From OCS155 cluster bacterium AG-426-D23 (GTDB lineage: Bacteria > Actinomycetota > Acidimicrobiia > Actinomarinales > Actinomarinaceae): a DNA stretch of 64,000 nt. Positions 1-64,000 of this stretch are shown here, piece by piece. The notes under the pieces were generated by a model. That model ran no database searches, was not told the origin of the DNA, and saw only the letters and a program-made list of their open reading frames with translations. How positions within the stretch are numbered: the stretch's first letter is position 1; every line of letters starts with the position of its first letter. The stretch is taken from positions 133,403 through 197,402 of the forward strand of contig QCNO01000001.1 of NCBI GenBank assembly GCA_003213165.1, written 5' to 3'. Position numbers and translations under genes: made by a program.

Positions 1-169
1 CTATTATCATTGCACTTGAAGTTGCAAATCCAAGTTGTTGGTCAGTCCATCCTTTTTCACTAACTAGCCAAACTGAAAAATACAATCCCGGAATTACAAA
101 GGCATAAACTGTGTTTGCAAGATCAAAAAGTAGCCAAGAAATAAGACTTTTTGGTTTAACTTTATCCAT
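1..169 (-). CDS. MFS transporter (UMF1-like), N-terminal fragment truncated by the window edge
   Basis: The reverse complement of 1-169 translates as MDKVKPKSLISWLLFDLANTVYAFVIPGLYFSVWLVSEKGW... This closely resembles the N-terminus of the MFS ORF at 2257-3555 (WSMYDWAKSAYETTILGAVLPVYF). The ATG is at 169-167. The ORF runs off the window. Confidence 0.5.
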   Translation of the reverse strand, partial: MDKVKPKSLISWLLFDLANTVYAFVIPGLYFSVWLVSEKGWTDQQLGFATSSAMII

Positions 170-1391
170 TTAGATCTTCAACTGCCTTATTGAGACGTTC
201 AAGACCCTCACTTAATTCATCATCACCTAGAGCATAGGATAATCTCATGTAACCGGGAACACCAAAAACTTCTCCTGGTACAAATGCAATAAAATATTTA
301 TCGAGAAGCCAATTACAAAAATCTATTGATGATTTGATACCTTTGTAATTACCATTACAATATTCACTTACATCAACAAACAAATAGAATGCACCAGTCG
401 GGTTACCAACAGATATATTATTGATCTGATTTATTTTTTCAATAGCATATAGCCTTCTTCTGTTAAATGATATTTTCATTTCTTTAGTTTTATCAAGGCC
501 ATTTTTTAATGCAGTTTCTGCAGCAATTTGCGATATATTTGAAACATTAGATGATATTTGAGATTGTATTTTTTTTGCTAATCCTATGACATTTGAGTTA
601 GCAACTAACCACCCAACTCGCCATCCAGTCATAGCATATGCTTTTGAAACTCCATTTATAATTATCGTATTTTTTAACTCTTTATCATATTGTCCTGGAG
701 AAGGTGATGTCTCACCTTCATATACCAAGTGTTCATAAAGTTCATCAGATAAAATCCAAATATTATTTTTAAAAACCCAATTGTATATTTTTTCTGATTC
801 TTCTTTTGAATAGACAACACCAGTAGGGTTCGATGGAGAACACCATATTAATAATTTTGTTTTTGAGCTTTTTGCTTTCTCTAAGTCAGAAACAGAAATT
901 TTAAAATTATCTTTTTTATTAGGTTCAATAAAAACGGGTTCACCACCAGCAAGTTTTACCGCTTCAGGATATGTTGTCCAGTATGGTGCGGGAATTATTA
1001 CTTCATCACCTTGATCAAGAACTGACATTAGTGCTGTGACAATAGCTTGCTTACCACCATTGGATACAACAACATTATCTTCAGTTACTCCAACACCTGA
1101 ATATTTCAATGTTGTTCTTGATATTTCTTTCCTTAAAGATTCAAGTCCTGCAACAGGAGAGTATTTGTGGTTTTTTGGATCTTCTGCTGCAATCTTTACT
1201 TCATTAATTACATAGTCTGGTGATGCGAAGTCAGGCTCACCAGCTCCAAAACCTATAACCGGTTTACCTTCTTTTTTTAAATCCCGGGCCTTATTAGAAA
1301 TAGCCATAGTTCCAGAGGGATTAATTTTTTTATCTAATTTTGATATATCCATTACTAAATCTTTCAGAATTATTTTAATAAAGTTATTCAT
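162..1391 (-). CDS. class I/II aminotransferase, aspartate aminotransferase-like
   Basis: 409 aa. Motifs GFGAGEPDF, SNPTG and KAYAMTGWRVGW (PLP lysine region) are typical of the AspAT family. The true start may be the internal M at about 1352 (MDISKLDKK...). No clear SD at either start. Confidence 0.8.
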   Translation of the reverse strand: MNNFIKIILKDLVMDISKLDKKINPSGTMAISNKARDLKKEGKPVIGFGAGEPDFASPDYVINEVKIAAEDPKNHKYSPVAGLESLRKEISRTTLKYSGVGVTEDNVVVSNGGKQAIVTALMSVLDQGDEVIIPAPYWTTYPEAVKLAGGEPVFIEPNKKDNFKISVSDLEKAKSSKTKLLIWCSPSNPTGVVYSKEESEKIYNWVFKNNIWILSDELYEHLVYEGETSPSPGQYDKELKNTIIINGVSKAYAMTGWRVGWLVANSNVIGLAKKIQSQISSNVSNISQIAAETALKNGLDKTKEMKISFNRRRLYAIEKINQINNISVGNPTGAFYLFVDVSEYCNGNYKGIKSSIDFCNWLLDKYFIAFVPGEVFGVPGYMRLSYALGDDELSEGLERLNKAVEDLNG

Positions 1392-1424
1392 TAAATACGT
1401 TTCATAAATATTAAACTGTTAAAA

Positions 1425-2264
1425 ATGGAACAATTACTTTACGGCGATCCTGTAGCAAGACAGCTTGACGAAATAAGTTTTAAAGCATTTCAGGATGCTA
1501 AATCAAACAATAAAACTCCTCATTTGACTGCAATTACTGTTGGTGATAATTCGGCATCGTTACTTTATGTATCCAGAAAAAAAGAAAAAGCTGAACAATT
1601 AGGAGTTGAATTTAATTGGCTTAAACTTGATGAAAATACTACTCAAGAAAATTTAAATGAGCTTATTCAGGAGCAATCAAAAACTACAGATGGTCTAATA
1701 GTTCAGTTGCCATTACCAAATCATTTAAATTCTGAAGATGTTATAAACTGTATTCCCCCAGATGTAGATGTCGATGGCCTAACTTCTTATAATCTAGGAA
1801 GTTTGTTTTCAAATGAATATAAATTAATACCTGCAACATCATTAGCTGTACTTGAATTATTAAATTTTTACCAAATCAAGACAGAAGACAAAGCTATTGT
1901 TATTGCTGGTCGTTCTAGATTAGTGAGTTCGCCTTTAGCTAAGATTCTATCATCAAAGAGTTACAACGCTAATGTAACAGTGATTCACAGTAAGACATCC
2001 AATCAAAAACAATTTATAACACAAGCTGATATTTTTATATCAGCAGTAGGTTCAGCAAAGCTTTATGATTTTTCTTATTTTAAAAAAGGTGCAACCATTA
2101 TTGATATCGGAATTTCATCAGTTGATGGAAAAAACTATGGTGATATTGATACTCAAAATTTAAGTGAAGTAGTGAGCTACCGATCTCCATTTCCTGGTGG
2201 AGTAGGACCAATAACTGTGTCAGCTCTATTTTTTAATTTGTCTAGGCTGGTAAAAACTAGCTAG
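1425..2264 (+). CDS. folD: bifunctional methylenetetrahydrofolate dehydrogenase / methenyl-THF cyclohydrolase
   Basis: 279 aa, the usual FolD length and layout. Matches include LTAITVGDNSAS..YV, IAGRSRLVSSPLA and the C-terminal PFPGGVGPITVSALF. Confidence 0.85.
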   Translation: MEQLLYGDPVARQLDEISFKAFQDAKSNNKTPHLTAITVGDNSASLLYVSRKKEKAEQLGVEFNWLKLDENTTQENLNELIQEQSKTTDGLIVQLPLPNHLNSEDVINCIPPDVDVDGLTSYNLGSLFSNEYKLIPATSLAVLELLNFYQIKTEDKAIVIAGRSRLVSSPLAKILSSKSYNANVTVIHSKTSNQKQFITQADIFISAVGSAKLYDFSYFKKGATIIDIGISSVDGKNYGDIDTQNLSEVVSYRSPFPGGVGPITVSALFFNLSRLVKTS

Positions 2265-3555
2265 CATTCCACTCTTCTTCGCTAATTCTTTTATCCATAT
2301 CTACATTTCTCAATAACAGATATCCAATAAGAAAGAAAGAAGTTATAACTGGTAACGATAATCTTGGATTTCCAGTTGATGCACTGACATATGCATAAAT
2401 GAGTGGACCCCATATCGCTGAAAACCTTGATAGTACTGAAAAGAAACCCATAAATTCACCTTCAGCACCTTTGGGTAACATAGCCGCATAAACACTCCTA
2501 CTTACAGATTGTAAACCTCCCATACCCATTGCTGTCACTATTCCCATTACGATAACTGGTATTAATTGTTTTTCAGGTACGAAATATGCGGCATTGCCCA
2601 CAAGAAATAGAAGAAACATGGTGTAATAGAGAACATTTTTTTGCCCAATTTTTGTGGCTAAATTACCAGCTAATTTTGCTCCAAAATAAGCAACAAACTG
2701 AACAACTAAAAACACTATGAGTACTTGAGTTTGATCTAACAATAATACTTCTGTAAAAAATGCAGCTGACATATTTATTAAAGTCTGTAAACCATCCCAG
2801 AAAAAAATATATGAGATTAAGAAATAAAGTAAAAATGGAAATTTTCTTATCTTTTTTAGAGTTGTGAAATTTCTACTATACGCATTTGCAATAGAAACTT
2901 TACCTGATTTTGTTTCTACAATATTCATCCTTGAAAAACTGAACACAGAAAATATTAACCACCATAATCCAGATTTTGAGATCGCAATTTTGGAAGCAAG
3001 ACCAGTATCAATTCCCAACATATCTGGTCCCAGGAGAATTATTACAAAAGATAGAATTAAATCTGTCCCACCTCCTAAGTAACCAAGGGCGTAACCTCTC
3101 GCAGAAACTGAATCAATTGTGTCATCAGTTGTTATATCTTTTAATACACTGTCATAAAAAACATTAGATCCAGTTGCACCTAATTGTGCTAAGAAATAAA
3201 TTCCAAGAGTGAAAAGTACATCACCAGAATTTGCAAAATAAAAAGTCGAAGCAAATATTGCACCTCCAAATGCAAAAACTTTAAAGAACCGCATTCTATT
3301 TCCAGACATATCTGCGATTGCTCCTATTGTTGGCATTATTAAAAAGAAAATAAATAAGGCTGAACCAATAGCAAATCCCCAAACTTCTGCACCTGTATAT
3401 ACATTTCCTCTGAATTCAAAACCTTCTTCAGGAACAATTACACTGACAAAATAAACAGGTAATACAGCACCTAAAATAGTTGTTTCATATGCAGATTTTG
3501 CCCAATCGTACATCGACCAGCCAAATATTGTTCTTTTATTATTCTTTTCGTTCAT
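2257..3555 (-). CDS. MFS transporter, UMF1 family
   Basis: 432 aa and hydrophobic throughout, with about 12 predicted TM segments. The N-terminus WSMYDWAKSAYETTILGAVLPVYF is characteristic of UMF1/MFS_1-like proteins. Its 3' end overlaps folD by 8 nt (convergent). Confidence 0.7.
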   Translation of the reverse strand: MNEKNNKRTIFGWSMYDWAKSAYETTILGAVLPVYFVSVIVPEEGFEFRGNVYTGAEVWGFAIGSALFIFFLIMPTIGAIADMSGNRMRFFKVFAFGGAIFASTFYFANSGDVLFTLGIYFLAQLGATGSNVFYDSVLKDITTDDTIDSVSARGYALGYLGGGTDLILSFVIILLGPDMLGIDTGLASKIAISKSGLWWLIFSVFSFSRMNIVETKSGKVSIANAYSRNFTTLKKIRKFPFLLYFLISYIFFWDGLQTLINMSAAFFTEVLLLDQTQVLIVFLVVQFVAYFGAKLAGNLATKIGQKNVLYYTMFLLFLVGNAAYFVPEKQLIPVIVMGIVTAMGMGGLQSVSRSVYAAMLPKGAEGEFMGFFSVLSRFSAIWGPLIYAYVSASTGNPRLSLPVITSFFLIGYLLLRNVDMDKRISEEEWNAS

Positions 3556-3671
3556 AATCCCCCTTAATAATGACTTTAATCAAAATATTGATGAGATGAA
3601 GAAAAGAAAGTTATTTTTAATTAAAGTTACCGCTATATTTATAAATGTTTTTAATTTTAAAGGTAATACAA

Positions 3672-4763
3672 ATGGGTTTTAAATGTGGAATTGTAGGATT
3701 GCCAAATGTTGGAAAATCTACATTATTTAACGCCTTAACTCAGGCTGGCATAGAGTCTGAAAATTATCCATTTTGTACTATAGAACCAAATATAGGTGTA
3801 GTTACTGTTAATGACACGAGACTAGATGATCTATCAAAAATTGTAAATCCTAAAAAAACTATACCTGCTGTTATTGAATTTGTAGATATTGCTGGCTTAG
3901 TTGAAGGAGCTTCAACCGGAGAGGGTTTGGGAAATCAGTTTTTATCAAATATCAGAGAAACAGATGCGATTATACATGTTGTACGAGCATTCGAAAATGA
4001 TGATATTGTTCATGTTTCTGGAAAAGTATCACCAATAGATGATATTGAAATTATAAACACTGAACTAATACTATCTGATTTGAGCATTGTCGAAAAGTTA
4101 TATCAAAAAGCTCAAAAAAATACTAAATCAGGACAAAAAGAAGGTATGCCGATGAAAGAATTGGTTGAAAAAATTTTGACTGCACTTAAAGAGGGGACAA
4201 GTTTAAGAAAGCTAACTTATGGTAAAGAAGAATTAGTCTTGTTAAAAAATTTCCAACTTTTAACATTAAAGCCCGTACTTTACGTGGCTAACGTGAATGA
4301 GAGTGGGTTTGAAAATAATCCACACATGGATTTAATTTTAGAGTACGCCAAAGAAGATCATTCTAAAGTTGTTCCAATATGTGCAGAAATTGAAGCAGAA
4401 ATCTGTGAACTAAGTAATGATGAAAAGAAAGAATTTTTGTTAGAAATGGGACAGAGTGAGTCAGGATTAGACAGGTTAATCAAGGCTGGCTATGACTTAC
4501 TTGGACTTCATACCTATTTCACGGCTGGAGAAAAAGAAGTAAAAGCATGGACAATAACTGTCGGAGATTCTGCCCCGGTAGCTGCTGGTAAAATCCATAC
4601 TGACTTCGAAAAGGGTTTTATACGTGCTGAAACTATTTCATTTCAAGACTATATAACCTATAAAGGTGAAAAAGGTGCTAAAGATGCCGGTAAATTACGT
4701 ACTGAAGGAAAAGATTATGTAGTTAAAGATGGCGATATTATGCATTTCTTACACAACACATAA
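3672..4763 (+). CDS. ychF: ribosome-binding ATPase YchF (Obg-family GTPase)
   Basis: It has the [24 protein letters not shown]-loop, [15 protein letters not shown] and a C-terminal TGS domain. The ORF tool extends the start to 3645; the start was chosen at the conserved MGFKCGIVG. Confidence 0.9.
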
Positions 4764-4863
4764 AATAGCATAACTGTTTCTTTGGTAGTTACTATAAATT
4801 TAACCCAAATAAGATTTTCAAAGTTGTTCTTTAACTAAAATGTATATGTAGCATAATAAGCAC

Positions 4864-6267
4864 GTGAAAGTAATAATTGTAGGAGCACACGGAGAAGCAA
4901 AAGAGCTAATCAACAGGGTTAGTTCTGGATGGTCTATTTCTGTCATAGATTTAGATCAAGAAAAACTAAGAAATTTCACCACAAATAGACAAATAGATAA
5001 AATACAAGGCGATGCTACATCTTCCTTGGTACTTAAAAAAGCAGGACTTGACGAAGCTACTGCAATAGTGACATTAACGCTCAGCGATGAAGTAAATTTA
5101 GAGATTTTAAATATTGCGAAACAAAACAATATACTAAGACTTTCCTCAATTATTAATGAGTCATCTAATGCAGGTAAATTTAAGGAATTAGATGTTGAGT
5201 TAGTCGAACCAGATATATTGCTTGCGAGAAGATTTGAGCATATTCTTGAACCTAGAAGAGTAGTCTCCCAAGCTTTTGCCGGTGGGAGAGCGGAAGCTCT
5301 AGAAATCGAAATAAGTTCTGACAGTCCAGTAAGAGGAAAAAAACTTCGAGAAATTGGTTCTGACTACTATATTGTTGGTGCTCTTTTAAGAAAAGGTAAA
5401 GTAATTATTCCGCATGGCGACACTGAAATTGAAACAGGTGACCTAGTTACAGTAGTTTTACAATCTGGAGCATTCTCTAATGTTATAAATCTTTTTTCAG
5501 GTTCAGAATCTCGTTTTCCTCTTGAATTTGGAAAAGATATTGTTGTAGTGCTCGATGACGAAAAGAACTTAAAAAATTTATCAGAATCTGAATTTTTTAT
5601 AAGGAATACCAAGGCAACTTCACTTAAGGTACTCACAAAGCAAGATTTATTCGATAATAATTTAGAAACTACCGAAGAAACTTTGAAAGCAGTACTTAAA
5701 GATCAAGAATTTGATATTACTTACAAAAATAAAATTACAGTTAAGGATTTAGAAAATTTTATGAAAGAAAATTCAATAGGAACAATTTTTTATCCTGTTA
5801 TGGACGGTACTGCAAAATCAAAAATAAAGTCGCTTATAAGTATTGCTAATAAAACTAAAGTGCCTATTCTATTTTCAAGAACTACCTATCCATACAAGAC
5901 TATTGGATTATTGATTAATGACAATTTTGACGAAAATAGCTCAAACTCAATTGCATTCGATTTGTCTTCAACAATGTCGGCTAAATTAGTTGGGGTAATT
6001 ATAAATCAGCCAAAGTTTTTGCAATCAGAAGGTGAAAATAAAGTCTCAAATACCGTTCAAAAGTTGCAAGATCTTGCTCTTTCAAATGAAGTTCAACTTG
6101 ATTTTGTAAATTTTGAAGGAAATGAAGCAAAAATATTTTCAGAGCAAACTTCAGAGTATGATTTAGCAATAATCGGTTCAAATTCTTCACAGTCTTGGCA
6201 AGATAGAAAAATTATTGAATTCGTATCTACAAACTCAAATTCATCTGTTCTTTATGTACCTAGGTAA
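4864..6267 (+). CDS. TrkA-N / TrkA-C domain protein with C-terminal universal-stress-protein-like domain (K+/cation transport regulator)
   Basis: It has a GTG start. The N-terminus MKVIIVGAHGEAKELI is a Rossmann KTN-like fold. The middle section EIEISSDSPVRGKKLREIG...GDLVTVV is TrkA-C-like. The C-terminal roughly 230 aa ending DLAIIGSNSS...SVLYVPR resembles a USP domain. It lies immediately upstream of a CPA2 antiporter. Confidence 0.6.
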   Translation: MKVIIVGAHGEAKELINRVSSGWSISVIDLDQEKLRNFTTNRQIDKIQGDATSSLVLKKAGLDEATAIVTLTLSDEVNLEILNIAKQNNILRLSSIINESSNAGKFKELDVELVEPDILLARRFEHILEPRRVVSQAFAGGRAEALEIEISSDSPVRGKKLREIGSDYYIVGALLRKGKVIIPHGDTEIETGDLVTVVLQSGAFSNVINLFSGSESRFPLEFGKDIVVVLDDEKNLKNLSESEFFIRNTKATSLKVLTKQDLFDNNLETTEETLKAVLKDQEFDITYKNKITVKDLENFMKENSIGTIFYPVMDGTAKSKIKSLISIANKTKVPILFSRTTYPYKTIGLLINDNFDENSSNSIAFDLSSTMSAKLVGVIINQPKFLQSEGENKVSNTVQKLQDLALSNEVQLDFVNFEGNEAKIFSEQTSEYDLAIIGSNSSQSWQDRKIIEFVSTNSNSSVLYVPR

Positions 6268-6269
6268 AT

Positions 6270-7418
6270 ATGGAAGAATTTCAGGCTGAATCTCTAGTAA
6301 TAATATCTTTAGGAGCATTTATCTTGCCGCTTCTTGCCCAAAGAATAAAAATACCAGGGATAGTTCTTGAAATTGCATATGGAATAACAGTTGGTCCAAT
6401 ATTAGGAATTGTTGAAACTTCTGAATTCATATCTGGTTTAGCAATTTTGGGATTTCTTTTGTTAATGTTTTTGTCTGGATTTGAAATTGAACTCGATACA
6501 TTTCGTGAGAAAGGAGTAAGGACTCTTGCACTGCCAATGTCAATATATTTGTTAACTGTAGCTACATCTTTCTATCTTATTTCTAATCTTGGATATCCTA
6601 TATTTCTTGCGCTTGTTTTATGTACAACGAGTGTTGATATTGTAATCACAATATTACGAAGTGACGACACAATCAAAACGGCGTATGGACAAACTTTATT
6701 TATGGTTGCTTTACTAGCTGATATACTTACTCTCTTAGCAGCCACAGTTTATGCATCATTTATAAGAGCTGGAGGACTTTCAATTTCTAATTTGAATGTA
6801 ATACTATATTTTGTAGTTGTTATTTTAATTCTCAGAATTATTAGAAGAGTTGCCTGGTGGAATCCTCAACTATTTTCAAGAATGTTTGACGGCAACGATC
6901 CTGATGAACTTGGGATTAGAAGTTCTCTTGCTCTTATGTTAACTTTAGTTGGTGTGTCAGTCATTTTTGATATTGAACCTATCCTGGGAGCCTTTCTTGC
7001 TGGAACAATATTTGTGTTTATTTTCTCTAACCGTGGAACTTTAGAAAGTAGTTTAAAAGGTTTTTCTTATGGATTTCTCATACCAATATTTTTCATTAAC
7101 ATTGGTCTCAATTACGATATAAGTGTATTTTCAAATACACAATTTTTTGTAGATGTGGGATATCTGTTTTTAATTGCCGTAGGTGTTAAATTTTTACCTT
7201 CAATATTATTAATATTCTCAAAAATTAAATTCAGAGATATTATCGCAGGAGGTTTTTTACTTTCAGCCAGATTCAGTTTAATTATTGCAATGGCAGAAAT
7301 TGGTGTTCATTTAGATTTAATATCTGTCGAGTTAGAGCAGCAAATTATTTTATTAGCTGTAATCACAGCAACTTTCTCTCCCATACTTTTCAGAATTTTC
7401 AGAAGCAAAGCTAATTAA
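6270..7418 (+). CDS. cation:proton antiporter (CPA2 / Kef-type) membrane subunit
   Basis: 382 aa polytopic membrane protein. The N-terminus LVIISLGAFILPLLAQRIKIPGIVLEIAYGITVGP is typical of Na+/H+ or K+/H+ exchanger families. It starts 3 nt after the TrkA-like gene. Confidence 0.75.
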   Translation: MEEFQAESLVIISLGAFILPLLAQRIKIPGIVLEIAYGITVGPILGIVETSEFISGLAILGFLLLMFLSGFEIELDTFREKGVRTLALPMSIYLLTVATSFYLISNLGYPIFLALVLCTTSVDIVITILRSDDTIKTAYGQTLFMVALLADILTLLAATVYASFIRAGGLSISNLNVILYFVVVILILRIIRRVAWWNPQLFSRMFDGNDPDELGIRSSLALMLTLVGVSVIFDIEPILGAFLAGTIFVFIFSNRGTLESSLKGFSYGFLIPIFFINIGLNYDISVFSNTQFFVDVGYLFLIAVGVKFLPSILLIFSKIKFRDIIAGGFLLSARFSLIIAMAEIGVHLDLISVELEQQIILLAVITATFSPILFRIFRSKAN

Positions 7419-8320
7419 TGAATTCTAGAATTTCTTTATTTTTTAAGGGAATGCTTATGGGTGTTGCTGAAATTATACCAGGTGTTTCAGGTGGAACATT
7501 AGCCTTTATAACTGGAATTTATAATGAACTTATCAACTCTATAAAATCAATTAATTTTGAATCAATAAGTTTTTTAGCAAAATTAGAGCTCAGGAAGTTT
7601 TGGAAACACATAAACGGGAATTTTCTATTGACGTTAGTGCTTGGAATGATTATTTCAATAGTATTATTTTCAAGAATAATTTCATTTCTTTTAACTAATT
7701 ATAATTTTCATATTTGGGGCTTCTTTTTTGGTCTTATTATTTCATCAGCAATAATAATTTCAAGAAATATAAATGATTTAAGGGTAAAAAATTATGTGTT
7801 TTTAATTTTTGGACTTTTTGTATCAGGTTCTATTTCACTTTTATCACCTTCATCGAGTCCAAATTCAAGTTTTTTTATTTTTCTTTCTGGTGCCATTGCA
7901 ATATCTGCAATGATTCTTCCAGGAATTAGTGGTTCGTTTATATTAATTTTCTTGTCAAAATATGAATTTATCTTAAACTCTCTAAATAATTTCGATATAA
8001 ATGTTTTAAGTGTCTTTATTATGGGTTGTATTTTTGGACTTCTAACATTTAGTAGACTTCTTTCTTATTTATTTAATAGATTTAATGATGTAGTTATCAG
8101 TGTCCTCGTTGGATTTCTGTTAGGGTCACTCTTTAAAATATGGCCATTTATTGAAGTTGTAGAGTATACATCTACAAATGAACCACTTTATACACGTCCT
8201 ATTTTTCCATCAACTAATTTATCAACAGAAATTTTAATTTTCACAATCTTTTCAATTGTTGGATTTTTGATGATGTGGATTTTAGAAAAGAAAATTATAG
8301 GAATTAGTAATTCTAATTAA
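7418..8320 (+). CDS. DUF368 family membrane protein
   Basis: The duplicated motifs AEIIPGVSGGTLAFITGIY and ILPGISGSFILIFL are hallmarks of DUF368. The start may be the internal MLMGV at about 7454. Confidence 0.65.
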   Translation: MNSRISLFFKGMLMGVAEIIPGVSGGTLAFITGIYNELINSIKSINFESISFLAKLELRKFWKHINGNFLLTLVLGMIISIVLFSRIISFLLTNYNFHIWGFFFGLIISSAIIISRNINDLRVKNYVFLIFGLFVSGSISLLSPSSSPNSSFFIFLSGAIAISAMILPGISGSFILIFLSKYEFILNSLNNFDINVLSVFIMGCIFGLLTFSRLLSYLFNRFNDVVISVLVGFLLGSLFKIWPFIEVVEYTSTNEPLYTRPIFPSTNLSTEILIFTIFSIVGFLMMWILEKKIIGISNSN

Positions 8321-8337
8321 ACTAGTAAAATAAAAGT

Positions 8338-8475
8338 ATGAGATTAGGATTACCAGAATTATTAATTATTTTGTCGATATTACTTTTATTGTTTGGTGCA
8401 AAAAGACTTCCAGGACTTGCAAAATCATTGGGTAAATCAACAAAAGAATTTAAATCTGCGCTTGAAGAAGAATAA
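8338..8475 (+). CDS. tatA: twin-arginine translocase subunit TatA/E
   Basis: 45 aa, MRLGLPELLIILSILLLLFGAKRLPGLAKSLGKSTKEFKSALEEE. This is a classic TatA: one TM helix followed by FGxxRLP and an amphipathic helix. It is absent from the supplied ORF track because it is under 60 aa. Confidence 0.85.
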   Translation: MRLGLPELLIILSILLLLFGAKRLPGLAKSLGKSTKEFKSALEEE

Positions 8476-8494
8476 AATAAAACCATTCATTTTT

Positions 8495-8779
8495 ATGTTA
8501 TTTTCGCTTGCATTTTTCGCATGCGGTAGCGAAACTGTCTCTGAATCAGGTGAGCTTCTTACAGGAGAAGAGATATATACAGCAAGGTGTTCAGCATGTC
8601 ATGGTCCTAATTTGGAGGGGAGAGTAGGCCCAGCATTACATAAAGAGAGCTCTGCAGCAAAAATGCCTGACTCATACTGGATTCAAACAATCACTATGGG
8701 CAAAGGCTCAATGCCTGCCGTACGATTAAATGATAATGAGGTGCAATTAGTAATTGATTATATAAAATCTAAGTACTAA
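8495..8779 (+). CDS. monoheme c-type cytochrome, probable lipoprotein
   Basis: The start was chosen at MLFSLAFFACGS (signal peptide with lipobox-like FFAC). It has a single CSACH heme-binding motif and a distal Met (GKGSMPA). The ORF tool's upstream extension lies in a different frame from tatA. Confidence 0.65.
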   Translation: MLFSLAFFACGSETVSESGELLTGEEIYTARCSACHGPNLEGRVGPALHKESSAAKMPDSYWIQTITMGKGSMPAVRLNDNEVQLVIDYIKSKY

Positions 8780-10247
8780 TTCTCCCACAGGAAACATTTA
8801 AATTTTTCAACTTTTCTAATGGAGTAATTAAATTTTTTAAGTCTTCAATTCTCCACTTCCAATTGCCTTTTTGAGTTCCTGGTACATTAAATCTTCCCTC
8901 AAGTCCTAAATCAAGTAAGTCTTGCACAGTCGTTACTGCTAACTTGCATGGTGATTGCCATGTCATCGAAATAAAATTCCAGACATTTGAATCATATTCA
9001 GTAATTAAATTTGTCTTGTACTTATTGAAATACTTGACTTGTTCTTTCGATTCATTAAACCACTGTTTTATTGTAGGACTATCATGAGTACCTGTATAAG
9101 CTACAACATTTTCATCCCATAAATCAGGATGAATTTCATCATTATCCTCTTTATTAGGTATTCTTTGTTGCAGTACTTTCATACCTGGAATTGTGTATTT
9201 TGTTAATATCTCAGTTGTATCATTTAGTTCAACACCTAAATCTTCTGCTAGCAATTTATCAAAGTTGACATATTTAGCAATTTTTTCAAAAAATGTTTCC
9301 CAAGGACCTTTTCTCCAATGCCCATCGAGTGCAGGTTTTCCAAAGGGAATTGCCCAGAATTGAAAAAATCCAACAAAATGGTCAATTCTTAAGTAATCAT
9401 AATTATCCAAATTGTAATTTAATTTATCAACCCAATACTTGTAATCATCTTTTTGGTGATTATCCCATTCATACAGGGCTGTATTCCAAACTTGTCCTTC
9501 TAATGTAAAATCATCTGGAACAGCTCCAGATACAAAACCCATATTTTTATTCTTATCTAGATCGAAAAGATTTTGATTCAGCCAAACGTCAGCAGAATTA
9601 TGATTAACATAGATTGGAATATCACCAAGTATGCTTACGTTATTGTTATTTGCATAAGATTTAAGTTTCTGCCATTGTTTACTAAATTCAAATTGTAGGA
9701 ATAAGTTTTTTGAGAATATATCTAAATATCGGTTATAGACCTCATCAAACAAATCTTCGGAATAATTTTGATATCGATCATTCCAATTATTCCATGGGCC
9801 TTTATTAATCTCGCTTAGTGTTAAAAATGTAAGATGTTTCTTGATATGTTCATTGTTTAGGTAATTTTTGTATTCTTTATCTTCAGTATTTATTCTGTTT
9901 GAGATATTTTTAAAAATATTATTTTTATTTTTGTAGACGACACTAAAATTTACTTCATTACTTATTGGATATGCAATCTCTGACAATTCTTCACTTGTAA
10001 AAATTTTATTTTTAATATTGTCCAAAGAAACCAAATAAGGATTGCCCAAAATTGAGGATTTACTTGAGTATGGAGAAAATTCTATATCGTCTGTAATCCC
10101 TAGAGGCAATACCTGCCAAATACTCGTTTTTGATTGACTCAAAAGATCTACAAACTCATAACTTTCTTTTCCAAGATCACCAATGCCATATCTACTTGGT
10201 AAAGATGTAGGATGAAAAATTAATCCACTACTTTTATTTATATCCAT
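8769..10247 (-). CDS. malQ: 4-alpha-glucanotransferase (amylomaltase, GH77)
   Basis: 492 aa. The N-terminus SSGLIFHPTSLPSRYGIGDLG and the blocks LPLGITD and DHFVGFFQFWAIP are typical of MalQ/GH77. Confidence 0.85.
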   Translation of the reverse strand: MDINKSSGLIFHPTSLPSRYGIGDLGKESYEFVDLLSQSKTSIWQVLPLGITDDIEFSPYSSKSSILGNPYLVSLDNIKNKIFTSEELSEIAYPISNEVNFSVVYKNKNNIFKNISNRINTEDKEYKNYLNNEHIKKHLTFLTLSEINKGPWNNWNDRYQNYSEDLFDEVYNRYLDIFSKNLFLQFEFSKQWQKLKSYANNNNVSILGDIPIYVNHNSADVWLNQNLFDLDKNKNMGFVSGAVPDDFTLEGQVWNTALYEWDNHQKDDYKYWVDKLNYNLDNYDYLRIDHFVGFFQFWAIPFGKPALDGHWRKGPWETFFEKIAKYVNFDKLLAEDLGVELNDTTEILTKYTIPGMKVLQQRIPNKEDNDEIHPDLWDENVVAYTGTHDSPTIKQWFNESKEQVKYFNKYKTNLITEYDSNVWNFISMTWQSPCKLAVTTVQDLLDLGLEGRFNVPGTQKGNWKWRIEDLKNLITPLEKLKNLNVSCGRIST

Positions 10248-10299
10248 ATCACTTCAAATATAGAGTATATAATTACTATTTAATAGTAAATAAATTTTT

Positions 10300-12231
10300 A
10301 TGGTAGAAGAACACAGTCCCGAATTCATTGATGCTGGAGAAAAGCAAAAGATAGATTTTTTTGAAGGTGATGTGCACTTAGGTCATTATGACTTTAGATT
10401 TGATTTTGACAACAAAAAGCATTTCTCAATTTCAAAAGATGGCATTGGTAGAGTAAGAGTACATTCTGAAAAAAATATTTCAAAAATTTGGATTTTGTTA
10501 GAGGATGAAGATTTCAGACCTGTCGAATTAAGAAAATATGCTGAAACAGACAGATTTATTTTTTGGGGTGTACAAGTTGAGTTTAGATCACAAATTGCAA
10601 AATTTAGTTTCGCTGCATCAACAGATGACAATTTAAATTTATATTTTGGAACTAGTGGTATTGCAAATTTTATATCACCATCAGAAAAATGGGTTTATGA
10701 CAGCAGTTCTTTCATGAGACACACAATTCCAGATTGGGTATATGGAGGAGTCATGTATCAAATATTTCCTGAAAGATTTTCAAATGGTGACAGCACGATC
10801 AATCCCAAAAATATTGTTGATTGGAATTCAACACCAACAAGATTAGGTTTTCATGGGGGTGATTTGATTGGAGTTTTGAACAATCTCGATCACATAGAAT
10901 CTCTCGGAGTAAACATATTGTATTTAAATCCTATATTCTTGTCATCTAGCACTCATAAATACGATGCTTGGGATCATTTTAAAGTTGATCCGACACTTGG
11001 AGGCGACGATGCTTTAAAAGACTTAATTAATGAATGCCATAATCGTGATATGAAGGTGGTGCTAGATTGCTCTTTAAATCACGTGCATCCAAGACATTTC
11101 GCTTTTCAGGACTTAATAGAAAATGGTGAAAACTCTAAATACAAAGAATGGTTCACTGTTTTTGATTACCCGGTCAGGTTTATTCATAGACCACACTTAT
11201 ATGCAAATACTTACAAAGTAGGGTGGGACGGCAATCAGGAAGAGTATAAGCAGTATCTTGACAAAACCTTTGAAGAAACAAAAGTTCCAATTGAAATAAA
11301 AGACGATGATGGTCCTATTGTTGAACCTTCATTTAAGGCTTGGTGGGGTGTTCCAGATATGCCAAAAATAAATTTTGAAAGCAAGGAAGCAAGACAATGG
11401 GCTCTTGATGTTACAAAGTACTGGATAGAAAATTTTGATATTGATGGATGGAGAATGGATGTAGCGAAAGAACTAGATTTTTCCTTCTGGAAAGAATTCA
11501 GAGACATTGCACATGGTGCAAATAAAGATACGCTTTTAATTTCTGAAATATTTGGTGATACATCTCAGTGGCTACAGGGTGATAGGTTTGATGGGACAAT
11601 GAATTATTCATTCAGAGAATCAATGACTGATTATTTTGCTACAAAAAGAATAGGTAATAAAGAATTTGCTGATTCACTTGCAAATTTATATTCAATGTAT
11701 TCTTTTGAAGCACTATCCTCTTGCCAAAATCTTTTAAGTTCACACGATGTAAAAAGATTTTTAAACAGATGTGGAAATGAAAAAGATGGCATACTTGGAG
11801 CAATATTTCTACAAGCTACCTTTCCAGGGATTGCGGGAATTTATTATGGTGATGAAATAGGATTAGGTGGTGCAGATGACCCATTTAACAGAGAACCTTT
11901 TCCATGGGATAATCAGCAATCTTGGAATTTCGAAATATTGAATTATCTCAAAGAACTAATGAAAATCAAACGAGAAAGCCCTATTTTCAAATACGGCCGT
12001 TTTGAATTGTTAAATGAACACAATGATTTCGTAGCTTTTAGAAGGATACTCAAGGACGAATCGATGCTGTGTATCATTAATCGTGAAAAATCTAACGATG
12101 ATTTTCAAATAATTTCAAATGCGCACAGTATTAATTTAAAGTTTGGTGAATGTACAACAAATCTTGATGATGGAAAGATAAAAATTACCAATAATTCAGG
12201 TGATATAGGAATTATAATTCACGAACAATAA
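10300..12231 (+). CDS. GH13 alpha-amylase-family glycosidase (cyclomaltodextrinase / neopullulanase-like) with N-terminal domain
   Basis: GH13 conserved regions are present: DAWDHFKVDP...DLINECHNRDMKVVLDCSLNHV, GWRMDVAKE, EIFG and SHD. An N-terminal extension of about 130 aa precedes them, as in the neopullulanase subfamily. Confidence 0.8.
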   Translation: MVEEHSPEFIDAGEKQKIDFFEGDVHLGHYDFRFDFDNKKHFSISKDGIGRVRVHSEKNISKIWILLEDEDFRPVELRKYAETDRFIFWGVQVEFRSQIAKFSFAASTDDNLNLYFGTSGIANFISPSEKWVYDSSSFMRHTIPDWVYGGVMYQIFPERFSNGDSTINPKNIVDWNSTPTRLGFHGGDLIGVLNNLDHIESLGVNILYLNPIFLSSSTHKYDAWDHFKVDPTLGGDDALKDLINECHNRDMKVVLDCSLNHVHPRHFAFQDLIENGENSKYKEWFTVFDYPVRFIHRPHLYANTYKVGWDGNQEEYKQYLDKTFEETKVPIEIKDDDGPIVEPSFKAWWGVPDMPKINFESKEARQWALDVTKYWIENFDIDGWRMDVAKELDFSFWKEFRDIAHGANKDTLLISEIFGDTSQWLQGDRFDGTMNYSFRESMTDYFATKRIGNKEFADSLANLYSMYSFEALSSCQNLLSSHDVKRFLNRCGNEKDGILGAIFLQATFPGIAGIYYGDEIGLGGADDPFNREPFPWDNQQSWNFEILNYLKELMKIKRESPIFKYGRFELLNEHNDFVAFRRILKDESMLCIINREKSNDDFQIISNAHSINLKFGECTTNLDDGKIKITNNSGDIGIIIHEQ

Positions 12232-12349
12232 ATCAAATTGTATATTTGTGAAATGTTTTTTCAAATTAAATAGAAATTTTTCAAATTCAGGATTATATTA
12301 TGCATACATTCTTTAATGAGTGGATATACGTATATACGAAAGGGAGTAT

Positions 12350-13654
12350 ATGAAAACTAATAAATTGCGATTTATCGTATTTTTATTAATGTTTTCTATG
12401 GTTGCCGTTGCTTGTGGAGGTGATGCTGCTGAAGAAACAACAGAAGCACCTGAAACAACTGAGGCACCACAGGAAACTCTTGCGGCACCTGCAACTACTT
12501 CTCCGCCACCGGAAAAGCTAGTTATATGGGCTGAAGAAAAAATTGCCGTTGCACTAGAACCATTAGTTGGTGCTTATGAAAGTGCAGCAGGAGTTGACAT
12601 AGAAGTTGTAATATATGATTTCGGTGCAATTAAAAACGATGTACTTACTGCTGGACCAGCAGGTGAGGGTCCAGACTTATTCGTCGGACCACATGACATG
12701 GTTGGTGAAGTAGTAGCAAATGGTGTAGTCGCACCAATCGATTTAGGTTCAATTTCAGATGATATATTTGAAGTTGGTATTGCAGGCTTTAGTTATGGGG
12801 GAGAGGTCTACGGATTTCCATATGCAACTGAAGCTATCGCCATGTATTATAATGCAGATTTAGTTGATGGTGTTCCATCAACATGGGAAGAAGTAAAAGC
12901 TGCGTGTGATGCAGCCGGTACAGAGTTATGTGTCGGTGCTCCAGGCGGTGGAGGTGCTGGCGATGCTTATCATAGCCATCCATTCTTCGCTTCAGACGGT
13001 GGATACATATTTAAGTTTGATGGTGGTTTTGATCCATCTGACGTAGGACTTGATAATGCATCTGCAATAGCATCTGCAGAATTTCTCGACTCTTTAGTGA
13101 AAAATGGAACAGTAGCCTCAACAGATTACGGTGCTTCTATGACAGCATTCCAAGAAGGTCGTTCATTATTCTGGATGACTGGTCCGTGGGCTAGAAATGA
13201 TGCAGCAGCTGTTAATTACGGTGTCGGTTTAATACCTACATTTAATGGCAATCCTGCAACACCATTTGTTGGAGTTAGAGGAATGTTTATATCTGCATTC
13301 AGTGAGAAGAAAGTTTTAGCTCAGAGCTTTATTTTAGATTTCTTTGCAACTGTTGATGTACAAGCAGCCATGTATGCAGAAGATCCAAGACTTCCAGCAA
13401 CAAAGTCATTATTTGCAATAGTTGAAGCTGAAGATCCAATTGCTGCACAATTTGCAGCGAGTGCGTCTAACGGAATTCCTATGCCAAACATACCTGAAAT
13501 GGGTAATGTATGGGGACCTGTTGGTGATGCAATGTTAATAATTAGAGATCAAAATTATGGTACGAATGAAGATACAGGAGTAACTGTAAATTCTGCTTCT
13601 GACGCTATGAAATTAGCAGCTCAGCAAGTAAGAGATGCCATTGCTGGTGGATAA
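12350..13654 (+). CDS. ABC transporter sugar-binding lipoprotein (maltose/trehalose MalE/ThuE-like)
   Basis: The start was chosen at MKTNKLRF, preceded by GGGAG. Signal peptide plus lipobox AVACGG are present. A PT/E-rich linker follows. The body aligns to MalE-like proteins (KLVIWAEEK..GPDLFVGPHD). Confidence 0.8.
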   Translation: MKTNKLRFIVFLLMFSMVAVACGGDAAEETTEAPETTEAPQETLAAPATTSPPPEKLVIWAEEKIAVALEPLVGAYESAAGVDIEVVIYDFGAIKNDVLTAGPAGEGPDLFVGPHDMVGEVVANGVVAPIDLGSISDDIFEVGIAGFSYGGEVYGFPYATEAIAMYYNADLVDGVPSTWEEVKAACDAAGTELCVGAPGGGGAGDAYHSHPFFASDGGYIFKFDGGFDPSDVGLDNASAIASAEFLDSLVKNGTVASTDYGASMTAFQEGRSLFWMTGPWARNDAAAVNYGVGLIPTFNGNPATPFVGVRGMFISAFSEKKVLAQSFILDFFATVDVQAAMYAEDPRLPATKSLFAIVEAEDPIAAQFAASASNGIPMPNIPEMGNVWGPVGDAMLIIRDQNYGTNEDTGVTVNSASDAMKLAAQQVRDAIAGG

Positions 13655-13677
13655 TTACTAATAAATAAATTTATAAT

Positions 13678-13704
13678 CGGGGCTCTTTATGAGCCCCGAT
13701 TTTT
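13678..13704 (+). terminator. rho-independent terminator after the binding-protein gene
   Basis: GC-rich hairpin CGGGGCTC-tttat-GAGCCCCG followed by ATTTTT. This is the only strongly GC-rich stem in an AT-rich spacer. Confidence 0.6.
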
Positions 13705-13721
13705 ATGTGATATATTAAGTT

Positions 13722-15314
13722 ATGCAGTATTCAACAATATTAAGATATCTATTTTTAGGTGTTTTTAATGGATTTGTAGTTTATTTAGTACCATTAACTA
13801 TTGCATTCGAATCATGGTTTTTACTAATAATTACAATAATTATTACTCTTCTTGTAAACCTCACATATGCGACAAATAGATTAAAACCACTTAAATGGAT
13901 AACACCAGGGATGATATTTCTTTTATCATTTGTTGTTTTTCCTGCTGCTTATAGTTTTTATGTTTCGTTTACAAACTGGTCAACAGGACATATTTTAACT
14001 AAACAACAGGCAATTGAGAGGTTAGAAGACCTTACATATACAAAAGATGATCAAAGAGGTGTTGAATTTGACTTATATGTTTTACAAGATCAAAATTTGG
14101 AATATTATTTTCTTGCAGATCTTGATAATGAAAATTTATTATTTGGAAAAGCTGTTCAAGAAAATGAATTTAATGCAATTGACTTTGCCAACCATGAACC
14201 ATCATTTAAAAATTCTGATGGTGAAATCTTAATTCCAGACAATCTATATTTGTTGTCTGGCAGGGAACAAATAGCTAATTCTTCTCAACTTCAAGAATTG
14301 TCACTTTTAGTAAATAAGAATACACGTATTCAACTTTATAATATTTCAGTATTTGGTGCATCTAGTGGGAGGCTTTTATCAGCTCAACAAAAGTATTCGT
14401 ATATTGCTGAAACTGATACGTTATACGACAATGTCAATGATTCAGCTTGTACATTAGGTAATAGGGGTAATTTCATATGCAATGGTCAAACAATCGACCC
14501 GGGTTGGAGAATCAATGTTGGCACTGAGAATTATCAGCGAATAGCAGATGATGAGAGATTTAGAGGTCCTCTGAGAATAGTAACCTTATGGACTTTTCAA
14601 TTTGCCTTTTTTGCAGTTTTTCTAACTTTTTTTGTTGGCTTACTTTTAAGTGTCTCATTAAACAAAGATAAACTTAAATTCCAAAAAATTTACAGATCAA
14701 TTTACATACTTCCATATGCTATTCCAGGTTTTATATCTATTTTAGTTTTTAAAGGTCTTCTAAATCCTGATTTTGGTTTAGTCAATGATTGGTTCGGTCC
14801 TTTATATGAATTATTTAATATTGAGCCAATAAATTGGTTTAGAACTAAAGAAAGCTCAAGGGCAGCAGTTTTGCTGGTAAATACTTGGTTAGGTTTCCCA
14901 TATATGTTTTTAATTACAACTGGTGCTCTTCAGTCAATACCAAATGAGCTTTTAGAAGCTGCAAAAGTTGATGGTGCAACTCCAAGACAATCATTTTGGA
15001 GAATCACATTTCCACTACTATTAGTTGCAATATCACCATTACTTATTGGTGCATTTGCATTCAACTTCAATAATTTTACCCTTATATTTTTACTTACAAG
15101 TGGTGGACCGCCCATAGTTGGAGCTGATGTAGCGGTTGGGTATACAGATATTTTGATATCTTTTACATATGATTTAGCTATAGCCGGTGGAAGAGGCTAT
15201 CAATTTGGACTTGCTGCCAGTGTTACCACAATAATTTTCCTAATTGTTTTATTTATATCTGCAGTATCTTTCAGATACTCAAAGCGTTTGGAGCGTGTTT
15301 ATGGTAATTTATAA
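13722..15314 (+). CDS. ABC sugar permease, MalF/ThuF-like, with large periplasmic loop
   Basis: 530 aa. TM segments flank a roughly 200 aa hydrophilic insertion. The EAA-loop region AAKVDGATPRQSFWRITFP is typical of MalF-type permeases. Confidence 0.8.
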   Translation: MQYSTILRYLFLGVFNGFVVYLVPLTIAFESWFLLIITIIITLLVNLTYATNRLKPLKWITPGMIFLLSFVVFPAAYSFYVSFTNWSTGHILTKQQAIERLEDLTYTKDDQRGVEFDLYVLQDQNLEYYFLADLDNENLLFGKAVQENEFNAIDFANHEPSFKNSDGEILIPDNLYLLSGREQIANSSQLQELSLLVNKNTRIQLYNISVFGASSGRLLSAQQKYSYIAETDTLYDNVNDSACTLGNRGNFICNGQTIDPGWRINVGTENYQRIADDERFRGPLRIVTLWTFQFAFFAVFLTFFVGLLLSVSLNKDKLKFQKIYRSIYILPYAIPGFISILVFKGLLNPDFGLVNDWFGPLYELFNIEPINWFRTKESSRAAVLLVNTWLGFPYMFLITTGALQSIPNELLEAAKVDGATPRQSFWRITFPLLLVAISPLLIGAFAFNFNNFTLIFLLTSGGPPIVGADVAVGYTDILISFTYDLAIAGGRGYQFGLAASVTTIIFLIVLFISAVSFRYSKRLERVYGNL

Positions 15315-16167
15315 ATTTATGAAATGGTTCAGAGAATTTGGATGGAGACATCTTATAGGTTTGATATTTGCGATAATTTCTTTATATCCAATTTTGTATG
15401 TTGTAACGAACTCTTTTGCAGATTTTGCAAATTTATCTAATTCAAAACTTATACCAGACGGATTTACAACTAAACATTATCAAAGTTTGACTGGAGACCC
15501 TCTCATCCCTTATTACAAATGGTTGTTTAATACGTATAAAATAGCCGGAATTGCTGGATTTCTTAATGTTTTACTTGGTACATTCGCTGCTTTTGCTTTC
15601 GCAAGATTAAAATTCAAAGGTAGAAGAGTTGGTCTTATAACTTTAGTACTTGTTCAAATGTTTCCATCTTTTCTTGCATTTGTGGCAATCTACCTATTAT
15701 TTTTTCAGATTGGTGATGTTGCACCTTTTATTGGTTTAGGCACGCATATAGGCTTAATCTTTGTCTATCTAGGAGGATCGATAGGATTTAATTCATGGTT
15801 GATTAAGGGCTTCATGGATACAATACCAACTTCTTTAGATGAAGCTGCAAAAGTTGATGGTGCAACCGATTTTCAAATATTTTATAAAATTATAGCCCCG
15901 CTTTCAAGACCAATAATTGTTGTTTTGTTTGTAATTACATTTATAGGTATCTATTCAGACTATATTCTTGCAGCAATCTTTTTGAAAGATGCGAATTTAT
16001 ATACTGTTGCTTTAGGAATCAATATAGTGTTTATGGATGACTTTAGTAATGAATGGGGAAGTATTGCTGCAGCATCTGTAATTGCTGCAACACCTATTGC
16101 TGTATTGTTCTTATTTTTTCAAAAGCAAATAACTGGTGGCTTAACTGCAGGTTCAATAAAAGGATGA
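15301..16167 (+). CDS. ABC sugar permease, MalG/ThuG-like
   Basis: EAA motif DEAAKVDGATDFQIFYKIIAPLSRP. The start was chosen at the ATG at 15301, with GGAG 9 nt upstream. It overlaps the previous gene by 14 nt. The alternative start is 15319. Confidence 0.75.
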   Translation: MVIYKFMKWFREFGWRHLIGLIFAIISLYPILYVVTNSFADFANLSNSKLIPDGFTTKHYQSLTGDPLIPYYKWLFNTYKIAGIAGFLNVLLGTFAAFAFARLKFKGRRVGLITLVLVQMFPSFLAFVAIYLLFFQIGDVAPFIGLGTHIGLIFVYLGGSIGFNSWLIKGFMDTIPTSLDEAAKVDGATDFQIFYKIIAPLSRPIIVVLFVITFIGIYSDYILAAIFLKDANLYTVALGINIVFMDDFSNEWGSIAAASVIAATPIAVLFLFFQKQITGGLTAGSIKG

Positions 16168-16838
16168 CAAAAAAAGCACTTTTTCTATCTGGAGGTTGGG
16201 AAGGACATGAACCACAGGAAACTTCAGAATTTATATCGAGTGAATTACAACAATTTAAAATTCAAAGTGAAATAGTAAATGATTTGGACGTTTTAGGGGA
16301 CATAGATTTTCTAAAAAATTTTGACATCATTATACCAGTTTGGACAATGGGAAAAATTGATGATGATAATTGGGAAATAAAGAATTCGAAAATTGGGAAC
16401 CTACAAGAGGTTATACATTCAGGAATTGGTCTTGCAGGATGGCACGGAGGAATGGCAGATGCTTTTAGAGACAATACAAATTATCAATTTTTAGTAGGAA
16501 GTCAATTTGTCTGTCATCCTGGAGATTTTGTAGATTATCAGGTAATCATCAAAGATGATGAACATCCAATTACCCATAATATTAATCACTTCAGTGTTCA
16601 CTCTGAGCAGTATTTTTTACACTATGATCCATCAGTAAATATCATTGCGTCTACAACATTTAATGAGAAATATCACAGTTGGATTGATGGAGTAGAAATG
16701 CCAATTGCTTATACAAAGACCTGGGGTAAAGGAAAAATTTTCTATTGTTCTATTGGTCATCATATGAAAGATTTTGAAAATTTAGATGTTGTTAGGTTAA
16801 TTTGCCAGGGTATTAATTGGGCTGTTAAGAGCACATGA
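16164..16838 (+). CDS. thuA: ThuA-like trehalose utilisation protein (GATase1-like fold)
   Basis: MTKKALFLSGGWEGHEP...GLAGWHGG is characteristic of PF06283 ThuA. ATGA overlap with the permease gene. The upstream Cys-rich extension in the ORF track is an artefact of frame overlap. Confidence 0.7.
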   Translation: MTKKALFLSGGWEGHEPQETSEFISSELQQFKIQSEIVNDLDVLGDIDFLKNFDIIIPVWTMGKIDDDNWEIKNSKIGNLQEVIHSGIGLAGWHGGMADAFRDNTNYQFLVGSQFVCHPGDFVDYQVIIKDDEHPITHNINHFSVHSEQYFLHYDPSVNIIASTTFNEKYHSWIDGVEMPIAYTKTWGKGKIFYCSIGHHMKDFENLDVVRLICQGINWAVKST

Positions 16839-17881
16839 ATATTGGAATTATTGGTTGTGGAGCAATCTCAAGTCAATATATGGTCGGATTTGATAAGAAT
16901 AAAAATGATGTAAATGTTCTTGCTTGTGCTGACTTAGATAATGAAAAATCTAAATTATTTGCTAAAGAGTACAATATTGAACATTTGACTGTAAATAATC
17001 TTTTTTCTAATCCAGATATAGATATTATTGTAAATTTAACTCCACCGTCTTCGCATTTTGAAATTTCATGTGAATCTTTGAAAAGTGGAAAACATGTATT
17101 TTCTGAAAAACCTGTAGCTCTATCAATAGAACAAGGAAAAAAACTTTATGGTCTAATTTATAAACATGACCGATATTTATTTTCTGCACCAGATACAACT
17201 TTAGGTCCCGCATTTACAAAAAGTCAGGACTTGATTTTATCTGGAAAAATTGGTGAAATAATCGGAGCCTCAGCTAGTTTTGCGACCCATGGTGTGGAAG
17301 GCTGGCATCCTAATCCTTCATTTTATTACAAAAAAGGAGGGGGGCCGTTGTTTGATATGGGACCATATTATTTAACTGCACTTTTCAAGATCCTAGGTCC
17401 TGTCAGTGAAATTATTTCATATTCTCAAAAAACATTTCAAGTAAGGAGTGTTGACAATCCAGAAGTTAAGTATAAAAACATTGATGTTGATGTAGATACA
17501 CATTATCTTGCATTATTAAAATTTAAATCTGGTGTTGTAGTTGATTTTGAAATTAGTTTTGATATTTGGAAACCTTATGAACCAAAATTAGAATTTTATG
17601 GATCATTGTCTTCAATAAAATTTGCAGATCCAAATAATTATGATGGTGATGTGTCAATATTTGATAAAAATTCGTACCGGTGGGAAAAAGTTCATTCTTC
17701 TACAAATGATGAAAATAATTATTACAGAGGCCTTGGAGTAATTAATATGGTTAAGTCAATTACTGAAAATAACATTTCACAAGATGAAATGTTATTACCA
17801 TTTCATGTTTTAGAAGTAATGTGTGCATTAGAGACTTATGATGGAAAGGGTAGATGGGAAAAAATCAACCCACAATTTTAA
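16835..17881 (+). CDS. thuB: Gfo/Idh/MocA family oxidoreductase, ThuB-like
   Basis: The N-terminus MNIGIIGCGAISSQY is a Rossmann fold, followed by the EKP motif (FSEKPVA). ATGA overlap with thuA. The ThuA/ThuB pairing is the known route converting trehalose to 3-ketotrehalose. Confidence 0.7.
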   Translation: MNIGIIGCGAISSQYMVGFDKNKNDVNVLACADLDNEKSKLFAKEYNIEHLTVNNLFSNPDIDIIVNLTPPSSHFEISCESLKSGKHVFSEKPVALSIEQGKKLYGLIYKHDRYLFSAPDTTLGPAFTKSQDLILSGKIGEIIGASASFATHGVEGWHPNPSFYYKKGGGPLFDMGPYYLTALFKILGPVSEIISYSQKTFQVRSVDNPEVKYKNIDVDVDTHYLALLKFKSGVVVDFEISFDIWKPYEPKLEFYGSLSSIKFADPNNYDGDVSIFDKNSYRWEKVHSSTNDENNYYRGLGVINMVKSITENNISQDEMLLPFHVLEVMCALETYDGKGRWEKINPQF

Positions 17882-17944
17882 GATAAAAATTAGAGAATTT
17901 TCTTATTGAATATTAAAATTCTTTTATAAGACATAGGAGGAAAT

Positions 17945-19870
17945 TTGTCAGAATTACACGATTATTTAAAATCTCAAGAAAGCCTAATTACGTCCTCAAT
18001 AGAGGGAAAAACACTAATTGATTTTATTGATAGAAATGCAGATGAATATCCAGACTATCCTGCTTTAAATACACCTGCTAATAGTGAGTACTCTGCTTGG
18101 GATTCAATGTCATGGTCAGAATACAGAGAAGTTTCAAAAAATCTTGCTTCAGGTTTAATGTCCTTAGGTCTTGGGCCAGGTAATACGGCATTTATTATGT
18201 CAAATAACACTAAAGAACACAATATTTCGGATTTAGGGATTGTATATTGTGGAGCTACACCTTCAACTCTCTACAAGCAATTAAAGTCTGAACAAATAGA
18301 GTATGTGGCAAACCTCATGGAAGCAAAAGTGGCGATAGTAGGAGATTTAGAGTTATTTGAAGAGGTAAACAAAGCAAAAAATAATTGTCCAAAATTAGAA
18401 GCTGTAGTTCTTATAGATGGATATGAAGAAAAACAAGATTTAGATTACGTTTATAGTTATGAAGAATTGATTTCAAAAGGTGAAGAAATTAACCGTCAAG
18501 ATAGTTCAAAGTTAGATTCTGCTATATCAACTATTACTCCTGACACTCTTGCATGTTTAATTTTCACATCTGGAACAACAGGTAGACCAAAGGGAGTAAT
18601 GATAACCCATAGGAATGTTCTGTGGACAATTGAAAGCCTTTTTGGACAAATTATTCCCGCAAGTAAGTATCCCAGAATTGTATCCTATCTTCCAATGGCA
18701 CATATTGCGGCCAGAGCAGGCGATCATTACCAGGCAATATACAGAACTGGTCAAATATTTCCAGTTCCGGTTCTTGAAGATATGAGAGATGCTTTACCTA
18801 CAATTAAACCCTCAGTTTTTCTTGCTGTTCCAAGAGTATGGGAAAAATTTAAGGCAGGACTAGAAGCGCGTATTGAAGAAAATCCAAAAAAAGATTTAAT
18901 CGAAAAAGCTATAGCAAACGGTCTTGAGAAAGTTGAATATGAACAAAAGGGTGAGAACGTACCATTAGGAATAAAAATTAAAGATAAATTATTTGCAAAA
19001 CTTGTTTTTTCAAAATTTAAGGATGGATTAGGAATTACAGATACAGAATATTTTGTAACAGCTGCAGCTCCAATGAACCGTGATGTACATAAGTGGTTTC
19101 ATGCAATTGGTATTGATGTTACAGAAATATACGGTATGACCGAGGATACTGGCCCAGCAACTATTGGTGTACCAACTAATGCTGCTGAATCTTTTTCAAA
19201 AAGGTTAAAAGCTGATGGTATAAGTATTCCTAGTGTTTTAAATCCTATCGGTAAAGTTGGCATTCCAATTCCAGGTACTGAGGTGAAAATCATGGAAGAT
19301 GGAGAATTATGTATCAAAGGCAATCATGTTGCTCAAGGGTATTATAAGTCTGAAGAACAAACTGCTGAAACTTTTGATGAAGATGGATGGCTTCACACAG
19401 GAGATCTTGCAGAAATAGATTCTGAAGGATTCGTAAAAATTATTGGAAGAAAGAAAGAGATTCTAATAACTTCGGCAGGAAAAAACATTGCGCCAGTAGA
19501 AGTTGAAGATCTAATAAAACCACACCAATTAATCGGACAAGTTTGTGTTGTAGGCGATGGAAAGAAATATTTAACAGCACTAATTGTTCTTGATGGAGAT
19601 GGAGGTGCTGAAGCTTGGGCAAATGAAAATGGGGTTAGCTACTCTATTAAAGACATGGCTTCTAATGAAGAAGTCTTAAAAGCTATTCAGGATCAGGTCG
19701 ATAAAGCTAATTCAAAAGTAGCTCAAGTGCAACAAATTAAAAAATTTGTAATCCTTGAAAATGAATGGACAGACTCAAGTGGAGAGTTGACACCTACATT
19801 AAAACTTAAAAGAAGTGTAATTGCTGATATGTATAATGATGAGATTGAATCAATGTATGAGGAGGTCTAA
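17945..19870 (+). CDS. long-chain fatty-acid--CoA ligase (AMP-dependent synthetase, FadD-like)
   Basis: TTG start with GGAGG 5 nt upstream. AMP-binding motifs are present: IFTSGTTGRPKGV, YGMTE, GWLHTGDLAEIDSEGF and the KLKR C-terminal motif. Confidence 0.85.
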   Translation: MSELHDYLKSQESLITSSIEGKTLIDFIDRNADEYPDYPALNTPANSEYSAWDSMSWSEYREVSKNLASGLMSLGLGPGNTAFIMSNNTKEHNISDLGIVYCGATPSTLYKQLKSEQIEYVANLMEAKVAIVGDLELFEEVNKAKNNCPKLEAVVLIDGYEEKQDLDYVYSYEELISKGEEINRQDSSKLDSAISTITPDTLACLIFTSGTTGRPKGVMITHRNVLWTIESLFGQIIPASKYPRIVSYLPMAHIAARAGDHYQAIYRTGQIFPVPVLEDMRDALPTIKPSVFLAVPRVWEKFKAGLEARIEENPKKDLIEKAIANGLEKVEYEQKGENVPLGIKIKDKLFAKLVFSKFKDGLGITDTEYFVTAAAPMNRDVHKWFHAIGIDVTEIYGMTEDTGPATIGVPTNAAESFSKRLKADGISIPSVLNPIGKVGIPIPGTEVKIMEDGELCIKGNHVAQGYYKSEEQTAETFDEDGWLHTGDLAEIDSEGFVKIIGRKKEILITSAGKNIAPVEVEDLIKPHQLIGQVCVVGDGKKYLTALIVLDGDGGAEAWANENGVSYSIKDMASNEEVLKAIQDQVDKANSKVAQVQQIKKFVILENEWTDSSGELTPTLKLKRSVIADMYNDEIESMYEEV

Positions 19871-19872
19871 AA

Positions 19873-20778
19873 TTGAGTGGAATTAGTTTTGAAAATAAAA
19901 CAGTTGTTGTAACAGGCGCAGGCAATGGTTTAGGAAAAGCATATGCACTTGAATTTGCAAATAGAGGTGCAAATGTTGTTGTAAATGATATTGGTGGTTC
20001 TGTAACTGGAGATGGTTCAGAAAATGCTCCTGCAGATGTTGTTGTTGAAGAAATTAATTCTTCCGGTGGAAGTGCAGTTGCTAATTATGATTCTGTTGCA
20101 ACTAAACAAGGCGGGGAGTCAATTATTGAATCTGCTTTAAGTAATTTTGGTTCTGTAGATGCGGTAGTAAACAATGCAGGTATTTTGAGAGACAAAAGTT
20201 TTGCCAAAATGGAAGAAGATGATTTAAATGCAATCATTGATGTTCATCTTAAAGGTACTTTTTTTGTGTGCCAACCAGCTTTTATTCAAATGAAAGAACA
20301 AGGGTATGGGAGATTTGTAAATGTTTCATCACCATCTGGACTTTTTGGTAATTTTGGCCAATTGAATTACGGAGCAGCAAAAATGGGAATTGTTGGTCTT
20401 ACTAATGTATTAGCAATAGAGGGCGCCAAATATAATATAAAAGCAAATGTTATTGCCCCTAACGCTGCTACAAGAATGACAGAAACACTGTTTGGAGAAG
20501 ATATGTCAAAGCTACTAACAGTAGATAACATCACACCATTGGTTGTTTATTTAGCGTCTGAGCAGTGTGAAATTACTCATGAGATATTTTCAGCAGGTGG
20601 AGGCAGGTTTGCAAGAATTGGGATTTCTACTGATGTTGGATATTTTAATGCTACTGCAAAAGCAGAGGATATCTTTGCTAATATTGATCAAATTAGAGAC
20701 TTATCAAATTCAATATACCCAACAAGTTTAGCTGATGAGCTGCCATTATTTAATGAAGCAATGAATAAAGGAAATTAA
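19873..20778 (+). CDS. SDR-family oxidoreductase (MFE-2-type 3-hydroxyacyl-CoA dehydrogenase-like)
   Basis: TTG start, with GGAGG upstream. It has TGAGNGLGKAYA (a TGxxxGxG-type dinucleotide motif) and the NNAG and YGAAK catalytic motifs. Confidence 0.8.
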   Translation: MSGISFENKTVVVTGAGNGLGKAYALEFANRGANVVVNDIGGSVTGDGSENAPADVVVEEINSSGGSAVANYDSVATKQGGESIIESALSNFGSVDAVVNNAGILRDKSFAKMEEDDLNAIIDVHLKGTFFVCQPAFIQMKEQGYGRFVNVSSPSGLFGNFGQLNYGAAKMGIVGLTNVLAIEGAKYNIKANVIAPNAATRMTETLFGEDMSKLLTVDNITPLVVYLASEQCEITHEIFSAGGGRFARIGISTDVGYFNATAKAEDIFANIDQIRDLSNSIYPTSLADELPLFNEAMNKGN

Positions 20779-20780
20779 AT

Positions 20781-21998
20781 TTGGTAGATACAGCAACTGA
20801 TATAAGTAATCCTGAAGTCTTAGTTCGTGAAAAACTAGATGAACTGATTTCTTTTAGAAATGAAAATCAAGATATAAAAGAATTTTGGGGTAAACAGTAT
20901 GATTTGGGCTTGGCTTGGGTTCAGTTTCCCGTTGGAGCTGGGGGACTTGGTTTAAATCCCAAGTACCAGCTTTTAGTTACTGAAAAACTAAGAAATGAGG
21001 GTGTCTCTCAACAAAATAGGATAGGAAACCTTCTTGGGATTGGTATGGGAGCACCAACAATAATAGAATATGGCACACAAGAGCAAATATCTAAATATTT
21101 AAGGCCTATGTTCACAACAGATGAAATCTGGTGTCAACTTTTTTCTGAACCTGGTTCAGGTTCTGATTTAGCAAGTCTTTCAACTAAAGCTGTTGATGAT
21201 GGAGATGGATATATAGTTAATGGACAAAAAGTTTGGACAACCCTTGGACATCTAGCAAAATGGGGATTGATCGTAACTAGAACTGATCCCACTGTTCCAA
21301 AACATAGAGGACTTACGTTTTTTATAGTTGATATGGAATCTGATGGAGTTGATGTCAGACCATTAAGGCAGATTACTGGCGAAGCAGAATTTAATGAAGT
21401 TTATTTTACTGATGTAAAAATACCTAAAGAAAATATTTTAGGGTCTTTAGGCGAAGGATGGAGAGTCTCTCTAACAATTTTAATGAATGAAAGAGTTGCA
21501 ATTGGTGGAAGTGTGAGAGAAAGAGGCAGTGGTGCCCCAGGTCATCTTATTCAGCTTTGGAAAGAAAAAAACCTAAATGATCAAGTTACAAGAGATAATC
21601 TTATAAAACTATGGATTGAGCAAGAAGCTGTAAGGTTGACAAATATGAGAGCAGTTGAAAATAGAGAAAAAGGAACTCCTGGTCCAGAAGGGTCAACAAG
21701 TAAATTATATGAAGCTGAAATTAATAAAGCCTCATATGAATTTGGTATGGATATGTTGGGTAATGACGGGCTATTGTTTCCAAGAGGTTATGCACTAACC
21801 CAACCAGAACTCAATTTTGAAGATGAGTCTTTTGGATTTACTGATACTCAAAGTCTGTTTCTAAGATCAAGAGCAAATTCAATTGAAGGCGGAACTTCCG
21901 AAATTATGCGAAATATTATTGCTGAAAGAGTTCTTGGCCTACCTAGTGAACCAAAATTAGATAAAGACAAAGCATGGAAAGATATTCCTAGGTCTTAA
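20781..21998 (+). CDS. acyl-CoA dehydrogenase
   Basis: TTG start, with AAGGA upstream. ACAD fold signatures GSDLASL, WTTLG and the C-terminal EGGTSEIMRNIIAER (catalytic Glu region). Confidence 0.8.
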   Translation: MVDTATDISNPEVLVREKLDELISFRNENQDIKEFWGKQYDLGLAWVQFPVGAGGLGLNPKYQLLVTEKLRNEGVSQQNRIGNLLGIGMGAPTIIEYGTQEQISKYLRPMFTTDEIWCQLFSEPGSGSDLASLSTKAVDDGDGYIVNGQKVWTTLGHLAKWGLIVTRTDPTVPKHRGLTFFIVDMESDGVDVRPLRQITGEAEFNEVYFTDVKIPKENILGSLGEGWRVSLTILMNERVAIGGSVRERGSGAPGHLIQLWKEKNLNDQVTRDNLIKLWIEQEAVRLTNMRAVENREKGTPGPEGSTSKLYEAEINKASYEFGMDMLGNDGLLFPRGYALTQPELNFEDESFGFTDTQSLFLRSRANSIEGGTSEIMRNIIAERVLGLPSEPKLDKDKAWKDIPRS

Positions 21999-22609
21999 TA
22001 AATAAATGCAAAAACTCCTTTATCACAACTAACATTCAATTCATCTTTGGTAGCAATATTTCTTAAAGTTGTAGTTTCTCCAAATTGAATGTTTTTATTT
22101 TCTAAATTCCACTTAGCACCATCTATTGAAAGATTTGATAAATTTGTAATTGGAATAATGCTAAATTTGCTCATTTTTTTTACATTTAATTTAAGTTTTT
22201 GTCGAAAGATTATTCTCTTATCTCCATAAAGCCAAATGATATTTTCAAAAAAGGATATTGATGGTATCAATAAAAAAATTGAAATTAAATGATCAATCTC
22301 TCCTGATTCTCCACCAATAATATAAATTATTGATTTGTCTACTCCTTCAAGATAATTCAATGCAAGTTCAAAGTCAGTTTGGTCTTTATTGCTATTAAAA
22401 GCCATAATATCAACATCATTTTTTTTAATTTTATTTAATGATTTCTCTGATATTGAATCTAAATCTCCTATTAAGGTACTTGGATCTAGTGAAAGTCTGA
22501 ATAAATGTTCTACTCCTGAATCAACAGCAATTATCTCCTCAAAGTTTTTCTCAATACTTAATACATTGCTTGTAGAATTTCCACCAATTGAAATAAGATA
22601 ATTTTTCAT
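21995..22609 (-). CDS. thiamine diphosphokinase
   Basis: 204 aa. The GDLDSI motif and overall layout are typical of TPK. Its 3' end overlaps the acyl-CoA dehydrogenase gene by 4 nt (convergent). Confidence 0.65.
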   Translation of the reverse strand: MKNYLISIGGNSTSNVLSIEKNFEEIIAVDSGVEHLFRLSLDPSTLIGDLDSISEKSLNKIKKNDVDIMAFNSNKDQTDFELALNYLEGVDKSIIYIIGGESGEIDHLISIFLLIPSISFFENIIWLYGDKRIIFRQKLKLNVKKMSKFSIIPITNLSNLSIDGAKWNLENKNIQFGETTTLRNIATKDELNVSCDKGVFAFIY

Positions 22610-22669
22610 ATTTCTAAGTTTAATGTTAAAAAATTTCTCACATATCTCAAATCTTGTATCATTAATTCT

Positions 22670-23296
22670 ATGAGTAACGAATTTACATTTAAGATTGGTG
22701 ATGAAGCAGTAAAAACAATTATAGAGTTAAGAGATCAAGAACCTGGGGATAAGCAGTATGCATTATTTCTGCAAATTGACGGTGTTCATGGAAATCAATT
22801 TACCTATGACTTAAGTTTCTTAGACATTGAACAAACTAGATCAGATGATAAGAGAATAGATTTTGGAGATTTAGCTGTTGTAATTGCTTCAAAAGATATT
22901 GATAAATTCGATGGTGCAAGTTTAGATATGTCAGACGATGACCAAGCACCAGGGCTTACAATGGATAATCCAAATACACCAAGCCCTGCGATGATCGGAA
23001 ATCCAGCAGATTTGCCAGAATTAAAGGGTGAACTAGCTGAAAAAGTTCAAGCAGTTTTAGAAAATCAAATCAATCCAGCAATTGCATCGCACGGAGGTGC
23101 TGCTCAGTTAATTGGTGTTGAGGGAAATGACATTTACTTAAGGCTTGGTGGTGGTTGCCAAGGATGTGGTATGGCACAAGTCACACTCACTCAAGGTATT
23201 GAGGCATCTTTACGAGAAGCTGTTCCTGAAATAGGAAACATTATAGACGCTACCGATCACGCAGCTGGTGAGAATCCATATTTTGCTTCTCACTAA
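22670..23296 (+). CDS. NfuA-like Fe-S cluster biogenesis protein (C-terminal Nfu domain)
   Basis: The C-terminal GGGCQGCGMAQVTL is the Nfu CxxC motif. The N-terminal domain of about 90 aa is joined by an acidic linker, as in NfuA. Confidence 0.65.
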   Translation: MSNEFTFKIGDEAVKTIIELRDQEPGDKQYALFLQIDGVHGNQFTYDLSFLDIEQTRSDDKRIDFGDLAVVIASKDIDKFDGASLDMSDDDQAPGLTMDNPNTPSPAMIGNPADLPELKGELAEKVQAVLENQINPAIASHGGAAQLIGVEGNDIYLRLGGGCQGCGMAQVTLTQGIEASLREAVPEIGNIIDATDHAAGENPYFASH

Positions 23297-24264
23297 ACGC
23301 TAATAACAGTTTTACCTATATTTTTCCTATTTAAAAAATTTTCTAAAGCTATTGAAGTATCTTCAATTTTGTAATTATTTTTTGGAACAATTTTTAATTT
23401 TCCACTTTCAACAAAAGAAACTAATTCACTAAAATCTTCTGCTGTTTCATGAGGGGAAGTATTAGTCCATCGACCCCACCAAACGCCAACAATTGATACC
23501 CCCTTTACAAGTGTTAGGTTTAGTGAAATTTTAGGTATCTCCCCATTAGCAAAGCCAATTACTAATAGTCTGCCATTGAATGCTGTAGCTCTTAATGCTT
23601 GTTCAGAAACTTCACCACCAACAGGATCAATAACTATATCTACACCTTTCCCATCAGTGAGTTCTTTAACCGTTTCTTTTAAGTCAACTTGATCATATCT
23701 TACTATTTCATCTCCACCTAAACTTTTTACATATTCTGCTTTGTCATCAGAACCGACTGCACAAATTGTTTTCAGTCCCATAACTTTTGCTAATTGAATA
23801 GTTGCAGTGCCAATCCCACCAGAGGCACCAAGGACTAAAAGACTTTCTCCACTTTGAGCATTTGCTCTCCTTTTTAGAGCATAATATGAAGTACCGTAAT
23901 TAATTGGTAAGCTTGCCCCAGCCAAAGAATCAAAGTTCATATTTACTGGAATTACCAAATTTTTATTTATTGTAACGAATTCAGCAAACCCTCCAATTGG
24001 AGGAATGCCAATTACTTTTGTTCCCACAGGAATATCAACATTTTCACCTTTCTCTTCAATAATTCCACAAACTTCATTACCTGGAATAAATGGTGGATCT
24101 ATTACAATTTGATACTTTCCTTGAACAAGAAGTGCATCTGGAAAATTAACTCCAGCGACTTCAACTTTTATTAAGACTTCATCTTTATTAATCGTTGGCT
24201 TATCAATTTCATTTATTTCTAGTAATTTCGGCTCACCTAGTTTTGTACATACAACTGCTTTCAT
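23293..24264 (-). CDS. zinc-independent MDR-family quinone oxidoreductase (NADPH:quinone reductase-like)
   Basis: MKAVVC...GEPKLLE...VLIKVEAAGVNFPD and the GASGGIGT Rossmann motif. It is 4 nt coupled to the upstream abfD-like gene. Confidence 0.8.
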   Translation of the reverse strand: MKAVVCTKLGEPKLLEINEIDKPTINKDEVLIKVEVAGVNFPDALLVQGKYQIVIDPPFIPGNEVCGIIEEKGENVDIPVGTKVIGIPPIGGFAEFVTINKNLVIPVNMNFDSLAGASLPINYGTSYYALKRRANAQSGESLLVLGASGGIGTATIQLAKVMGLKTICAVGSDDKAEYVKSLGGDEIVRYDQVDLKETVKELTDGKGVDIVIDPVGGEVSEQALRATAFNGRLLVIGFANGEIPKISLNLTLVKGVSIVGVWWGRWTNTSPHETAEDFSELVSFVESGKLKIVPKNNYKIEDTSIALENFLNRKNIGKTVISV

Positions 24265-25721
24265 TGTTCTCTCTCTATAATTCCCGATAATTTTTTGGCA
24301 AAGTCTTTTTTTTCTTCAATATTTACTTTCCTTCTAATCTGGACTCTCTGTGCTTGTGGGGAGCCTGCACCATGTAAAGATTCAGTTAAATAAGCAACGG
24401 CATTTCTACCTAATGTCATATTTTCAATCAACCTTAAAATTTTTACTCGATCTTCTGAGTTAATATCTTTTTTACCTTTTAAATATTTTTTTAAATCCTC
24501 AGACATCGTTCCTTCATTAAAATCAATTCCTGAAGGCATAGATCCGACTAGGCCACCTGCAAGATCTTGTGCAATTCTTCCAATCTCATACGTTTCTTTT
24601 GTCACATGCTGTTTACATACATTTGCCAATAGATCATCATTAATAAAGTTTCCTGACTTAGTGCTCGAACCTTGAAGTGATGAAGCGATACCAGTTGCAT
24701 ATATTGTTTCATTGAGTTTATTCATTTCAACAAGCTTATCTTTAATATGCGATACCTCTTCTACACCGTTGTACTCCGCAATTGTAGCTGCAGCTCCAAT
24801 AAGTACATCACCAACTCCTGATTTACAAACATAAGATCTTCTATGATATGTTGTAAATCTCTCAACTAACATAGATGCAAAATCATATTCACCGTTCATA
24901 AAAATGTATTCATTTGGTATAAATACATTATCAAAAATCACCATTGCCTCTTGCCCGGCAAAATATTTATTTCCAACATCATATTCACCAGGCTCCATAC
25001 TCCTTGTATCGCATGACTGTCTACCATAGATATAAGTTATTCCTTCTGCATCTACTGGGATTGCACCAACTATTGCATAGTCTTTATCTTTTTCAGTCAA
25101 TCTCAAGGTAGGCATTACAACCATCCAGTGTGAATTTATACATCCAGTCTGATGGGCTTTTGCTCCCTTAACGTAAACACCATCATTTGTCCTTTTTACA
25201 ATTCTTAAGTACACATCTTCATCTTCTTGTTCGTGTGGTAGTTTTGATCTATCACCCTTAACGTCTGTCATTGCACCACCAATCACTAAATTGTATTTAT
25301 GCATTTCAGTTAGAAAATTAATAAAATTCTTGTGATATTCGGTATTGTGATTTTCATCAATTTCAAAAGTTACAGAATGAAGTGCATTGAATGCATCCAT
25401 GCCTACACATCTTTGAAAGCAGGTACCAGTTAGTTGTCCAAGCTTTCTTTGCATTTTATTTTGCAAAAATAAATCTTCATTACTTTCTGCGATATGCAAA
25501 AATCTATTTATTTTTTTGCCAGTATAGGGTGATATTGCTGATGCTAATTCTGGTTCTCTGACTGCTAGCTCATATGTTTCAGCCATTGCTTCAATACTCG
25601 GCCTTATTATTGGATGTTCTATGGGTTCTTTTACAAGTTCCCCCATCAAATAAATTTTTAAGTTTCTATTTCTGATTGAATCTAAATAGCTATCTTTATT
25701 AGTTATTTTATTCATATGCAA
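24261..25721 (-). CDS. abfD: 4-hydroxybutyryl-CoA dehydratase / vinylacetyl-CoA isomerase-like (HpaB superfamily)
   Basis: 486 aa. It contains Cys101-x3-Cys105 (TGTCFQRCVG) and His293/Cys299 (TYHRRSYVCK). These sit at positions that I recall as the [4Fe-4S] ligands of Clostridium AbfD (C99, C103, H292, C299). A generic HpaB-type flavin monooxygenase would lack them. Confidence 0.7.
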   Translation of the reverse strand: MHMNKITNKDSYLDSIRNRNLKIYLMGELVKEPIEHPIIRPSIEAMAETYELAVREPELASAISPYTGKKINRFLHIAESNEDLFLQNKMQRKLGQLTGTCFQRCVGMDAFNALHSVTFEIDENHNTEYHKNFINFLTEMHKYNLVIGGAMTDVKGDRSKLPHEQEDEDVYLRIVKRTNDGVYVKGAKAHQTGCINSHWMVVMPTLRLTEKDKDYAIVGAIPVDAEGITYIYGRQSCDTRSMEPGEYDVGNKYFAGQEAMVIFDNVFIPNEYIFMNGEYDFASMLVERFTTYHRRSYVCKSGVGDVLIGAAATIAEYNGVEEVSHIKDKLVEMNKLNETIYATGIASSLQGSSTKSGNFINDDLLANVCKQHVTKETYEIGRIAQDLAGGLVGSMPSGIDFNEGTMSEDLKKYLKGKKDINSEDRVKILRLIENMTLGRNAVAYLTESLHGAGSPQAQRVQIRRKVNIEEKKDFAKKLSGIIEREQ

Positions 25722-25797
25722 TTATAGTTTTTTAATTCATTGCAAGTCACATATAGATGTTGTTATTTATTTTTTATTATCGATGAAGGAATGAATA

Positions 25798-26259
25798 CTA
25801 ATCAGACAAATACGTTTCGTTATATTTAGATTGAACATCTTCTGGCCAAATAGAGTACATATATTCAATGACTGACCAGATTTCTTCATCACTTAATTTA
25901 TCATTTGCATTCATCTTACCTTCATAGTTTGGGTCAAAATAAACCAAACCATATCTAATTGTGTTGAAAATCTGTTCTGGTGAGTGATGCCAACTATGAC
26001 CATAACCATTTAAAGGAGGTGCTAACCTGTGGCCATCTTCATCTCTGTTAGTTTTCCAATTATCAGCACCTTTTAACTCAGCTTTATGACACTTTATACA
26101 ATTCGCTTCATATACTTTGATACCCAATGAAATAACTTCTTCTAGTTCTTTGTTTTTATTTGCAGGAAATCTTACATCTGTGTAGTTAACACAATTTGAA
26201 ATAAAGGTTGTTAAGAGAAGTAGATTTATAAAAACAATTAATTTATTATTTTTTTTCAT
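25798..26259 (-). CDS. c-type cytochrome with N-terminal signal/anchor
   Basis: N-terminal hydrophobic segment MKKNNKLIVFINLLLLTTFISNC, then a single CIKCH heme motif. Confidence 0.6.
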   Translation of the reverse strand: MKKNNKLIVFINLLLLTTFISNCVNYTDVRFPANKNKELEEVISLGIKVYEANCIKCHKAELKGADNWKTNRDEDGHRLAPPLNGYGHSWHHSPEQIFNTIRYGLVYFDPNYEGKMNANDKLSDEEIWSVIEYMYSIWPEDVQSKYNETYLSD

Positions 26260-26314
26260 ACAAAATTAAAATTTTAACATGTCTGGAAGCGTGTTTTAGA
26301 TGATGATTAATTCC

Positions 26315-27493
26315 TCAAATTACTTCAAATAATCCAGCAGCACCCATTCCACCACCAACACACATTGTGACGACAACATATTTTGCACCTCTTCGTTTAC
26401 CTTCCATAAGAGCATGCATTGTCATTCTTGCGCCAGTCATTCCATATGGATGTCCTATAGATATTGAGCCACCATTAACATTGTAAATTTCATTATCAAT
26501 ACCTAGATAGTCTCTACAATATAAAGCTTGCACTGCGAATGCTTCATTAAGCTCCCATAAGCCGATGTCATCAATACTTAAGTTATATTTATCAAGCAAT
26601 TTAGGAACAGCATATATTGGCCCAATTCCCATTTCTTCTGGAGCTAAACCTGCAACAGCCATTCCTCTGTAATAGCCAAGTGGTGTTAGGCCTTTGTTTT
26701 CTGCAACCTTAGATTCCATAACCACTACGGATGCGGATCCATCAGATAACTGAGATGCATTTCCAGCAGTTATGAACTTACCCTCTCCATACACTGGGAC
26801 TAACGATGATAGACCTTCTATATTTGTTTCTGGTCTGTTACCTTCGTCTTTTTCTAAAGTAGCTTCTTGTTCAGAAATTTCCCCGGATTCTTTGTCTTTA
26901 ACTAACTTAGTAGTCGTAGTTGAAATGATTTCGTCTTTGTAAAGATCTGCTTCTTGTGCAGCAGCTGTTCTTTGCTGACTTTGTAAGGAATACTCATCTT
27001 GACTTTCTCTTGTTACATTATATTTTTCAGCAACATGATCAGCAGTTTCAATCATTGGCATGTATGCATGTTTTGCGTGCTCAGTAACATTAGGATCAAT
27101 ATCTACCCTAAAATCTGCAGTTTGCACGAGTGAAATAGATTCAACTCCTCCAGCTACAACAACGTCCATATTGTCTGTAACAACCTGTTTTGATGCGGTC
27201 GCAATTGCCATCATTCCCGATGAACATTGCCTGTCTATTGTCATGCCTGGAACATTATCTGGAAGCCCTGCTGCAATACCAGCTAATCTTCCTATATTTA
27301 TAGCTTGTGAACCTTGTTGCTGTGCACATCCTAAAACAACATCTTCAACTTCTTTTGGATCTATTCCAGCTCTATCAACAGCTTCTTTTATAGAGTAAGA
27401 GGCTAGGGTTGGGGCAGCTGTATTATTAAAAGCCCCTCTGTAAGCCTTACCAATAGGCGTTCTAGCTGCTGATACTATTACTGCTTCTCTCAA
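26315..27493 (-). CDS. acetyl-CoA C-acyltransferase (thiolase)
   Basis: Thiolase signatures: active-site Cys in [19 protein letters not shown] and C-terminal CVGGGMG. It carries an insertion of about 55 aa, mainly acidic, roughly at residues 170-225. Confidence 0.85.
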
Positions 27494-27509
27494 TTTTTTC
27501 CTCCTAAAT

Positions 27510-27971
27510 CTATTCGTTTACAACGTATAAAGTTAAAGCCTCTACAATTGCAGCAGGCTTTTCTTTACCTTCAATTTCAATTGTTACAGTAAATTTAACT
27601 AACCATCTACCGTTTTTCTTATAGTTGACTTCTGATAAAACAAACCGTCCTCTAATTTTACTATTAACTGGAACAGCTTCCATAAATCTAACTTTGTCAG
27701 CACCATAATTAATAGCCATTTGCATCCCATCAGGCATAAAACCATTTTGGGCTGACATGTAAGACAGAAGGCTTAAAGTCAAAAAACCATGTGCGATTGT
27801 AGAACCCCACGGAGTTGCTTTAGCCATTTCGGGATCTACATGTATAAATTGATGATCATTTGTCGCGTCAGCAAATTGGTTAATTCGTTCTTGGGTAATT
27901 TCTAGCCATTCAGTAACACCAGTTTCTTGACCAACATAATTTTCAAATTCTTTAGCCGGAATAACTTTCAA
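27510..27971 (-). CDS. MaoC-like (R)-specific enoyl-CoA hydratase / hot-dog fold dehydratase
   Basis: 153 aa. [24 protein letters not shown] is the MaoC dehydratase motif. Confidence 0.8.
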
Positions 27972-28990
27972 AATATCTCCTTAAGTAGATTCTTATTAGA
28001 CGCTTTTTTTGCAAAACTTAATGTGCTTTTACCAAATGCCTCTACATCTTTCTTATCAACATTACCATAATAACCAAGAGAATACCTTACGTAGACTCCT
28101 TCCATTATCATTGCATGTTTCCAAAAAGATAGTCTCACATAGAATTCAACATTTTTTAAATCGAGGTCTGATTTAGAGTCATATAGATTAATTATTTCTT
28201 GCCTACTTGGGAATCCATCACTTAAGGAGGGTGAATATATAAAAGGAGTATCAGTTTCATTCTTATTTGACCAAGAAGCAATCACAGTTCCTAGATCAGC
28301 TAATGGATCACCTAATGTACAGAGTTCCCAATCAACAATCGCTGCAACTAAGTTATTATTTACCCTTACATTATCTAATCTATAATCTCCATGAACAATA
28401 CTTACTTTTTGTTGCGTGGGGATTGTATCGAATAATAATTTTGTAGCAATATCTAAATCGGTAATATCTCTTACTTTCTGTGAATTAAATTGTTTTGTCC
28501 ATCTGTTTAACTGCCTTAAGACATAGTCTTCATGTTTTCCTAAATCATTTAATTTTGAATTTTTTACATCGAAAGTATGCAATTCAGAAAGTGTTGTAAT
28601 AAATGAATTCGTAATTTCTTTTTTATCATTTTTCGAATAATTTTCAGCTACTACATTATCTGCAATAGTTTCCCCTTCAATATATTCCATAATGTAAAAA
28701 TCATCATCAGAGACTGTTCTATCGGTACATAAAAAAATTGGTTTTGGAACTTTTAAATTATTTTCACTAAGTTCACTAATAATTCTGTATTCACGTTGCA
28801 TGTTATGTGCAGACTCTAATTTATCTCCAAATGGAGGTCTTCTTAGAACATAACTATTCCTATTATCAAAAATTTTAAAAGTAATGTTTGATCTACCAAC
28901 TTTAAATTTTTCAAATTTAAATTGGTTATCCAAATCAAGATTGGAAGCTATGTAGTTTCTTATTTTTTCATTAAAAAATTCCATTAACAA
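27968..28990 (-). CDS. phosphotransferase (APH/choline-kinase-like) family protein associated with acyl-CoA dehydrogenases
   Basis: Brenner motif HGDYRLDN and DWELCTLGDPLADLG. It overlaps the downstream MaoC gene by 4 nt and is divergent from an acyl-CoA dehydrogenase. Confidence 0.7.
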   Translation of the reverse strand: MLMEFFNEKIRNYIASNLDLDNQFKFEKFKVGRSNITFKIFDNRNSYVLRRPPFGDKLESAHNMQREYRIISELSENNLKVPKPIFLCTDRTVSDDDFYIMEYIEGETIADNVVAENYSKNDKKEITNSFITTLSELHTFDVKNSKLNDLGKHEDYVLRQLNRWTKQFNSQKVRDITDLDIATKLLFDTIPTQQKVSIVHGDYRLDNVRVNNNLVAAIVDWELCTLGDPLADLGTVIASWSNKNETDTPFIYSPSLSDGFPSRQEIINLYDSKSDLDLKNVEFYVRLSFWKHAMIMEGVYVRYSLGYYGNVDKKDVEAFGKSTLSFAKKASNKNLLKEIF

Positions 28991-29042
28991 ATATCTTATG
29001 ATTTAATTCTCTTGGTCTCAAGTTAATTGATAGAATAAAGCA

Positions 29043-30248
29043 ATGGATTTTAAATTTTCTCAAAAGTCATTAGAACTTCAAGAAAAAATGAATAAATTTT
29101 TTGAAGAACATATTTTTCCTAACGAAGAAGCTTACGAAAAAGCAATATTAGATTCAGGAGATCCTTTGCACATTCCTGCATTACTTGATGAGTTAAAAGA
29201 TAAAGCAAGAAAAGAAGATTTATGGAACTTATTTTTACCCGACAGTGAATACGGTGCAGGACTAACAAATGTTGACTATGCACCTTTAGCAGAAATAACT
29301 GGTCAGGTCTGGTGGGCTCCTGAGGTATTTAACTGTTCTGCACCTGATACTGGAAATATGGAAATACTTGCAGAATTTGGAACTCAAGAACAAAAAGACA
29401 AATGGTTAAGTCCGTTACTTAATGGAGATATTCGTTCTTGTTTCGCTATGACCGAACCGGATGTTGCCTCATCTGATGCAACGAATATTTCAAGTTCAAT
29501 AGTTTCAGATGGAGATAATTATATTATCAATGGAAGAAAATGGTGGACTTCAAATGCAATCAATCCACGCGCCAAGATATGTATTTTTATGGGAATAACA
29601 AATCCAGATAATCCTCCACACACAAGACAAAGTCAAGTGCTTGTCCCTATGGATACAGAAGGGATAACTATAGTTAGACCGATGCATGTTTATGGCTATG
29701 ATGATGGGTACACTGGACATCCAGAATTAAATTTTGAAAATGTTGTTGTACCAAAATCAAATATTATCGGTGGGGAAGGTATGGGCTTTCAAATTGCCCA
29801 AGCTAGATTAGGTCCAGGAAGAATCCATCACTGCATGAGAACAATAGGAATGGCAGAGAGAGCACTTGAATTAATGATAAAAAGAGCTTTGTCTAGAGAA
29901 ACATTCGGTACAAAAATATCCGATCATGGTGTTGTGCAGGATTGGATAGCTAGGTCAAGAATTAAAATTGAAGAGGCTAGACTGCTTACTTTAAAAACGG
30001 CATGGTTGATTGACAATGTGGGTAAAGAGCAAGCCAAAATTGAAATATCTGCAATAAAAGTTGGAGTTATCGAAGCTGCTTCATATGTAATTGATAAAGC
30101 CATTCAAGCACATGGAGCTATGGGAGTTTCGCAAGATACCCCCTTAGCAAAAATGTCAGCTGGTGTTAGAACGTTAAGGATTGCTGACGGACCAGACGAA
30201 GTACATTTAAGATCTATTGCAAGACGTGAAATAAACAAACACTTGTGA
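29043..30248 (+). CDS. acyl-CoA dehydrogenase
   Basis: 401 aa ACAD: CFAMTEP..SD, WWTSNA and a C-terminal catalytic region. Confidence 0.85.
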   Translation: MDFKFSQKSLELQEKMNKFFEEHIFPNEEAYEKAILDSGDPLHIPALLDELKDKARKEDLWNLFLPDSEYGAGLTNVDYAPLAEITGQVWWAPEVFNCSAPDTGNMEILAEFGTQEQKDKWLSPLLNGDIRSCFAMTEPDVASSDATNISSSIVSDGDNYIINGRKWWTSNAINPRAKICIFMGITNPDNPPHTRQSQVLVPMDTEGITIVRPMHVYGYDDGYTGHPELNFENVVVPKSNIIGGEGMGFQIAQARLGPGRIHHCMRTIGMAERALELMIKRALSRETFGTKISDHGVVQDWIARSRIKIEEARLLTLKTAWLIDNVGKEQAKIEISAIKVGVIEAASYVIDKAIQAHGAMGVSQDTPLAKMSAGVRTLRIADGPDEVHLRSIARREINKHL

Positions 30249-31105
30249 ACGAAAAAATTGCAGTAATTGGTGGCGGCCAAATGGGAAGTCAAATAGCAGC
30301 TTTGGCTGCAATGGCTGGTTATAAAACAAGTATTTATGATGAAAATAAAGAAAATTTGGAATATAGATATAAATTTGTTGAAGAAAACATCAAAAATTTA
30401 ATAGACAAAAAAATATATTCTGAAGATAAATTAGATTACTACAAAGAAAATTTAGAACTCGATTATTCACTTGAAGATGTAATTGTAGGTAAATCATTTG
30501 TAATAGAAGCTGTAGTTGAAAAGTTTGATGTAAAGCTTGAAATTTTTAATAAAATTTCTAAATTGATGAATGATGAGGTTGTAATGGCAACTAATAGTTC
30601 TTTCATTCAAGCTTCTGAAATCTCAAAACATTGTGAACATCCTGAAAGGTTTATAAACATGCACTTTTTCTATCCACCAATACGAATGGATTTAATTGAG
30701 ATTTCATATCCAGCTAATGTATCAAAAGGAGTGTTAGAACGTACTAAAACTGTAAGTGAAAAAATGGGTAGATCAGTGGTAGTTCTCAAAAAGGAAACCC
30801 CAGGATTTATTGTAAACAGGATGTTGGCTGCCTTGGTAGATGAAGCTTATGAACTTTATGATGAGGGAATTGCTGATTTTAAAGATATAGATCTTGCTAT
30901 CAAAAAAGGATTAAATCATCCTCTGGGCCCATTTGAACTTTCAGATTATTCAGGATTAGATATACATTACTATGCTAAATTGAAAAAATTTGAAGAATCT
31001 GGTGACCCTAAAGATGAACCAAAAAAGTTTTTAGAAGAAAAAGTTATGAATGGTGATTTAGGAGTAAAAACCGGTAAAGGCTTTTATGAATACAAAAAAG
31101 ACTAA
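30245..31105 (+). CDS. hbd: 3-hydroxyacyl-CoA / 3-hydroxybutyryl-CoA dehydrogenase
   Basis: GTG start in a GTGA overlap with the upstream ACAD. It has IAVIGGGQMGSQIA (NAD Rossmann) and a C-terminal 3HCDH domain. Confidence 0.85.
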   Translation: MNEKIAVIGGGQMGSQIAALAAMAGYKTSIYDENKENLEYRYKFVEENIKNLIDKKIYSEDKLDYYKENLELDYSLEDVIVGKSFVIEAVVEKFDVKLEIFNKISKLMNDEVVMATNSSFIQASEISKHCEHPERFINMHFFYPPIRMDLIEISYPANVSKGVLERTKTVSEKMGRSVVVLKKETPGFIVNRMLAALVDEAYELYDEGIADFKDIDLAIKKGLNHPLGPFELSDYSGLDIHYYAKLKKFEESGDPKDEPKKFLEEKVMNGDLGVKTGKGFYEYKKD

Positions 31106-31106
31106 T

Positions 31107-31517
31107 TTATTCAAAATCTTCGTCTTTCAGATTAAACATCACTTCCTTGTTTGATTTTATAACAAGTACAATTCTTTCGCTTTGTATTGGGAACGGATAA
31201 GGTTTCTCCCAATATTTTTCAGATAATTTATCAATATTGTCTCTTGCTTCTTGACCGGTGATTTCAGCGATAACTTCACCTCTTATTTCAACAAATTTAA
31301 ACGGATTGTCGTGCTTCCAAATCGTAACCGTGACTCTTGGATCTTTTAAAATATTTTTGTATTTGAATCTATGTATCTCTGTATTGATTAAAATATTTTC
31401 GCCATCTGTATCAACCCACATAACATGTGTTTGAGGAACGCCATTTTTAAATAAAGTTGTTAACGTTGCATAATTTGGGCCAGATGCCATTTGAATTGTT
31501 TTATTGTCTAATCCCAT
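31107..31517 (-). CDS. pyridoxamine-5'-phosphate-oxidase-like (PPOX-class, possibly F420/FMN-binding) protein
   Basis: 136 aa split-barrel pattern: ATLTTLFKNGVPQTHVMWV..DGENILINT. Cofactor not determinable from sequence. Confidence 0.55.
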   Translation of the reverse strand: MGLDNKTIQMASGPNYATLTTLFKNGVPQTHVMWVDTDGENILINTEIHRFKYKNILKDPRVTVTIWKHDNPFKFVEIRGEVIAEITGQEARDNIDKLSEKYWEKPYPFPIQSERIVLVIKSNKEVMFNLKDEDFE

Positions 31518-31534
31518 CTGTTAAATTATAGTTT

Positions 31535-31999
31535 ATGAAAGTTGTTTTGCAGAGAGTTAAAAGTGCTTACGTAAAAGTTGATTCAAGTATTATTTCAGAA
31601 ATTAATCACGGCTATTTACTTTTATGGGGGATTGAAGAAGCTGATTCTGAAGTTGAAAGTGAAATTCTGATTAATAAAATATTAAATTTCAGAGTTTTTT
31701 CTGATGAAAATTTAAAAATGAATAAATCAATAGTAGACATTTCAGGAGAGATACTAATTGTTAGTCAGTTCACATTAGCTGGAAAACTTTTAAAAGGGAA
31801 CAGGCCTTCGTTTGTTAAAGCAAAATCTCCAGAAATTGCTGAAGAGATGATTTCAAAAATTGTTCAAGCATTTTCTAAACATGTAGCTGTAAAAACAGGA
31901 AGCTTCGGTGCCATGATGGACGTAGGTTTAATCAACGATGGTCCAGCAACATTTGTATTGACTGCTAGAAATGGGGAGTTAATTGATCAGGCAGATTGA
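31535..31999 (+). CDS. dtd: D-aminoacyl-tRNA deacylase
   Basis: MKVVLQRV, SQFTL and the NDGPATF motif. 154 aa. Confidence 0.9.
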   Translation: MKVVLQRVKSAYVKVDSSIISEINHGYLLLWGIEEADSEVESEILINKILNFRVFSDENLKMNKSIVDISGEILIVSQFTLAGKLLKGNRPSFVKAKSPEIAEEMISKIVQAFSKHVAVKTGSFGAMMDVGLINDGPATFVLTARNGELIDQAD

Positions 32000-32415
32000 A
32001 GTTTAGTTTTTTTTCCAATTTCTTTTTTATCAAGTTGTTTATCAAGATAATATTCTTCTCCAGCCCATAAATGTAATCCAAGCCCGAGTTTCATCGCACA
32101 CCTTTTGAAAGAATCTGACTCTGCATGCTTTGCATTACTACCATCATTTTTTTGATCGTGCTCTACGTCACCGATAGATGTTACAGTGACTAATTTGCCA
32201 TCAATTTCGACGGTCAACTTTCCAAAGCAACCTACTACTGCTCCTGTAGTTTCCTGTCTGATCAATTCAACAACTTCCCAATTAAATGGACCACAAACTT
32301 CTAATAGACGTTGTGTAATTACTGGATGTGGAACGTAATTTCCAAACTTGCCCTTAGGTGCTTTTTTTATCCAATCTTTTGGAAATTTTCTTGATAGTTC
32401 ATACAATTGTTTCAT
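31987..32415 (-). CDS. Rad52/Rad22-family single-strand annealing protein
   Basis: The start was chosen at MKQLYELS, which gives an ATGA overlap with the upstream gene. Block matches to eukaryotic Rad52 and phage Sak are: KFGNYVPHPVITQRLLEVCGPFNWE (compare [23 protein letters not shown]), VVGCFGKLTVEIDG..VTSIGDV, and the signature FKRCAMKLGLGLHLW (compare LKRALRSFGNALGNC). Confidence 0.7.
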   Translation of the reverse strand: MKQLYELSRKFPKDWIKKAPKGKFGNYVPHPVITQRLLEVCGPFNWEVVELIRQETTGAVVGCFGKLTVEIDGKLVTVTSIGDVEHDQKNDGSNAKHAESDSFKRCAMKLGLGLHLWAGEEYYLDKQLDKKEIGKKTKLQSA

Positions 32416-32933
32416 TTTCTTCTCTCCATTTCTTTCAAATCTTTCGCCCATACTGGAGCGGTATCATTACTTGTTTTAATAACTTGTAACTTAGGTTCCT
32501 CATCCCAAATTTTTTCTATAAAAGTATCTCTTGCTAGCTGTTTATCCATTCCTTTTTTTTCAGCAACTGCATCTAGGCCCCTTAATTTTGGTACAAAAGT
32601 ATTTCCACAAAGTGCTACTAAGTTTTCAATATCATCATCTGAAAGTTTCTTGTTGGTAGCCCAATCAATTAATTTTTTTAAATCTAGAGTTTTTGATTTG
32701 TAACTTTTGGAGTAATTAAAGACAGTATCAGATATTTTTATCGCTCCTTTTTCTTGAACATCGAGTGCAATTTTATTATCTACAAATTTATTGATTTTAT
32801 AAGTACTATCTTTTGCTTCTATAGAAACTCCTCTTGCTACAAACAATTCTTTAGGTTCTTCAATTGTTTGTAGTTCTGTGTTTTCTAAAGCTTCCTCTCC
32901 ACTTTTGGCAATATCCCAGATCAAATCTTTCAT
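32412..32933 (-). CDS. hypothetical protein, possibly Mu Gam-like DNA-end-binding protein
   Basis: 173 aa, close to Gam length. The C-terminal stretch RGLDAVAEKKG..FIEKIWDEEPK resembles RGMDAVMETLE..FIRTKQEI..LEPK of phage Mu Gam as I remember it. This is a tentative assignment that needs an HMM. It is translationally coupled to the Rad52-like gene. Confidence 0.35.
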   Translation of the reverse strand: MKDLIWDIAKSGEEALENTELQTIEEPKELFVARGVSIEAKDSTYKINKFVDNKIALDVQEKGAIKISDTVFNYSKSYKSKTLDLKKLIDWATNKKLSDDDIENLVALCGNTFVPKLRGLDAVAEKKGMDKQLARDTFIEKIWDEEPKLQVIKTSNDTAPVWAKDLKEMERRK

Positions 32934-33143
32934 CTATTCTCCTAATTTATGCTGCTTCATCATATATTCTATGACAATTGCATCTGTCATTGTGGTCTAT
33001 GCAAATAAAATTTGCTTTGATCCCGGACGTTTCAAGTAATTTAAGTATTTCTTTATCTTTCATATTTAATAATTTAGAAATTCAGTGAGACAAAAAAAAT
33101 AAAATAGCAACCTTTCTAGCCAAAACCTATATATGATGAGCTT

Positions 33144-34409
33144 GTGATAGTTGAAAATAATCTCTTTGACTCACATATGTATAAAGAAGTCATCAAACAA
33201 TATGACGAAGTCTCTAATTTCATAAATCTTGATTCCAATATAAGAGAAAGGCTTAAATTGCCCCAAAGGTCTTTAGTTGTCACTTTTCCTTTTAGAAGGG
33301 ATGAATATGACGAAGTAGAAACAGTTGTAGGATATCGAGTCCAGCATGTTTTGTCAATGGGACCTACTAAAGGTGGTATAAGATATGCTCCAGATGTAAA
33401 TCTAGGTGAAGTTACAGCTTTGGCTATATTGATGTCTTGGAAATCTGCAATTGTTGGATTACCTTATGGTGGAGCTAAGGGTGGAATAGCCATTGATCCT
33501 AATCCTTTAACAAGAGCTGAAAAGCAAAGAGTTACTAGAAGGTATACAGCAGAATTACTTCCGATTATAGGGGTTGATAAAGACATACCTGCTCCAGATC
33601 TCGGCACAGATGAGCAAACAATGGCATGGATTATGGATACGTATAGTAACTTTGTTGGCTCTCCTCAACCAGGAATAGTTACAGGAAAACCAGTTTCTCT
33701 GGGAGGTTCTATAACAAGAAGAGAATCAACAGGAAGAGGAGCTGTGGCTGTAGGGGAAGCTGCGATGAAAAAACTAGGTAAAAAATATGAGGATTCACGT
33801 GTTGTAATTCAAGGATTTGGCAATGTTGGAAGGTATGCTGCTTTAGATTCTTACGAACGGGGAGCTAAAGTAATTGCAGTTAACGATCTAGGTGGTGCAG
33901 TATTTAATAAAGATGGATTAAATATTCCGGAACTTTTTAAACATATTGCAAAAACCCCTTCTGTAAAAGGCTTTGAAGGTGGCGAAGACTATGAAGGTGA
34001 AATTCTAGAAATAGAATGTGATGTTCTAATACCTGCTGCTGTCGGAGGTGTAATTACTTCTAGTAACGCAGAAAAAATTAAAACAAATGTGCTTATTGAA
34101 GGTGCAAATTCGCCAACAACTTTAAATGCTGACAAGATTTTAAGAGAAAATGGAGTAATTATTATTCCAGATATATTAGCTAATGCAGGAGGAATTACTG
34201 CTAGTTATTTTGAATGGGTACAAAATACTCAAAATTATTTATGGAAAGAAACTGAATTACATGAAAAGCTTATCGATGTAATGCTTACTTCATTTGAGGA
34301 AGTTTGGACTATTTCTCAAAAACAAAACTGTGATTTGCGTACAGCTGCATTAATAAAAGGAATTAAAAGAGTAGCTGCTGCAAAATTAACTAGAGGACTG
34401 TTCCCTTAA
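33144..34409 (+). CDS. gdhA: glutamate dehydrogenase
   Basis: GTG start; the alternative is ATG at 33177. It has the GDH catalytic Lys region KGGIRY, GLPYGGAKGG and the NAD Rossmann motif GFGNVG. Confidence 0.85.
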   Translation: MIVENNLFDSHMYKEVIKQYDEVSNFINLDSNIRERLKLPQRSLVVTFPFRRDEYDEVETVVGYRVQHVLSMGPTKGGIRYAPDVNLGEVTALAILMSWKSAIVGLPYGGAKGGIAIDPNPLTRAEKQRVTRRYTAELLPIIGVDKDIPAPDLGTDEQTMAWIMDTYSNFVGSPQPGIVTGKPVSLGGSITRRESTGRGAVAVGEAAMKKLGKKYEDSRVVIQGFGNVGRYAALDSYERGAKVIAVNDLGGAVFNKDGLNIPELFKHIAKTPSVKGFEGGEDYEGEILEIECDVLIPAAVGGVITSSNAEKIKTNVLIEGANSPTTLNADKILRENGVIIIPDILANAGGITASYFEWVQNTQNYLWKETELHEKLIDVMLTSFEEVWTISQKQNCDLRTAALIKGIKRVAAAKLTRGLFP

Positions 34410-35369
34410 AAGCTTTTCGATTTCAGTTTGAATTTCATTTTTTTGATTTTCTAATTCAGAAATTTTTGATTCAATATCTGTTCTGTTAGTGTTTCCAATC
34501 GGACTATCTACTGGAATTTTATCATCATCTTTAAACATGTCTAAAACTTCAATTTCTTCCTCTAATTCAGCTATTGATTCGTTTATAATTCTGAGATTTT
34601 CGGTATTGGGAGCATTTTCATTGAATACTGGACAGATTGGTTTGTAGTAACACCAGTCACACAATGTATTTTTTATTGCAGGAAACTCATTTTCTTCATA
34701 TGCTTTTTTTATATTTTCCCAAATTTCTAAAATTTCATTTTTTGCATTTGATAAATCTTCTTCGGTTATTTTCAATGTGTGAATAGTTGAATTTTTCAGG
34801 TAAATTAACTTTAGCTCAACTGGCATCTCACCGAGTTCTTCTTTGATAAGCAGTGCATATAATTTTAAAGCAAAAAATCTAGGTTCTTTATATTTAGCCA
34901 TTGGAGCTTTTCCACTCTTGTAGTCCACGATAATTAAATCACCATTTTGATTTCTATCCATCCTGTCCAAGATACCCCTTAAGTTTAAGTCATTAATTGA
35001 GCCTCTAACCCAACGCTCGCGCTCTAAAGGTTCAAAACTTGTAGGGTCCTCTATCTCCATATAATTGTTAAGCAATTTAAGACCATCAACACCCCATTCT
35101 CTCTCTTCTTCTACATTCGAAAATAAATTATGATGTTCATCATTTCCTCTAACCTTTGTCCAAGCATCTCGAAATAAATTATGTAGTTTTTCAATACTTC
35201 TCTCTTCTTTTGGCAAATCAAACAAATCTTCTAGTGCTTGATGTACAGTAGTGCCTTTTGCTTGAACTTCATTTGTGGGTTCTTTTAATTTATCAACATT
35301 TGCGAATTTAAATTGTTTGGGACAGGTTTTAAATTGAGATGCTCTTGAAGGAGATAAATTTTTTATCAT
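34386..35369 (-). CDS. RecB-family PD-(D/E)xK nuclease with C-terminal Cys cluster (Cas4/AddB-nuclease-like)
   Basis: N-terminal SPSRASQFKTCPKQFKF, the IIVDYKSGK (D-x-K) motif and CDWCYYKPIC (C-x2-C-x5-C) pair with the upstream Cys to form a Cas4-like 4Fe-4S site. A C-terminal acidic coiled-coil tail of about 80 aa follows. Confidence 0.65.
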   Translation of the reverse strand: MIKNLSPSRASQFKTCPKQFKFANVDKLKEPTNEVQAKGTTVHQALEDLFDLPKEERSIEKLHNLFRDAWTKVRGNDEHHNLFSNVEEEREWGVDGLKLLNNYMEIEDPTSFEPLERERWVRGSINDLNLRGILDRMDRNQNGDLIIVDYKSGKAPMAKYKEPRFFALKLYALLIKEELGEMPVELKLIYLKNSTIHTLKITEEDLSNAKNEILEIWENIKKAYEENEFPAIKNTLCDWCYYKPICPVFNENAPNTENLRIINESIAELEEEIEVLDMFKDDDKIPVDSPIGNTNRTDIESKISELENQKNEIQTEIEKLLREQSSS

Positions 35370-35572
35370 ATGTAAATTATATATATATTATTCGGAATAT
35401 TTGTAAAATGTAATGGTGAACAGTTTTCTTAAAGTTTTACAAATCGTAGGTATTGCTACTTTTATCTTGTATTTTGTAATTGGTATTTTGTACAACTCTT
35501 TTAGCTGGTTTAATTTCCTTTTCAATTAAACATGTATTTTTCATAAATCTTATTGTTGCTAAAGTTATATGA

Positions 35573-36649
35573 ATGAGTAATGACAAAATCAAAGTAGCAA
35601 TTCTTGGAATTGGAAATTGTGCAAGTTCATTTGTACAAGGCATTGAACACTATAGCAATTCCGACAATGAAGATGGCTTAATATCAGATGTAATTGGCGG
35701 ATATAAAGTTTCTGACATTGAAGTTGTTGCTGCCTACGACATAAACTCATTAAAAGTAGGAAAAGATTTAAGTGAAGCAATTTTTGCTGAACCAAATAAT
35801 ACTATGAAATTTAGCGATGTTCCAAAAACAGGAGTGACTGTTCAACCAGGTGTCATAAATGATGGAGTTGGTAAATTCGTTAAAGATATTATCAACACTT
35901 CTCCTGATTCGGATAATTTTGAGGAATCTCTTAGGGAATCAGGGGCAGAAATATTGATTAACCTTCTACCAGTTGGATCTGATGAGGCAGTGAAATATTA
36001 TGCACAAGCTGCAATAAATTCTAATGTAGGCTTTATAAACTGTATACCAGTTTTTATTGCTCGCGATGAAGAATGGTATCAAAAATTTAAAGATGCTTCG
36101 GTTCCATTAATTGGTGATGATATTAAAAGCCAAGTTGGAGCAACTATTGTCCATAGAGCTCTTGCACAGTTATTTTCTGACCGTGGCGTCAAGCTTGAAA
36201 ACACCTATCAATTAAACGTTGGTGGAAATATGGATTTTCTTAATATGCTAGAAGAAGATAGATTAGAAACTAAAAGAACAAGTAAAACTTCATCTGTGAC
36301 TTCTGTTGCTAACAAAGGTACAGGCATTTCGGCTGATAATGTGAGAATAGGCCCATCGGATTACGTTAAGTGGTTAGAAGATAGAAAAAAAGCTTTTATT
36401 AGACTAGAAGGAAAAGCTTTTGGTGGCGCGCCATTAAATATAGAGGTTCAACTAGAAGTATGGGATTCTCCAAACAGCGCGGGTGTGACCATTGATGCAG
36501 TTAGATATATGAAATTTTTTAAAGAGCAAAATGATTTAGAATCACTCGATTTGGTTTCTGCTTGGTTAATGAAAGCACCATTTAAACCCGTTAAAGACGG
36601 TGATGTATTATTGAAGCTCCATGAGCTTACACATAAAGAGATTAATTAG
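35573..36649 (+). CDS. ino1: myo-inositol-1-phosphate synthase
   Basis: 358 aa short-type MIPS: KVAILGIGNCASSFVQG Rossmann fold, plus conserved NGSP-like and catalytic regions. Confidence 0.8.
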   Translation: MSNDKIKVAILGIGNCASSFVQGIEHYSNSDNEDGLISDVIGGYKVSDIEVVAAYDINSLKVGKDLSEAIFAEPNNTMKFSDVPKTGVTVQPGVINDGVGKFVKDIINTSPDSDNFEESLRESGAEILINLLPVGSDEAVKYYAQAAINSNVGFINCIPVFIARDEEWYQKFKDASVPLIGDDIKSQVGATIVHRALAQLFSDRGVKLENTYQLNVGGNMDFLNMLEEDRLETKRTSKTSSVTSVANKGTGISADNVRIGPSDYVKWLEDRKKAFIRLEGKAFGGAPLNIEVQLEVWDSPNSAGVTIDAVRYMKFFKEQNDLESLDLVSAWLMKAPFKPVKDGDVLLKLHELTHKEIN

Positions 36650-37908
36650 ATTATAGAATTTTCAAATATTGCTAAAGCCTCTTCAACATGCTTTATAGGC
36701 GTAGTGAGAGGTCCCATAAATCTAATTACGTTTCCATTTTCTCCACAAGTTACTAAAAGAAGACCGTTATCTCTACAATTATTGATTATTTCCTGGGCTT
36801 TTTCTTTGTTGGGTGTTTTTGAATCTTTATTTTCCACGATCTCAACACCGATCATTGGACCATAGCCTCTTACATCACCGATAAATTCATTTTCATTCAT
36901 CAAATTTTTTAAAAAAGAATTCATCATTTCAGATTGTTTTGAAGCATTTCCTAATATATTTTCATTATCAAAAGCTTCTAATACACCTAAAGCTGCAGCG
37001 CATGAGACTGGCGAAGCTCCAAAAGTACTTCCTATTCCTGCATCATGAATAGTATCCATTATTTCTGCTTTGCCTAGTACAGCGGCTAATGGAAATCCTC
37101 CAGCTATACCTTTTGCTAATGTAACTAAATCTGGATTAACTCCTACGGTTTCTGCTCCAAACATTTCACCAGTTCGTCCATAGCCAGTTTGTACTTCATC
37201 AAAAATAAGCAAAATATTATGATAATCACAAATTTCTCTCAAGCTTTTTAAGAAATAATTTGAAGCAGGAATATAGCCACCTTCTCCGAGTTGAATCTCA
37301 ACAACAACAGCAGCAGTATCATCAGGATTGAGTGTTTTTTTAAATAAATCTTTAATACTTGCCAATGCATCGTCATCAGATATATCCCTATATAAATATG
37401 GGTACAATGCATGTTTTACGAATTCTGGGAATGGACCAAACCCTTCTTTATATGGTTTATCTTTGCCGGTTAAACCCATCGCTAGATATGTTCTTCCGTG
37501 AAAACCACCTTTAAATGAGATGATTGATTTTTTATTTGTATAATATCTCGCTATTTTTACAGCATTTTCAACAGCTTCAGCTCCACTATTAACCATAAAT
37601 GTTTTTGTATCTGAAGTAATTGGATATCTTTTATTTAACTCTTCCGATAGCTTTACAGCATTTTCATGAGGTGCAAATGCAAAACAAGAGTGTGAAAAAT
37701 CATTAAGTTGATTTTTTACTTTTTCAACTACTCTTGGATGAAGATGGCCTGTATTAAGTACTGCGTAACCACCAACATAATCTAGGTATCTTTTACCTTC
37801 AGAATCCCAGATTTCAGCATTTTTTCCTTTTACAATGTAATTTTCTAGAGTGCTATACCATGCACTCGGCACATTTTCAGTAATAGCATTGTTCATTAGA
37901 TTAACCAT
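36646..37908 (-). CDS. gabT: class III aminotransferase, 4-aminobutyrate aminotransferase-like
   Basis: 420 aa. DEVQTGYGRTG, TLAKGIAGGFPL (PLP lysine) and the overall GabT-like layout. Its 3' end overlaps ino1 by 4 nt (convergent). Confidence 0.8.
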   Translation of the reverse strand: MVNLMNNAITENVPSAWYSTLENYIVKGKNAEIWDSEGKRYLDYVGGYAVLNTGHLHPRVVEKVKNQLNDFSHSCFAFAPHENAVKLSEELNKRYPITSDTKTFMVNSGAEAVENAVKIARYYTNKKSIISFKGGFHGRTYLAMGLTGKDKPYKEGFGPFPEFVKHALYPYLYRDISDDDALASIKDLFKKTLNPDDTAAVVVEIQLGEGGYIPASNYFLKSLREICDYHNILLIFDEVQTGYGRTGEMFGAETVGVNPDLVTLAKGIAGGFPLAAVLGKAEIMDTIHDAGIGSTFGASPVSCAAALGVLEAFDNENILGNASKQSEMMNSFLKNLMNENEFIGDVRGYGPMIGVEIVENKDSKTPNKEKAQEIINNCRDNGLLLVTCGENGNVIRFMGPLTTPIKHVEEALAIFENSII

Positions 37909-37969
37909 TAAGGAATACTGTAACTGATTAATTATTAATACTCAATTTTGTAGCCACTAAAATAGATAC

Positions 37970-38338
37970 ATGGATTTTTACTATATGGAATTACCTTCAT
38001 ATATAAGTATTGTTATATGTGCATTTGTAGGTCTTGTTTTATTATTTGTAAAATTCAGCAAATTTGAAGTAAGCATTACTTTTACTAATTATTTAATAAT
38101 ATTTTCTCTTGCATCCGTATTACTACAAGTATTGATAGTTATATATTATTCCCAAAGCAATGAAATTGGATCTTTTAGCATGTTCTACAATATTGTTAAT
38201 TTATTCGTTTTAACATTTCTATATATTTACCGAAATGAGATGAAATTAAATTATTATTTATACTGGTCTTTCGCTTTATTCTTTTTGATGGGAATGGAAA
38301 TTAGGGCTATTCAAACATTAGGATTAGGACTAAATTAA
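37970..38338 (+). CDS. small hypothetical membrane protein
   Basis: 122 aa with 3-4 hydrophobic segments. Stop/start TAATG overlap with the next gene. Confidence 0.4.
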   Translation: MDFYYMELPSYISIVICAFVGLVLLFVKFSKFEVSITFTNYLIIFSLASVLLQVLIVIYYSQSNEIGSFSMFYNIVNLFVLTFLYIYRNEMKLNYYLYWSFALFFLMGMEIRAIQTLGLGLN

Positions 38339-39045
38339 TGGGATATAAAGTTCTTGATGACAATTTGACGCTTGCGAATATTAATTCTGATAAACCAAAA
38401 GTCTGCTTTCTTCATGGATGGGGTAGAAGCTCTAAAGATTTTATGAACATAGATAATCAATTTGAATCTATCTCCATTGACATTCCTGGCTTTGGCAAAT
38501 CTATTCCATTTCAACAAAGCCTATCTCCAAAAAAATATGCTGAATATCTCGTTGATATAATCCCTAGTTCTGTTGAGGTTCTAGTTGGACATTCATTTGG
38601 TGGGAGAATAGCTGTTCACCTTTCACAGATAAAAAATTATAAGAAGATAGTGTTAATTGGTACACCTTTGATTAGAAAACAGAATACTAAGAAATCATTT
38701 TCTGCATTTAACCTTTATAAGTTAATGAATAAATATAAATTAGTTAGTAACAAAAAGTTATATCAGATGAAAAATAAATATGGGTCTGAAGATTATAAAA
38801 ATGCGAATAATCATTTAAAAGACACACTAGTAATGGCAGTCAATGATGATTTGAAAGGCATTCTTCCATATATAGACACTAAAGTCGAACTTGTATGGGG
38901 AGAAGAAGACTTAGAAGTACCCCTTCAAGTAGGTTTGGACTCAAATGATATAATTCCTAATTCTGAATTAACGATAATCCCAGGTGGTGGCCACAATGAA
39001 TTAATGCGCAGCTCACAAATTATAATTGGAGTAATTAAAAAATGA
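38338..39045 (+). CDS. alpha/beta hydrolase
   Basis: The HGWG oxyanion motif, the nucleophile elbow GHSFGG and a C-terminal His (GGGHN). Confidence 0.7.
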   Translation: MGYKVLDDNLTLANINSDKPKVCFLHGWGRSSKDFMNIDNQFESISIDIPGFGKSIPFQQSLSPKKYAEYLVDIIPSSVEVLVGHSFGGRIAVHLSQIKNYKKIVLIGTPLIRKQNTKKSFSAFNLYKLMNKYKLVSNKKLYQMKNKYGSEDYKNANNHLKDTLVMAVNDDLKGILPYIDTKVELVWGEEDLEVPLQVGLDSNDIIPNSELTIIPGGGHNELMRSSQIIIGVIKK

Positions 39046-40565
39046 ATTTTCTTTACACAACCGTTTTAATTTTACTCACATTAAGTTCATGCGTTAATTC
39101 TTTAAGATGGGGTAGGATTGCTCAGAGAGAACATTATATCCCTGGGTATGTAACAAAGTTTTACTTTAGATGGGTTAGATTAGTACCTTTTAACAATCTT
39201 TATTATTTGACTAGTATCCTTTTAGCGCTTTTAAGCCTCTGGACTCCATACACTGCAATAGTCCTAGCCTTAATAAATCTTTTCCTACCCAGGGGCCTAT
39301 TATTTAAAGACAGATCCTCAAAGGTTGAATTTACTGAAAGATTAAAACGTTTAAATATTGTTTACTATATTTTAATTATTTCCATGTCAGTAATTTCAAT
39401 CAACTCTGGATTTGGTTACTTTCTCGCACTTATTGCAAATGTTTTCTCTCATTATGTATTTGATCAAGCTCTAAGGATCACTAAAAGTTTTGAAAAAAAT
39501 AAATCTCAAGTTTATGTTGTTGAGGCAGAAAAAAAGCTATTAAAATTCAACGGACCAATAATTGCAATTACTGGTTCATATTCTAAGACAACGACTAAAA
39601 ATACTATTTCTCAAGTAATTTCAACCAAAAGCAATGTGTTTGCTACACCAGAAAGTTTTAATAATCGACTTGGAATATCTAAATCAATTAATGAAGATTT
39701 ACATTCTTCACATGAAATTGCTATCTTTGAAATGGGAACTTATGGATTTGGGGAAATACGTGAAATGTGTTCATGGGTAAAGCCTCATATCTCAGTTATA
39801 ACTGGAATAGCACCTGTCCATTTAGAAAGAATGAAATCACTAGAAAATATTCTTGATGCAAAATCAGAAATTGTTGATCTTACAGGTACAGTCATAATTA
39901 ATGGAGATGATGAGTTACTACTAAATCAAGCTAGATTATGGACTGCACAAAAGATGGTTATCGATTGTTCAATAACATCAAAAAATGCTGCTGTCTTTGT
40001 AGATTATGATAATTCAATACATTCAATTTACATATCGGGAAAATTCATAACCTCTGTAGAAGGTTCTAAAATATTACAACTCTCTATTGCATTGACGGTT
40101 GGTGTGCTAATAGCTTTAGAGATGGACATAATAGAATATTTTCAAAAGATTAAAAATTTAGAGAAGACCACGCATCGCCAGAATGTATTAAAAGGCAACA
40201 TGGGACAAACTATTATTGACAATTCTTTTAATTCAAACCCAATTTCAAATCTTGCAAGTTTAGAACTTTTGCACTCATATGAAAATAGTGGTAAAAAATA
40301 TTTAATTACCCCAGGTATGGTAGAACTAGGTGCCGAACAGTTTACATATAATTATGAATTTGCTTTTAATGCAAGTGAGATTATAGATGAAGCTCTCATA
40401 GTAGGATTTACAAACAAAACGGCACTTACACTGGCTTTTGAAGATAACAATGTTCCAGTTAAATTTTTTAAAAATAGAGATTTAGCTGTTTCTTATCTAA
40501 ACTCTGTGGTGAAAGATAATGATGTTGTATTATTTGAAAATGATTTACCTGACCATCACCCTTAA
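39042..40565 (+). CDS. murF: MurF-like Mur ligase with non-canonical membrane-embedded N-terminus
   Basis: The central P-loop is AITGSYSKTTTK. A DNSFNSNP motif near the C-terminus matches MurF DDSYNANP. The first roughly 100 aa are strongly hydrophobic (at least 2 TM segments) instead of the usual MurF N-domain. ATGA overlap with the hydrolase gene. Confidence 0.6.
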   Translation: MNFLYTTVLILLTLSSCVNSLRWGRIAQREHYIPGYVTKFYFRWVRLVPFNNLYYLTSILLALLSLWTPYTAIVLALINLFLPRGLLFKDRSSKVEFTERLKRLNIVYYILIISMSVISINSGFGYFLALIANVFSHYVFDQALRITKSFEKNKSQVYVVEAEKKLLKFNGPIIAITGSYSKTTTKNTISQVISTKSNVFATPESFNNRLGISKSINEDLHSSHEIAIFEMGTYGFGEIREMCSWVKPHISVITGIAPVHLERMKSLENILDAKSEIVDLTGTVIINGDDELLLNQARLWTAQKMVIDCSITSKNAAVFVDYDNSIHSIYISGKFITSVEGSKILQLSIALTVGVLIALEMDIIEYFQKIKNLEKTTHRQNVLKGNMGQTIIDNSFNSNPISNLASLELLHSYENSGKKYLITPGMVELGAEQFTYNYEFAFNASEIIDEALIVGFTNKTALTLAFEDNNVPVKFFKNRDLAVSYLNSVVKDNDVVLFENDLPDHHP

Positions 40566-40568
40566 ATC

Positions 40569-41651
40569 ATGAATAACAAATTAGCAGTCATTTATGGAGG
40601 TCCTTCTCCAGAACACGACATTTCGATATTGACTGGCTTACAAGCTGCAAAAATATTGTCTTCAAAATATGAAGTTACGAACATCTATTGGTCTCGTGAC
40701 AATAGATGGTTTTTAGTTGATAATGATCTTGAATCTAAAGATTTTATTGAAAATAAAGATATTTTTAAGAAAGAGATAACAATAAAGTACGATTCAAATC
40801 CTGGTTTTTACATTAAAAAGAAAAAAATTGAAATAGATTTAATCGTAAACTCCTGTCATGGTGGTCCAGGTGAAGACGGAACATTACAGAGTTTATTTGC
40901 CTTATTAGAAATAGATTTTACTGGTCCGTCGTTGACCACATCTCAATTATGTATGGACAAGTACGCATTTTTTTCGTTAATGAATAGTAATAACATGCCA
41001 GTTTTAGAAAAACATTTAGTATCAGAAAAAGTTTTTCCAGAATTTGAGGGACCATATATTCTTAAACCTAGATTTGGAGGGTCCTCAATTGGAGTAGAAG
41101 TAGTAGACGATTATAAAACCGCAATAACCATTTCTTCAAATTCAGATTTATATATCCAGGGTGCAACCATTGAAAAATATCTTGAAGAATCATCCGATTT
41201 GTTAGTAGCTGTAAGATCATTTCCTCAAATTGATTATTCAGAAATTGAGAAGCCAATTAGATCAAACAATTTTGAATTGTTTTCATATACTGACAAATAT
41301 CTTGAAAATGGTGGATTAGAAGGATCTAAAAGAGAATTGCCTGCAAATATATCGAAAGATATTAAAGATGACATTTATCGAATTTTAGATTTATTTATGT
41401 CAATTGTCGATATAAGAGGAATAGCAAGGGTAGATTTTCTATTGAAAGATAAAGAACTATATATAAATGAAGTTAATACAATACCAGGAAGCCATGCACT
41501 TTACTTATGGGAGTCAAAAGGGTTTAGCAAATTTGAGTTAATGAATGATATGATTTCTGAGGCCAAAAATTCTCTGTCATCTTGGTCCACAGAAGGATCT
41601 GATGGGACTGCTTTAAAATCAGCAAAAGATATTAAAAGTAAGTTAGGTTAA
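40569..41651 (+). CDS. ddl: D-alanine--D-alanine ligase
   Basis: N-terminus KLAVIYGGPSPEHDISILTGLQAAKIL, C-terminal ATP-grasp block ARVDFLLKDKELYINEVNTIPG. 360 aa. Confidence 0.8.
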   Translation: MNNKLAVIYGGPSPEHDISILTGLQAAKILSSKYEVTNIYWSRDNRWFLVDNDLESKDFIENKDIFKKEITIKYDSNPGFYIKKKKIEIDLIVNSCHGGPGEDGTLQSLFALLEIDFTGPSLTTSQLCMDKYAFFSLMNSNNMPVLEKHLVSEKVFPEFEGPYILKPRFGGSSIGVEVVDDYKTAITISSNSDLYIQGATIEKYLEESSDLLVAVRSFPQIDYSEIEKPIRSNNFELFSYTDKYLENGGLEGSKRELPANISKDIKDDIYRILDLFMSIVDIRGIARVDFLLKDKELYINEVNTIPGSHALYLWESKGFSKFELMNDMISEAKNSLSSWSTEGSDGTALKSAKDIKSKLG

Positions 41652-42286
41652 TGTACGGAATACTTTGGGACTGTGATGGAACAATCATGGATACCGAGAG
41701 ACTCTATGCCTACGCATGGCAGACCCACTTAAAACAATTCGGATTAAGTATTCCTGAAGACGAGATAAAGCAATTTGTTGGAGTTGATGACAGGATAGTG
41801 CATTCGTTTTATTCGGATCAGGTAGATTTAGAAAATTTCGATCAAACGATGCATAAATTAGGCTTTATAATTGAAAATTCCTTAGATGAAAGAATAATAT
41901 TTCAAGATGCAAAACAATTACTTTATCAATTATCACATCTTGAATTTAAGCAGGCTTGTGCATCTGCAAGCCCATATAATTTGTTAAGTAAAAAACTACA
42001 AAAGTTCAAAGTTGATTCTTATTTTGATTTTATTATTGGAGGAGATCAGGTTAATAGAAACAAACCATATCCAGATATTTACAATAAGGCGATAGAAAAA
42101 TTGGGAACTTCTTATAATTTAGTTATCGAAGACAGTCCGACTGGAATTTTATCCGGCAAAGCATCGGGATCTTTTGTTTTAGCTATAGACAGAGGTATGT
42201 TTTCTAAAGAACAACTGAGTGAAGCTGATCAAATAGTTGAAATGTTAGATATAGAAATCATAAATAAGATTTTTAAAAGTCTATAA
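41651..42286 (+). CDS. HAD-superfamily hydrolase (beta-phosphoglucomutase-like subfamily IA)
   Basis: Motif I is DCDGTIMDTE. It has a C-terminal GDQ..D motif and a cap domain, and is 211 aa. TAATG overlap with ddl. Confidence 0.7.
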   Translation: MYGILWDCDGTIMDTERLYAYAWQTHLKQFGLSIPEDEIKQFVGVDDRIVHSFYSDQVDLENFDQTMHKLGFIIENSLDERIIFQDAKQLLYQLSHLEFKQACASASPYNLLSKKLQKFKVDSYFDFIIGGDQVNRNKPYPDIYNKAIEKLGTSYNLVIEDSPTGILSGKASGSFVLAIDRGMFSKEQLSEADQIVEMLDIEIINKIFKSL

Positions 42287-42319
42287 ACAGGGGATATTTT
42301 TAAAATAAATTACAAAACT

Positions 42320-42346
42320 TTCTTAGGCACAAAATGTGACTAAGAA
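42320..42346. terminator. possible bidirectional hairpin terminator between convergent genes
   Basis: TTCTTAGGCAC-aaaat-GTGACTAAGAA is an 11-bp stem with one mismatch, in the 53-nt spacer between the HAD gene and the DDN gene. AT-rich, so weak. Confidence 0.3.
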
Positions 42347-42762
42347 ATGTTAAGAACTAATACAGGAATTTTTCTTTCCGTTCTTCTTTGATAAGCAGAG
42401 TACCCACCATTATTTATATAATCCATTTTGTTCCACCACTCATTTCTTTCATCTTCATATATTTCTCTTGATACTGCTTTAAATTTATCTCTTCCGATTT
42501 GAACTTCACACTCAGGATATTTTTTTAGATTGTGATACCAGCCTGGATTAGTATCACTCCCACCTTTTGAGGCTACAATACATATTTCATTATCCTCTTT
42601 GAGGAAAACCAAAACATTTTTTCTTTCCAGATTTGTTTTTGCCCCAGTTGTATGAAGTATTAAACAAGGGCGGTTATTTAAAAATTTACCGATTCTTCCG
42701 TCTGAGTAAATATAAATATAGTTATGAAAGAAAAGAAATAAAAATAGTAAATATCTTTTCAT
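42340..42762 (-). CDS. deazaflavin-dependent (F420) nitroreductase-family protein (DDN / DUF385)
   Basis: The start was chosen at MKRYLLF, which gives an ATGA overlap. ILHTTGAKTNLERKNVLVF..DNEICIVASKGGSDTNPGWYHNL..YPECEVQIGRDK..YQRRTERKIPVLVL matches the DDN family consensus. Confidence 0.75.
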   Translation of the reverse strand: MKRYLLFLFLFFHNYIYIYSDGRIGKFLNNRPCLILHTTGAKTNLERKNVLVFLKEDNEICIVASKGGSDTNPGWYHNLKKYPECEVQIGRDKFKAVSREIYEDERNEWWNKMDYINNGGYSAYQRRTERKIPVLVLNIS

Positions 42763-43958
42763 ATATTCAATTCTATTCTTTTTTTCCAAGAACTATAACT
42801 CGATGGATAAAAGTTAATTGGCTTTACTAATCTAACAGAGGGGAATTCTGTAGTTGGAATATTTACACGAGTTATTTTTTTGTATTTTGGGACTGCTGCA
42901 AATGTGCTTGCAAAATTTTTATTTTTAAGATATTCAATTGGATTATCTAAGTACACCTGAGTACTTCTTTTGTTAGCTAATTCCCTTAAACAATCTAATA
43001 AAAATATAATTCTTTTAGTTGAAAGTTGTAAATAATTTAATAAAGGTTTATCAAAAATAAAAACAGCTGGAAGATTTGAATAATAATTCAATGCTGGATC
43101 ATTGTCTCCTATTGACTCAGCATTCATCCAAACAAATTCAGGTTTTGAATCAATATTATCTTTTATATTTTTAGGTCCAAAATTAGTTTCAATATCCAAA
43201 TCAACATCTATTGTTTTTTTAGTTATGTTGATTTCTTCAGGCCAATTTTGTATAGGACAATCATATTTGACTTCACAATTGTCACAAAAACTTTTTGCTC
43301 TTTTGTCTACTTGGAATTTTGAAAAACCATACACTTTACCAGTTTGAGACCCCATAACCCAATGCCAACCTAATCTATTTGCAAATCTTGATCCATCAAC
43401 TAAATGTTTAAACATGTAATCTTCATAATTTCTCCAGTTATCTCCAGTTCGTAATGAAAAATGTGATGCAAACCACATTCTTGTTTGATTAACCATGTAT
43501 CCAGTACTTTCAAGTTCGTTTTTAATTGAATTAATACAATTCATATTTTGATAGTCTTTTTCGATCTTTTTATTTGATTTGATTACATAATTTAAATAAT
43601 CGTTTGTATTTTTACCTACAATTGCGTACAAATGCCTCGAAAACTCTTGCCATAACAGCTCATCTCTGAATTTTGTTTTATCTTGGTATTCAAATTTTTC
43701 TACAAAATTCCATACTTCGGGTAACGAAATTAAACCATGTCGTATATAAGCAGATAAATAAGACGAACCTCTTTTTTCAATTGGCAGTACATTATTCCTT
43801 GTTTTTGCATAATTATTAATATCTAGTGTATTTAAGGCATTATCTGCATTTGATTGGCCACCCTTTATTAATGGTTCTGTATATTTATCGCAACATAAAT
43901 CATTAAAGTATTTGTTAATAATTTCTTCGTTGGATAAGTCTAAATTTATTGAGGACAT
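42759..43958 (-). CDS. photolyase/cryptochrome-superfamily protein with inverted domain order (NewPHL-like), possible Fe-S cluster
   Basis: N-terminal half: the FAD-domain signature NQTRMWFASHF...DYMFKHLVDGSRFANRLGWHWVMG. Middle: Cys cluster FCDNCEVKYDC. C-terminal about 130 aa: DNDPALNYYSNLPAVFIFD..KRIIFLLDCLRELA resembles the alpha/beta antenna domain that is normally N-terminal. Confidence 0.55.
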   Translation of the reverse strand: MSSINLDLSNEEIINKYFNDLCCDKYTEPLIKGGQSNADNALNTLDINNYAKTRNNVLPIEKRGSSYLSAYIRHGLISLPEVWNFVEKFEYQDKTKFRDELLWQEFSRHLYAIVGKNTNDYLNYVIKSNKKIEKDYQNMNCINSIKNELESTGYMVNQTRMWFASHFSLRTGDNWRNYEDYMFKHLVDGSRFANRLGWHWVMGSQTGKVYGFSKFQVDKRAKSFCDNCEVKYDCPIQNWPEEINITKKTIDVDLDIETNFGPKNIKDNIDSKPEFVWMNAESIGDNDPALNYYSNLPAVFIFDKPLLNYLQLSTKRIIFLLDCLRELANKRSTQVYLDNPIEYLKNKNFASTFAAVPKYKKITRVNIPTTEFPSVRLVKPINFYPSSYSSWKKRIELNI

Positions 43959-43966
43959 TAAGTTAT

Positions 43967-44182
43967 TTAGTACTTATCTTGTCCAATTCGGATATTTTTG
44001 ACAACATTTACATCATCTTGTGCTTCAATCTCGAAATTAATTCTCTGACCCTGTCTTAATGTTCTAAAAATAGAACCTTTAAGTGAACCTGGAACAATAA
44101 AAACTTCTGATTTGTCTGTGTCTAATAAAATAATCCCGTTTCCGGTATTTGGGTCATACGATTTAACAACACCTTGTGCCAT
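43967..44182 (-). CDS. small protein with degenerate cold-shock-domain-like (OB-fold) pattern
   Basis: 71 aa. It follows a CSD-like layout (GVVKSYDP..GNGIILLD..EVFIVPGSL..GQRINFEIEA) but lacks the aromatic RNP residues. TAATG overlap with rpmB. Confidence 0.4.
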   Translation of the reverse strand: MAQGVVKSYDPNTGNGIILLDTDKSEVFIVPGSLKGSIFRTLRQGQRINFEIEAQDDVNVVKNIRIGQDKY

Positions 44183-44418
44183 TAAACTTTTTCGCCTCTT
44201 TGTCTAATTTCCTTAACAACTGACTCTATTCCGCGTTTATCAATTATTTTGTTTCCTCTTGTACTAACTTTTAGCTTTACCCATCTATTTTCACTTGCAA
44301 GCCAATATTTTTTTGTTTGGATATTTGGTTTAAACCATCGGGGATTTCGTTTATGAGAAAAAGTGACGTTTTTCCCAGAACGTGGTTCTCTTCCTGTAAC
44401 TTGACATCTATTTGCCAT
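44182..44418 (-). CDS. rpmB: 50S ribosomal protein L28
   Basis: The start at MANRCQVTGREPRSGKNVTFSHKRNPRWFKPN is preceded by GGAGG 8 nt upstream. The ORF tool's upstream extension was discarded. Confidence 0.85.
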   Translation of the reverse strand: MANRCQVTGREPRSGKNVTFSHKRNPRWFKPNIQTKKYWLASENRWVKLKVSTRGNKIIDKRGIESVVKEIRQRGEKV

Positions 44419-44502
44419 AAAATTTCCTCCAAAATACAATTCTAACTATAACTAATTTATTAATTTGTAGGTACTTTCATTTTAAAACTTTTTAGGTAAT
44501 GT

Positions 44503-46629
44503 TTGATTGTGGTTGAAAGAAGCTTTAAATATTTAGATGAAATAGAACTTAGTTTTGTTCGAGGAATAGGCGAAAAAAAGTTTGCAAGTCTAAAAAAAAG
44601 TAAATTAAAAACTGTTGCTGATTTAATTCGCTATTTTCCAAGAACACATATTGACAGATCAAAGGTTAAGTTAATATCTCAAATTGATAAAAATGATGAA
44701 AATAATGAAGTAACTATCTTTGGAACTATTGACAAAGTTTCCGTTTTTACCACAAAGACAAGATTAAGAATTGCAACACTAAGTATTTCTGATGAATCAG
44801 GAAATTTAAAAGCTAAATGGTTTGGTCCTCAATATATAGAGTCTAGATTTAAAGAAGGTGAAGTAGTTGCTATATCAGGAAAACCTGAAGTTAAAAAAAC
44901 TGGAAGTGTTGATTTTAAAAATCCAGCTATTGAAAAATTTACTGATATTGAAGAATTAAACGAAACGGGTTCTTTTATTCCTATTTACAAAAAAGTAGAG
45001 GGTATGACAAGTGCAAGCATTAGAAAAGGGTTAAAGGAAATAATCGCTATATTAGAGTCAACAAAAGATGATTTCACACCCGGATTATTTGATGTTTTAC
45101 CTTCTGAAATCATTAAAGAACATTCCCTTGAAAATAGATTACAAAGTATAAAAAAGATTCATTTTCCAAAAAACGAAGTTGATTATAAAAATGCAAGACG
45201 GAGATTAGTCTTAGATGAGTTTATTTATTTAAGGTCAATATTTGAAAATCTAAAGTCAAAATATAAGCATGAAAATAAAGGATTGGTTTACACATTTTCT
45301 AATTCAGATATAGATGAATTTATAGACCAACTCCCTTTTCAATTAACTCAATCGCAATTTAAGGCTGTAAATGAAATTTTAGAAGATTTTAGAAAAAATT
45401 ATCCTATGAAAAGACTGCTGCAAGGCGATGTTGGTTCAGGAAAAACAGTCGTAGCTACTATTGCGTCTTATGCTGCAATTAAATCAGGCTATCAGGTTGC
45501 ATTAATGGCTCCAACAGAGGTTTTAGCTGAGCAACACTTTGCTTCAATTAATCAATTTATGAATAAAGATCAATGTGACATATATCTACTTACTTCATCA
45601 ATTAAAGATAGAGAAAATATTTTAGAAAACCTAAATAATGGTAAACCAGCCCTTTATATTGGTACTCACGCACTAATTCAAGAAAGTATTAAATTTTCAA
45701 ATCTTGGATTTGCAATTATTGATGAACAACAGAGATTTGGTGTTGAGCAAAGAAAAAAGCTAATAAATGAATCTGGAGATATTCCTGATCAGCTAGTTAT
45801 GACTGCTACACCAATTCCAAGAACTACAGCATTGTCAATTTATGGAGATTTAGAAATTTCTTCGATTAATGAATTACCACCTGGGAGAAAAGACATTACT
45901 TCCCATCTGATAGAAGGATCAAAAAAAGATAACGAAACCATTTATGATATTTGTGAGTTTCATCTTCAGAAAAAATCACAAATATTTGTAGTCTGTCCAT
46001 TTATCGAAGAAAGTGAATTGGTGGATATTCAAGCTGCTGAAAATGTTTTCATTGAGTATAAAGAAAAGTTTAAAGATTACAATGTTTCAATTCTTCATGG
46101 GAAGATGTCCTTTGATGAAAAAGATCAAATAATGCAAGATATGAAGAATGGTATAGTAGATATCCTGGTTTCCACAGTTGTTATTGAAGTTGGAATAGAC
46201 ATACCTAATGCAACATTAATGATTATTGAAAGTGCTGAAAGATTTGGATTAAACCAATTACACCAATTAAGAGGTAGGGTTGGGAGAAGTGACAAACAAT
46301 CAGAATGTATTTTTCATGTTTCCAAGAAGAAAACATTAAATACAATCAGTGAAGACGGAAAGAGAAGATTAGAAGCGATTGTAAATATAAAAGATGGCTT
46401 TAAATTGTCTGAAATTGATTTAGAGATTAGAGGTGAAGGTAAAGTTACAGGTACAAGCCAATCTGGACAATCTGATTTAAAGATAGCCGATTTGAGATAC
46501 GACTATGAACTGCTTTTAGAATCAAAAAATATATTTGATAAAATTGAATCTGAAGATATTAAAAAACTACTATTTGAGGAAGCACAAATTCTGTTTCCAA
46601 ATTATTTTAAAGCAAGTGGAACTACATGA
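44503..46629 (+). CDS. recG: ATP-dependent DNA helicase RecG
   Basis: TTG start. It has a wedge/OB N-terminus, helicase motifs GDVGSGKT, DEQQRFG and QLRGRVGR, and is 708 aa. It is divergent from rpmB, as is typical for Actinobacteria. Confidence 0.85.
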   Translation: MIVVERSFKYLDEIELSFVRGIGEKKFASLKKSKLKTVADLIRYFPRTHIDRSKVKLISQIDKNDENNEVTIFGTIDKVSVFTTKTRLRIATLSISDESGNLKAKWFGPQYIESRFKEGEVVAISGKPEVKKTGSVDFKNPAIEKFTDIEELNETGSFIPIYKKVEGMTSASIRKGLKEIIAILESTKDDFTPGLFDVLPSEIIKEHSLENRLQSIKKIHFPKNEVDYKNARRRLVLDEFIYLRSIFENLKSKYKHENKGLVYTFSNSDIDEFIDQLPFQLTQSQFKAVNEILEDFRKNYPMKRLLQGDVGSGKTVVATIASYAAIKSGYQVALMAPTEVLAEQHFASINQFMNKDQCDIYLLTSSIKDRENILENLNNGKPALYIGTHALIQESIKFSNLGFAIIDEQQRFGVEQRKKLINESGDIPDQLVMTATPIPRTTALSIYGDLEISSINELPPGRKDITSHLIEGSKKDNETIYDICEFHLQKKSQIFVVCPFIEESELVDIQAAENVFIEYKEKFKDYNVSILHGKMSFDEKDQIMQDMKNGIVDILVSTVVIEVGIDIPNATLMIIESAERFGLNQLHQLRGRVGRSDKQSECIFHVSKKKTLNTISEDGKRRLEAIVNIKDGFKLSEIDLEIRGEGKVTGTSQSGQSDLKIADLRYDYELLLESKNIFDKIESEDIKKLLFEEAQILFPNYFKASGTT

Positions 46630-47162
46630 GAGTTCTTGCTGGAAGATATAAGTCAAAATTAATTCGAACAATTAATGATCCATTAACTAGACCTATGATG
46701 AGTAGAGTAAGGGAATCAATATTTAACTCTCTACAATTTAATATTGAAAATAAAGATATCTTAGATCTTTATGCCGGTTCAGGAAGTTTAGGAATTGAAT
46801 CTTTGAGTAGAGATGCAAACTTTGTAACTTTTATTGAAAATTCAGATGACTGTATAACTATTTTGAAGCAAAATTTAAAAGAATTTGAAAATAATTATAA
46901 AATCACTAAATCTAGTGTCGATAAGTTTTTACAAACGTCATTGAGTACATACGATATTGTCTTTTATGATCCCCCTTTCAAAATAGAAACTGATGTTGTT
47001 AAAAACGAAGTCATGAAAATTCATAATATATTAAATAATGATGGATTTGTTGTAATACACCGCCATACAGCATCAAAAGAATTTGATATTTTAAAAAATT
47101 ATAAAATTCATAAAGAAAAAAACTATGGTCAAAGTAATATTCTTATATTGAGGAAATTATGA
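46626..47162 (+). CDS. rsmD: 16S rRNA (guanine966-N2)-methyltransferase
   Basis: RVLAG.YKS, DLYAGSGSLGIE and the DPPF motif. ATGA overlap with recG. Confidence 0.8.
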   Translation: MRVLAGRYKSKLIRTINDPLTRPMMSRVRESIFNSLQFNIENKDILDLYAGSGSLGIESLSRDANFVTFIENSDDCITILKQNLKEFENNYKITKSSVDKFLQTSLSTYDIVFYDPPFKIETDVVKNEVMKIHNILNNDGFVVIHRHTASKEFDILKNYKIHKEKNYGQSNILILRKL

Positions 47163-47623
47163 AAATTTTAATTCCAGGCTCTTTTGATCCACCAACAAAT
47201 GGCCATATAGATGTAATAAAAAGATGTTCCAAAATCTTTACTGAAATCCTTGTTGGTGTTGTGGTAAATCCTTCAAAAGAATCATTATTTTCACGTGAAG
47301 CGCGATCATCAATGCTTGAGGCAATATTTAAAGACTACAAAAATATAAAAGTTATGAGTTTTGAAGGTCTTTTAGTTGACTTTGCCTCAAAAAACTCTGT
47401 AGATGCAATTGTTAAAGGATTAAGAGCAATGACAGATTTTGATTACGAGTTTCAAATGGCCCAGGCAAATTCTACACTTGCTGGATTTGAGACAATATTC
47501 ATTCCTTCTTCACCAGAATTTGGTTATTTATCTAGTTCAATGGTTAAAGAAATCCATTCTTTTGGTGGGGATGTCACATCTCTAGTTCCACCAGAAGTTT
47601 TAAAAAGGCTAAATAATGAATAA
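47159..47623 (+). CDS. coaD: phosphopantetheine adenylyltransferase
   Basis: MKILIPGSFDPPTNGHIDVI (HxGH nucleotidyltransferase motif) and ISSS. 154 aa. Confidence 0.9.
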   Translation: MKILIPGSFDPPTNGHIDVIKRCSKIFTEILVGVVVNPSKESLFSREARSSMLEAIFKDYKNIKVMSFEGLLVDFASKNSVDAIVKGLRAMTDFDYEFQMAQANSTLAGFETIFIPSSPEFGYLSSSMVKEIHSFGGDVTSLVPPEVLKRLNNE

Positions 47624-48119
47624 TTCAGAAACAAACTTTGAAAATGTTTTAAAAGGTGAAAGTAAAATCGAAATAGTAGACAAATTAGAAAATTTAAGAA
47701 ATCAATTAAATTCAAATACTCTTAAGGGGAGAATTAACAAAAAAGATATATTAAAAAGTATTGATGAAATAATTGACTCTATGCCAGTTGAGATGCGGAC
47801 TGCAAGATGGATTGTAAGAGAACAAGAAAGTTTTATGAATCAAGCCAAAATTGAATCAAAAGCTCTTTTAGATGATGCCAAGGCAGAATCTGAAAAATTG
47901 ATTGCAAATTCATATGTTATTCAAGAAGCTGTAATTGAAGCGAATGCATTAATAAAACAAGCTGAAGTTGAGATGCAAACATATAGAACTAACATTGAAG
48001 ATACAATTGATCAGAGAATAGATGACATTCAGAATAAAATTGATCAACTTTCAAATTTTTTAGAAAATGAAAAAAATAAATTACGTGAGCCTAGAAACAT
48101 AGAAAATCCAGAAAATTAA
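47616..48119 (+). CDS. coiled-coil protein, possibly DivIVA-domain (SepIVA-like) by position
   Basis: 167 aa, mostly predicted helical and charged. Its position between coaD and yceD matches that of the DivIVA-like gene in mycobacterial synteny. No strong motif. Confidence 0.35.
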   Translation: MNNSETNFENVLKGESKIEIVDKLENLRNQLNSNTLKGRINKKDILKSIDEIIDSMPVEMRTARWIVREQESFMNQAKIESKALLDDAKAESEKLIANSYVIQEAVIEANALIKQAEVEMQTYRTNIEDTIDQRIDDIQNKIDQLSNFLENEKNKLREPRNIENPEN

Positions 48120-48616
48120 TGAAGCTCAATTCAAAGATAAAAACCATTGATATAGTGAATTCTCCTGTTCCTTTAGTAGTCAATCTTTCAGGGAAATTTG
48201 AAATTTCTTATGCAAATCATTTCACTGAAGAACAAGATTTGGTAAATTTAATTTCGGAACTTTATGTTGATGATTCAATATTAAATATCGATATTAATTT
48301 AGAACTCTCTTATCAATCCGAATGCGTAAGATGTCTTTATAAAAAGGCAAATAAGATGAAAAATTCAAGATCATTCAAGCTGAATATAGATGTAGAGAAT
48401 GATTATGAAATTAATTTTGATAGAGAATATGTAGATATAGAGCCATTTATTTCAGAAACAATAATCGATAATTTAGATACACTTTATATATGTAGTAATA
48501 AATGTAAAGGTTTATGCAGTGTTTGTGGTAACAATATGAATAAAATTAAGTGTAATTGTGAAGAAAAAAACTTAAAAGAAAGTCCATTTTCTTCCCTAAG
48601 TCAGCTAGATTTGTAG
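48119..48616 (+). CDS. yceD: YceD/DUF177 large-ribosomal-subunit accumulation protein
   Basis: The Cys motifs CVRC.. and CKGLCSVCG near the C-terminus and a conserved position immediately upstream of rpmF. Confidence 0.7.
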   Translation: MKLNSKIKTIDIVNSPVPLVVNLSGKFEISYANHFTEEQDLVNLISELYVDDSILNIDINLELSYQSECVRCLYKKANKMKNSRSFKLNIDVENDYEINFDREYVDIEPFISETIIDNLDTLYICSNKCKGLCSVCGNNMNKIKCNCEEKNLKESPFSSLSQLDL

Positions 48617-48634
48617 TTTGAAAGGAATATAGCT

Positions 48635-48817
48635 ATGGCAGTACCTAAGAAGAAGATGTCTAAATCAAGAACTAGACGCAGAAAAGCTACGCATAAAATA
48701 TCTCGACCTCATTTTGTAGTAGACCCTGAAACAGGTGTAGCAAAACAATCTCATAGAGTAAATCCTGCTGATGGTACTTATAACGGTCGTCAAGTAAAAG
48801 AACCTGAAGTAAGTTAA
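48635..48817 (+). CDS. rpmF: 50S ribosomal protein L32
   Basis: MAVPKKKMSKSRTRRRKA is the canonical L32 N-terminus. Confidence 0.9.
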   Translation: MAVPKKKMSKSRTRRRKATHKISRPHFVVDPETGVAKQSHRVNPADGTYNGRQVKEPEVS

Positions 48818-48824
48818 GTTTGCT

Positions 48825-49796
48825 ATGAATACTATTGCTGTTGATGCAATGGGTGGAGACTCTGCTCCAATCGATATCGTTAAAGGAGCTATTAAAGCGA
48901 AAGAGCAGGGAGTCGATGTTGTTTTATGTGGTGATAAAGATTTAATTAATCCTTATTTAGAAAATTATGAAATACCTGTTTTTGATTTTCCCCAAGTTAT
49001 TTCTATGGATGAAGATCCACTAAGAGCTATTAGAAATAAAAAAAATGCATCAATAGTTGGATGTATGCAATTACTTAAAGACAAAAAAGTACAGGCAGTA
49101 TTTTCTGCAGGTTCTACAGGCGCAACATTAATAAGTGCAATTTCAATTCTTGGAAAACATAAGGGAGTTATTAGGCCTGTCATAGCCTCTGTCTTGCCTT
49201 CGTTAAGTGGTAATACAATCCTTCTTGATTCAGGAGCTAGTTTAGATGTAAAGCCAAAAGTTCTTTTTCAATATGGAATAATGGGAGCAAAATTAGCTGA
49301 AGTAATAATGGATATAGATAATCCTAAAGTAGGTCTTCTAAATAACGGAGAAGAGGAAACTAAAGGTCGAGATGTAGAAAAAGCAGCATATAAATTATTA
49401 AAAAATAGTAATTTAAACTTTGTTGGAAATATAGAAGGAAGAGATTTTTCAACAAAAAAAGCTGATGTGTTTGTTACTGACGGATTTACTGGAAATGTAG
49501 TATTAAAAACATTAGAAGGTACTGCAAAATTACAGCAAAATCTAATCTCTTCAGCACTATTAGATAATCTATTTAAACCTTTGTTAATTCCCGTAAAAAA
49601 AGCTTTGAAACCTGTTAGAGATCAGCTTAATCCAGATAAATCTGGTGCTTCATACTTATTAGGTGTAAACGGAGTAGTCACAATAGGTCATGGTTCTTCT
49701 AATTCTGAAGCAGTCAAAAATGCAATTTTATATACAGAGACTGCTGTAAAAAAAGATTTAATTAGTAAGTTTTCGTCCGCATTAAGTGAATTATGA
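48825..49796 (+). CDS. plsX: phosphate acyltransferase PlsX
   Basis: The N-terminus IAVDAMGGDSAP and the FVGNIEGRD motif. Confidence 0.85.
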   Translation: MNTIAVDAMGGDSAPIDIVKGAIKAKEQGVDVVLCGDKDLINPYLENYEIPVFDFPQVISMDEDPLRAIRNKKNASIVGCMQLLKDKKVQAVFSAGSTGATLISAISILGKHKGVIRPVIASVLPSLSGNTILLDSGASLDVKPKVLFQYGIMGAKLAEVIMDIDNPKVGLLNNGEEETKGRDVEKAAYKLLKNSNLNFVGNIEGRDFSTKKADVFVTDGFTGNVVLKTLEGTAKLQQNLISSALLDNLFKPLLIPVKKALKPVRDQLNPDKSGASYLLGVNGVVTIGHGSSNSEAVKNAILYTETAVKKDLISKFSSALSEL

Positions 49797-50470
49797 AAAG
49801 TATAGAAGATTTCGAGAAAACAATAGGATACAGCTTTAAAGACAAAAAACTTTTAAAAATTGCTTTAACCCATAGATCTTATTTAGACGAAAACCCAGAT
49901 TTAACATCAAATCAGCGCTACGAGTTCTTTGGAGATACTATTTTGGATTTTGATTTAACTGAGTACCTATTTAAACATTTTCCAGATTTAGATGAAGGAA
50001 GTCTTACAAAGATAAGATCAAGTGCTGTTAATCAGACAAATTTAGTGAAATTAGGTAAAGAAATAAATATAGGATCTTTTATGTTTTTAAGTAAAGCAGA
50101 GAATTCTACCGGAGGTAGGAACAAATCATCCATAATTGAAGATGCAGTAGAAGCTTTAATTGCAGCATTATATTTTGATGGGGGATTAACCGCAGTAAAT
50201 GGTTTTGTTTCTAAATACATATATCCGAGCATAAAAGAGCTTTCTGAAAATCCTGGACAGAAAGATTATAAAACAAGACTTCAAGAGTATTATGCGAAAG
50301 TTGGGAAAAAAGTAAATTATATGGATTCATCTACTGGTCCAGATCATGATAAAAGATTTCAAACTCAAGTTTTTTTAGATAAAGAAATAATCGGAATTGG
50401 AGAAGGCAAATCAAAGAAAAGTTCACAACAAGAAGCTGCGAAACAAGCATTAGAAAAAATAAATGCCTGA
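49793..50470 (+). CDS. rnc: ribonuclease III
   Basis: ERYEFFGDTILD is the RNase III signature, and a C-terminal dsRBD (QEAAKQALEK) is present. ATGA overlap with plsX. Confidence 0.85.
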   Translation: MKSIEDFEKTIGYSFKDKKLLKIALTHRSYLDENPDLTSNQRYEFFGDTILDFDLTEYLFKHFPDLDEGSLTKIRSSAVNQTNLVKLGKEINIGSFMFLSKAENSTGGRNKSSIIEDAVEALIAALYFDGGLTAVNGFVSKYIYPSIKELSENPGQKDYKTRLQEYYAKVGKKVNYMDSSTGPDHDKRFQTQVFLDKEIIGIGEGKSKKSSQQEAAKQALEKINA

Positions 50471-51266
50471 GTTACCTGAAGTAGAATCAATTAAACGTTC
50501 GTTATCTTCAAATATTGTTGGTCAGAAATTAAAGAATTATAAAATTTATGATCATAGAACAAATAGATATAATACTAAAAAACCAACAATTAATGAATCT
50601 CTATTAGCAATATCAAGAAAAGGAAAACTTTTAATTTTTGATTTTGAAGATTATTCGATCATCTTTCATTTAGGAATGAGTGGAAGAATCCAAGTAAACG
50701 AAAAAAAGAATAAACATACAAGAGCCCGTTTTTATTTTGACAAAGATAATGTAAATTTTGATGATATTAGAAGATTTGGATTTATAAAAATCATAAAAGC
50801 GGAATTAAAAATTGATTATTTGAATAAAATTGGTCCAGATGTGTTGAAGATTAGTACAAAACAATTAAGAATAATTATTGATAAAAGTAAGAAATCAAAA
50901 TCATTGATAAAAGATTTTATACTTAACCAAAAATATATGAGTGGAATAGGCAACATTTATGCAAACGAAATATTGTTTGCGTCAAAAATTCATCCTGAAA
51001 CAAAAGTAAATGCTTTAAGTAGCAATAATTGGAAAGATTTTTTTAAAAACACAAAAAAAATTATGCAGTTAGCAATTAAAAACAATGGAACAACTTTAAG
51101 TGATATGACTTATTTTTTGCCTTATGGTGAATTTGGTTCAAATCAGAATTTTTTAAAAATATATAGCAAAACAAATTGTTTTAATTGTGAACATATAATT
51201 GATAAAATATACATAAATCAAAGAGCTACATATTTTTGTAGGAAATGTCAAAAATTAAAAAATTAA
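50463..51266 (+). CDS. mutM: formamidopyrimidine-DNA glycosylase
   Basis: The N-terminus is MPELPEVESI. It has an H2TH region and a C-terminal zinc finger CxxC...CRKCQK. Confidence 0.85.
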   Translation: MPELPEVESIKRSLSSNIVGQKLKNYKIYDHRTNRYNTKKPTINESLLAISRKGKLLIFDFEDYSIIFHLGMSGRIQVNEKKNKHTRARFYFDKDNVNFDDIRRFGFIKIIKAELKIDYLNKIGPDVLKISTKQLRIIIDKSKKSKSLIKDFILNQKYMSGIGNIYANEILFASKIHPETKVNALSSNNWKDFFKNTKKIMQLAIKNNGTTLSDMTYFLPYGEFGSNQNFLKIYSKTNCFNCEHIIDKIYINQRATYFCRKCQKLKN

Positions 51267-52180
51267 AAGTTTCACTAAATAGAGATGGTTCTCTTGAATC
51301 GACTCACTTTATTAATGTATACAAACATGATCAAAAAGAATATGATTATTTTTTTCCAAGATCAGCAGTGAAACCTTTTCAACTCATTCCTCTTCTTTAT
51401 GAAGCTCAAAATCAAAATTTATTATTAACAAGTGAAGAAATTGCTATATTTTCATCTTCTCATTCTGGTCAAGAAATTCATACAGAATTAATTAAAGCAA
51501 TTGCAAATAAATATGATTTAGATCTTGAAAGGTTAGTTTGTGGAAAACAAAGACCATTTCATGAACTTACCGCTGATAATTTACTTCAAAATAATAAAGA
51601 ATTTACAAAATTACACCATAACTGCTCAGGAAAACACCTTGCTATGCTTTTATTTTCAAAAATTCTTAATGAGGATAACACAATTTATCATACCTTGAAA
51701 AGTAAGACACAATCGATAGTTAAAGAGTTCTTTCAATTTATTTTTTCTGATAATGATATTGGTTTTGGCACAGACGGATGTGGCCTTCCCGCAATACATT
51801 TACGAACTGATAGTTTTTTAAAAGCGGTTAATAAGATAAAAAATACAGAATACTCTAATAATTGGTCTGATATGTTTAATTCTTACCATACAAACCCACT
51901 ACTTATTGGCGGTGAAAATCGAACAGACACAAATATCATTCTCAATTCAAGCAAAACAGTACTAGCTAAATCTGGTGCAGAAGGTGTTCTATTTGTTACA
52001 AACAACGAAGAATCATATTTGTTTAAATGTATTGATGGAAGTAAAAGGGGCGTAGATTTAGCTGCAACTAAATACTTAAAAGAAATAGGAATGGTTAATG
52101 AAAAACCCTTTCAATATTTAAGCAATCTTTATAGTTTAAATACTCAAAACACTAAGGCAGTCACGATAACTGTTTCTTAA
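51245..52180 (+). CDS. class-3 L-asparaginase-like protein (Asparaginase_II / ReAV-type family)
   Basis: HHNCSGKH and GTDGCGLP provide the Cys-x2-Lys...Cys metal-site pattern that I recall from Rhizobium etli AnsA. The N-terminal GSLESTH region resembles the Ser-containing active-site stretch. Confidence 0.55.
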   Translation: MSKIKKLKVSLNRDGSLESTHFINVYKHDQKEYDYFFPRSAVKPFQLIPLLYEAQNQNLLLTSEEIAIFSSSHSGQEIHTELIKAIANKYDLDLERLVCGKQRPFHELTADNLLQNNKEFTKLHHNCSGKHLAMLLFSKILNEDNTIYHTLKSKTQSIVKEFFQFIFSDNDIGFGTDGCGLPAIHLRTDSFLKAVNKIKNTEYSNNWSDMFNSYHTNPLLIGGENRTDTNIILNSSKTVLAKSGAEGVLFVTNNEESYLFKCIDGSKRGVDLAATKYLKEIGMVNEKPFQYLSNLYSLNTQNTKAVTITVS

Positions 52181-52245
52181 ATTTTTTCAATTTAAAGCAT
52201 ATTATTCTATTATTTACTATTATTAAATTAACAACAGGGTAAATA

Positions 52246-54897
52246 ATGTATTTAAAATCTTTAAATATTAATGGCTTTAAGTCATTCTATGAAAAAACTA
52301 CTGTTGACTTTTCAAATAAAGTCAATGTAATTGTTGGACCTAATGGTTCTGGTAAATCCAATGTAGTTGATGCAATTTCTTGGGTATTAGGTACTCAAAG
52401 TCCAGCAACATTAAGAACCAATAAAATGGAAGATGTCATATTTGCTGGTACTGAAAAGTTGTCTAAAAAAGGTTTTGCAGAAGTTTACTTGAATTTTGAA
52501 GTGGATGAAAAATTATTCAATGGAAATTCTGAAATATCTATTGGGAGAAAATTGTTTAGGGATGGTACATCAGAATATTTTATGAACGGATTAAATTGCC
52601 GTTTGTTAGATATTCAAGAATTTTTAAATGATGTTGGAATTGGAAAGCAGCAACATATCATTATTTCCCAGGGGCAAATAGCTGAAATTTTGAATTCTAA
52701 ACCTGAAGATCACAGAACAACCATTGAAGAGGCAGCTGGAATTCTTCCACTAAGAGTTAAGAAAGAAAAATCATTAAAAAGAATTGAATCTGGCGAGAAA
52801 GAAATTAAGAGAGCAAAAGATGTTCTTCGTGAGATTAGAAAACAACTTAAACCTCTTCAAGATCAAGCAGAAAAAGCAAGAATACATGAAGAGAGTACAG
52901 TGCTCTTAAAGAGTAAAGTTATTGAACTGAATGTTATGATGTTCAGAAAATTTGATGATAAATATAAAAGTTTTGCAATTGAAGAAAATTTCTTAGATCA
53001 AAATCTTGCAGATATTGATAAAAAAATAAATACATTAAAAGACCAAAAAGGTCAGATAAATAACGAACTTGGCGATGGATACTCAATAGGTTCAACATTT
53101 AAAGATTATTCTGGAAAATTTATAAATCTATCTGAGCAACTTAGGTCTTTAGCTCAAGTTGCAAATGAGAGAAAAGATAATTTAGAACGTGAAGAGATTA
53201 AAGCTTCCGAAGAGCTTTATAAAACTATTAATAAAATAAATGAAAATAATAATCAAATATCAATGCTCACCTCTCAGTTGATGGATAAAAAGCAGAGTTT
53301 AACTAATTTAGAAAATCAAAATGAAGACATAAAATATCAAATAGAAGAGATTATTAAAAAACTATCTGCTTCTACAGAGGTAAATGAAGCAGTATTAGAA
53401 AGTGAAATCAAACAAATTAGACAATCAATTGATATTACCAATAAAGATTTACAACTTTTTGAAACAGAATTTTCAAAGTGGGAAGAAGATCTACAAATTT
53501 CAGAGTCTTTGTTAAATGATTTAAACATAAAATTAGAATCGTATCAAATTCCAAAAGATGTAGTTGAAGAATTTCCGGCTTATACGAAAAAAATAATAAA
53601 AAGAGAATTAGACATTAATAAAAATAATATTATCAAAATTAATTCGGATTCTGAAAATTTAAATTCTGAACTACTCAAGAAAGAAGAGCTCCTTTCAAAT
53701 ATTTTTCATAAAGAAGAATTTAAATCTGATGTAAACAAACAAAAAGATGAGCTAGAAAATAAACTTAAACAATTAGAACAAGATATAAATCTTATTAGTA
53801 ATCAACTTATTACATCTCAAGAAAGAATAAAAAATCTTTCTAATCAGAATACTGAATTAAATATTGTAAAAAAGAATCTTGAGGGAATTGATAAATTACA
53901 TCAGAAGTCACAGTTATCTGAAATAATCAATTCTGCAAAAACTTTTATAGAGTTTACAAACTCAACTTCTAATAAATTAGAAATAGAATCTGAAAAATTT
54001 GACCAGAAATATGGAAATTCTAATAAGAAAATTGAAAGAATAGATGAACAAATTGAAAATTTAAATAATGAGCTTTTCAATACAAAAGATAAGTTAACCA
54101 ATGTAGCAATCAAAAAATCTGAAACGGAAATTTCTAAGGCCAATCATTACTCTAATTTAGTAAATATATATGGTTTGAATATTGATGAAATTAATCAATA
54201 TGAAATTATTGCTGCAAATCAAAGTGAATTAGAAAATGAAATTAAACTTCTTGAAAAAAAGTTAGAAGAGATAGGTACTGTCAATTACCTAGCAAAAGAA
54301 GATTTCGATTCTTTAAATCTCAGATATGAAGAAATACAGTCTACCATCGATGATTTACAGCTTTCAAAAAAAGAGTTGTTGTTAAACATTAAAGAAGTAG
54401 AAACTGAAATAGAATTCAGAATAGAATCATCATTTAATTCTATATCTGTACATTTTTCTGAAATATTTGAAACATTATTTCCAGGGGGTAAAGGGTCACT
54501 TTCCTTCACTAATAAAACAAATATTTTAGAGACTGGCATAGAGATATCAGTACAACCAAGAGGCAAGAAAGTCAAAAAACTTTCATTATTATCTGGTGGA
54601 GAGAGATCATTGGCTGCAATTGCATTTCTATTTTCAATATTTAAATCCTTCCCAAGTCCATTTTATATTTTAGATGAAGTTGAAGCAGCTCTTGATGATG
54701 CAAATCTTCACAGAATGATTAATTTGCTCGATAAAATAAAAGAAGATGCACAATACATAATCGTTACACATCAACAACAAACCATGCATGCTGGAGATGT
54801 ATTATACGGTGTCACTATGGAGCCAGGTTCTGGATCTAGAGTGTTCACAAAGACAAAAGAAGATTTTGAAAGTTTAATAGGTACTAATGAAAAATAG
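52246..54897 (+). CDS. smc: SMC-family chromosome segregation ATPase (short, hinge not recognisable)
   Basis: The N-terminal Walker A is GPNGSGKSNVVDAI. The C-terminal signature and Walker B is LSGGERSLAAIAFLFSI...YILDEVEAALD. The long central section is predicted coiled coil. It is only 883 aa. Confidence 0.7.
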   Translation: MYLKSLNINGFKSFYEKTTVDFSNKVNVIVGPNGSGKSNVVDAISWVLGTQSPATLRTNKMEDVIFAGTEKLSKKGFAEVYLNFEVDEKLFNGNSEISIGRKLFRDGTSEYFMNGLNCRLLDIQEFLNDVGIGKQQHIIISQGQIAEILNSKPEDHRTTIEEAAGILPLRVKKEKSLKRIESGEKEIKRAKDVLREIRKQLKPLQDQAEKARIHEESTVLLKSKVIELNVMMFRKFDDKYKSFAIEENFLDQNLADIDKKINTLKDQKGQINNELGDGYSIGSTFKDYSGKFINLSEQLRSLAQVANERKDNLEREEIKASEELYKTINKINENNNQISMLTSQLMDKKQSLTNLENQNEDIKYQIEEIIKKLSASTEVNEAVLESEIKQIRQSIDITNKDLQLFETEFSKWEEDLQISESLLNDLNIKLESYQIPKDVVEEFPAYTKKIIKRELDINKNNIIKINSDSENLNSELLKKEELLSNIFHKEEFKSDVNKQKDELENKLKQLEQDINLISNQLITSQERIKNLSNQNTELNIVKKNLEGIDKLHQKSQLSEIINSAKTFIEFTNSTSNKLEIESEKFDQKYGNSNKKIERIDEQIENLNNELFNTKDKLTNVAIKKSETEISKANHYSNLVNIYGLNIDEINQYEIIAANQSELENEIKLLEKKLEEIGTVNYLAKEDFDSLNLRYEEIQSTIDDLQLSKKELLLNIKEVETEIEFRIESSFNSISVHFSEIFETLFPGGKGSLSFTNKTNILETGIEISVQPRGKKVKKLSLLSGGERSLAAIAFLFSIFKSFPSPFYILDEVEAALDDANLHRMINLLDKIKEDAQYIIVTHQQQTMHAGDVLYGVTMEPGSGSRVFTKTKEDFESLIGTNEK

Positions 54898-55270
54898 CGA
54901 CTTAGCTGATTTAGCTAGAAATATTGCAGAAAAAGCATATGCACCATATTCAAATTTTAGAGTTGGTGCAGCACTGATTACCGATTCTGGAAATATATAT
55001 ACTGGTTGCAATATTGAAAATGCATCATATCCAGCAACAGTTTGTGCGGAAGATGTTGCAGTTGTTAAAGCTATATCAGAAGGTGAAAAGAGTATTGAAA
55101 CAATTGCGGTTGCATGTATTGATGCCGAATCAGACACTGCAATATTTCCATGTGGAATTTCACGTCAGAGATTAGCTGAATTTGACACAAAGAACGTAAT
55201 TGTTGTTGATAAAGATGGTTATAAAGAATATACCTTTGACGAAATACTTCCTTATAATTTTAAATTTTAA
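54887..55270 (+). CDS. cdd: cytidine/deoxycytidylate deaminase-family protein (tetrameric Cdd-like) lacking one zinc-ligand Cys
   Basis: GCNIENASY and CAEDVAV (Cys plus catalytic Glu) are present. The usual PCGxCRQ reads PCGISRQ here, with a TCA Ser codon where the second Cys is expected. That DNA reading was made for this motif alone. Confidence 0.6.
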   Translation: MKNSDLADLARNIAEKAYAPYSNFRVGAALITDSGNIYTGCNIENASYPATVCAEDVAVVKAISEGEKSIETIAVACIDAESDTAIFPCGISRQRLAEFDTKNVIVVDKDGYKEYTFDEILPYNFKF

Positions 55271-56184
55271 AGGTTTTGATTAATTTTAGGAATAACACTT
55301 AAAGTATCACCAACAATACCTAAATCAGCTAATTGAAATATTGGTGCCTCTTCATCTTTGTTAATTGCAATTATGAATTTTGAATCTTTCATCCCCACCT
55401 GGTGTTGCGTAGCTCCAGATATTCCACAGGCAATGTAAACATCCGGTTTCACTGTTTTACCTGTTTGACCTACTTGCTGTGAATATGGCATCCATCCTGC
55501 ATCTACTATTGCTCTAGTTCCTCCAATAGCTGCGTTTAATTTTGATGCTAATTCTTCAACAATAACTAAATTTTCTTTATCTACCATTCCTCTTCCAGCT
55601 GAAATCACCACTTTTGAATCTTCCAATTGCGGTCCAGTTTTTTCCTCTTTATAAATGTCAAAAATAGCAACATCAGAATTTTCTACATCAATAGTTTCAA
55701 AATTATCATTTAATTCAACATCAGCGGGTTCAAAAGATTTTGGTCTTACTAATAAAAGCGAATGATTAGATGCAATCTTTGATTTATATAAACTTTCACC
55801 GCCATTTATGGAATTGATTGTTGAAACAGCATCTCCATTAATTTCAAAATCGATAACATTTGATACAGGACTTGAATTTAAGTCTACAGAGATAAAAGAA
55901 ATCAGATCTCTACAAAGATATGTGGATGACCCTAAGATCAGATTTATACCTTCATCATTAACAATTTTTGTAATCAAATCTGTTACGTTACCAAATTGTA
56001 AAGATTCACTACTCCTTTTGATATAAGTTTGCTTAAAAGATTCGGAACCAATTTTTGGAGCATCACTACTTCCTATTGTTATAACTTGAAAATCAAGATT
56101 TTCGTCTTGTGCTTTTTTAATTATTTCTAATGTCCCACTACTTAGTGTTTCATTTAAAATTTCACCCAATATTAAAGTTTTCAT
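55267..56184 (-). CDS. etfA: electron transfer flavoprotein alpha subunit
   Basis: The C-terminal FAD-binding domain is IACGISGATQHQVGM. It is 4 nt coupled to the upstream etfB. Confidence 0.85.
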   Translation of the reverse strand: MKTLILGEILNETLSSGTLEIIKKAQDENLDFQVITIGSSDAPKIGSESFKQTYIKRSSESLQFGNVTDLITKIVNDEGINLILGSSTYLCRDLISFISVDLNSSPVSNVIDFEINGDAVSTINSINGGESLYKSKIASNHSLLLVRPKSFEPADVELNDNFETIDVENSDVAIFDIYKEEKTGPQLEDSKVVISAGRGMVDKENLVIVEELASKLNAAIGGTRAIVDAGWMPYSQQVGQTGKTVKPDVYIACGISGATQHQVGMKDSKFIIAINKDEEAPIFQLADLGIVGDTLSVIPKINQNL

Positions 56185-56930
56185 ATAACTTTTAACTCCT
56201 TAAGTTTGTCCACAATAATTTGGAAGGCTTCACCTTCATCAGTAATTTTTTCACCATTTTTTGAATTTTCAAGTGCTTCAATGCTCATAAATTCTAAGTT
56301 CTGTTCGGTCGTGATGTTTAGTGTGCTTAACTCGACTTTTTCTATTGGTTTAGACTTTGCAGCCATAATATCTTTAAAATTTGGATATCTAGGTTCTACA
56401 CCTCCAGCAGTTACTGATATAACACAATTTTGTGGCATTTTTACTTTTTCGGATCCCTCTGATGTTTGCCTAGTAAGTGATACATCGTCACCAATTTCTA
56501 TGGCTTTAACATAAGATATACAATTTAAGTTCAAAAATCTTGAAACTTGCTGCGGAACCGTTCCTGAATAACCATCAGTAGATTCGGTACCAAAAATAAC
56601 AATATCTGCGTTGGTTGTTTTTGCGAGTTCACTTAAAACATTAGCTGTCATTAAAGAATTAGCACCTTTTAAAGAGTCATCATCTACATATAAAGCTTTG
56701 TCTGCACCCATCTGTAATGCTTGTTGCAAGCCTTTCATAGTTCCTGCGGGACCCATAGAAATAATCGTAACTTCAGCATCAAACTTTTCTTTTAACTGAA
56801 GTGCTACCTCAATACCATACCTGTCAGTATCATCTAAAACTTGTTCTTCAGGCCTGACGATAATCCCGTTATCATATGATGTCTCGTTTGCTGGATCCGG
56901 AATCTGTTTAGCGCATACAGTGATATTCAT
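56181..56930 (-). CDS. etfB: electron transfer flavoprotein beta subunit
   Basis: MNITVCAKQIPD and the adenine-nucleotide alpha-hydrolase-like fold. 249 aa. Confidence 0.85.
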   Translation of the reverse strand: MNITVCAKQIPDPANETSYDNGIIVRPEEQVLDDTDRYGIEVALQLKEKFDAEVTIISMGPAGTMKGLQQALQMGADKALYVDDDSLKGANSLMTANVLSELAKTTNADIVIFGTESTDGYSGTVPQQVSRFLNLNCISYVKAIEIGDDVSLTRQTSEGSEKVKMPQNCVISVTAGGVEPRYPNFKDIMAAKSKPIEKVELSTLNITTEQNLEFMSIEALENSKNGEKITDEGEAFQIIVDKLKELKVI

Positions 56931-56950
56931 AGATTTTATATTAATTAGAA

Positions 56951-57778
56951 TTAATTATTACTGATATTTATTTCAGACAAAAATTCTTGCATAAAGTTCT
57001 GAAGTTTTACTTTAGATTCTTCAGCAATTTCAATTACTTCATTGTGATCTAAAGGATTCTCGCTTATTCCAGCTGCTAAATTTGTAACTAATGAAAAAGC
57101 TACAGTTTTTATACCTGCATGCTTGGCTACAATTGCTTCAGGAACAGTTGACATTCCAACTAAATCAGCTCCAATATTCTTAGCAAAATTTACCTCCGCA
57201 GGTGTTTCATAAGAAGGACCAGTAAACCAAGCATATACACCTGTTTTAAACTCAAAATGATTTTCAGCTACTTTTTCTGCTAGCGTCAACAATTCAGAAT
57301 TGTAAACGTTAGACATATCTGGAAATCTTGGTCCAAATTCTTCTAAGTTTTTACCAATTAATGGATTATCACCAGTTAAATTAATATGGTCAGTAATCGC
57401 AACAATATCACCAGGAGTATATTTTGAAGAAATTCCTCCAGCGGCATTTGTAAGAATTAGAGTTTTTGCTCCAAGCGATATAAATGTTCTTATTGGTATC
57501 ACTAATTCCTGAATAGGATAACCTTCATAAAAATGTGCACGACCAGAAAGAATTGCAGTTATTTTTCCCTCAATATCTACAATACTTAATTTCCCAGAGT
57601 GACCATCGATAGAAGGTTGTAAAAAATTTGGTATTTCAGAATAATTTAACTGATATAAGTGTTTGTAGTTTTCTTCAAAACCACTCATTCCAGATCCTAA
57701 TACAATCACAGATTCTATAGTTTTTCCTTCAATGATTTCTGAGATGAAGGCTTTAGACTGTGTTATTTTTTCAATCAT
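56951..57778 (-). CDS. punA: purine nucleoside phosphorylase (PNP/MTAP family 1, PunA-type)
   Basis: Blocks GSGMSG, LILTNAAGG and VGMSTVPEAIVAKHAGI are characteristic of trimeric PNP. Confidence 0.8.
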   Translation of the reverse strand: MIEKITQSKAFISEIIEGKTIESVIVLGSGMSGFEENYKHLYQLNYSEIPNFLQPSIDGHSGKLSIVDIEGKITAILSGRAHFYEGYPIQELVIPIRTFISLGAKTLILTNAAGGISSKYTPGDIVAITDHINLTGDNPLIGKNLEEFGPRFPDMSNVYNSELLTLAEKVAENHFEFKTGVYAWFTGPSYETPAEVNFAKNIGADLVGMSTVPEAIVAKHAGIKTVAFSLVTNLAAGISENPLDHNEVIEIAEESKVKLQNFMQEFLSEINISNN

Positions 57779-57797
57779 TTGATATTAGGTTAATAAG

Positions 57798-58949
57798 TTA
57801 AATTTGATTTAAAAAGCTTTTGCCTGGAAATATATTACTTAATTCAAAAAAATCACATATCGTTGAAGCTACATTATAAAAACCATCAAGATCACCAATA
57901 TATTCACTTTTACCATTTTTTTTATAAGCAACCATCGGAACATATTCTCTTGAATGGTCTGTTTTACCGTCTGTTGGATCTGTACCATGATCACCTGTAA
58001 ATATTATTAGATCGTTTTCACTCATTACATCTAAAATTCCTTGAATTTTTCTATCTATTAGTTTTAATCCCTCGTAATACCCTTTTGGGTCTTCTCTATG
58101 ACCGTACAGCATATCTAAATCAACTAAATTAACAAATACAAAATCATGACTACCATTTTTTGCTTCATCATGAAGGTATTCAAGTCCATTTGAGTCACCC
58201 TCAGTATGTACAGCAGTCGTTAAATACATTTCTCCAAATAAATCACTGATTTTACCAATTCCATAAGTAGAAAGATTATTTTTAAATAAATAACTAAGAA
58301 TTGTTTCGCCTGGGGGATTCATGCCAAAATCTTTTCTATCATAAGTTCTGAAAAAATTGCCATATGTTCCAACAAATGGTCTAGCTATTACTCTTCCGAT
58401 ATTGTATTCATCACAATATTTTCTTGAAATCTCGCATATTTTGTAAAGTTTCTCAACAGAACAAATTTTTTCATGAGCAGCAATTTGAAAAACTGAATCA
58501 CCAGAAGTATACAATATTAATTTTCCTGATGATAGATGTTCTTTTCCAAGTTCATTTAATATTTCAGTACCAGATGCATGTTTATTACCTATAAATTCAA
58601 TATTTGCTTCTTTTTGAATTGAGTGAATTAAATCCTGAGGAAATCCCTTGGGATAAGTTGAAAAATCTTTTTTGGTGATCAAACCTGCAAGCTCCCAATG
58701 TCCAGTAGTAGAATCATTTCCGATCGACTTTTCCGATAATCTTCCGACTGTTGCAATATGGTTAGAATTCATATTTTTAACTTTTGTAATTTTTCCAAAA
58801 CCTAGCTTTTCCATAGTTGGTAAATTGACACCACCAACAGCATTTGCAACATTTGAGAGAGTATTTGCTCCTAAATCACCATATTTATCCGCATCAGGAG
58901 CTTCACCAACACCTAATGAATCAATAACTACAAGAAAACATCTTTTCAT
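57798..58949 (-). CDS. deoB: phosphopentomutase
   Basis: The N-terminus is VIDSLGVGEAPDA, metal-binding DHGTDPT and GDHG motifs are present, and the length is 383 aa. Confidence 0.85.
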   Translation of the reverse strand: MKRCFLVVIDSLGVGEAPDADKYGDLGANTLSNVANAVGGVNLPTMEKLGFGKITKVKNMNSNHIATVGRLSEKSIGNDSTTGHWELAGLITKKDFSTYPKGFPQDLIHSIQKEANIEFIGNKHASGTEILNELGKEHLSSGKLILYTSGDSVFQIAAHEKICSVEKLYKICEISRKYCDEYNIGRVIARPFVGTYGNFFRTYDRKDFGMNPPGETILSYLFKNNLSTYGIGKISDLFGEMYLTTAVHTEGDSNGLEYLHDEAKNGSHDFVFVNLVDLDMLYGHREDPKGYYEGLKLIDRKIQGILDVMSENDLIIFTGDHGTDPTDGKTDHSREYVPMVAYKKNGKSEYIGDLDGFYNVASTICDFFELSNIFPGKSFLNQI

Positions 58950-59569
58950 TAAGTTGTACCAAAAAGCCTATCTCCCATATCTCCAAGGCCTGGAACTATA
59001 TACCAACTTTCGTTTAATTTTTCGTCAATATTACCTGTTATTAATGTAACATCTGGATGCTCTTTTTCTAATCGTTGAATACCTTCAGGGGCAGAAATAA
59101 CAGTTAGAGCAATAATATCTTTTGGTTTTTGTTCCTTCACTTTATTAATAGCAAAAGATAGAGAACCACCAGTGGCAAGCATGGGTTCTAATATAAAAAC
59201 GTTTTTGTTATTTAAATCAGGTAAATTTTCATAATAATATTCAGGTTCTGCAGTTTCTTCATTTCTTTGAACACCAATATAACCAAATGAAACATTTGGT
59301 AAAAGCTCTTTAACACCATCAATTAAACCAAGTCCTGCTCTCAGAACTGAAATTGCAACACTGTCGTTTTCTACTTCATAACCCTTAGTATCTACTAATG
59401 GCGTAGTTATATTTTTTTCTTTCAAAGAAATATTTTTAGTACCCTCAATAAAAAGTAAATATGAAAGCTTGGTTGCATATGATCTAAATTCTTCACTGTT
59501 TGTATTTTCATTTCTAAGTATTGTTAAATAGTGGGATTTAAGTGGGTGAGATAATTCAATTACTTGCAT
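58949..59569 (-). CDS. upp: uracil phosphoribosyltransferase
   Basis: The PRPP-binding block is ILEPMLATGGS. 206 aa. Confidence 0.85.
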   Translation of the reverse strand: MQVIELSHPLKSHYLTILRNENTNSEEFRSYATKLSYLLFIEGTKNISLKEKNITTPLVDTKGYEVENDSVAISVLRAGLGLIDGVKELLPNVSFGYIGVQRNEETAEPEYYYENLPDLNNKNVFILEPMLATGGSLSFAINKVKEQKPKDIIALTVISAPEGIQRLEKEHPDVTLITGNIDEKLNESWYIVPGLGDMGDRLFGTT

Positions 59570-59696
59570 TAAAAATCAGGTTAGCAAAACATTAAATCTT
59601 TTCTAGTTATTTTTATTAAGAAGTTAATCTAATAAAAGTACATTTTATGATTTACTTAATGTAATATAATGTATTGCTATTTAAAAAAGGAAATTA

Positions 59697-60089
59697 ATGC
59701 CTGTAAAAATAAGACTTGCTCAAAGAGGTAAGAAAAAGAATAGAACATACAGAGTAGTTGTTGCTGATTCTCGCTCACCAAGAGATGGAAAGTTTATTGA
59801 AGACTTGGGTTACTATGATCCACATCATAACCCTTCAAAAGTTGATATAAATGTCGACAAAGCTGTGTCATGGTTAGACAAGGGAGCTCAGCCATCAGAG
59901 CGTGCACAAAAATTGTTAGAAATTTCTGGGGCATGGGCTCAGTGGCGATCATCAAAGGGAGAGGTTGTTTCTATTCCTACTCCGCCTGCAGAAAAAGTTA
60001 AAAGTAGTTCAAAGGCAAATAAAAAGAAAGAAGAAGCTACTCAAGAAGAAACTTCTGAAGAATCTTCAGAAGAAACAGAAGAGGAATAA
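59697..60089 (+). CDS. rpsP: 30S ribosomal protein S16 with acidic C-terminal tail
   Basis: MPVKIRLAQRGKKKNRTYRVVVADSRSPRDGKFIE is canonical S16. AAGGA lies upstream. The C-terminal roughly 45 aa are Lys/Glu-rich and low complexity. Confidence 0.9.
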   Translation: MPVKIRLAQRGKKKNRTYRVVVADSRSPRDGKFIEDLGYYDPHHNPSKVDINVDKAVSWLDKGAQPSERAQKLLEISGAWAQWRSSKGEVVSIPTPPAEKVKSSSKANKKKEEATQEETSEESSEETEEE

Positions 60090-60092
60090 TTT

Positions 60093-60344
60093 ATGGCCGC
60101 AGGTTCAATTGTAAAAAATGTAGTTGAATATATTGTTACTCAAATTGTTGAAGACACGAAGTCTGTAAAAGTTGATATTGCAGATTCAGATGATGAAAAT
60201 GTAACAATTGAAGTTAGAACTTCTCCAGATGATATGGGGAGAGTTATTGGTAAAAGAGGAAGAGTTGCCAGAGCGATTCGTACAGTAGCTCAAGCAGCAG
60301 CAGATGAAGAAGGTCTTCAATCTAGCGTAGAATTTATTGACTAA
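60093..60344 (+). CDS. KH-domain RNA-binding protein (YlqC-like)
   Basis: 83 aa. The GRVIGKRGRVARAIR GxxG KH motif. It sits at the conserved position between rpsP and rimM. Confidence 0.8.
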   Translation: MAAGSIVKNVVEYIVTQIVEDTKSVKVDIADSDDENVTIEVRTSPDDMGRVIGKRGRVARAIRTVAQAAADEEGLQSSVEFID

Positions 60345-60819
60345 AAATACTTTATATCAAGTTGCTAAATTAGGTAAACCTCACTCCCTAAGTGGATTTC
60401 AATATATAAATATAGACAATTTTTTTAGAAGATTTGACTTAAGCAATATATCAATGCAAGTTGGTAATGAAGAACTAGTAGTTGAGAATTTTAAAACCCA
60501 CTTAAAAGATAGAAATCTAATTAAATTTAAAGATTTTGACACAATAGAGTCAATTGAGAGATTTAGGGATAAGGTTGTCTTTATTTCAGATAAATATAAA
60601 AATGATTTTTTGAATGATTGTAAGTTACCTTGGCCTGGATTTTTCATAAATAAAAACTTAGGCAAATCAGATTTAGTTTTACAAGGATTTAATTTTTCTC
60701 AAAACTTTACTTTTTGCGAAGTTTCTAATTTAACTGATTTTCCTATTCCTTATAACGATAAGTTTTTTTCCTATCAGAATGATGAACTTGTTTTAATTAA
60801 TGACAACCTAACTATTTAA
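60337..60819 (+). CDS. rimM: 16S rRNA processing protein RimM
   Basis: The N-terminus VAKLGKPHSLSGFQYINI resembles the RimM vGri.kphGlkGe.kv motif, and a C-terminal PRC barrel follows. Position after the KH gene. The start is uncertain. Confidence 0.6.
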   Translation: MTKNTLYQVAKLGKPHSLSGFQYINIDNFFRRFDLSNISMQVGNEELVVENFKTHLKDRNLIKFKDFDTIESIERFRDKVVFISDKYKNDFLNDCKLPWPGFFINKNLGKSDLVLQGFNFSQNFTFCEVSNLTDFPIPYNDKFFSYQNDELVLINDNLTI

Positions 60820-61512
60820 CCAGTCAAAAATTAAATTACTGTATTTATCTTCTATCATATTCTCTGGATGCCATTGAATACCAATAGCATTCCATTCATT
60901 AGTAGTTTCTATTCCTTCTATAACACCATCATTTGATTTTGCAGTAATTTTTAAATCTTCACCTAATTTATCGATGCCTTGATGATGTATAGAATTTACC
61001 ATTATATTTTTTTCTTGAATTATTTCATATAGTTTTGAGTCTTCGTAAACTTCAATATCATGAATGTGAGATCGAGCATCTTCGAAAGGTTTATCGTGCT
61101 CGATGTCTTTAAAACCTGAATCACCCAGATCTTGATATAAAGTACCTTTTTTATAAACATTTAATAATTGATGTCCTCTACATATTGCAAGAGTTTTAAC
61201 ATTGTTTTTTTCTGCAGATTTCAGTAGATTCAATTCAGTAGAATCTCTATTGTCTGATATTCGAATTGTTTTAGAATCAATTTTTTGATTATACCTTTCT
61301 GGATTAATATCTCCACCTCCAGAAATTATCAAAGCATCAAATTTTGCAGCATCAATTTCCAGGTTATCATTTTGTGGACCAATAACTATCGCAGTATTCC
61401 CAAATTTGTTACATAAGTTTATAAAATCATTGTTTATTACAACAGATGGAATATTTCCAGGCGCCATTTGAACATCTTTTATTCCAGTTGAGATTCCAAT
61501 TAATTTACTCAT
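60808..61512 (-). CDS. class-I glutamine amidotransferase / peptidase C26 (gamma-glutamyl hydrolase-like)
   Basis: LAICRGHQLLNV (catalytic Cys) and IQWHPE (His). The start was chosen at MSKLIGIST to avoid a long overlap with the upstream gene. Confidence 0.7.
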   Translation of the reverse strand: MSKLIGISTGIKDVQMAPGNIPSVVINNDFINLCNKFGNTAIVIGPQNDNLEIDAAKFDALIISGGGDINPERYNQKIDSKTIRISDNRDSTELNLLKSAEKNNVKTLAICRGHQLLNVYKKGTLYQDLGDSGFKDIEHDKPFEDARSHIHDIEVYEDSKLYEIIQEKNIMVNSIHHQGIDKLGEDLKITAKSNDGVIEGIETTNEWNAIGIQWHPENMIEDKYSNLIFDWLNS

Positions 61513-61921
61513 ACACAAAAATACATTGAACTTCCACTGATGCATTCAGTGGTAAGCTGGCAACCCCAACAGCAGATCGTGTTGACTTTTTATCAAAATA
61601 CTCTGCAAGCTTATCTGTAAAACCATTCAATATTTTTGCATGATCTTGAAAACCATTATCAGCATTTACGAACCCTAATACATTTACTGGCTGTAGATTT
61701 TCAATTTCACCATTTGCTAAAAGTGTAGATATAGTTAATTCAGCACATAGTGAAGCAGCTTCATAACCATCTTCCATTGATACCTCAGAAGGTATCTTTC
61801 CTTGAAATTTTTTCTTATCAGTAAATGGAACGTGACCAGATGTATATATATAATTTCCAACTTTTTTATATGTTACATAATTTCCAATAGCCTTTGGTGC
61901 AACTGGTAATTCTTTATCCAT
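61505..61921 (-). CDS. RidA/YjgF family (reactive enamine/imine deaminase-like) protein
   Basis: 138 aa. APKAIGNY..SGHVP and the C-terminal VEVQCIF pattern of the YjgF/chorismate-mutase-like fold. Confidence 0.7.
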   Translation of the reverse strand: MDKELPVAPKAIGNYVTYKKVGNYIYTSGHVPFTDKKKFQGKIPSEVSMEDGYEAASLCAELTISTLLANGEIENLQPVNVLGFVNADNGFQDHAKILNGFTDKLAEYFDKKSTRSAVGVASLPLNASVEVQCIFVYE

Positions 61922-62918
61922 TGTTTAGTAAGTTTCCAATTAAATCTACAACTCTGTTTGAATATCCCCACTCATTGTCATACCAGCAAACTACTTTTAC
62001 ATGATTACCTTCTAGTAGCTGAGTTGAAGAAGCATCATATATACTTGAGTGCGGATTATTTAAAATATCTGTAGATACAAGAGGCACCTCAGAATACTCT
62101 AATATTCCGTTCAACTCATTGTCTGCAGCATTCTTAACTGCTTTGTTGATATCATCTATAGAGACTTTTTTTTCTAATTCAACGACGAGATCAACAACGC
62201 TCCCATCAGGAACAGGCACTCTCATTGCCATCCCATCTAGTTTTCCATTAAGTTCTGGAAGTACCATACCAACAGCTTTTGCTGCACCTGTTGATGTTGG
62301 GATAATATTCTGTGTTGCACTACGTCCTCTTCTAAAGTCACTATGGGTAGTTTCAGCTAATGCTTGGTCATTAGTATATGCATGTACTGTGGTCATTAAT
62401 CCGGATATAATTCCAAAATTATCATCTAAAACTTTTGCTATAGGTGCTAAACAGTTTGTAGTGCAAGATGCATTTGATACTATTTTATCCTCAGGCTTAA
62501 GATCACTATCATTTACCCCGAGGACAATTGTTGCATCTATATCATCTTTAGGAGGTACAGTTAGTAATACTTTTTTAGCTCCGGCATCAAGATGTTTATT
62601 TAATGATTCACTATCTCTGAATATTCCAGTAGATTCAACAACAACATCAACATTCATCTCTTTCCATGGAAGGTCCGCAGGGTCTTTAATTGAAGTCAAT
62701 TGAATTGACCTGTCATCTACAATTAATTTGTCCCCAGCAACGCTCACATTACTATCTAATATTCCCATTACTGAGTCATGTTTAAGCAAGTAAGCAAGAT
62801 TTTCGTAGTTTCCTAAATCATTTATTGCCACGACATTTATATCAGAATCATTTTCTACAATAATCCTGAGAATTGATCTTCCAATTCTTCCAAAACCATT
62901 TATAGCTACGTTACCCAT
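61914..62918 (-). CDS. gap: glyceraldehyde-3-phosphate dehydrogenase, type I
   Basis: NGFGRIGR, the active site SNASCTTNCLAP, TTVHAYT and WYDNEWGYS are all canonical. Confidence 0.9.
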   Translation of the reverse strand: MGNVAINGFGRIGRSILRIIVENDSDINVVAINDLGNYENLAYLLKHDSVMGILDSNVSVAGDKLIVDDRSIQLTSIKDPADLPWKEMNVDVVVESTGIFRDSESLNKHLDAGAKKVLLTVPPKDDIDATIVLGVNDSDLKPEDKIVSNASCTTNCLAPIAKVLDDNFGIISGLMTTVHAYTNDQALAETTHSDFRRGRSATQNIIPTSTGAAKAVGMVLPELNGKLDGMAMRVPVPDGSVVDLVVELEKKVSIDDINKAVKNAADNELNGILEYSEVPLVSTDILNNPHSSIYDASSTQLLEGNHVKVVCWYDNEWGYSNRVVDLIGNLLNNG

Positions 62919-63923
62919 TTAAAGCTCTTGTCCTAATCGTTTAATGGTGTCTATTATTCTTGAAGCGTAACCCCAACCGTTATCAAACCAAATTATTAAT
63001 TTTATTTTCTTATTATTAATACCCATTGTAGCAAGACCATCTATCAGGCCAGAAAGTGTGCTTCCGACTACATCAGATGAAACGATTGGGTCGTATGTAA
63101 TTCCGATTATGTTTTTTAACTCATTTTCTGAATAATTTTTAAGGAGATTGTTTATTTCTTCAATAGTCGTTTCTTTTGTAATATCTATTGTTAGGTCTAC
63201 TGTACTTCCATCAGGAATCGGAACTGTCATTGATGAGGATGCTATTTTATTTTTTAAAAAGGGAAGTACATTTACAATTACTTCGGATGATTTAGTAATA
63301 CTAGGTATTATATTTTCTCCAGCAGCCCTATTTAGTCTAAAACCTTCACCAGCTACATCAGCTAATCTGTTTGAGTTTGAATATCCATGTACAGTTGTTA
63401 AAAAAGCTCTTTCGACGCCTACATCTTTATTTAAAGCCTTTAGTATCGGTGCAACAGCATTTGCAGTATTCGATCCAAGTGAAAACACATCAGAATTAAA
63501 GTCAGTGTATTCATCGTTTGCACCAGGTACATAAATTTGAATATCTTTAAAGTTTTCTGGTGTAGAAGCAATTATTACTTTTTTACACCCTTTTGATAAA
63601 TGTATATCAACTTCTTCTTTTGTTTTTGGTTTACCAGTTGCAAGTATTACAACATCTGTTGCAATTGCTTCCCAATCTGCTTCATTTCCACCCTTCCAAG
63701 AGTTAAATATGATTTCTTTATTATCTACAACAATACCTTTTTCAGTCTCATGGATATCAGCATTTAATTTTCCGTATATTGAATCATATTTGAGCAAATA
63801 AATTAAGTTTTTTTTATCTGCGGTATCAGATATTGAGACTATGTTAATTTCTTTGTCTCCCAATGTTTGTCTAAATAGATCTCTACCTATTCTTCCAAAA
63901 CCAACAAGTGATACGTTTGTCAT
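62919..63923 (-). CDS. GAPDH-family paralog lacking the catalytic cysteine (Cys to Asn)
   Basis: It has the full-length GAPDH layout: GFGRIGR, TTVHGYS and WFDNGWGYASR. The active-site stretch reads SLGSNTANAVAP against SNASCTTNCLAP. The DNA at 63468-63470 is att (reverse complement aat), coding Asn. It abuts the canonical gap gene with no spacer. Confidence 0.75.
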   Translation of the reverse strand: MTNVSLVGFGRIGRDLFRQTLGDKEINIVSISDTADKKNLIYLLKYDSIYGKLNADIHETEKGIVVDNKEIIFNSWKGGNEADWEAIATDVVILATGKPKTKEEVDIHLSKGCKKVIIASTPENFKDIQIYVPGANDEYTDFNSDVFSLGSNTANAVAPILKALNKDVGVERAFLTTVHGYSNSNRLADVAGEGFRLNRAAGENIIPSITKSSEVIVNVLPFLKNKIASSSMTVPIPDGSTVDLTIDITKETTIEEINNLLKNYSENELKNIIGITYDPIVSSDVVGSTLSGLIDGLATMGINNKKIKLIIWFDNGWGYASRIIDTIKRLGQEL

Positions 63924-64000
63924 TAACCCTCACAAAACTAATGAGTAATTGTTGTTACAATCAACTAATAATATACCTTAAAAACACAAAGCATGAGAGA

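What the first reader, a model, noticed from the sequence alone, without database searches (positions are those of the whole stretch)
31987..32933. Two-gene Gam-like plus Rad52-family annealing-protein module in a housekeeping context with no other phage genes
Rad52-family match: the 142-aa ORF matches the Rad52/Sak N-terminal annealing domain in three collinear blocks. The clearest is FKRCAMKLGLGLHLW against LKRALRSFGNALGNC. Coupling: its ATG shares an ATGA overlap (32412-32415) with a 173-aa upstream ORF, so the two are translationally coupled. Gam-like partner: the upstream ORF has the same length as Mu Gam and a C-terminus that echoes it. Mu Gam is a Ku-like DNA-end binder that blocks RecBCD/AddAB. 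Context: the pair sits between dtd and gdhA. No integrase, capsid or terminase appears anywhere in the 64 kb. Interpretation: this looks like a stripped-down end-protection plus single-strand-annealing unit, which Rad52-type SSAPs are rarely seen as outside prophages. Caveat: it could be a domesticated recombination or repair module, a defence-related module, or the remnant of a decayed prophage.
Basis: partly seen in the sequence, partly recalled or inferred. Interest (0 to 1): 0.75.

Follow-up and report, generated by a model that had tools for sequence, protein, structure and literature searches.

The report
Domesticated Rad52 annealing operon in Actinomarina
A tiny marine bacterium (Candidatus Actinomarina) keeps, as a permanent and strongly conserved part of its chromosome, a small virus-type DNA-annealing operon made of a Rad52-fold protein, an uncharacterised helper protein that is not Gam, and an overlooked 38-residue cysteine/histidine peptide.

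Summary
Two minus-strand genes, 32412-32933 (173 aa) and 31987-32415 (142 aa), share an ATGA overlap between dtd and gdhA, and the 64 kb holds no phage structural or integrase genes.

The 142-aa protein is a Rad52-family annealing protein. It scores 25.7 bits on Pfam PF04098 (cut-off 20.3). Its AlphaFold model matches only Mgm101 and RAD52 in the PDB (best E 4.9e-6).

The Gam reading fails. The 173-aa partner matches no Pfam, PHROG or PDB family, hhalign against a Mu Gam profile gives 0.3% probability, and there is no Ku/Gam fold match. A genuine Gam in the same gene slot of a viral contig was detected, so the test works. The partner family does recur directly upstream of this SSAP subfamily in at least 22 viral-type contigs.

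The operon is not a prophage remnant. It sits in identical synteny in 24 Ca. Actinomarina species genomes and in two deeper host lineages, with dN/dS of 0.015 (SSAP) and 0.058 (partner). A third gene was missed: a conserved 38-aa Cys/His ORF at 32947-33063.

The trees disagree. The SSAP is vertical, but the partner of this lineage groups with phage genes.

Verdict: a domesticated phage-type annealing module with a new accessory family. Moderately interesting.

The parts
32947..33063 (-). Conserved 38-aa ORF, MKDKEILKLLETSGIKANFICIDHNDRCNCHRIYDEAA. It is the first gene of the operon and carries a Cys/His motif, (F/I)-I-C-x2-H-x-D-x-C-x-C-H, which may bind zinc.
   Evidence: Called as a 38-aa gene in L001. 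Exactly 38 codons in 19 of 19 host genomes examined, with the C/H positions invariant and median dN/dS of about 0.27. Also present upstream of the partner in the deeper host lineages. Its DNA pattern has no match in IMG/VR. No PDB sequence match.
32412..32933 (-). 173-aa partner: an uncharacterised alpha/beta protein, mildly acidic (pI 5.5), belonging to an SSAP-associated accessory family. It is not Gam.
31987..32415 (-). 142-aa minimal Rad52-fold single-strand annealing protein (SSAP).
   Evidence: PF04098 25.7 bits, above the 20.3 cut-off. PHROG 3290 SSAP 1.2e-12 and PHROG 1097 Erf-like 8.6e-10. AF2 pLDDT 89.4, pTM 0.81, with helix, three strands and a long helix. Foldseek on the PDB: all 14 hits with E<=1e-3 are Mgm101 or RAD52, best 4.9e-6, TM 0.60. 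dN/dS 0.015. NCBI names the identical protein 'Rad52/Rad22 family DNA repair protein'.
32412..32415 (-). ATGA start/stop overlap between the partner and the SSAP.
   Evidence: Read directly from the sequence. ATGA in 23 and GTGA in 1 of 24 species genomes. Overlaps or near-abutment also occur in the viral cassettes.
32422..32427 (-). GGAGAG Shine-Dalgarno for the SSAP, inside the 3' end of the partner gene, 6 nt before the ATG.
   Evidence: Read from the sequence. Kept in most of the host genomes.
32938..32943 (-). AGGAGA Shine-Dalgarno for the partner, in the 13-nt spacer after the stop codon of the 38-aa ORF.
   Evidence: Sequence. A GGAG-type motif is present at this place in all aligned species.
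33064..33143 (.). 80-nt divergent intergenic region between the 38-aa ORF and gdhA. It contains a conserved TTTTGTC block (33085-33099 on the minus strand). The promoter is not established.
   Evidence: Alignment of 13 species. The consensus promoter scan found no minus-strand site here.
34386..35369 (-). 327-aa Cas4-like PD-(D/E)XK nuclease with a C-terminal Cys cluster. It is a separate transcription unit on the far side of gdhA and only a candidate exonuclease for the module. The link is not shown.
   Evidence: PDDEXK_1 4.3e-34 and phrog_69 exonuclease 1.1e-31. Cas4 and AddB-like partial hits. Syntenic in every host lineage. Cas4-type exonucleases are the commonest gene directly upstream of this SSAP subfamily in viral contigs. 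No close similarity to those viral nucleases was found.

Best explanation
This is a three-gene operon: a 38-aa Cys/His peptide, a 173-aa accessory protein and a 142-aa Rad52-fold annealing protein. It is of phage type but has become a fixed, vertically inherited, strongly constrained part of the chromosome of Candidatus Actinomarina and related Actinomarinales lineages.

Shown:
- The SSAP has the Rad52 annealing-domain fold.
- The partner family is repeatedly encoded directly upstream of this SSAP subfamily in phage replication and recombination modules.
- The host copies are syntenic and under purifying selection.

Inferred mechanism:
- The SSAP oligomerises on single-stranded DNA exposed at breaks or gaps and anneals complementary strands. 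This would give a RecA-independent repair or recombination route.
- The SSAP is a bare annealing core without the C-terminal domain that in Red-beta contacts the exonuclease and SSB.
- The co-produced partner most likely supplies an accessory step at the DNA end. That step could be binding or protecting the end or junction, or handing ssDNA from a nuclease or SSB to the annealase.
- This makes the partner a non-homologous occupant of the same slot as Gam, Gp157, DUF1351 or DUF2483.
- The neighbouring Cas4-like nuclease may provide resection.
- The role of the 38-aa peptide is unknown. A small zinc-binding regulator or subunit is possible.
For: Rad52 identity.

Coupling: the 4-nt overlap is present in 24 of 24 genomes.

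Chromosomal, not prophage:
- The order INO1-PDDEXK-gdhA-(38aa)-partner-SSAP-dtd-PNPOx-HCDH-ACAD is the same in 24 species-representative genomes. About 40 metagenome contigs also carry the core PDDEXK-gdhA-(38aa)-partner-SSAP-dtd order, including two deeper lineages with gdhA only 74-82% identical.
- There is no GC anomaly, tRNA gene or phage gene in the window.

Selection: dN/dS is 0.015 for the SSAP and 0.058 for the partner, against 0.03-0.13 for flanking housekeeping genes.

Phage-type module:
- Seventeen viral-type contigs (L035 and L050-L065) carry exonuclease(phrog_284)-p97-partner-SSAP-SSB-like.
- Five more divergent viral loci carry partner-SSAP, and the three low-GC ones also have a replication-initiator-like gene and an SSB downstream.
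- Other relatives of the SSAP sit behind Cas4-type or phrog_298 exonucleases, or behind a true Gam.

Vertical descent of the SSAP: the three host lineages form one clade in 100 of 100 NJ bootstraps.

Slot analogy: PMC8093625.

Red-beta C-terminal domain binding to Exo and SSB: PMC6393309 abstract.
Against: - No biochemical or expression data exist. Annealing, oligomerisation and any partner-SSAP contact are inferred.
- The partner has no recognisable DNA-binding or catalytic motif. There is only a weak, non-significant HTH_40 hint in one homologue.
- The partner model has only moderate global confidence: pTM 0.61, and three of five models below pLDDT 72.
- DdrA, the best-studied host Rad52-family protein, showed end protection but no annealing in vitro (PMC515370). 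The SSAP itself could therefore be an end protector.
- The Cas4-like nuclease is in a separate transcription unit. Its adjacency is uninformative because the whole block is syntenic.
- The host's other recombination genes (recA, addAB/recBCD, recFOR) could not be surveyed here.
Confidence: 0.7

Rival explanations
1. One reading: the partner is a Gam-like, Ku-type double-strand-end binder that blocks RecBCD/AddAB, paired with an SSAP.
For: - Same length as Mu Gam (173 vs 174 aa) and a 9-residue echo at a similar position.
- The partner occupies the slot directly upstream of the SSAP. That slot holds a genuine Gam in viral locus L104. In Firmicutes phages it holds Gam, Gp157, DUF1351 or DUF2483, which those authors take to imply an analogous function (PMC8093625).
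- Weak, non-significant BFVD Foldseek hits to 'Siphovirus Gp157' (E 0.048) and 'host-nuclease inhibitor' (E 0.42).
- The partner diverges fast between host lineages (about 40% identity) while the SSAP stays at 78-80% (71-84% by tblastn). That pattern is expected of a protein that meets a changing target.
Against: - No PF07352 or PF05565 hit for any of 18 diverse members at E<=1.
- hhalign of the partner profile against a Mu Gam profile gives 0.3% probability.
- The same tools did recognise a real Gam in that slot.
- Homology is therefore excluded as far as these tools see. Only functional analogy remains.
Confidence: 0.2
2. Decayed prophage remnant: two leftover phage genes drifting toward loss.
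For: Both proteins have their wider diversity in viral contigs.
Against: - Identical position in 24 species genomes and in two deeper host lineages.
- dN/dS of 0.015 and 0.058, as low as or lower than neighbouring housekeeping genes.
- Conserved overlap and ribosome-binding sites.
- No phage genes, tRNA gene or compositional break nearby.
Confidence: 0.02
3. Conflict module: the host operon acts against phages (exclusion, decoy or trigger), or is a target that phages manipulate. On this view, phages carrying a partner copy 60-72% identical to the host's use it to hijack or inhibit the host SSAP.
For: - The partner of this host lineage groups with viral clade VIR1 rather than with the partners of sister host lineages. 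The host A plus VIR1 clade has 91 of 100 bootstraps and host monophyly 0 of 100. The SSAP, by contrast, is strictly vertical.
- VIR1 contigs carry the partner without an adjacent 142-aa SSAP.
- The partner diverges much faster than the SSAP between host lineages.
Against: - No PADLOC hit for the partner or the SSAP.
- The locus is in a stable housekeeping block, not a variable island.
- Within the lineage the partner is under strong purifying selection.
- At least one VIR1 contig has its own Rad52-like SSAP elsewhere (L041/L101).
Confidence: 0.1
4. The SSAP is a DdrA-like 3'-end protector rather than an annealase, and the operon serves survival of DNA damage (for example UV in surface waters) without promoting recombination.
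For: - DdrA is a host-encoded Rad52-family protein that binds and protects 3' ssDNA ends. It showed no annealing in vitro (PMC515370).
- The organism is an epipelagic photoheterotroph (PMC7771536).
- A photolyase-like gene and recG lie in the same window.
Against: - The nearest relatives of the SSAP sit in canonical phage exonuclease-SSAP-SSB recombination cassettes.
- The best PHROG hits are annotated as annealing proteins.
- No comparison with DdrA itself was made.
Confidence: 0.1

Closest known systems
Phage Rad52-type SSAPs (Rad52/22, Sak/Sak3-DUF1071 and Erf families) in exonuclease-SSAP-SSB recombination modules
   Same: - Rad52 annealing-domain fold and Pfam PF04098 membership.
- Weak full-length alignment to the DUF1071 chain 8qe9, including the KRC...GLGL motif.
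- Relatives in viral contigs sit next to Cas4-type or other exonucleases and SSB genes.
   Different: - Encoded in a bacterial core chromosome with no other phage genes.
- A minimal 142-aa core.
- The gene directly upstream is an uncharacterised family, not an exonuclease.
- Preceded by a host-specific 38-aa Cys/His ORF.
Lambda Red (Gam-Beta-Exo) and RecET two-component recombinases
   Same: A compact operon built around an annealing protein of the Rad52 SSAP superfamily, with accessory factors. Genes are tightly packed and likely made in fixed ratio.
   Different: - No exonuclease gene in the operon.
- The accessory protein is unrelated to Mu Gam (tested); lambda Gam was not compared directly, and no Pfam family matched.
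- The SSAP lacks a Red-beta-like C-terminal domain, which binds Exo and SSB (PMC6393309).
Mu Gam, Sipho_Gp157, DUF1351 and DUF2483: proteins found upstream of SSAP-SSB modules
   Same: Same gene position relative to the SSAP and similar size (about 170-190 aa). A true Gam occupies the slot in viral locus L104 (PMC8093625).
   Different: No sequence, profile or fold similarity to any of them.
DdrA of Deinococcus radiodurans
   Same: A chromosomal Rad52-family protein that is not in a prophage and is retained by the host for genome maintenance (PMC515370).
   Different: - DdrA is a single gene induced by damage in a radiation-resistant organism and showed end protection without annealing.
- Here the SSAP is part of a three-gene operon in a streamlined marine actinobacterium.
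- Relatedness to DdrA was not tested.
Eukaryotic RAD52 and mitochondrial Mgm101
   Same: They are the best structural matches: Foldseek E 4.9e-6 to 8e-4, TM 0.48-0.60 over about 130-154 alignment columns.
   Different: Only 15-19% sequence identity. The eukaryotic C-terminal RPA/Rad51-binding regions are absent.

Membership tests
Rad52/Rad22 family (Pfam PF04098), Rad52 SSAP superfamily | Profile-HMM match above the curated gathering threshold | tested here: met
   25.7 bits against a cut-off of 20.3, E 1.2e-5, protein residues 6-121 on model positions 8-139 of 153. The viral homologue L035 scores 25.6 bits.
Rad52/Rad22 family (Pfam PF04098), Rad52 SSAP superfamily | Annealing-domain fold: a three-stranded sheet packed against a long helix | tested here: met
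   AF2 pLDDT 89.4, pTM 0.81, with elements H30-41, E45-53, E60-71, E74-83 and H91-109. All 14 PDB hits at E<=1e-3 are Mgm101 or RAD52.
Rad52/Rad22 family (Pfam PF04098), Rad52 SSAP superfamily | Ring or filament oligomerisation, ssDNA binding and strand annealing | not testable with these tools
   Needs purified protein. Invariant basic residues K96 and R105, and nearly invariant K104, fit a DNA groove but were not mapped onto RAD52 ligand residues.
Mu Gam (Pfam PF07352) / Ku-like end binders | Sequence or profile similarity to the Gam family | tested here: not met
   No PF07352 hit at E<=1 for the partner or for 17 relatives. BLASTP against Mu Gam finds only a 9-residue match. hhalign gives 0.3% probability. 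Positive control: L104 scores 43.2 bits on PF07352 and 4.7e-35 on phrog_2205.
Mu Gam (Pfam PF07352) / Ku-like end binders | Ku-core or Gam fold | tested here: not met
Mu Gam (Pfam PF07352) / Ku-like end binders | Binding of dsDNA ends and protection from RecBCD/AddAB | not testable with these tools
   A biochemical property. Only positional analogy is available (PMC8093625).
Prophage or prophage remnant | Flanking integrase, structural or lysis genes, att or tRNA junctions, compositional break, patchy distribution among strains | tested here: not met
   None in the 64 kb. The locus is present at the same place in 24 of 24 species genomes recovered and in deeper lineages.
Phage two-component recombinase (5'-3' exonuclease plus SSAP in one operon) | Exonuclease gene adjacent to and co-transcribed with the SSAP | tested here: inconclusive
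   The host operon has no nuclease. A Cas4-like PD-(D/E)XK nuclease lies 2 kb away on the same strand, beyond the oppositely oriented gdhA. Viral relatives do have adjacent exonucleases.
Known anti-phage defence systems (PADLOC-DB 2.0) | Match of the component proteins to a defence-system model | tested here: not met
   No hits for the SSAP or the partner at E<=0.01. The neighbouring nuclease gives only generic Cas4 or DruK-type PD-(D/E)XK hits.
DdrA-like host Rad52 proteins | Specific relatedness to Deinococcus DdrA and induction by DNA damage | not tested
   No DdrA sequence was compared, and no expression data were available.

The most novel reading that the evidence does not exclude
Actinomarinales run a core, phage-derived, RecA-independent annealing pathway built from a minimal Rad52 ring, a new-fold cofactor and a 38-aa zinc peptide. 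The cofactor gene is exchanged with the bacterium's own phages, either to tune or to hijack the invariant host annealase. If so, this would help explain the unusually strong homologous-recombination signal reported for this group (PMC7771536). It would also supply a native recombineering system for streamlined marine Actinobacteria.
Probability: 0.2. Interest if true: 0.8.

Novelty: new variant of a known kind. Interest (0 to 1): 0.6.

Why it matters
- Rad52-type annealing proteins in bacteria are normally phage or prophage cargo. Here one is a core gene of one of the smallest and most abundant free-living ocean bacteria, in a genome of about 1 Mb, and it is more conserved than its metabolic neighbours. 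That implies the cell needs it.
- The operon defines an uncharacterised protein family that travels with this SSAP in many marine and actinobacterial viruses. It fills the gene slot otherwise taken by Gam-type proteins.
- It adds a conserved 38-residue Cys/His micro-protein.
- It shows a clean case where one subunit is inherited vertically while its partner has been exchanged with phages.
- Practically, the trio is a candidate minimal recombineering system. It is also a testable handle on how streamlined genomes repair breaks and recombine.
- Neither Actinomarina genome paper that was checked mentions it. NCBI's automatic annotation already labels the SSAP as Rad52/Rad22 family.

Tried and rejected
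- Gam homology: tested by Pfam, BLASTP, hhalign and fold search and rejected.
- afdb50 fold library: unavailable.
- Third homologue search with the diverse profile A2: returned essentially the same close set and added nothing.
Redone with A1.
- Contexts of distant partner homologues P0239 and P0212: contigs under 1.3 kb. L037 (P0212) later proved useful, L036 (P0239) did not.
- The 293-308-aa phrog_19042 protein of the VIR1 phages (motif MAQTRASSKALRMAL) as a hidden Rad52-like SSAP: hhalign 0.1% and no PDB hit, so not supported.
- First bootstrap attempts: one timed out. One produced NaN distances and meaningless counts and is disregarded (tree part only). The corrected run is.
- Degenerate DNA pattern for the 38-aa ORF in metagenomes: most of the 120 loci were chance matches, and only about 40 were real after tblastn filtering.
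- Consensus promoter and terminator scan: nothing above shuffle expectation around the operon.
- Exact look-up of the 883-aa SMC-like protein: failed, replaced by Pfam.
Full report
OBSERVATION. Two minus-strand ORFs lie at the stated place: 32412..32933 (173 aa) and 31987..32415 (142 aa). The plus strand reads TCAT at 32412-32415, so the upstream stop (TGA) and the downstream start (ATG) overlap as ATGA. A 154-aa reading from an earlier ATG exists. Relatives all begin M-x-Q-L-x-E-L..PFP, which fixes the 142-aa start. dtd (31535..31999 +) and gdhA (33144..34409 +) flank the pair. GC is flat at about 0.33, and there are no tRNA genes and no Rfam hits.

CONTEXT. Precomputed and fresh Pfam annotation covers essentially the whole window. 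It shows only housekeeping genes: folD, transporters, amylases, acyl-CoA metabolism, murein ligases, inositol-phosphate synthase, recG, plsX, RNase III, SMC, ETF and GAPDH. There is no integrase, capsid or terminase.

THE 142-AA PROTEIN IS A RAD52-FOLD SSAP.
- Pfam PF04098 gives E 1.2e-5 and 25.7 bits against a cut-off of 20.3, and Mgm101 is a weaker second hit.
- PHROG 3290 'single strand annealing protein' gives 1.2e-12 and PHROG 1097 'Erf-like' gives 8.6e-10.
- A profile of 25 relatives aligns end to end, though weakly (E about 0.5), with a DUF1071/Sak-type chain, including the KRC...GLGL motif.
- An AlphaFold model built on a 30-sequence alignment has pLDDT 89.4 and pTM 0.81, with the expected helix, three strands and long helix.
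- In the PDB all 14 Foldseek hits at E<=1e-3 are yeast Mgm101 or human RAD52. The best is E 4.9e-6 with TM 0.60.
- NCBI already labels the identical protein 'Rad52/Rad22 family DNA repair protein'.

THE 173-AA PARTNER IS NOT GAM.
- It and 17 diverse relatives hit nothing in Pfam, PHROGs or PDB sequences, and the window protein itself hits nothing in NCBIfam or PADLOC.
- An exhaustive profile search of 1.8 billion representatives found only 44 proteins. Some are high-GC relatives at 19-30% identity.
- Its model (pLDDT 85.7, pTM 0.61) is alpha/beta.
- BFVD gives no hit at E<=1e-3, although 'Siphovirus Gp157' appears at E 0.048.
- I fetched Mu gam. BLASTP finds only LRGLDAVAE/IRGMDAVME. hhalign of the partner profile against a six-member Gam profile gives 0.3% probability.
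- The method can see Gam. In viral locus L104 the gene directly upstream of a relative of this SSAP scores 43 bits on PF07352 and 4.7e-35 on PHROG 'Mu Gam-like end protection'.

THE PAIR IS A RECURRENT PHAGE MODULE.
- Scanning IMG/VR with the partner gave 28 loci.
- Sixteen of them, plus a contig binned as a 'Gammaproteobacteria MAG' (L035), carry exonuclease(phrog_284)-97aa-partner-SSAP-SSB-like. The partner is 40-45% and the SSAP about 39% identical to the window proteins, and the two genes overlap.
- Scanning with the SSAP gave 199 viral stretches, of which 80 were kept.
- In those 80, the gene directly upstream is most often a Cas4-type PD-(D/E)XK exonuclease, sometimes a phrog_298 exonuclease or a replication initiator, once a true Gam, and nine times the partner family. 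Those nine include five divergent low- and high-GC lineages.
- This matches the published observation that Gam, Gp157, DUF1351 and DUF2483 alternate upstream of erf-ssb and sak4 modules, 'implying analogous function' (PMC8093625).

IN THE HOST IT IS A CORE, CONSTRAINED LOCUS.
- One scan of species-representative genomes returned 24 Ca. Actinomarina genomes. The window is about 100% identical to single-cell genomes AG-426-L21 and AG-349-E07.
- All 24 have the order INO1-PDDEXK-gdhA-partner-SSAP-dtd-PNPOx-HCDH-ACAD, as far as each contig reaches.
- Nei-Gojobori dN/dS is 0.015 for the SSAP and 0.058 for the partner, against 0.03-0.13 for the seven flanking genes.
- The 4-nt overlap is kept in 24 of 24 genomes.
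- Prophage decay is therefore excluded.

A THIRD GENE. Aligning the 'intergenic' region showed codon-like variation. It holds a 38-codon ORF at 32947..33063 (-), MKDKEILKLLETSGIKANFICIDHNDRCNCHRIYDEAA.
- It is exactly 38 codons in 19 of 19 genomes, with invariant Cys and His positions and dN/dS of about 0.27.
- It had been called as a gene in L001.
- Its pattern has no match in IMG/VR and it has no PDB relative.

DEEPER LINEAGES AND INCONGRUENT HISTORIES.
- A pattern scan of metagenomes, filtered by tblastn, gave about 40 contigs with PDDEXK-gdhA-38aa-partner-SSAP-dtd.
- These include two deeper host lineages, B and C, with gdhA 74-82% identical to the window.
- Between host lineages the SSAP stays 78-80% identical for the representatives compared (71-84% by tblastn), while the partner drops to 40-42% (40-48% by tblastn). 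The window's partner is 60-72% identical to partners in one group of viral contigs (VIR1).
- NJ bootstraps with corrected distances give 100 of 100 for a single host clade in the SSAP tree. For the partner tree they give 91 of 100 for host A plus VIR1 excluding hosts B and C, 96 of 100 for host A monophyly, and 0 of 100 for VIR1 monophyly or for a single host clade.
- So the SSAP is vertical, and the partner of this lineage has been exchanged with phages. VIR1 being paraphyletic around host A mildly favours phage-to-host replacement in place.
- VIR1 contigs carry the partner in an early or replication region with SSB, ParB-like, methylase and replication-initiator genes, without an adjacent 142-aa SSAP. 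One of them has a Rad52-like gene about 8 kb away.

MECHANISM.
- Shown: the fold and family of the SSAP, the genetic coupling, the phage-module context, and the domestication.
- Inferred: annealing activity, a partner-SSAP complex, and an end-proximal accessory role for the partner. The SSAP is a bare core lacking a Red-beta-like C-terminal domain that binds Exo and SSB (PMC6393309).
- Also inferred: possible use of the neighbouring Cas4-like nuclease.
- DdrA warns that a host Rad52-family protein may protect ends rather than anneal (PMC515370).
- PADLOC gives no support for a known defence system.

LITERATURE. The two Actinomarina genome papers that I searched do not mention Rad52 or annealing. 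One of them reports an unusually strong homologous-recombination signal in this group (PMC7771536). I note this as context only.

VERDICT.

Noticed in passing
window 32947-33063 (-): Conserved 38-aa Cys/His ORF (FIC..H.D.C.CH..YDEAA) immediately upstream of the partner. It has no Shine-Dalgarno of its own, so the mRNA may be leaderless. It was not found in viral contigs.
   Followed up: partly
window 34386-35369 (-): A 327-aa Cas4-like PD-(D/E)XK nuclease with a C-terminal Cys cluster and a coiled-coil-like tail of about 80 aa. It converges on gdhA with a 24-nt overlap. Cas4-type exonucleases are the commonest neighbour of this SSAP subfamily in viruses, but no direct link was shown.
   Followed up: partly
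loci L038-L049, L004-L009, L151 (VIR1 viral contigs): Marine low-GC viral contigs carry a partner gene 60-72% identical to the host's (50% in L151), but without an adjacent Rad52-like gene. They also share a 293-308-aa phrog_19042 protein (motif MAQTRASSKALRMAL) whose function could not be assigned.
   Followed up: partly
L035 vs L063: The contig deposited as a Gammaproteobacteria MAG (PAEL01000130.1) is 98-100% identical across the recombination cassette to an IMG/VR viral contig and carries phage genes. It is probably a mis-binned phage contig.
   Followed up: no
P0178, P0187, P0193: Some relatives of the SSAP have long C-terminal extensions ending in an acidic ...EEPF or ...QEPF tip. This recalls the C-terminal tip of bacterial SSB and could be a docking tail.
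   Followed up: no
L011-L034 and L152-L271 vs bioRxiv 10.64898/2026.04.03.716425: A nine-gene block around the operon is perfectly syntenic across 24 species genomes, and the core PDDEXK-to-dtd part also across deeper lineages. A 2026 preprint states that gene order is generally not conserved between Actinomarina species.
   Followed up: no
L004 (ENA contig_26341) 4450-6018 vs 17781-19146: The same run of small genes (139, 57, 35, 49 and 108 aa) appears twice in inverted orientation on this viral contig. This is either an assembly artefact or long terminal inverted repeats.
   Followed up: no
window 61914-63923 (-): Two tandem 334-aa GAPDH paralogues lie back to back. That is unusual for a genome of about 1 Mb.
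   Followed up: no
window 44000-55000: GC drops to 0.25-0.30 over a stretch that nevertheless encodes housekeeping genes (recG, rsmD, coaD, plsX, rnc, SMC).
   Followed up: no
L104 4439-5008: A high-GC viral contig has a genuine Mu Gam-like gene overlapping the start of a relative of this SSAP. It served as a positive control for Gam detection.
   Followed up: yes

Follow-up and report, generated by a model that had tools for sequence, protein, structure and literature searches.

The locus described here raises the question of whether a photolyase gene lying among genes for a ribosomal protein, a cold-shock-domain (CSD) protein and a DDN-type deazaflavin-dependent reductase is functionally tied to its neighbours, or whether these genes are simply packed together. 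It lies in a window of 64,000 nucleotides, the whole stretch of DNA analysed, from OCS155 cluster bacterium AG-426-D23; the closest loci were found in assemblies of Ca. Actinomarina and Actinomarinales, and the source organism is Ca. Actinomarina. Four ORFs, namely rpmB, a CSD-like gene, the photolyase gene and the DDN gene, follow one another on the minus strand (Table 1). The reading favoured for the whole, with a probability of roughly 0.75, is that of a lineage-specific, tightly packed gene string in which a photolyase of the known NewPHL/SPL class and an independent DDN stand side by side without forming a module.

Table 1. Features of the four-gene string and its flanks (positions in the window).
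Feature	Position	Strand	Evidence
HAD-family hydrolase gene, convergent, downstream bound of the cluster	41651..42286	+	Pfam HAD_2 on homologues
FDOR-A/DDN-type F420H2-dependent reductase, 140 aa	42340..42762	-	PF04075, TIGR00026, Ddn structures
ATGA overlap, photolyase stop/DDN start	42759..42762	-	ORF coordinates
NewPHL/SPL-class photolyase, 399 aa (stop codon included)	42759..43958	-	HMMs, alignments, AF2 model, Foldseek
C-terminal Rossmann-like alpha/beta 'Z' domain, aa 262-399	42762..43175	-	AF2 domain model, Foldseek, profiles
N-terminal all-alpha FAD-binding/catalytic domain, ~aa 1-240	43239..43958	-	class I alignments, Foldseek
Cys cluster C225-x2-C228-x5-C234, putative [4Fe-4S] ligands with C141	43257..43286	-	alignments A1, A2
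Cys141 codon, first of four invariant Cys	43536..43538	-	alignment of 66 sequences
Degenerate CSD protein, 71 aa	43967..44182	-	PF00313; PDB 5o6f alignment
rpmB, ribosomal protein L28	44182..44418	-	PF00830, TIGR00009 matches; Shine-Dalgarno position
Divergent intergenic region rpmB(-)/recG(+), 84 nt	44419..44502	.	presumed promoter region
recG, divergent, upstream bound of the cluster	44503..46629	+	RecG_wedge, DEAD, Helicase_C domains on homologues

The original prediction of four packed same-strand genes was reproduced in both its ORFs and its junctions (-1, +8 and -4 nt). The CSD-like gene and the rpmB stop codon have one base in common (TAATG), an 8-nt gap (43966-43959) separates this gene from the photolyase gene, and the photolyase stop and DDN start overlap at 42759-42762 in an ATGA, as had been claimed. 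The identities then assigned to rpmB, to a degenerate CSD-like protein and to a member of the DDN family held as well. The rpmB product scored 77.7 bits with PF00830 and 72.6 bits with TIGR00009 (cutoff 48.3), and represents the 78-aa form of L28 with one Cys and no Zn ribbon. Its start is most likely ATG 44418, given the GGAGGA found 7 nt upstream. Longer TTG starts for rpmB (44439) and DDN (42789) were rejected, as ATG 44418 and ATG 42762 agree better with the position of the Shine-Dalgarno sequence and with the point where alignments to relatives begin, for DDN at Met 42762.

The CSD-like protein scored 29.3 bits with PF00313 (cutoff 27), and its best PDB match was the closest solved Csp, 5o6f (E 1.2e-6). 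It has the length, the OB-fold register and the N-terminus (MAQG-VK) of the actinobacterial CspA-type Csp, but differs in that the aromatic and basic residues of RNP1 and RNP2 have been swapped out: KGFGFI is replaced by TGNGII and VFVHY by VFIVP, with W8, F15, F17, H29 and Y30 of 5o6f corresponding to S8, N15, I17, V29 and P30. Neither of these nucleic-acid-binding motifs was thus found in the alignment to 5o6f and, because these residues are replaced, canonical binding of ssRNA or ssDNA is doubtful; by its sequence the protein is a degenerate Csp paralogue derived from actinobacterial CspA. In Actinomarinales the gene stays beside rpmB whether the photolyase is there or not. With DDN, scores of 124.1 bits (PF04075, cutoff 22) and 92.8 bits (TIGR00026, cutoff 46.35) were obtained, and aa 17-137 aligned with the solved Ddn-type structures 7kl8 (E 2.4e-23), 3r5z (6.4e-21) and 3r5r (3.4e-20). 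Judging from this family membership, DDN would be an independent F420H2-dependent reductase, with quinones as its most likely substrates, as for FDOR-A1/Ddn. No F420-related genes were found among the 10 other window ORFs scanned, which were housekeeping only. Homologue searches with the CSD-like protein and with DDN each returned close relatives only, apparently Actinomarinales, and provide no outgroup context.

The tight junctions of the string are the norm for this genome and not special, because 31 of the 44 same-strand neighbour pairs in the window overlap or lie no more than 10 nt apart (median -1 nt); the listed ORFs cover ~97% of the window. Co-transcription of a photolyase gene with rpmB had been considered unusual: the adjacency is real, but its unusualness loses force because almost every junction in the genome is an overlap. 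A promoter/terminator scan of the string detected no terminator-like site on its minus strand, where the genes leave no room for one, and it returned fewer promoter-like sites than were seen in shuffles; on internal promoters it is uninformative. One promoter-like match on the plus strand, at 44412-44440, overlaps the rpmB/recG intergenic region, and no Rfam leader or riboswitch family was matched in 41500-45000. As the sole non-coding stretch upstream of the string, 44419-44502 is probably the single region from which all four genes are read. Co-transcription from rpmB is plausible on this layout, with internal promoters inside coding sequence also possible, and such shared reading would reflect genome compaction, not a common pathway.

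The photolyase is, by its sequence features, a member of the already published NewPHL class (Emmerich 2020, NAR; DsNewPHL and MmNewPHL), which is the same as the SPL class (Xu 2021, MBE; RfSPL) (PMC7736829, PMC8476157), and is of the four-Cys type. [quoted passage not shown] Photolyase HMMs and PDB sequences cover aa 32-227 only, at model positions ~205-420, with no canonical N-terminal alpha/beta domain; the Cys cluster (C225-C234) follows, and the class residues are present. The matches of Foldseek to solved photolyases and cryptochromes span only the ~220-250 columns of the helical domain, and the full-length AF2 model (pLDDT 93.9, pTM 0.92) supports a folded alpha/beta domain at the C-terminus, and with it the inverted order.

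With the residue register set by alignments to 1dnp and 1tez, E100, W103, N157, R160, M161 and W175 correspond to E274, W277, N341, R344, M345 and W359 of the E. coli enzyme, and D188, A193, N194, G197, W198 and W200 to D372, A377, N378, G381, W382 and W384. The CPD- and FAD-binding residues are invariant or nearly so among 66 sequences of 41-83% identity. Two members of the triad, W175 and W198 (E. coli W359 and W382), are invariant, while the alignment of homologues holds no conserved Trp between W103 and W162 and hence no counterpart of E. coli W306. C141, C225, C228 and C234 are invariant in the 66 sequences, and some family members gave weak matches to EndIII_4Fe-2S and WhiB. The Cys are arranged in a similar way to those of FeS-BCP and RfSPL (PMC8476157), and the cluster together with C141 is regarded as a putative set of [4Fe-4S] ligands. 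By sequence and analogy, the N-terminal helical domain most likely holds FADH- and uses blue/UV-A light to split CPDs, preferentially in ssDNA; the four Cys would coordinate a [4Fe-4S] cluster in the manner of RfSPL and FeS-BCP, and the C-terminal domain would lie against the FAD site as a shield.

The C-terminal 'Z' domain adopts a beta-alpha-beta-alpha-alpha-beta-alpha-beta-alpha-beta order in the model (residues 262-399), and was predicted with a pLDDT of 91.5 when modelled alone by AF2. Its top Foldseek PDB matches were to the class II photolyase of M. mazei (prob 0.82-0.97, TMq 0.46-0.57, E 0.02-0.16), positions 293-336 of the family profile align to residues 24-67 of the A. nidulans photolyase, and PF00875 was found in eight of the 66 family members. 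The tests of homology are each weak (Foldseek E 0.02; HMM 8.7 bits; hhalign to the FeS-BCP N-terminus E 0.022) but mutually consistent, and they hint that the Z domain corresponds to the alpha/beta domain normally found at the photolyase N-terminus, moved to a new place. The Z domain of NewPHL was reported to have a GFF motif and a single conserved Trp (Emmerich 2020); here, W277 and W391 are invariant and no GFF motif was recognisable in alignment A2, the NewPHL motif being known by description. The Z-domain evidence bears on the debate of whether NewPHL/SPL proteins are ancestral or a permuted derivative.

Comparison of gene neighbourhoods revealed how far the string extends. Photolyase and DDN genes are adjacent in 25 of 25 Actinomarinales loci, joined by an ATGA overlap or separated by 5-20 nt, and the full string with L28-CSD upstream was found in 23 of them. 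At 55 SPL loci of other Actinobacteria, tblastn (E<=1e-3) detected no CSD or L28 nearby and no DDN within 5 kb, and a DDN HMM applied to six-frame translations (E<=1) gave the same result for DDN; the SPL neighbours outside Actinomarinales are FeS-BCP photolyases, DUF2256-DUF3253 proteins and flavin amine-oxidase-like genes. An rpmB-CSD-DDN arrangement with identical flanks and no photolyase was found at loci L081-L083, L084 and L088, which derive from JGI metagenomes, an ENA assembly and an NCBI assembly (GCA_902534315.1). In the tree these loci group together as a single clade (100% bootstrap) whose sister is the photolyase-bearing group L019-L022 (87%), the bootstraps and the SPL tree being distance-based. 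Absence is at the level of the locus, and an SPL could sit elsewhere in these genomes because their contigs are fragments, the largest of 45 kb. The shared flanks carry unrelated housekeeping genes (murF-like, ddl, HAD, rsmD and coaD). The rpmB-CSD-DDN genes would constitute a conserved backbone, in which the photolyase gene, between CSD and DDN, is an indel. A single loss of the photolyase, in one clade, is the most likely history, although under an outgroup-rooted SPL tree a single gain may have occurred instead, the call depending on the root. The notion that the clade lacking the photolyase belongs to the dark ocean was dropped; GCA_902534315.1, which we take to be a GORG-Tropics surface-ocean single cell, would argue against it if so.

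The original prediction had speculated that the photolyase and a deazaflavin-binding partner form a module. In such a module DDN would serve the photolyase by providing or holding FO/F420 as a trans antenna, or by using F420H2 for the re-reduction of FAD or the Fe-S cluster. The comparative sequence data give no support for a module: adjacency does not extend beyond one inherited gene order, and rpmB-CSD-DDN persists where the photolyase is missing, with the position of DDN and its coupling to CSD unchanged. The ATGA translational coupling and the adjacency in every Actinomarinales locus would fit a module, and adjacency down to 57% photolyase identity, often by ATGA, is also expected of a real functional pair; overlapping junctions, however, are the genome norm. 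To our knowledge, FDOR-A enzymes reduce small molecules and not protein-bound flavins, which was likewise counted against a module. Actinomarinales make F420, and hence FO, but so widespread is F420 in the phylum (PMC7771536) that the lack of DDN at the 55 other actinobacterial SPL loci tells against a partnership. In SPLs the photoreduction triad lacks its first Trp (PMC8476157), which makes an alternative reductant conceivable, and the best structural matches of the Z domain are to chains of the M. mazei class II photolyase, other entries of which carry 8-HDF (4cdn). Against this, the photolyase antenna is FO and not F420 (PMC8498797), and characterised NewPHLs bind no antenna (PMC7736829). 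Taken together, a module of this kind is very unlikely. The specific variant in which FO acts as antenna in the C-terminal domain of an Fe-S NewPHL and/or DDN with F420H2 keeps the photolyase flavin or Fe-S reduced is highly improbable; were it true, reduction by DDN would compensate for the missing first triad Trp, and this photolyase would be the first to have a deazaflavin-dependent redox partner dedicated to it.

A looser association, in which the genes form a light-stress operon and are co-expressed without physical contact, the SPL repairing ssDNA, DDN limiting quinone or photo-oxidative stress and the CSD protein handling nucleic acids, is unlikely too. It is favoured by the maintenance of the string across the order, by the divergently adjoining DNA-repair helicase gene recG and by the proposal that Ddn mitigates redox stress (PMC8498797), but rpmB, the first gene of the string, encodes a constitutive ribosomal protein, the CSD protein has lost the canonical nucleic-acid-binding aromatics, the photolyase is dispensable at the locus, in the NCBI assembly as elsewhere, and the housekeeping genes on the same flanks are unrelated. 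Nor is it at all probable that the photolyase homologue works as a sensor or regulator in the manner of a cryptochrome, or is vestigial, in place of being an active repair enzyme. RfSPL did show weak repair activity and little knockout phenotype, leading Xu et al. to raise a regulatory role (PMC8476157), and a second Actinomarinales photolyase adjoins a rhodopsin gene (PMC7771536). However, the near-invariance of the residues for CPD binding and FAD chemistry argues against this, as does CPD repair by both characterised NewPHLs and by RfSPL (PMC7736829, PMC8476157), and the retention of the gene in a ~97% coding, streamlined genome argues that the class is functional and not vestigial.

The packed string without a module, preferred here, places an Fe-S-type NewPHL/SPL photolyase in a very abundant, highly streamlined actinobacterium of the surface ocean. 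It also carries a caution: where ~97% of a genome is coding, neither overlapping start and stop codons nor a common strand is on its own a sign of shared function. That the photolyase is present in some copies of an otherwise frozen gene string and absent from others makes for a clean natural experiment on packing versus function.

The enzyme class is already known, and it is the gene order that is specific to the Actinomarinales. As with other NewPHL/SPL proteins, the photolyase has no N-terminal antenna domain and begins with the catalytic FAD domain, its C-terminal domain of ~140-150 aa would, by prediction, sit on the FAD site, the CPD-repair residues are kept and the triad is represented by its last two Trp only; the four Cys are kept as in SPL subgroups Ac and C, for which this type was reported (Xu 2021, PMC8476157). 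Relatives with 40-46% identity were found in Rhodococcus, Mycobacterium, Gordonia and Nanopelagicales, among them an orthologue from Rhodococcus sp. (L074; 42% identity over aa 14-393, E ~1e-108), RfSPL itself (Rhodococcus fascians) being WP_032397095.1. In contrast to these, the Actinomarinales photolyases, known here from sequence and model, form a very AT-rich branch on a long stem, and only they have rpmB-CSD upstream and DDN downstream. The FeS-BCP/CryPro bacterial (6-4) photolyases (A. fabrum PhrB, PDB 4dja) share the four-Cys [4Fe-4S] arrangement and the fold of the catalytic domain (Foldseek TMq 0.42), and their N-terminal alpha/beta domain aligns weakly with the Z domain; they differ in having the canonical domain order, a lumazine antenna and (6-4) photoproduct repair, whereas the active site of the present photolyase has residues of the CPD class I type. 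DDN, with its hydrophobic N-terminal segment, belongs with the Ddn/FDOR-A1 enzymes (M. tuberculosis Ddn, 3r5r; 7kl8; N. farcinica, 3r5z) in the PF04075/TIGR00026 split-beta-barrel family and aligns with them end to end (E ~1e-20 to 1e-23), but it differs in forming a distinct Actinomarinales clade, the 120 homologues among the matches listed all being at least 57% identical, and in always following rpmB-CSD, whether or not an SPL lies between.

The four minus-strand open reading frames, arranged head to tail in a region of ~30% GC, were each identified by family scans with scores above cut-off, and the proposed same-strand packing and junctions agree in every detail with the open reading frame coordinates (Table). 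The protein encoded by the second gene is degenerate, as had been suggested, with RNP1 reading TGNGII and RNP2 VFIVP; judged from its sequence, it clearly derives from an actinobacterial CspA (best PDB match, 5o6f). Of the window's 44 same-strand neighbor pairs, 31 are separated by at most 10 nt or overlap outright (median spacing, -1 nt), and the listed open reading frames cover about 97% of the DNA; hence, the TAATG and ATGA junctions represent the default of this genome. Elsewhere in the window, two tandem glyceraldehyde-3-phosphate dehydrogenase paralogs of 334 aa each follow one another with no intergenic base, one fitting the Pfam model far less well than the other (Gp_dh_C, 138.6 vs. 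228.6 bits), an unexpected redundancy for a streamlined genome. A promoter/terminator scan found no terminator-like site on the minus strand within the four-gene string, promoter-like matches were fewer than in shuffles, and no Rfam element was present. The four genes may plausibly be co-transcribed from the 84-nt region between rpmB and recG.

Table. Coordinates, junctions and family scores of the genes and loci discussed
Feature	Position	Strand	Start or junction	Family score (cut-off)
rpmB (L28)	44418-44182	minus	ATG 44418 most likely start, GGAGGA 7 nt before	PF00830 77.7 bits (27); TIGR00009 72.6 bits (48.3)
CSD-like, 71 aa	44182-43967	minus	ATG shares one base with rpmB stop (TAATG)	PF00313 29.3 bits (27)
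Photolyase, 399 aa	43958-42759	minus	8-nt spacer after CSD-like gene	PF03441, aa 140-224 only, 34.7 bits (27)
DDN, 140 aa	42762-42340	minus	ATG overlaps photolyase stop (ATGA)	PF04075 124 bits (22); TIGR00026 92.8 bits (46.35)
Four-gene string, window	42340-44418	minus		
Photolyase-less string, L081	3616-4459			
Photolyase-less string, L084	2569-3471			
Photolyase-less string, L088	2-904			
Glyceraldehyde-3-phosphate dehydrogenase paralogs	61914-62918; 62919-63923	minus		

The nearest genomic loci belong to Ca. Actinomarina/Actinomarinales SAGs and MAGs. The scan provided 80 loci, 25 from Actinomarinales (photolyase identity, 57-95%; one, L024, truncated) and 55 from other Actinobacteria, including Nanopelagicales, Ilumatobacteraceae, Solirubrobacterales, Mycobacterium, Rhodococcus, Gordonia, and Aeromicrobium. 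DDN lies directly downstream of the photolyase gene in all 25 Actinomarinales loci, and L28 and CSD directly upstream in 23. At L004 (single-cell assembly AH-558-F08), an inversion-type junction falls exactly within the spacer between the CSD and photolyase genes: positions ~4950-5003 join window ~28023 to ~43966, and a homolog of 21159-28023 replaces CSD-rpmB upstream of the photolyase. This breakpoint in the 8-nt spacer may reflect either a genuine inversion of ~16 kb or an artifact of assembly. Outside of Actinomarinales, neither DDN, CSD nor L28 was detected by tblastn within 5 kb of the photolyase at any of the 55 loci, nor was DDN detected there with its HMM on six-frame translations (E ≤ 1); the DDN query has adequate sensitivity for such a search, as it recovers the Ddn of M. 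tuberculosis with an E of about 1e-20. The neighbors there include FeS-BCP photolyases (PF04244; L027, L028, L036, and L075), DUF2256-DUF3253 fusion genes directly upstream in seven loci (L046 4585-4953, L061 4552-4983, and five more), and flavin amine-oxidase-like genes (eight loci within L040-L067). These recur across several actinobacterial lineages, and none occurs at the Actinomarina locus.

When DDN homologs at greater sequence distance were placed in their genomic context, five contigs proved to lack the photolyase (L081-L083, JGI metagenomes; L084, ENA metagenome assembly; L088, NCBI assembly GCA_902534315.1) but to have identical synteny: divergent recG, rpmB-CSD-DDN, and convergent HAD-ddl-murF. 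The 1.2-kb photolyase gene is missing, and DDN, called from a TTG start, shares 20 nt with the called CSD gene; a control DDN (P0333) had the four-gene form. A neighbor-joining tree built on concatenated DDN, CSD, HAD, Ddl, and RecG grouped the loci lacking the photolyase into one clade (100% bootstrap), with photolyase-bearing L019-L022 as its sister group (87%); under midpoint rooting, this topology implies one loss. An outgroup-rooted photolyase tree, in which the Actinomarinales enzymes are monophyletic, is broadly congruent with this; a single insertion would be the less probable alternative. Either way, rpmB-CSD-DDN is the stable backbone, the CSD-like gene going with rpmB and not with the photolyase, which is an indel within it under loss or gain. 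The DDN N-terminus differs by locus type (window 42763-42789/42759-42830): its ATG lies inside the 3' end of the photolyase gene where that gene is present, and otherwise a TTG inside the 3' end of CSD adds 8-16 residues, the KRYL...HNY(I/L/V)YIYS segment being kept in the window and L084. The L28 gene also has two forms among Actinomarinales. That of L081 (3616-3804) encodes 62 aa with a CxxC...CxxC Zn ribbon, read directly, and that of the window (44182-44418) 78 aa without one; those of L006 and L018-L022 (~4587-4742), only 42-45% identical to the latter, presumably belong to the short type. The pattern suggests that lineages have swapped one L28 paralog type for the other in place.

The original prediction had speculated that the photolyase and DDN form a functional module. 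DDN gives end-to-end alignments with FDOR-A structures of the Ddn type (7kl8, 3r5z, and 3r5r; E 1e-23 to 1e-20), and F420 synthesis with several F420-dependent oxidoreductases has been reported for Actinomarinales (PMC7771536). FDOR-A1 proteins reduce menaquinone with F420H2 and show promiscuous activities, and photolyases use FO, not F420 itself (PMC8498797). Despite the invariable adjacency within Actinomarinales, functional coupling is not supported, given the absence of DDN at the 55 other loci and the existence of rpmB-CSD-DDN without a photolyase; at this locus DDN is not dependent on the photolyase, nor are photolyases elsewhere dependent on a DDN neighbor. A deazaflavin link specific to Actinomarinales, through an FO antenna in the C-terminal domain or DDN-mediated re-reduction, is considered very improbable. 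Most likely, the photolyase is a member of a known enzyme class, present as an indel within a gene string that is lineage-specific and driven by compaction, and DDN an independent Ddn-like F420H2-dependent reductase.

The inverted domain order proposed for the photolyase was confirmed by HMM positions, AlphaFold2, and Foldseek, which place the catalytic domain at the N-terminus. Whole-photolyase NCBIfam models match residues 32-227 with their positions ~205-420. A homolog search returned 2,469 relatives, and an AlphaFold2 model of the full-length protein built from a 66-sequence alignment (41-83% identity) shows two confident domains (pLDDT 93.9, pTM 0.92). Foldseek matched ~220-250 columns of this model, the helical FAD domain only, to class I, II, III, and (6-4) photolyases and cryptochromes (query-normalized TM-scores about 0.4). 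No solved structure in the PDB has this domain order, and canonical photolyases are the only sequence relatives solved.

The C-terminal domain (aa 262-399), modeled alone (pLDDT 91.5), adopts a Rossmann-like beta-alpha-beta-alpha-alpha-beta-alpha-beta-alpha-beta fold. Among PDB entries, Foldseek ranked class II photolyase chains from M. mazei highest (E 0.02-0.16, prob 0.82-0.97, TMq 0.46-0.57 across ~138 columns). A second match aligned family-profile positions 293-336 with residues 24-67 of the A. nidulans photolyase, and positions 300-334 aligned with residues ~36-70 of Cryptochrome-1 chains. PF00875 ranked second in frequency among the Pfam matches of the family, hitting 8 of 66 members with a best E of 0.024, and hhalign placed domain residues 15-69 on residues 40-96 of the neighboring FeS-BCP photolyases (E 0.022). 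Four independent tests, each weak, thus point to kinship with the canonical N-terminal alpha/beta domain.

With the register checked on 1dnp and 1tez alignments, the catalytic residues of class I CPD photolyases were all found among the invariant or nearly invariant positions of the 66 sequences: E100, W103, N157, R160, M161, W175, D188, A193, N194, G197, W198, and W200 correspond to E274, W277, N341, R344, M345, W359, D372, A377, N378, G381, W382, and W384 of the E. coli enzyme. C141, C225, C228, and C234 are also invariant. The architecture is exactly that of the already known NewPHL class, as originally assigned, which Xu et al. independently named SPL (PMC8476157). Four Cys residues occur in about a third of SPL members (subgroups Ac and C), and both FAD and an Fe-S cluster were demonstrated in RfSPL of Rhodococcus (PMC8476157); the Actinomarina enzyme is most likely an Fe-S NewPHL/SPL of the four-Cys type, with predicted CPD repair activity on ssDNA.

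Follow-up and report, generated by a model that had tools for sequence, protein, structure and literature searches.

The gene gapX (62919..63923, minus strand) in the analysed window, a stretch of 64,000 nucleotides from the marine actinobacterium Candidatus Actinomarina, encodes a GAPDH-like paralog of 334 amino acids, which may well be a non-catalytic companion of the enzyme that it resembles. It lacks catalytic and substrate-binding residues of GAPDH, is subject to purifying selection, belongs to a separate lineage, and is invariably linked to a canonical gap gene. This combination of missing catalytic residues, selective constraint and consistent co-occurrence with an active paralog fits a pseudoenzyme subunit. 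With about even confidence, GapX is proposed to be a subunit that binds NAD(H), does not oxidise glyceraldehyde-3-phosphate (G3P), is co-produced with GAPDH and probably associates with it.

GapX matches the Pfam families Gp_dh_N and Gp_dh_C (2.4e-23 and 1.7e-40), as expected for the two-domain fold, and its AF2 model (pLDDT 80.9) shows the GAPDH fold, with a TM score of 0.87 against Bst GAPDH (1GD1). Against TIGR01534, the type I GAPDH equivalog, it scores 274.8 bits, below the cutoff of 367.2, and the same is true of all nine NCBIfam models that match it (9/9 below cutoff). The Epd models TIGR01532 and NF010058 reach 192 and 204 bits, with cutoffs of 531 and 539. Assignment as an E4P dehydrogenase, an ArsJ-associated GAPDH or an ASADH was rejected, as the scores were below cutoff throughout and all of these enzymes require the Cys that GapX lacks. 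No solved structure of a GapX-type protein was found; the best sequence matches in the PDB are ordinary GAPDHs of ~39% identity, namely the C149S and C149A mutants 1NQ5 and 1NPT.

The active-site stretch of GapX reads SLGSNTANAVAP, with S-N-T-A-N-A where GAPDH has S-C-T-T-N-C. The residue map agrees with the original prediction in placing Asn152 (codon AAT, 63468..63470, minus strand) at the position of the catalytic Cys149, and Ala156 at that of Cys153. Without a thiol, thiohemiacetal chemistry is impossible for GapX, as had been reasoned. The map likewise agrees that the NAD motif GFGRIGR and the general base His176 (His179 in GapX, within TTVHGYS) are kept; at the sequence level, Asp33 (Asp32 in GAPDH) and Asn315 (Asn313) complete the NAD site. 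The claim that the phosphate-binding Arg is retained proved incorrect. Arg195 of the Pi site is replaced by Leu197 (codon CTA, 63333..63335, minus strand) and Arg231 of the Ps site by Thr233 (codon ACA, 63225..63227, minus strand), leaving Arg194 and Arg197 as the sole arginines there. The Pi loop T208-G209-A210-A211-K212 (TGAAK) has become T210-K211-S212-S213-E214 (TKSSE; 63282..63296, minus strand), in which Thr210-Lys211 takes the place of Thr208-Gly209 and Gly209-Ala210-Lys212 is exchanged for Lys-Ser-Glu. Tyr311 and Glu314 are replaced by Phe and Gly, respectively. Since Arg195 and Arg231 are both lost, G3P and E4P are unlikely substrates of GapX.

Immediately downstream lies gap (61914..62918, minus strand), the proposed partner, which encodes a canonical type I phosphorylating GAPDH, likewise of 334 amino acids. 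Its product scores 447 bits against TIGR01534 (cutoff 367), carries Gp_dh_N and Gp_dh_C as well as the motif SNASCTTNCLAP, and has every catalytic and anion-site residue; it shares 37% identity with GapX. The earlier description of two abutting full-length GAPDH homologs, the downstream one canonical, is thus borne out. The gapX stop codon TAA is followed directly by the gap start codon ATG (62916..62921, minus strand), with zero spacer and in the same frame, which suggests translational coupling. There is no third GAPDH copy within the window. On the other side of gapX, a divergent intergenic region of 69 nt (63924..63992) holds the gapX Shine-Dalgarno sequence GTGAGGGTTA ahead of the ATG, and beyond it a radical-SAM gene begins at 63993 on the plus strand. 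This divergent layout is identical in loci L001-L006. Scanning the cluster for promoters and terminators gave matches no commoner than in shuffled sequence and was therefore uninformative.

GapX constitutes a distinct lineage that occurs in Acidimicrobiia, Acidobacteriota and further clades. In a neighbour-joining tree, a clade with all GapX proteins and no canonical GAPDH was recovered in 72 of 100 bootstraps, a moderate value from this method only, while the partner GAPDHs form a clade of their own (88/100). Judged by sequence, GapX is a separate, ancient lineage and not a recent copy. Wherever the contig continues, gapX lies directly 5' of a canonical gap, in 80 of 80 GTDB loci of 17 kb each that span Actinomarinales, other Acidimicrobiia, Thermoanaerobaculia and Holophagales. 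The same order is found in all six other Cys-less clusters with downstream sequence (P0125, P0126, P0130, P0131, P0134 and P0164). The two genes abut or overlap (spacer ≤0 nt) in 68 of the 73 loci, ATGA being the commonest junction. The linkage of gapX to canonical gap is obligate, and the original idea of a partner for the adjacent GAPDH gains strong comparative support from the 80 loci, the six further clades and the tight spacing. The remaining flanking genes vary by lineage, and Pfam searches on the flanks of L043, L054, L063 and L086 revealed nothing conserved apart from the two radical-SAM genes of L054 and, downstream in a single locus of Holophagales, PFK.

The conservation of Asn in orthologs, proposed as a check, was confirmed: among the 120 best GapX homologs, all 108 motif-bearing sequences keep the Asn motif, and more than 100 independent assemblies show an identical motif. 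Of the codons used for this Asn, AAT occurs in 37 loci and AAC in 36, in genomes that differ widely in composition, and the distance from Cys (TGY) to Asn (AAY) is two bases. The dN/dS of gapX is 0.05-0.13, similar to that of adjacent genes. Asn149 is invariant throughout Acidimicrobiia. Among GapX clades, position 149 is occupied by N, C, S, V, A, P or G: Acidobacteriota orthologs with 70-79% identity have Cys, Asn or Ser, and the sister clusters have Ser, Val, Ala, Pro or Gly. As the residue differs between close orthologs and between sister clusters, these comparisons indicate that it does not serve as a nucleophile in the GapX lineage. Those Acidobacteriota members in which Cys149, His176 and Arg195 are retained may still have enzymatic activity. 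All loci but one (L074) have lost Arg231, with Asn or Thr at this position almost lineage-wide, and this loss therefore predates, or is independent of, that of Cys. Substrate binding appears to have been lost first and the nucleophile afterwards, repeatedly.

Other parts of the protein are maintained across the lineage. These are the NAD motifs and further residues (GxGRIGR, Asp32, Thr96, Asn313, Tyr317, Tyr/Phe46, Ser/Thr48 and Asp186), the highly conserved S-loop (RLADV...FR..RAA.ENIIP), and, in nearly all members, His176; Ser148 and Thr150 are retained as well. We take the retained residues to match tetramer-interface hot spots and NAD-binding sites from the mutagenesis of B. stearothermophilus GAPDH. 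Conservation of the interface is equally compatible with a GapX homotetramer and with a mixed tetramer. The replaced pocket residues are conserved, too (Asn/Lys209, Ser210, Glu212, Asn/Thr231 and Gly314), and the pattern T-[NK]-S-x-E characterises the lineage.

According to the proposed model, gapX and gap would be transcribed on one mRNA, with GapX translated immediately ahead of GAPDH. Devoid of a thiol nucleophile and of the Arg195/Arg231 phosphate sites, GapX would be unable to oxidise G3P, while it would keep the NAD(H) pocket, presumably with NAD(H) binding, and the presumed interface residues. It could then associate with canonical GAPDH into mixed tetramers, in which the non-catalytic subunit may set stability, cooperativity or regulation. 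A more far-reaching version is put forward tentatively: in Acidimicrobiia, Acidobacteriota and further lineages, the glycolytic GAPDH could be an obligate hetero-tetramer of catalytic and ancient dead NAD-binding subunits, with the remodelled pocket of the dead subunit (Asn149, Asn/Thr231, T-N-S-x-E) as an allosteric ligand site. If true, this would be a genetically hard-wired version of the classical half-of-the-sites behaviour of GAPDH.

Tight operon coupling is also seen for enzymes acting in sequence, and the main rival explanation is that GapX is an active, thiol-independent NAD-dependent oxidoreductase. This we consider possible but rather doubtful. Such an enzyme would use direct hydride transfer. 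His176 would serve as the acid/base, and Asn149, Ser148 and Thr150 would polarise a substrate that does not have the C3 phosphate of G3P and is metabolically tied to the GAPDH step. Because the replaced pocket residues are conserved together with Asn149 (in Acidimicrobiia), His176, Ser148 and Thr150, a functional remodelled ligand site would fit the GapX pocket no less well than a dead site. The NAD motifs, the non-random substitutions in the pocket, the invariance of Asn149 through two codons in Acidimicrobiia, and the strong purifying selection are all in line with catalysis. However, position 149 is free to vary among clades, even among the orthologs of 70-79% identity, and His176 is itself lost in some distant clusters (Arg in P0158, Ser in P0226). 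Furthermore, the network of Tyr311 and Glu314 near the catalytic site is gone, and no further pathway gene conserved with gapX-gap was seen outside Actinomarinales.

It is less likely still, and in our view improbable, that GapX acts on its own as a regulatory or moonlighting protein that binds NAD(H), such as a redox sensor or a binder of nucleic acids or proteins, which would be co-expressed to match glycolytic demand and form no stable mixed tetramer. The NAD pocket is conserved though catalysis is lost, and a eukaryotic precedent exists in a trypanosomatid GAPDH-like protein (PMC4106842). This explanation does not account for the fact that, in two phyla, gapX always lies directly 5' of gap and the stop and start codons overlap. 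In addition, Pfam detected no extra domain in GapX, whether DNA-binding, RNA-binding or other.

Downstream of gap, the operon runs on as predicted, and overlaps of 8 nt link gap to a Rid-family gene and the latter to a C26 gene. The Rid-family (YjgF/RidA-like) gene (61505..61921, minus strand) overlaps the gap stop and matches Pfam Ribonuc_L-PSP and YjgF_endoribonc. As these are its only matches and it scores 46 bits against TIGR00004 (RidA), below the cutoff of 106, it is safest to label it Rid family. The following gene (60808..61512, minus strand) encodes a peptidase C26/class-I glutamine amidotransferase-like hydrolase (Pfam Peptidase_C26, 1e-51) with CRGHQ and WHPE motifs; translation of the listed ORF probably begins at Met12, which gives 234 amino acids, the same as in ortholog gene calls. 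In Actinomarinales, the four genes could form a pathway in which the C26 enzyme cleaves a gamma-glutamyl conjugate to free an amine, GapX oxidises this amine to an imine, the Rid protein hydrolyses the latter, and GAPDH oxidises the resulting aldehyde. The genes overlap or abut and are kept together in 36 of 36 Actinomarinales loci, and, judged against these families, the C26 product retains the Cys-His-Glu motifs and the Rid product the Arg of RidA-type proteins. Such a pathway is nevertheless very unlikely. The Rid-family gene is found in L001-L037, and both genes are missing from all 50 gapX-gap loci outside Actinomarinales (L038-L087; other Acidimicrobiia and Acidobacteriota). Moreover, in a streamlined genome like this one, with 32% GC and overlapping genes, unrelated genes may plausibly have been packed into one operon, and we know of no amine dehydrogenases with the GAPDH fold. 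The weight that the original prediction gave to RidA and C26 as unusual partners is therefore unsupported: the two genes join the pair in Actinomarinales only, cannot define the function of GapX, and were discarded as clues to it. Finally, a sequencing error or strain-specific pseudogene decay, the refuting conditions set out in the original prediction, would explain the missing Cys and nothing more; it is practically inconceivable given the intact frame, an identical motif in more than 100 assemblies, a dN/dS of ~0.1, the two-base codon distance and the conservation of the family across phyla.

GAPDH is among the most thoroughly studied enzymes and in bacteria is generally treated as a homotetramer. 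The gapX-gap pair, found again in each related locus that was examined in other bacterial groups, suggests that this textbook enzyme has a non-catalytic partner not described before. If the proposal of a GAPDH-associated subunit is correct, the central carbon metabolism of Ca. Actinomarina and its relatives would gain a new type of subunit, and GapX would be a bacterial example of a pseudoenzyme arising from a homo-oligomer. Ca. Actinomarina is an abundant ocean genus, and GapX homologs from it and its relatives are numerous in marine metagenome assemblies. JGI names GapX proteins 'glyceraldehyde 3-phosphate dehydrogenase', and the sole NCBI-named member is a 'hypothetical protein'. A correction of these annotations would follow, and metabolic reconstructions that count two GAPDHs in such genomes would be affected.

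Compared with type I GAPDH (Geobacillus stearothermophilus, PDB 1GD1; ~39% identity), GapX shares the two-domain fold, the NAD motif, Asp32, Ser148, Thr150, His176, Asn313 and the S-loop. It differs in lacking Cys149, Cys153, Arg195 and Arg231, in its altered Pi loop, in Tyr311Phe and Glu314Gly, in scoring below the equivalog cutoff, and in forming a separate clade. Chloroplast GapA/GapB, in its A2B2 form, is a hetero-tetramer built from two GAPDH paralogs, of which one has a specialised regulatory role. GapB is competent for catalysis and exerts regulation via a C-terminal extension, whereas GapX has neither the extension nor the catalytic residues, and would share the assembly by analogy. 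Dead paralogs serve as subunits in other systems, where selection retains them because they control the active enzyme by hetero-oligomerisation, for example HisZ with HisG, and the regulatory subunits found in the NAD-IDH of yeast and the PPi-PFK of plants. Another example is the trypanosome AdoMetDC prozyme, a dead paralog that controls the active enzyme in this way (PMC6221367). None of these four systems involves GAPDH, and for GapX both a complex and any influence on activity are presumed. The searched full-text literature yielded general papers on pseudoenzymes and the trypanosome GAPDHL, but no Cys-less GAPDH paralog from bacteria; the paper on the auxiliary GAPDH of P. putida does not address a Cys-less paralog. 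In TbGAPDHL, the nucleophilic Cys is replaced, as it is in GapX, in this case by Pro; the protein is predicted to be inactive, has a partly conserved cofactor region, and is a structural component of the flagellum (PMC4106842). Orthology of the two proteins is unlikely. TbGAPDHL is eukaryotic, flagellar, poorly conserved among species and unlinked to an active GAPDH gene, whereas GapX is strongly conserved and always coupled to gap.

The window belongs to Candidatus Actinomarina (99% identical to the single-cell genome AG-349-A01, GC 32%) and contains four densely packed ORFs on the minus strand at 60808-63923. Two of them, gapX (62919-63923, minus strand) and gap (61914-62918, minus strand), each encode 334 aa with the Pfam domains Gp_dh_N and Gp_dh_C. 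They abut in the same frame, TAA being directly followed by ATG, and their products are 37% identical. The second ORF encodes a textbook type I GAPDH with the active-site stretch SNASCTTNCLAP, the full set of catalytic and anion-site residues, and a TIGR01534 score of 447 bits (cutoff 367). GapX scores 275 bits with this model and lies below all NCBIfam cutoffs. Its active-site stretch reads SLGSNTANAVAP. In the numbering of B. stearothermophilus GAPDH, verified on the anchors C149, H176, D186, R231, and N313, the nucleophilic Cys149 is replaced by Asn (Asn152 of GapX; codon AAT, 63468-63470), exactly as the original prediction stated, and Cys153 by Ala. The prediction also had the Pi-binding Arg retained, which is incorrect, as Arg195 corresponds to Leu197 and Arg231 to Thr233 of GapX. 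In addition, the Pi loop is altered from T-G-A-A-K to T-K-S-S-E, Tyr311 to Phe, and Glu314 to Gly. Retained are GFGRIGR, Asp32, Ser148, Thr150, His176, Arg194, Arg197, Asn313, and Tyr317. An AlphaFold2 model built with 31 family members (mean pLDDT 80.9, pTM 0.83) superposes on GAPDH structures with a TM of 0.87. Its confidence is low in the S-loop only, which is unsurprising for a subunit modelled by itself. GapX thus shares the fold, His176, and the NAD motifs with phosphorylating GAPDHs, and departs from them in cutoff score, Cys149, anion-site arginines, and Pi loop.

The original observation holds up and can be reproduced. In a collection of 5.8 billion proteins, the 120 best homologs (67-100% identity) come mainly from marine metagenomes, and all 108 of them that cover the motif keep S[LI]GSNTANA, confirming that the Asn is conserved in these homologs. 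Compared with orthologs of other genomes, dN/dS is 0.05-0.13 for GapX, 0.03-0.08 for the canonical gap, and 0.08-0.25 for the two downstream genes; GapX is under purifying selection. Over the loci, the Asn codon is AAT in 37 cases and AAC in 36, and Asn codons are two positions away from the TGY codons of Cys. A sequencing error or strain-specific pseudogene, raised as a caveat to the original prediction, is ruled out by the conserved motif, the low dN/dS, the codon distance, and the predicted GAPDH fold. In the Ca. Actinomarina single-cell genome AG-917-O09, a frameshift splits gapX into ORFs of 254 and 89 aa (L036, 8001-9006), through either an error in the single-cell assembly or a genuine but rare disruption of the gene. 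Divergence between window 60808-63923 and the TARA scaffold L001 (10001-13116) is uneven, with a dS of 1.06 and 86% amino acid identity for GapX, and a dS of 0.31, 0.10, and 0.21 for gap, Rid, and C26, respectively (94-97% amino acid identity). L011 shows a similar gradient, and this unevenness points to gapX as the site of a recombination boundary or of greater allelic variability.

The pair in the window exemplifies a widespread two-gene module. A scan of GTDB with one genome per species yielded 80 loci, whose identity to GapX is 64-99% in Actinomarinales, 40-47% in other Acidimicrobiia (sediments, groundwater, soils), and 39-41% in Acidobacteriota (Thermoanaerobaculia, Holophagales). A common signature distinguishes the GapX loci from canonical GAPDH. 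It comprises Asn or Thr at position 231 (except Gly in L058 and a retained Arg in L074), Gly209-Ala210-Lys212 changed to [NK]-S-E, Glu314 to Gly, Tyr311 to Phe, Cys153 mostly to Ala, and the motifs DPIVSSD and WFDNGWGY. In a neighbour-joining tree of 174 sequences, the only phylogeny constructed, all GapX sequences form a clade without canonical GAPDH in 72 of 100 bootstraps, and the partner GAPDHs form their own in 88 of 100. These separate clades argue for GapX being an old, distinct lineage rather than a recent copy of the adjoining gap. Many loci are MAG contigs, some of which are probably mis-binned. Three of them (L046, L049, L059) are labelled Gammaproteobacteria/Verrucomicrobiales, yet their gapX-gap pair is of the Acidimicrobiia type (42-46% identity, Asn149), for which mis-binning is likelier than transfer.

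Position 149 is Asn throughout Acidimicrobiia. In the 17 Acidobacteriota orthologs (70-79% mutual identity, a divergence no greater than that among the Cys-bearing ones), it is Cys in 12, Asn in 4, and Ser in 1. Other clusters with the GapX signature, found in a search of 50%-identity cluster representatives, have Ser, Val, Ala, Pro, or Gly, and a few also lack His176. Arg231 is lost at every locus of the lineage but one. The Cys149 nucleophile appears to have been lost several times, after Arg231, and from this repeated loss it follows that the function of the lineage needs no thiol at this position. The site is remodelled and not simply decayed, since Acidimicrobiia keep Asn149 despite synonymous change and the substituted pocket residues are conserved too. 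The exceptional locus L074 (Acidobacteriota MAG SMAG_U2844, ORF 6469-7533), with Leu at 195 and Asn at 209, is the only lineage member seen with both Cys149 and Arg231, and may be near an ancestral, still catalytic state. Two very long proteins from the representative search, P0124 (2089 aa) and P0143 (1455 aa), contain four and two GAPDH units, respectively; their active-site motifs alternate between SNASCTTNCAAP and SAASCTTNA[YF]AP, indicating polyprotein fusions of two types of GAPDH.

GapX represents an ancient lineage whose gene always lies directly 5' of a canonical gap, the stop and start codons overlapping or abutting. A canonical GAPDH (SNASCTTNC, Arg195, Arg231) follows on the same strand in 80/80 GTDB loci, wherever the contig continues. 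It is also found downstream in six other clusters with a continuing contig, namely P0125 (Asn), P0126 (Ser), P0130 (Val), P0131 (Ser), P0134 (Ala), and P0164 (Pro); P0145 (Val) is uninformative, because its contig of 3 kb stops shortly after the gene. Both starts could be assigned at 73 loci; measured there from GapX stop to GAPDH start, the spacer is -4 nt (ATGA) in 40, 0 nt in 14, -1 nt in 8, -8 nt in 6, and positive in 5. The RidA and C26 genes, originally regarded as unusual partners, are indeed present; Rid-family and C26 genes occur at every Actinomarinales locus and at none of the other loci, so they are a lineage-specific addition to the conserved gapX-gap unit. Other neighbours vary by lineage, with unrelated flanking genes in other Acidimicrobiia and one Holophagales locus running into phosphofructokinase. 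The mechanically called C26 ORF (60808-61545, minus strand; 245 aa) starts at 61545, which gives a 41-nt overlap with the Rid gene; an ATG at 61512 (8-nt overlap) is the more likely start, corresponding to the 234 aa called on the related contigs examined (L001-L006). The ribosomal genes rpsP-khpA-rimM and trmD-rplS usually form one operon. In Actinomarinales, these two groups are separated by gapX-gap-Rid-C26 together with a pair of radical-SAM genes, of 372 aa and 611 aa, the second of which has a CofH/MqnC C-terminal region (window 59697-60819 and 63993-64000, plus strand; L001 5972-9932). In the window, the first of the pair begins at 63993 and points away from gapX across a 69-nt gap; the Acidimicrobiia MAG L054 has both radical-SAM genes in such a divergent arrangement with gapX too.

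Judged by its residues, GapX is incapable of thiohemiacetal chemistry. It has neither of the arginines with which GAPDH binds the phosphate groups of G3P and Pi, and is best described as a putative pseudoenzyme-type paralog of GAPDH. It probably still binds NAD(H), given the conserved Rossmann motif, Asp32, Thr96, Asn313, and Tyr317. Entry into a GAPDH-type tetramer is likewise predicted from the conserved Tyr/Phe46, Ser/Thr48, Asp186, and S-loop, which we take to be interface hot spots according to B. stearothermophilus mutagenesis. In the simplest model, a non-catalytic GapX subunit would be made in step with GAPDH and assemble with it into mixed tetramers, a reading we hold with moderate confidence. 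Enzymes composed of one catalytic and one dead paralog are analogous, as is chloroplast GapA/GapB among GAPDHs. The S-loops of GapX and its partner have changed together in Actinomarinales, from ADVPH to AETTH in the partner (Asp186Glu, Pro188Thr; window about 62340-62370) and from ADVP to ADVAG in GapX (Pro188Ala; residues 186-194, window about 63342-63368). As a single lineage event, this supports a co-adaptation of loops in contact only weakly.

The original alternatives, a pseudo-subunit or an enzyme with different chemistry, are partly borne out, in that thiohemiacetal chemistry is impossible. The main rival to the mixed tetramer is a thiol-independent, NAD-dependent oxidoreductase in which His176 would act together with the remodelled pocket; we consider it rather unlikely. 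Conservation of the pocket substitutions speaks for such an enzyme. Against it stand residue 149, which varies freely, and those clusters that lack His176. A free-standing NAD(H)-binding regulator seems improbable, and a four-gene amine/imine pathway specific to Actinomarinales very improbable.

Family members are named 'glyceraldehyde 3-phosphate dehydrogenase' by JGI, and the only one with an NCBI name is a 'hypothetical protein'. Full-text literature searches, incomplete in coverage, turned up neither the two-gene module nor any bacterial GAPDH paralog that lacks the catalytic Cys, and PDB sequences include no solved GapX-type structure. The nearest precedent is the flagellar GAPDH-like protein of trypanosomatids, in which the catalytic Cys is likewise replaced, in this case by Pro (PMC4106842). 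Unlike GapX, the trypanosomatid protein is poorly conserved and unlinked to an active GAPDH (PMC4106842).
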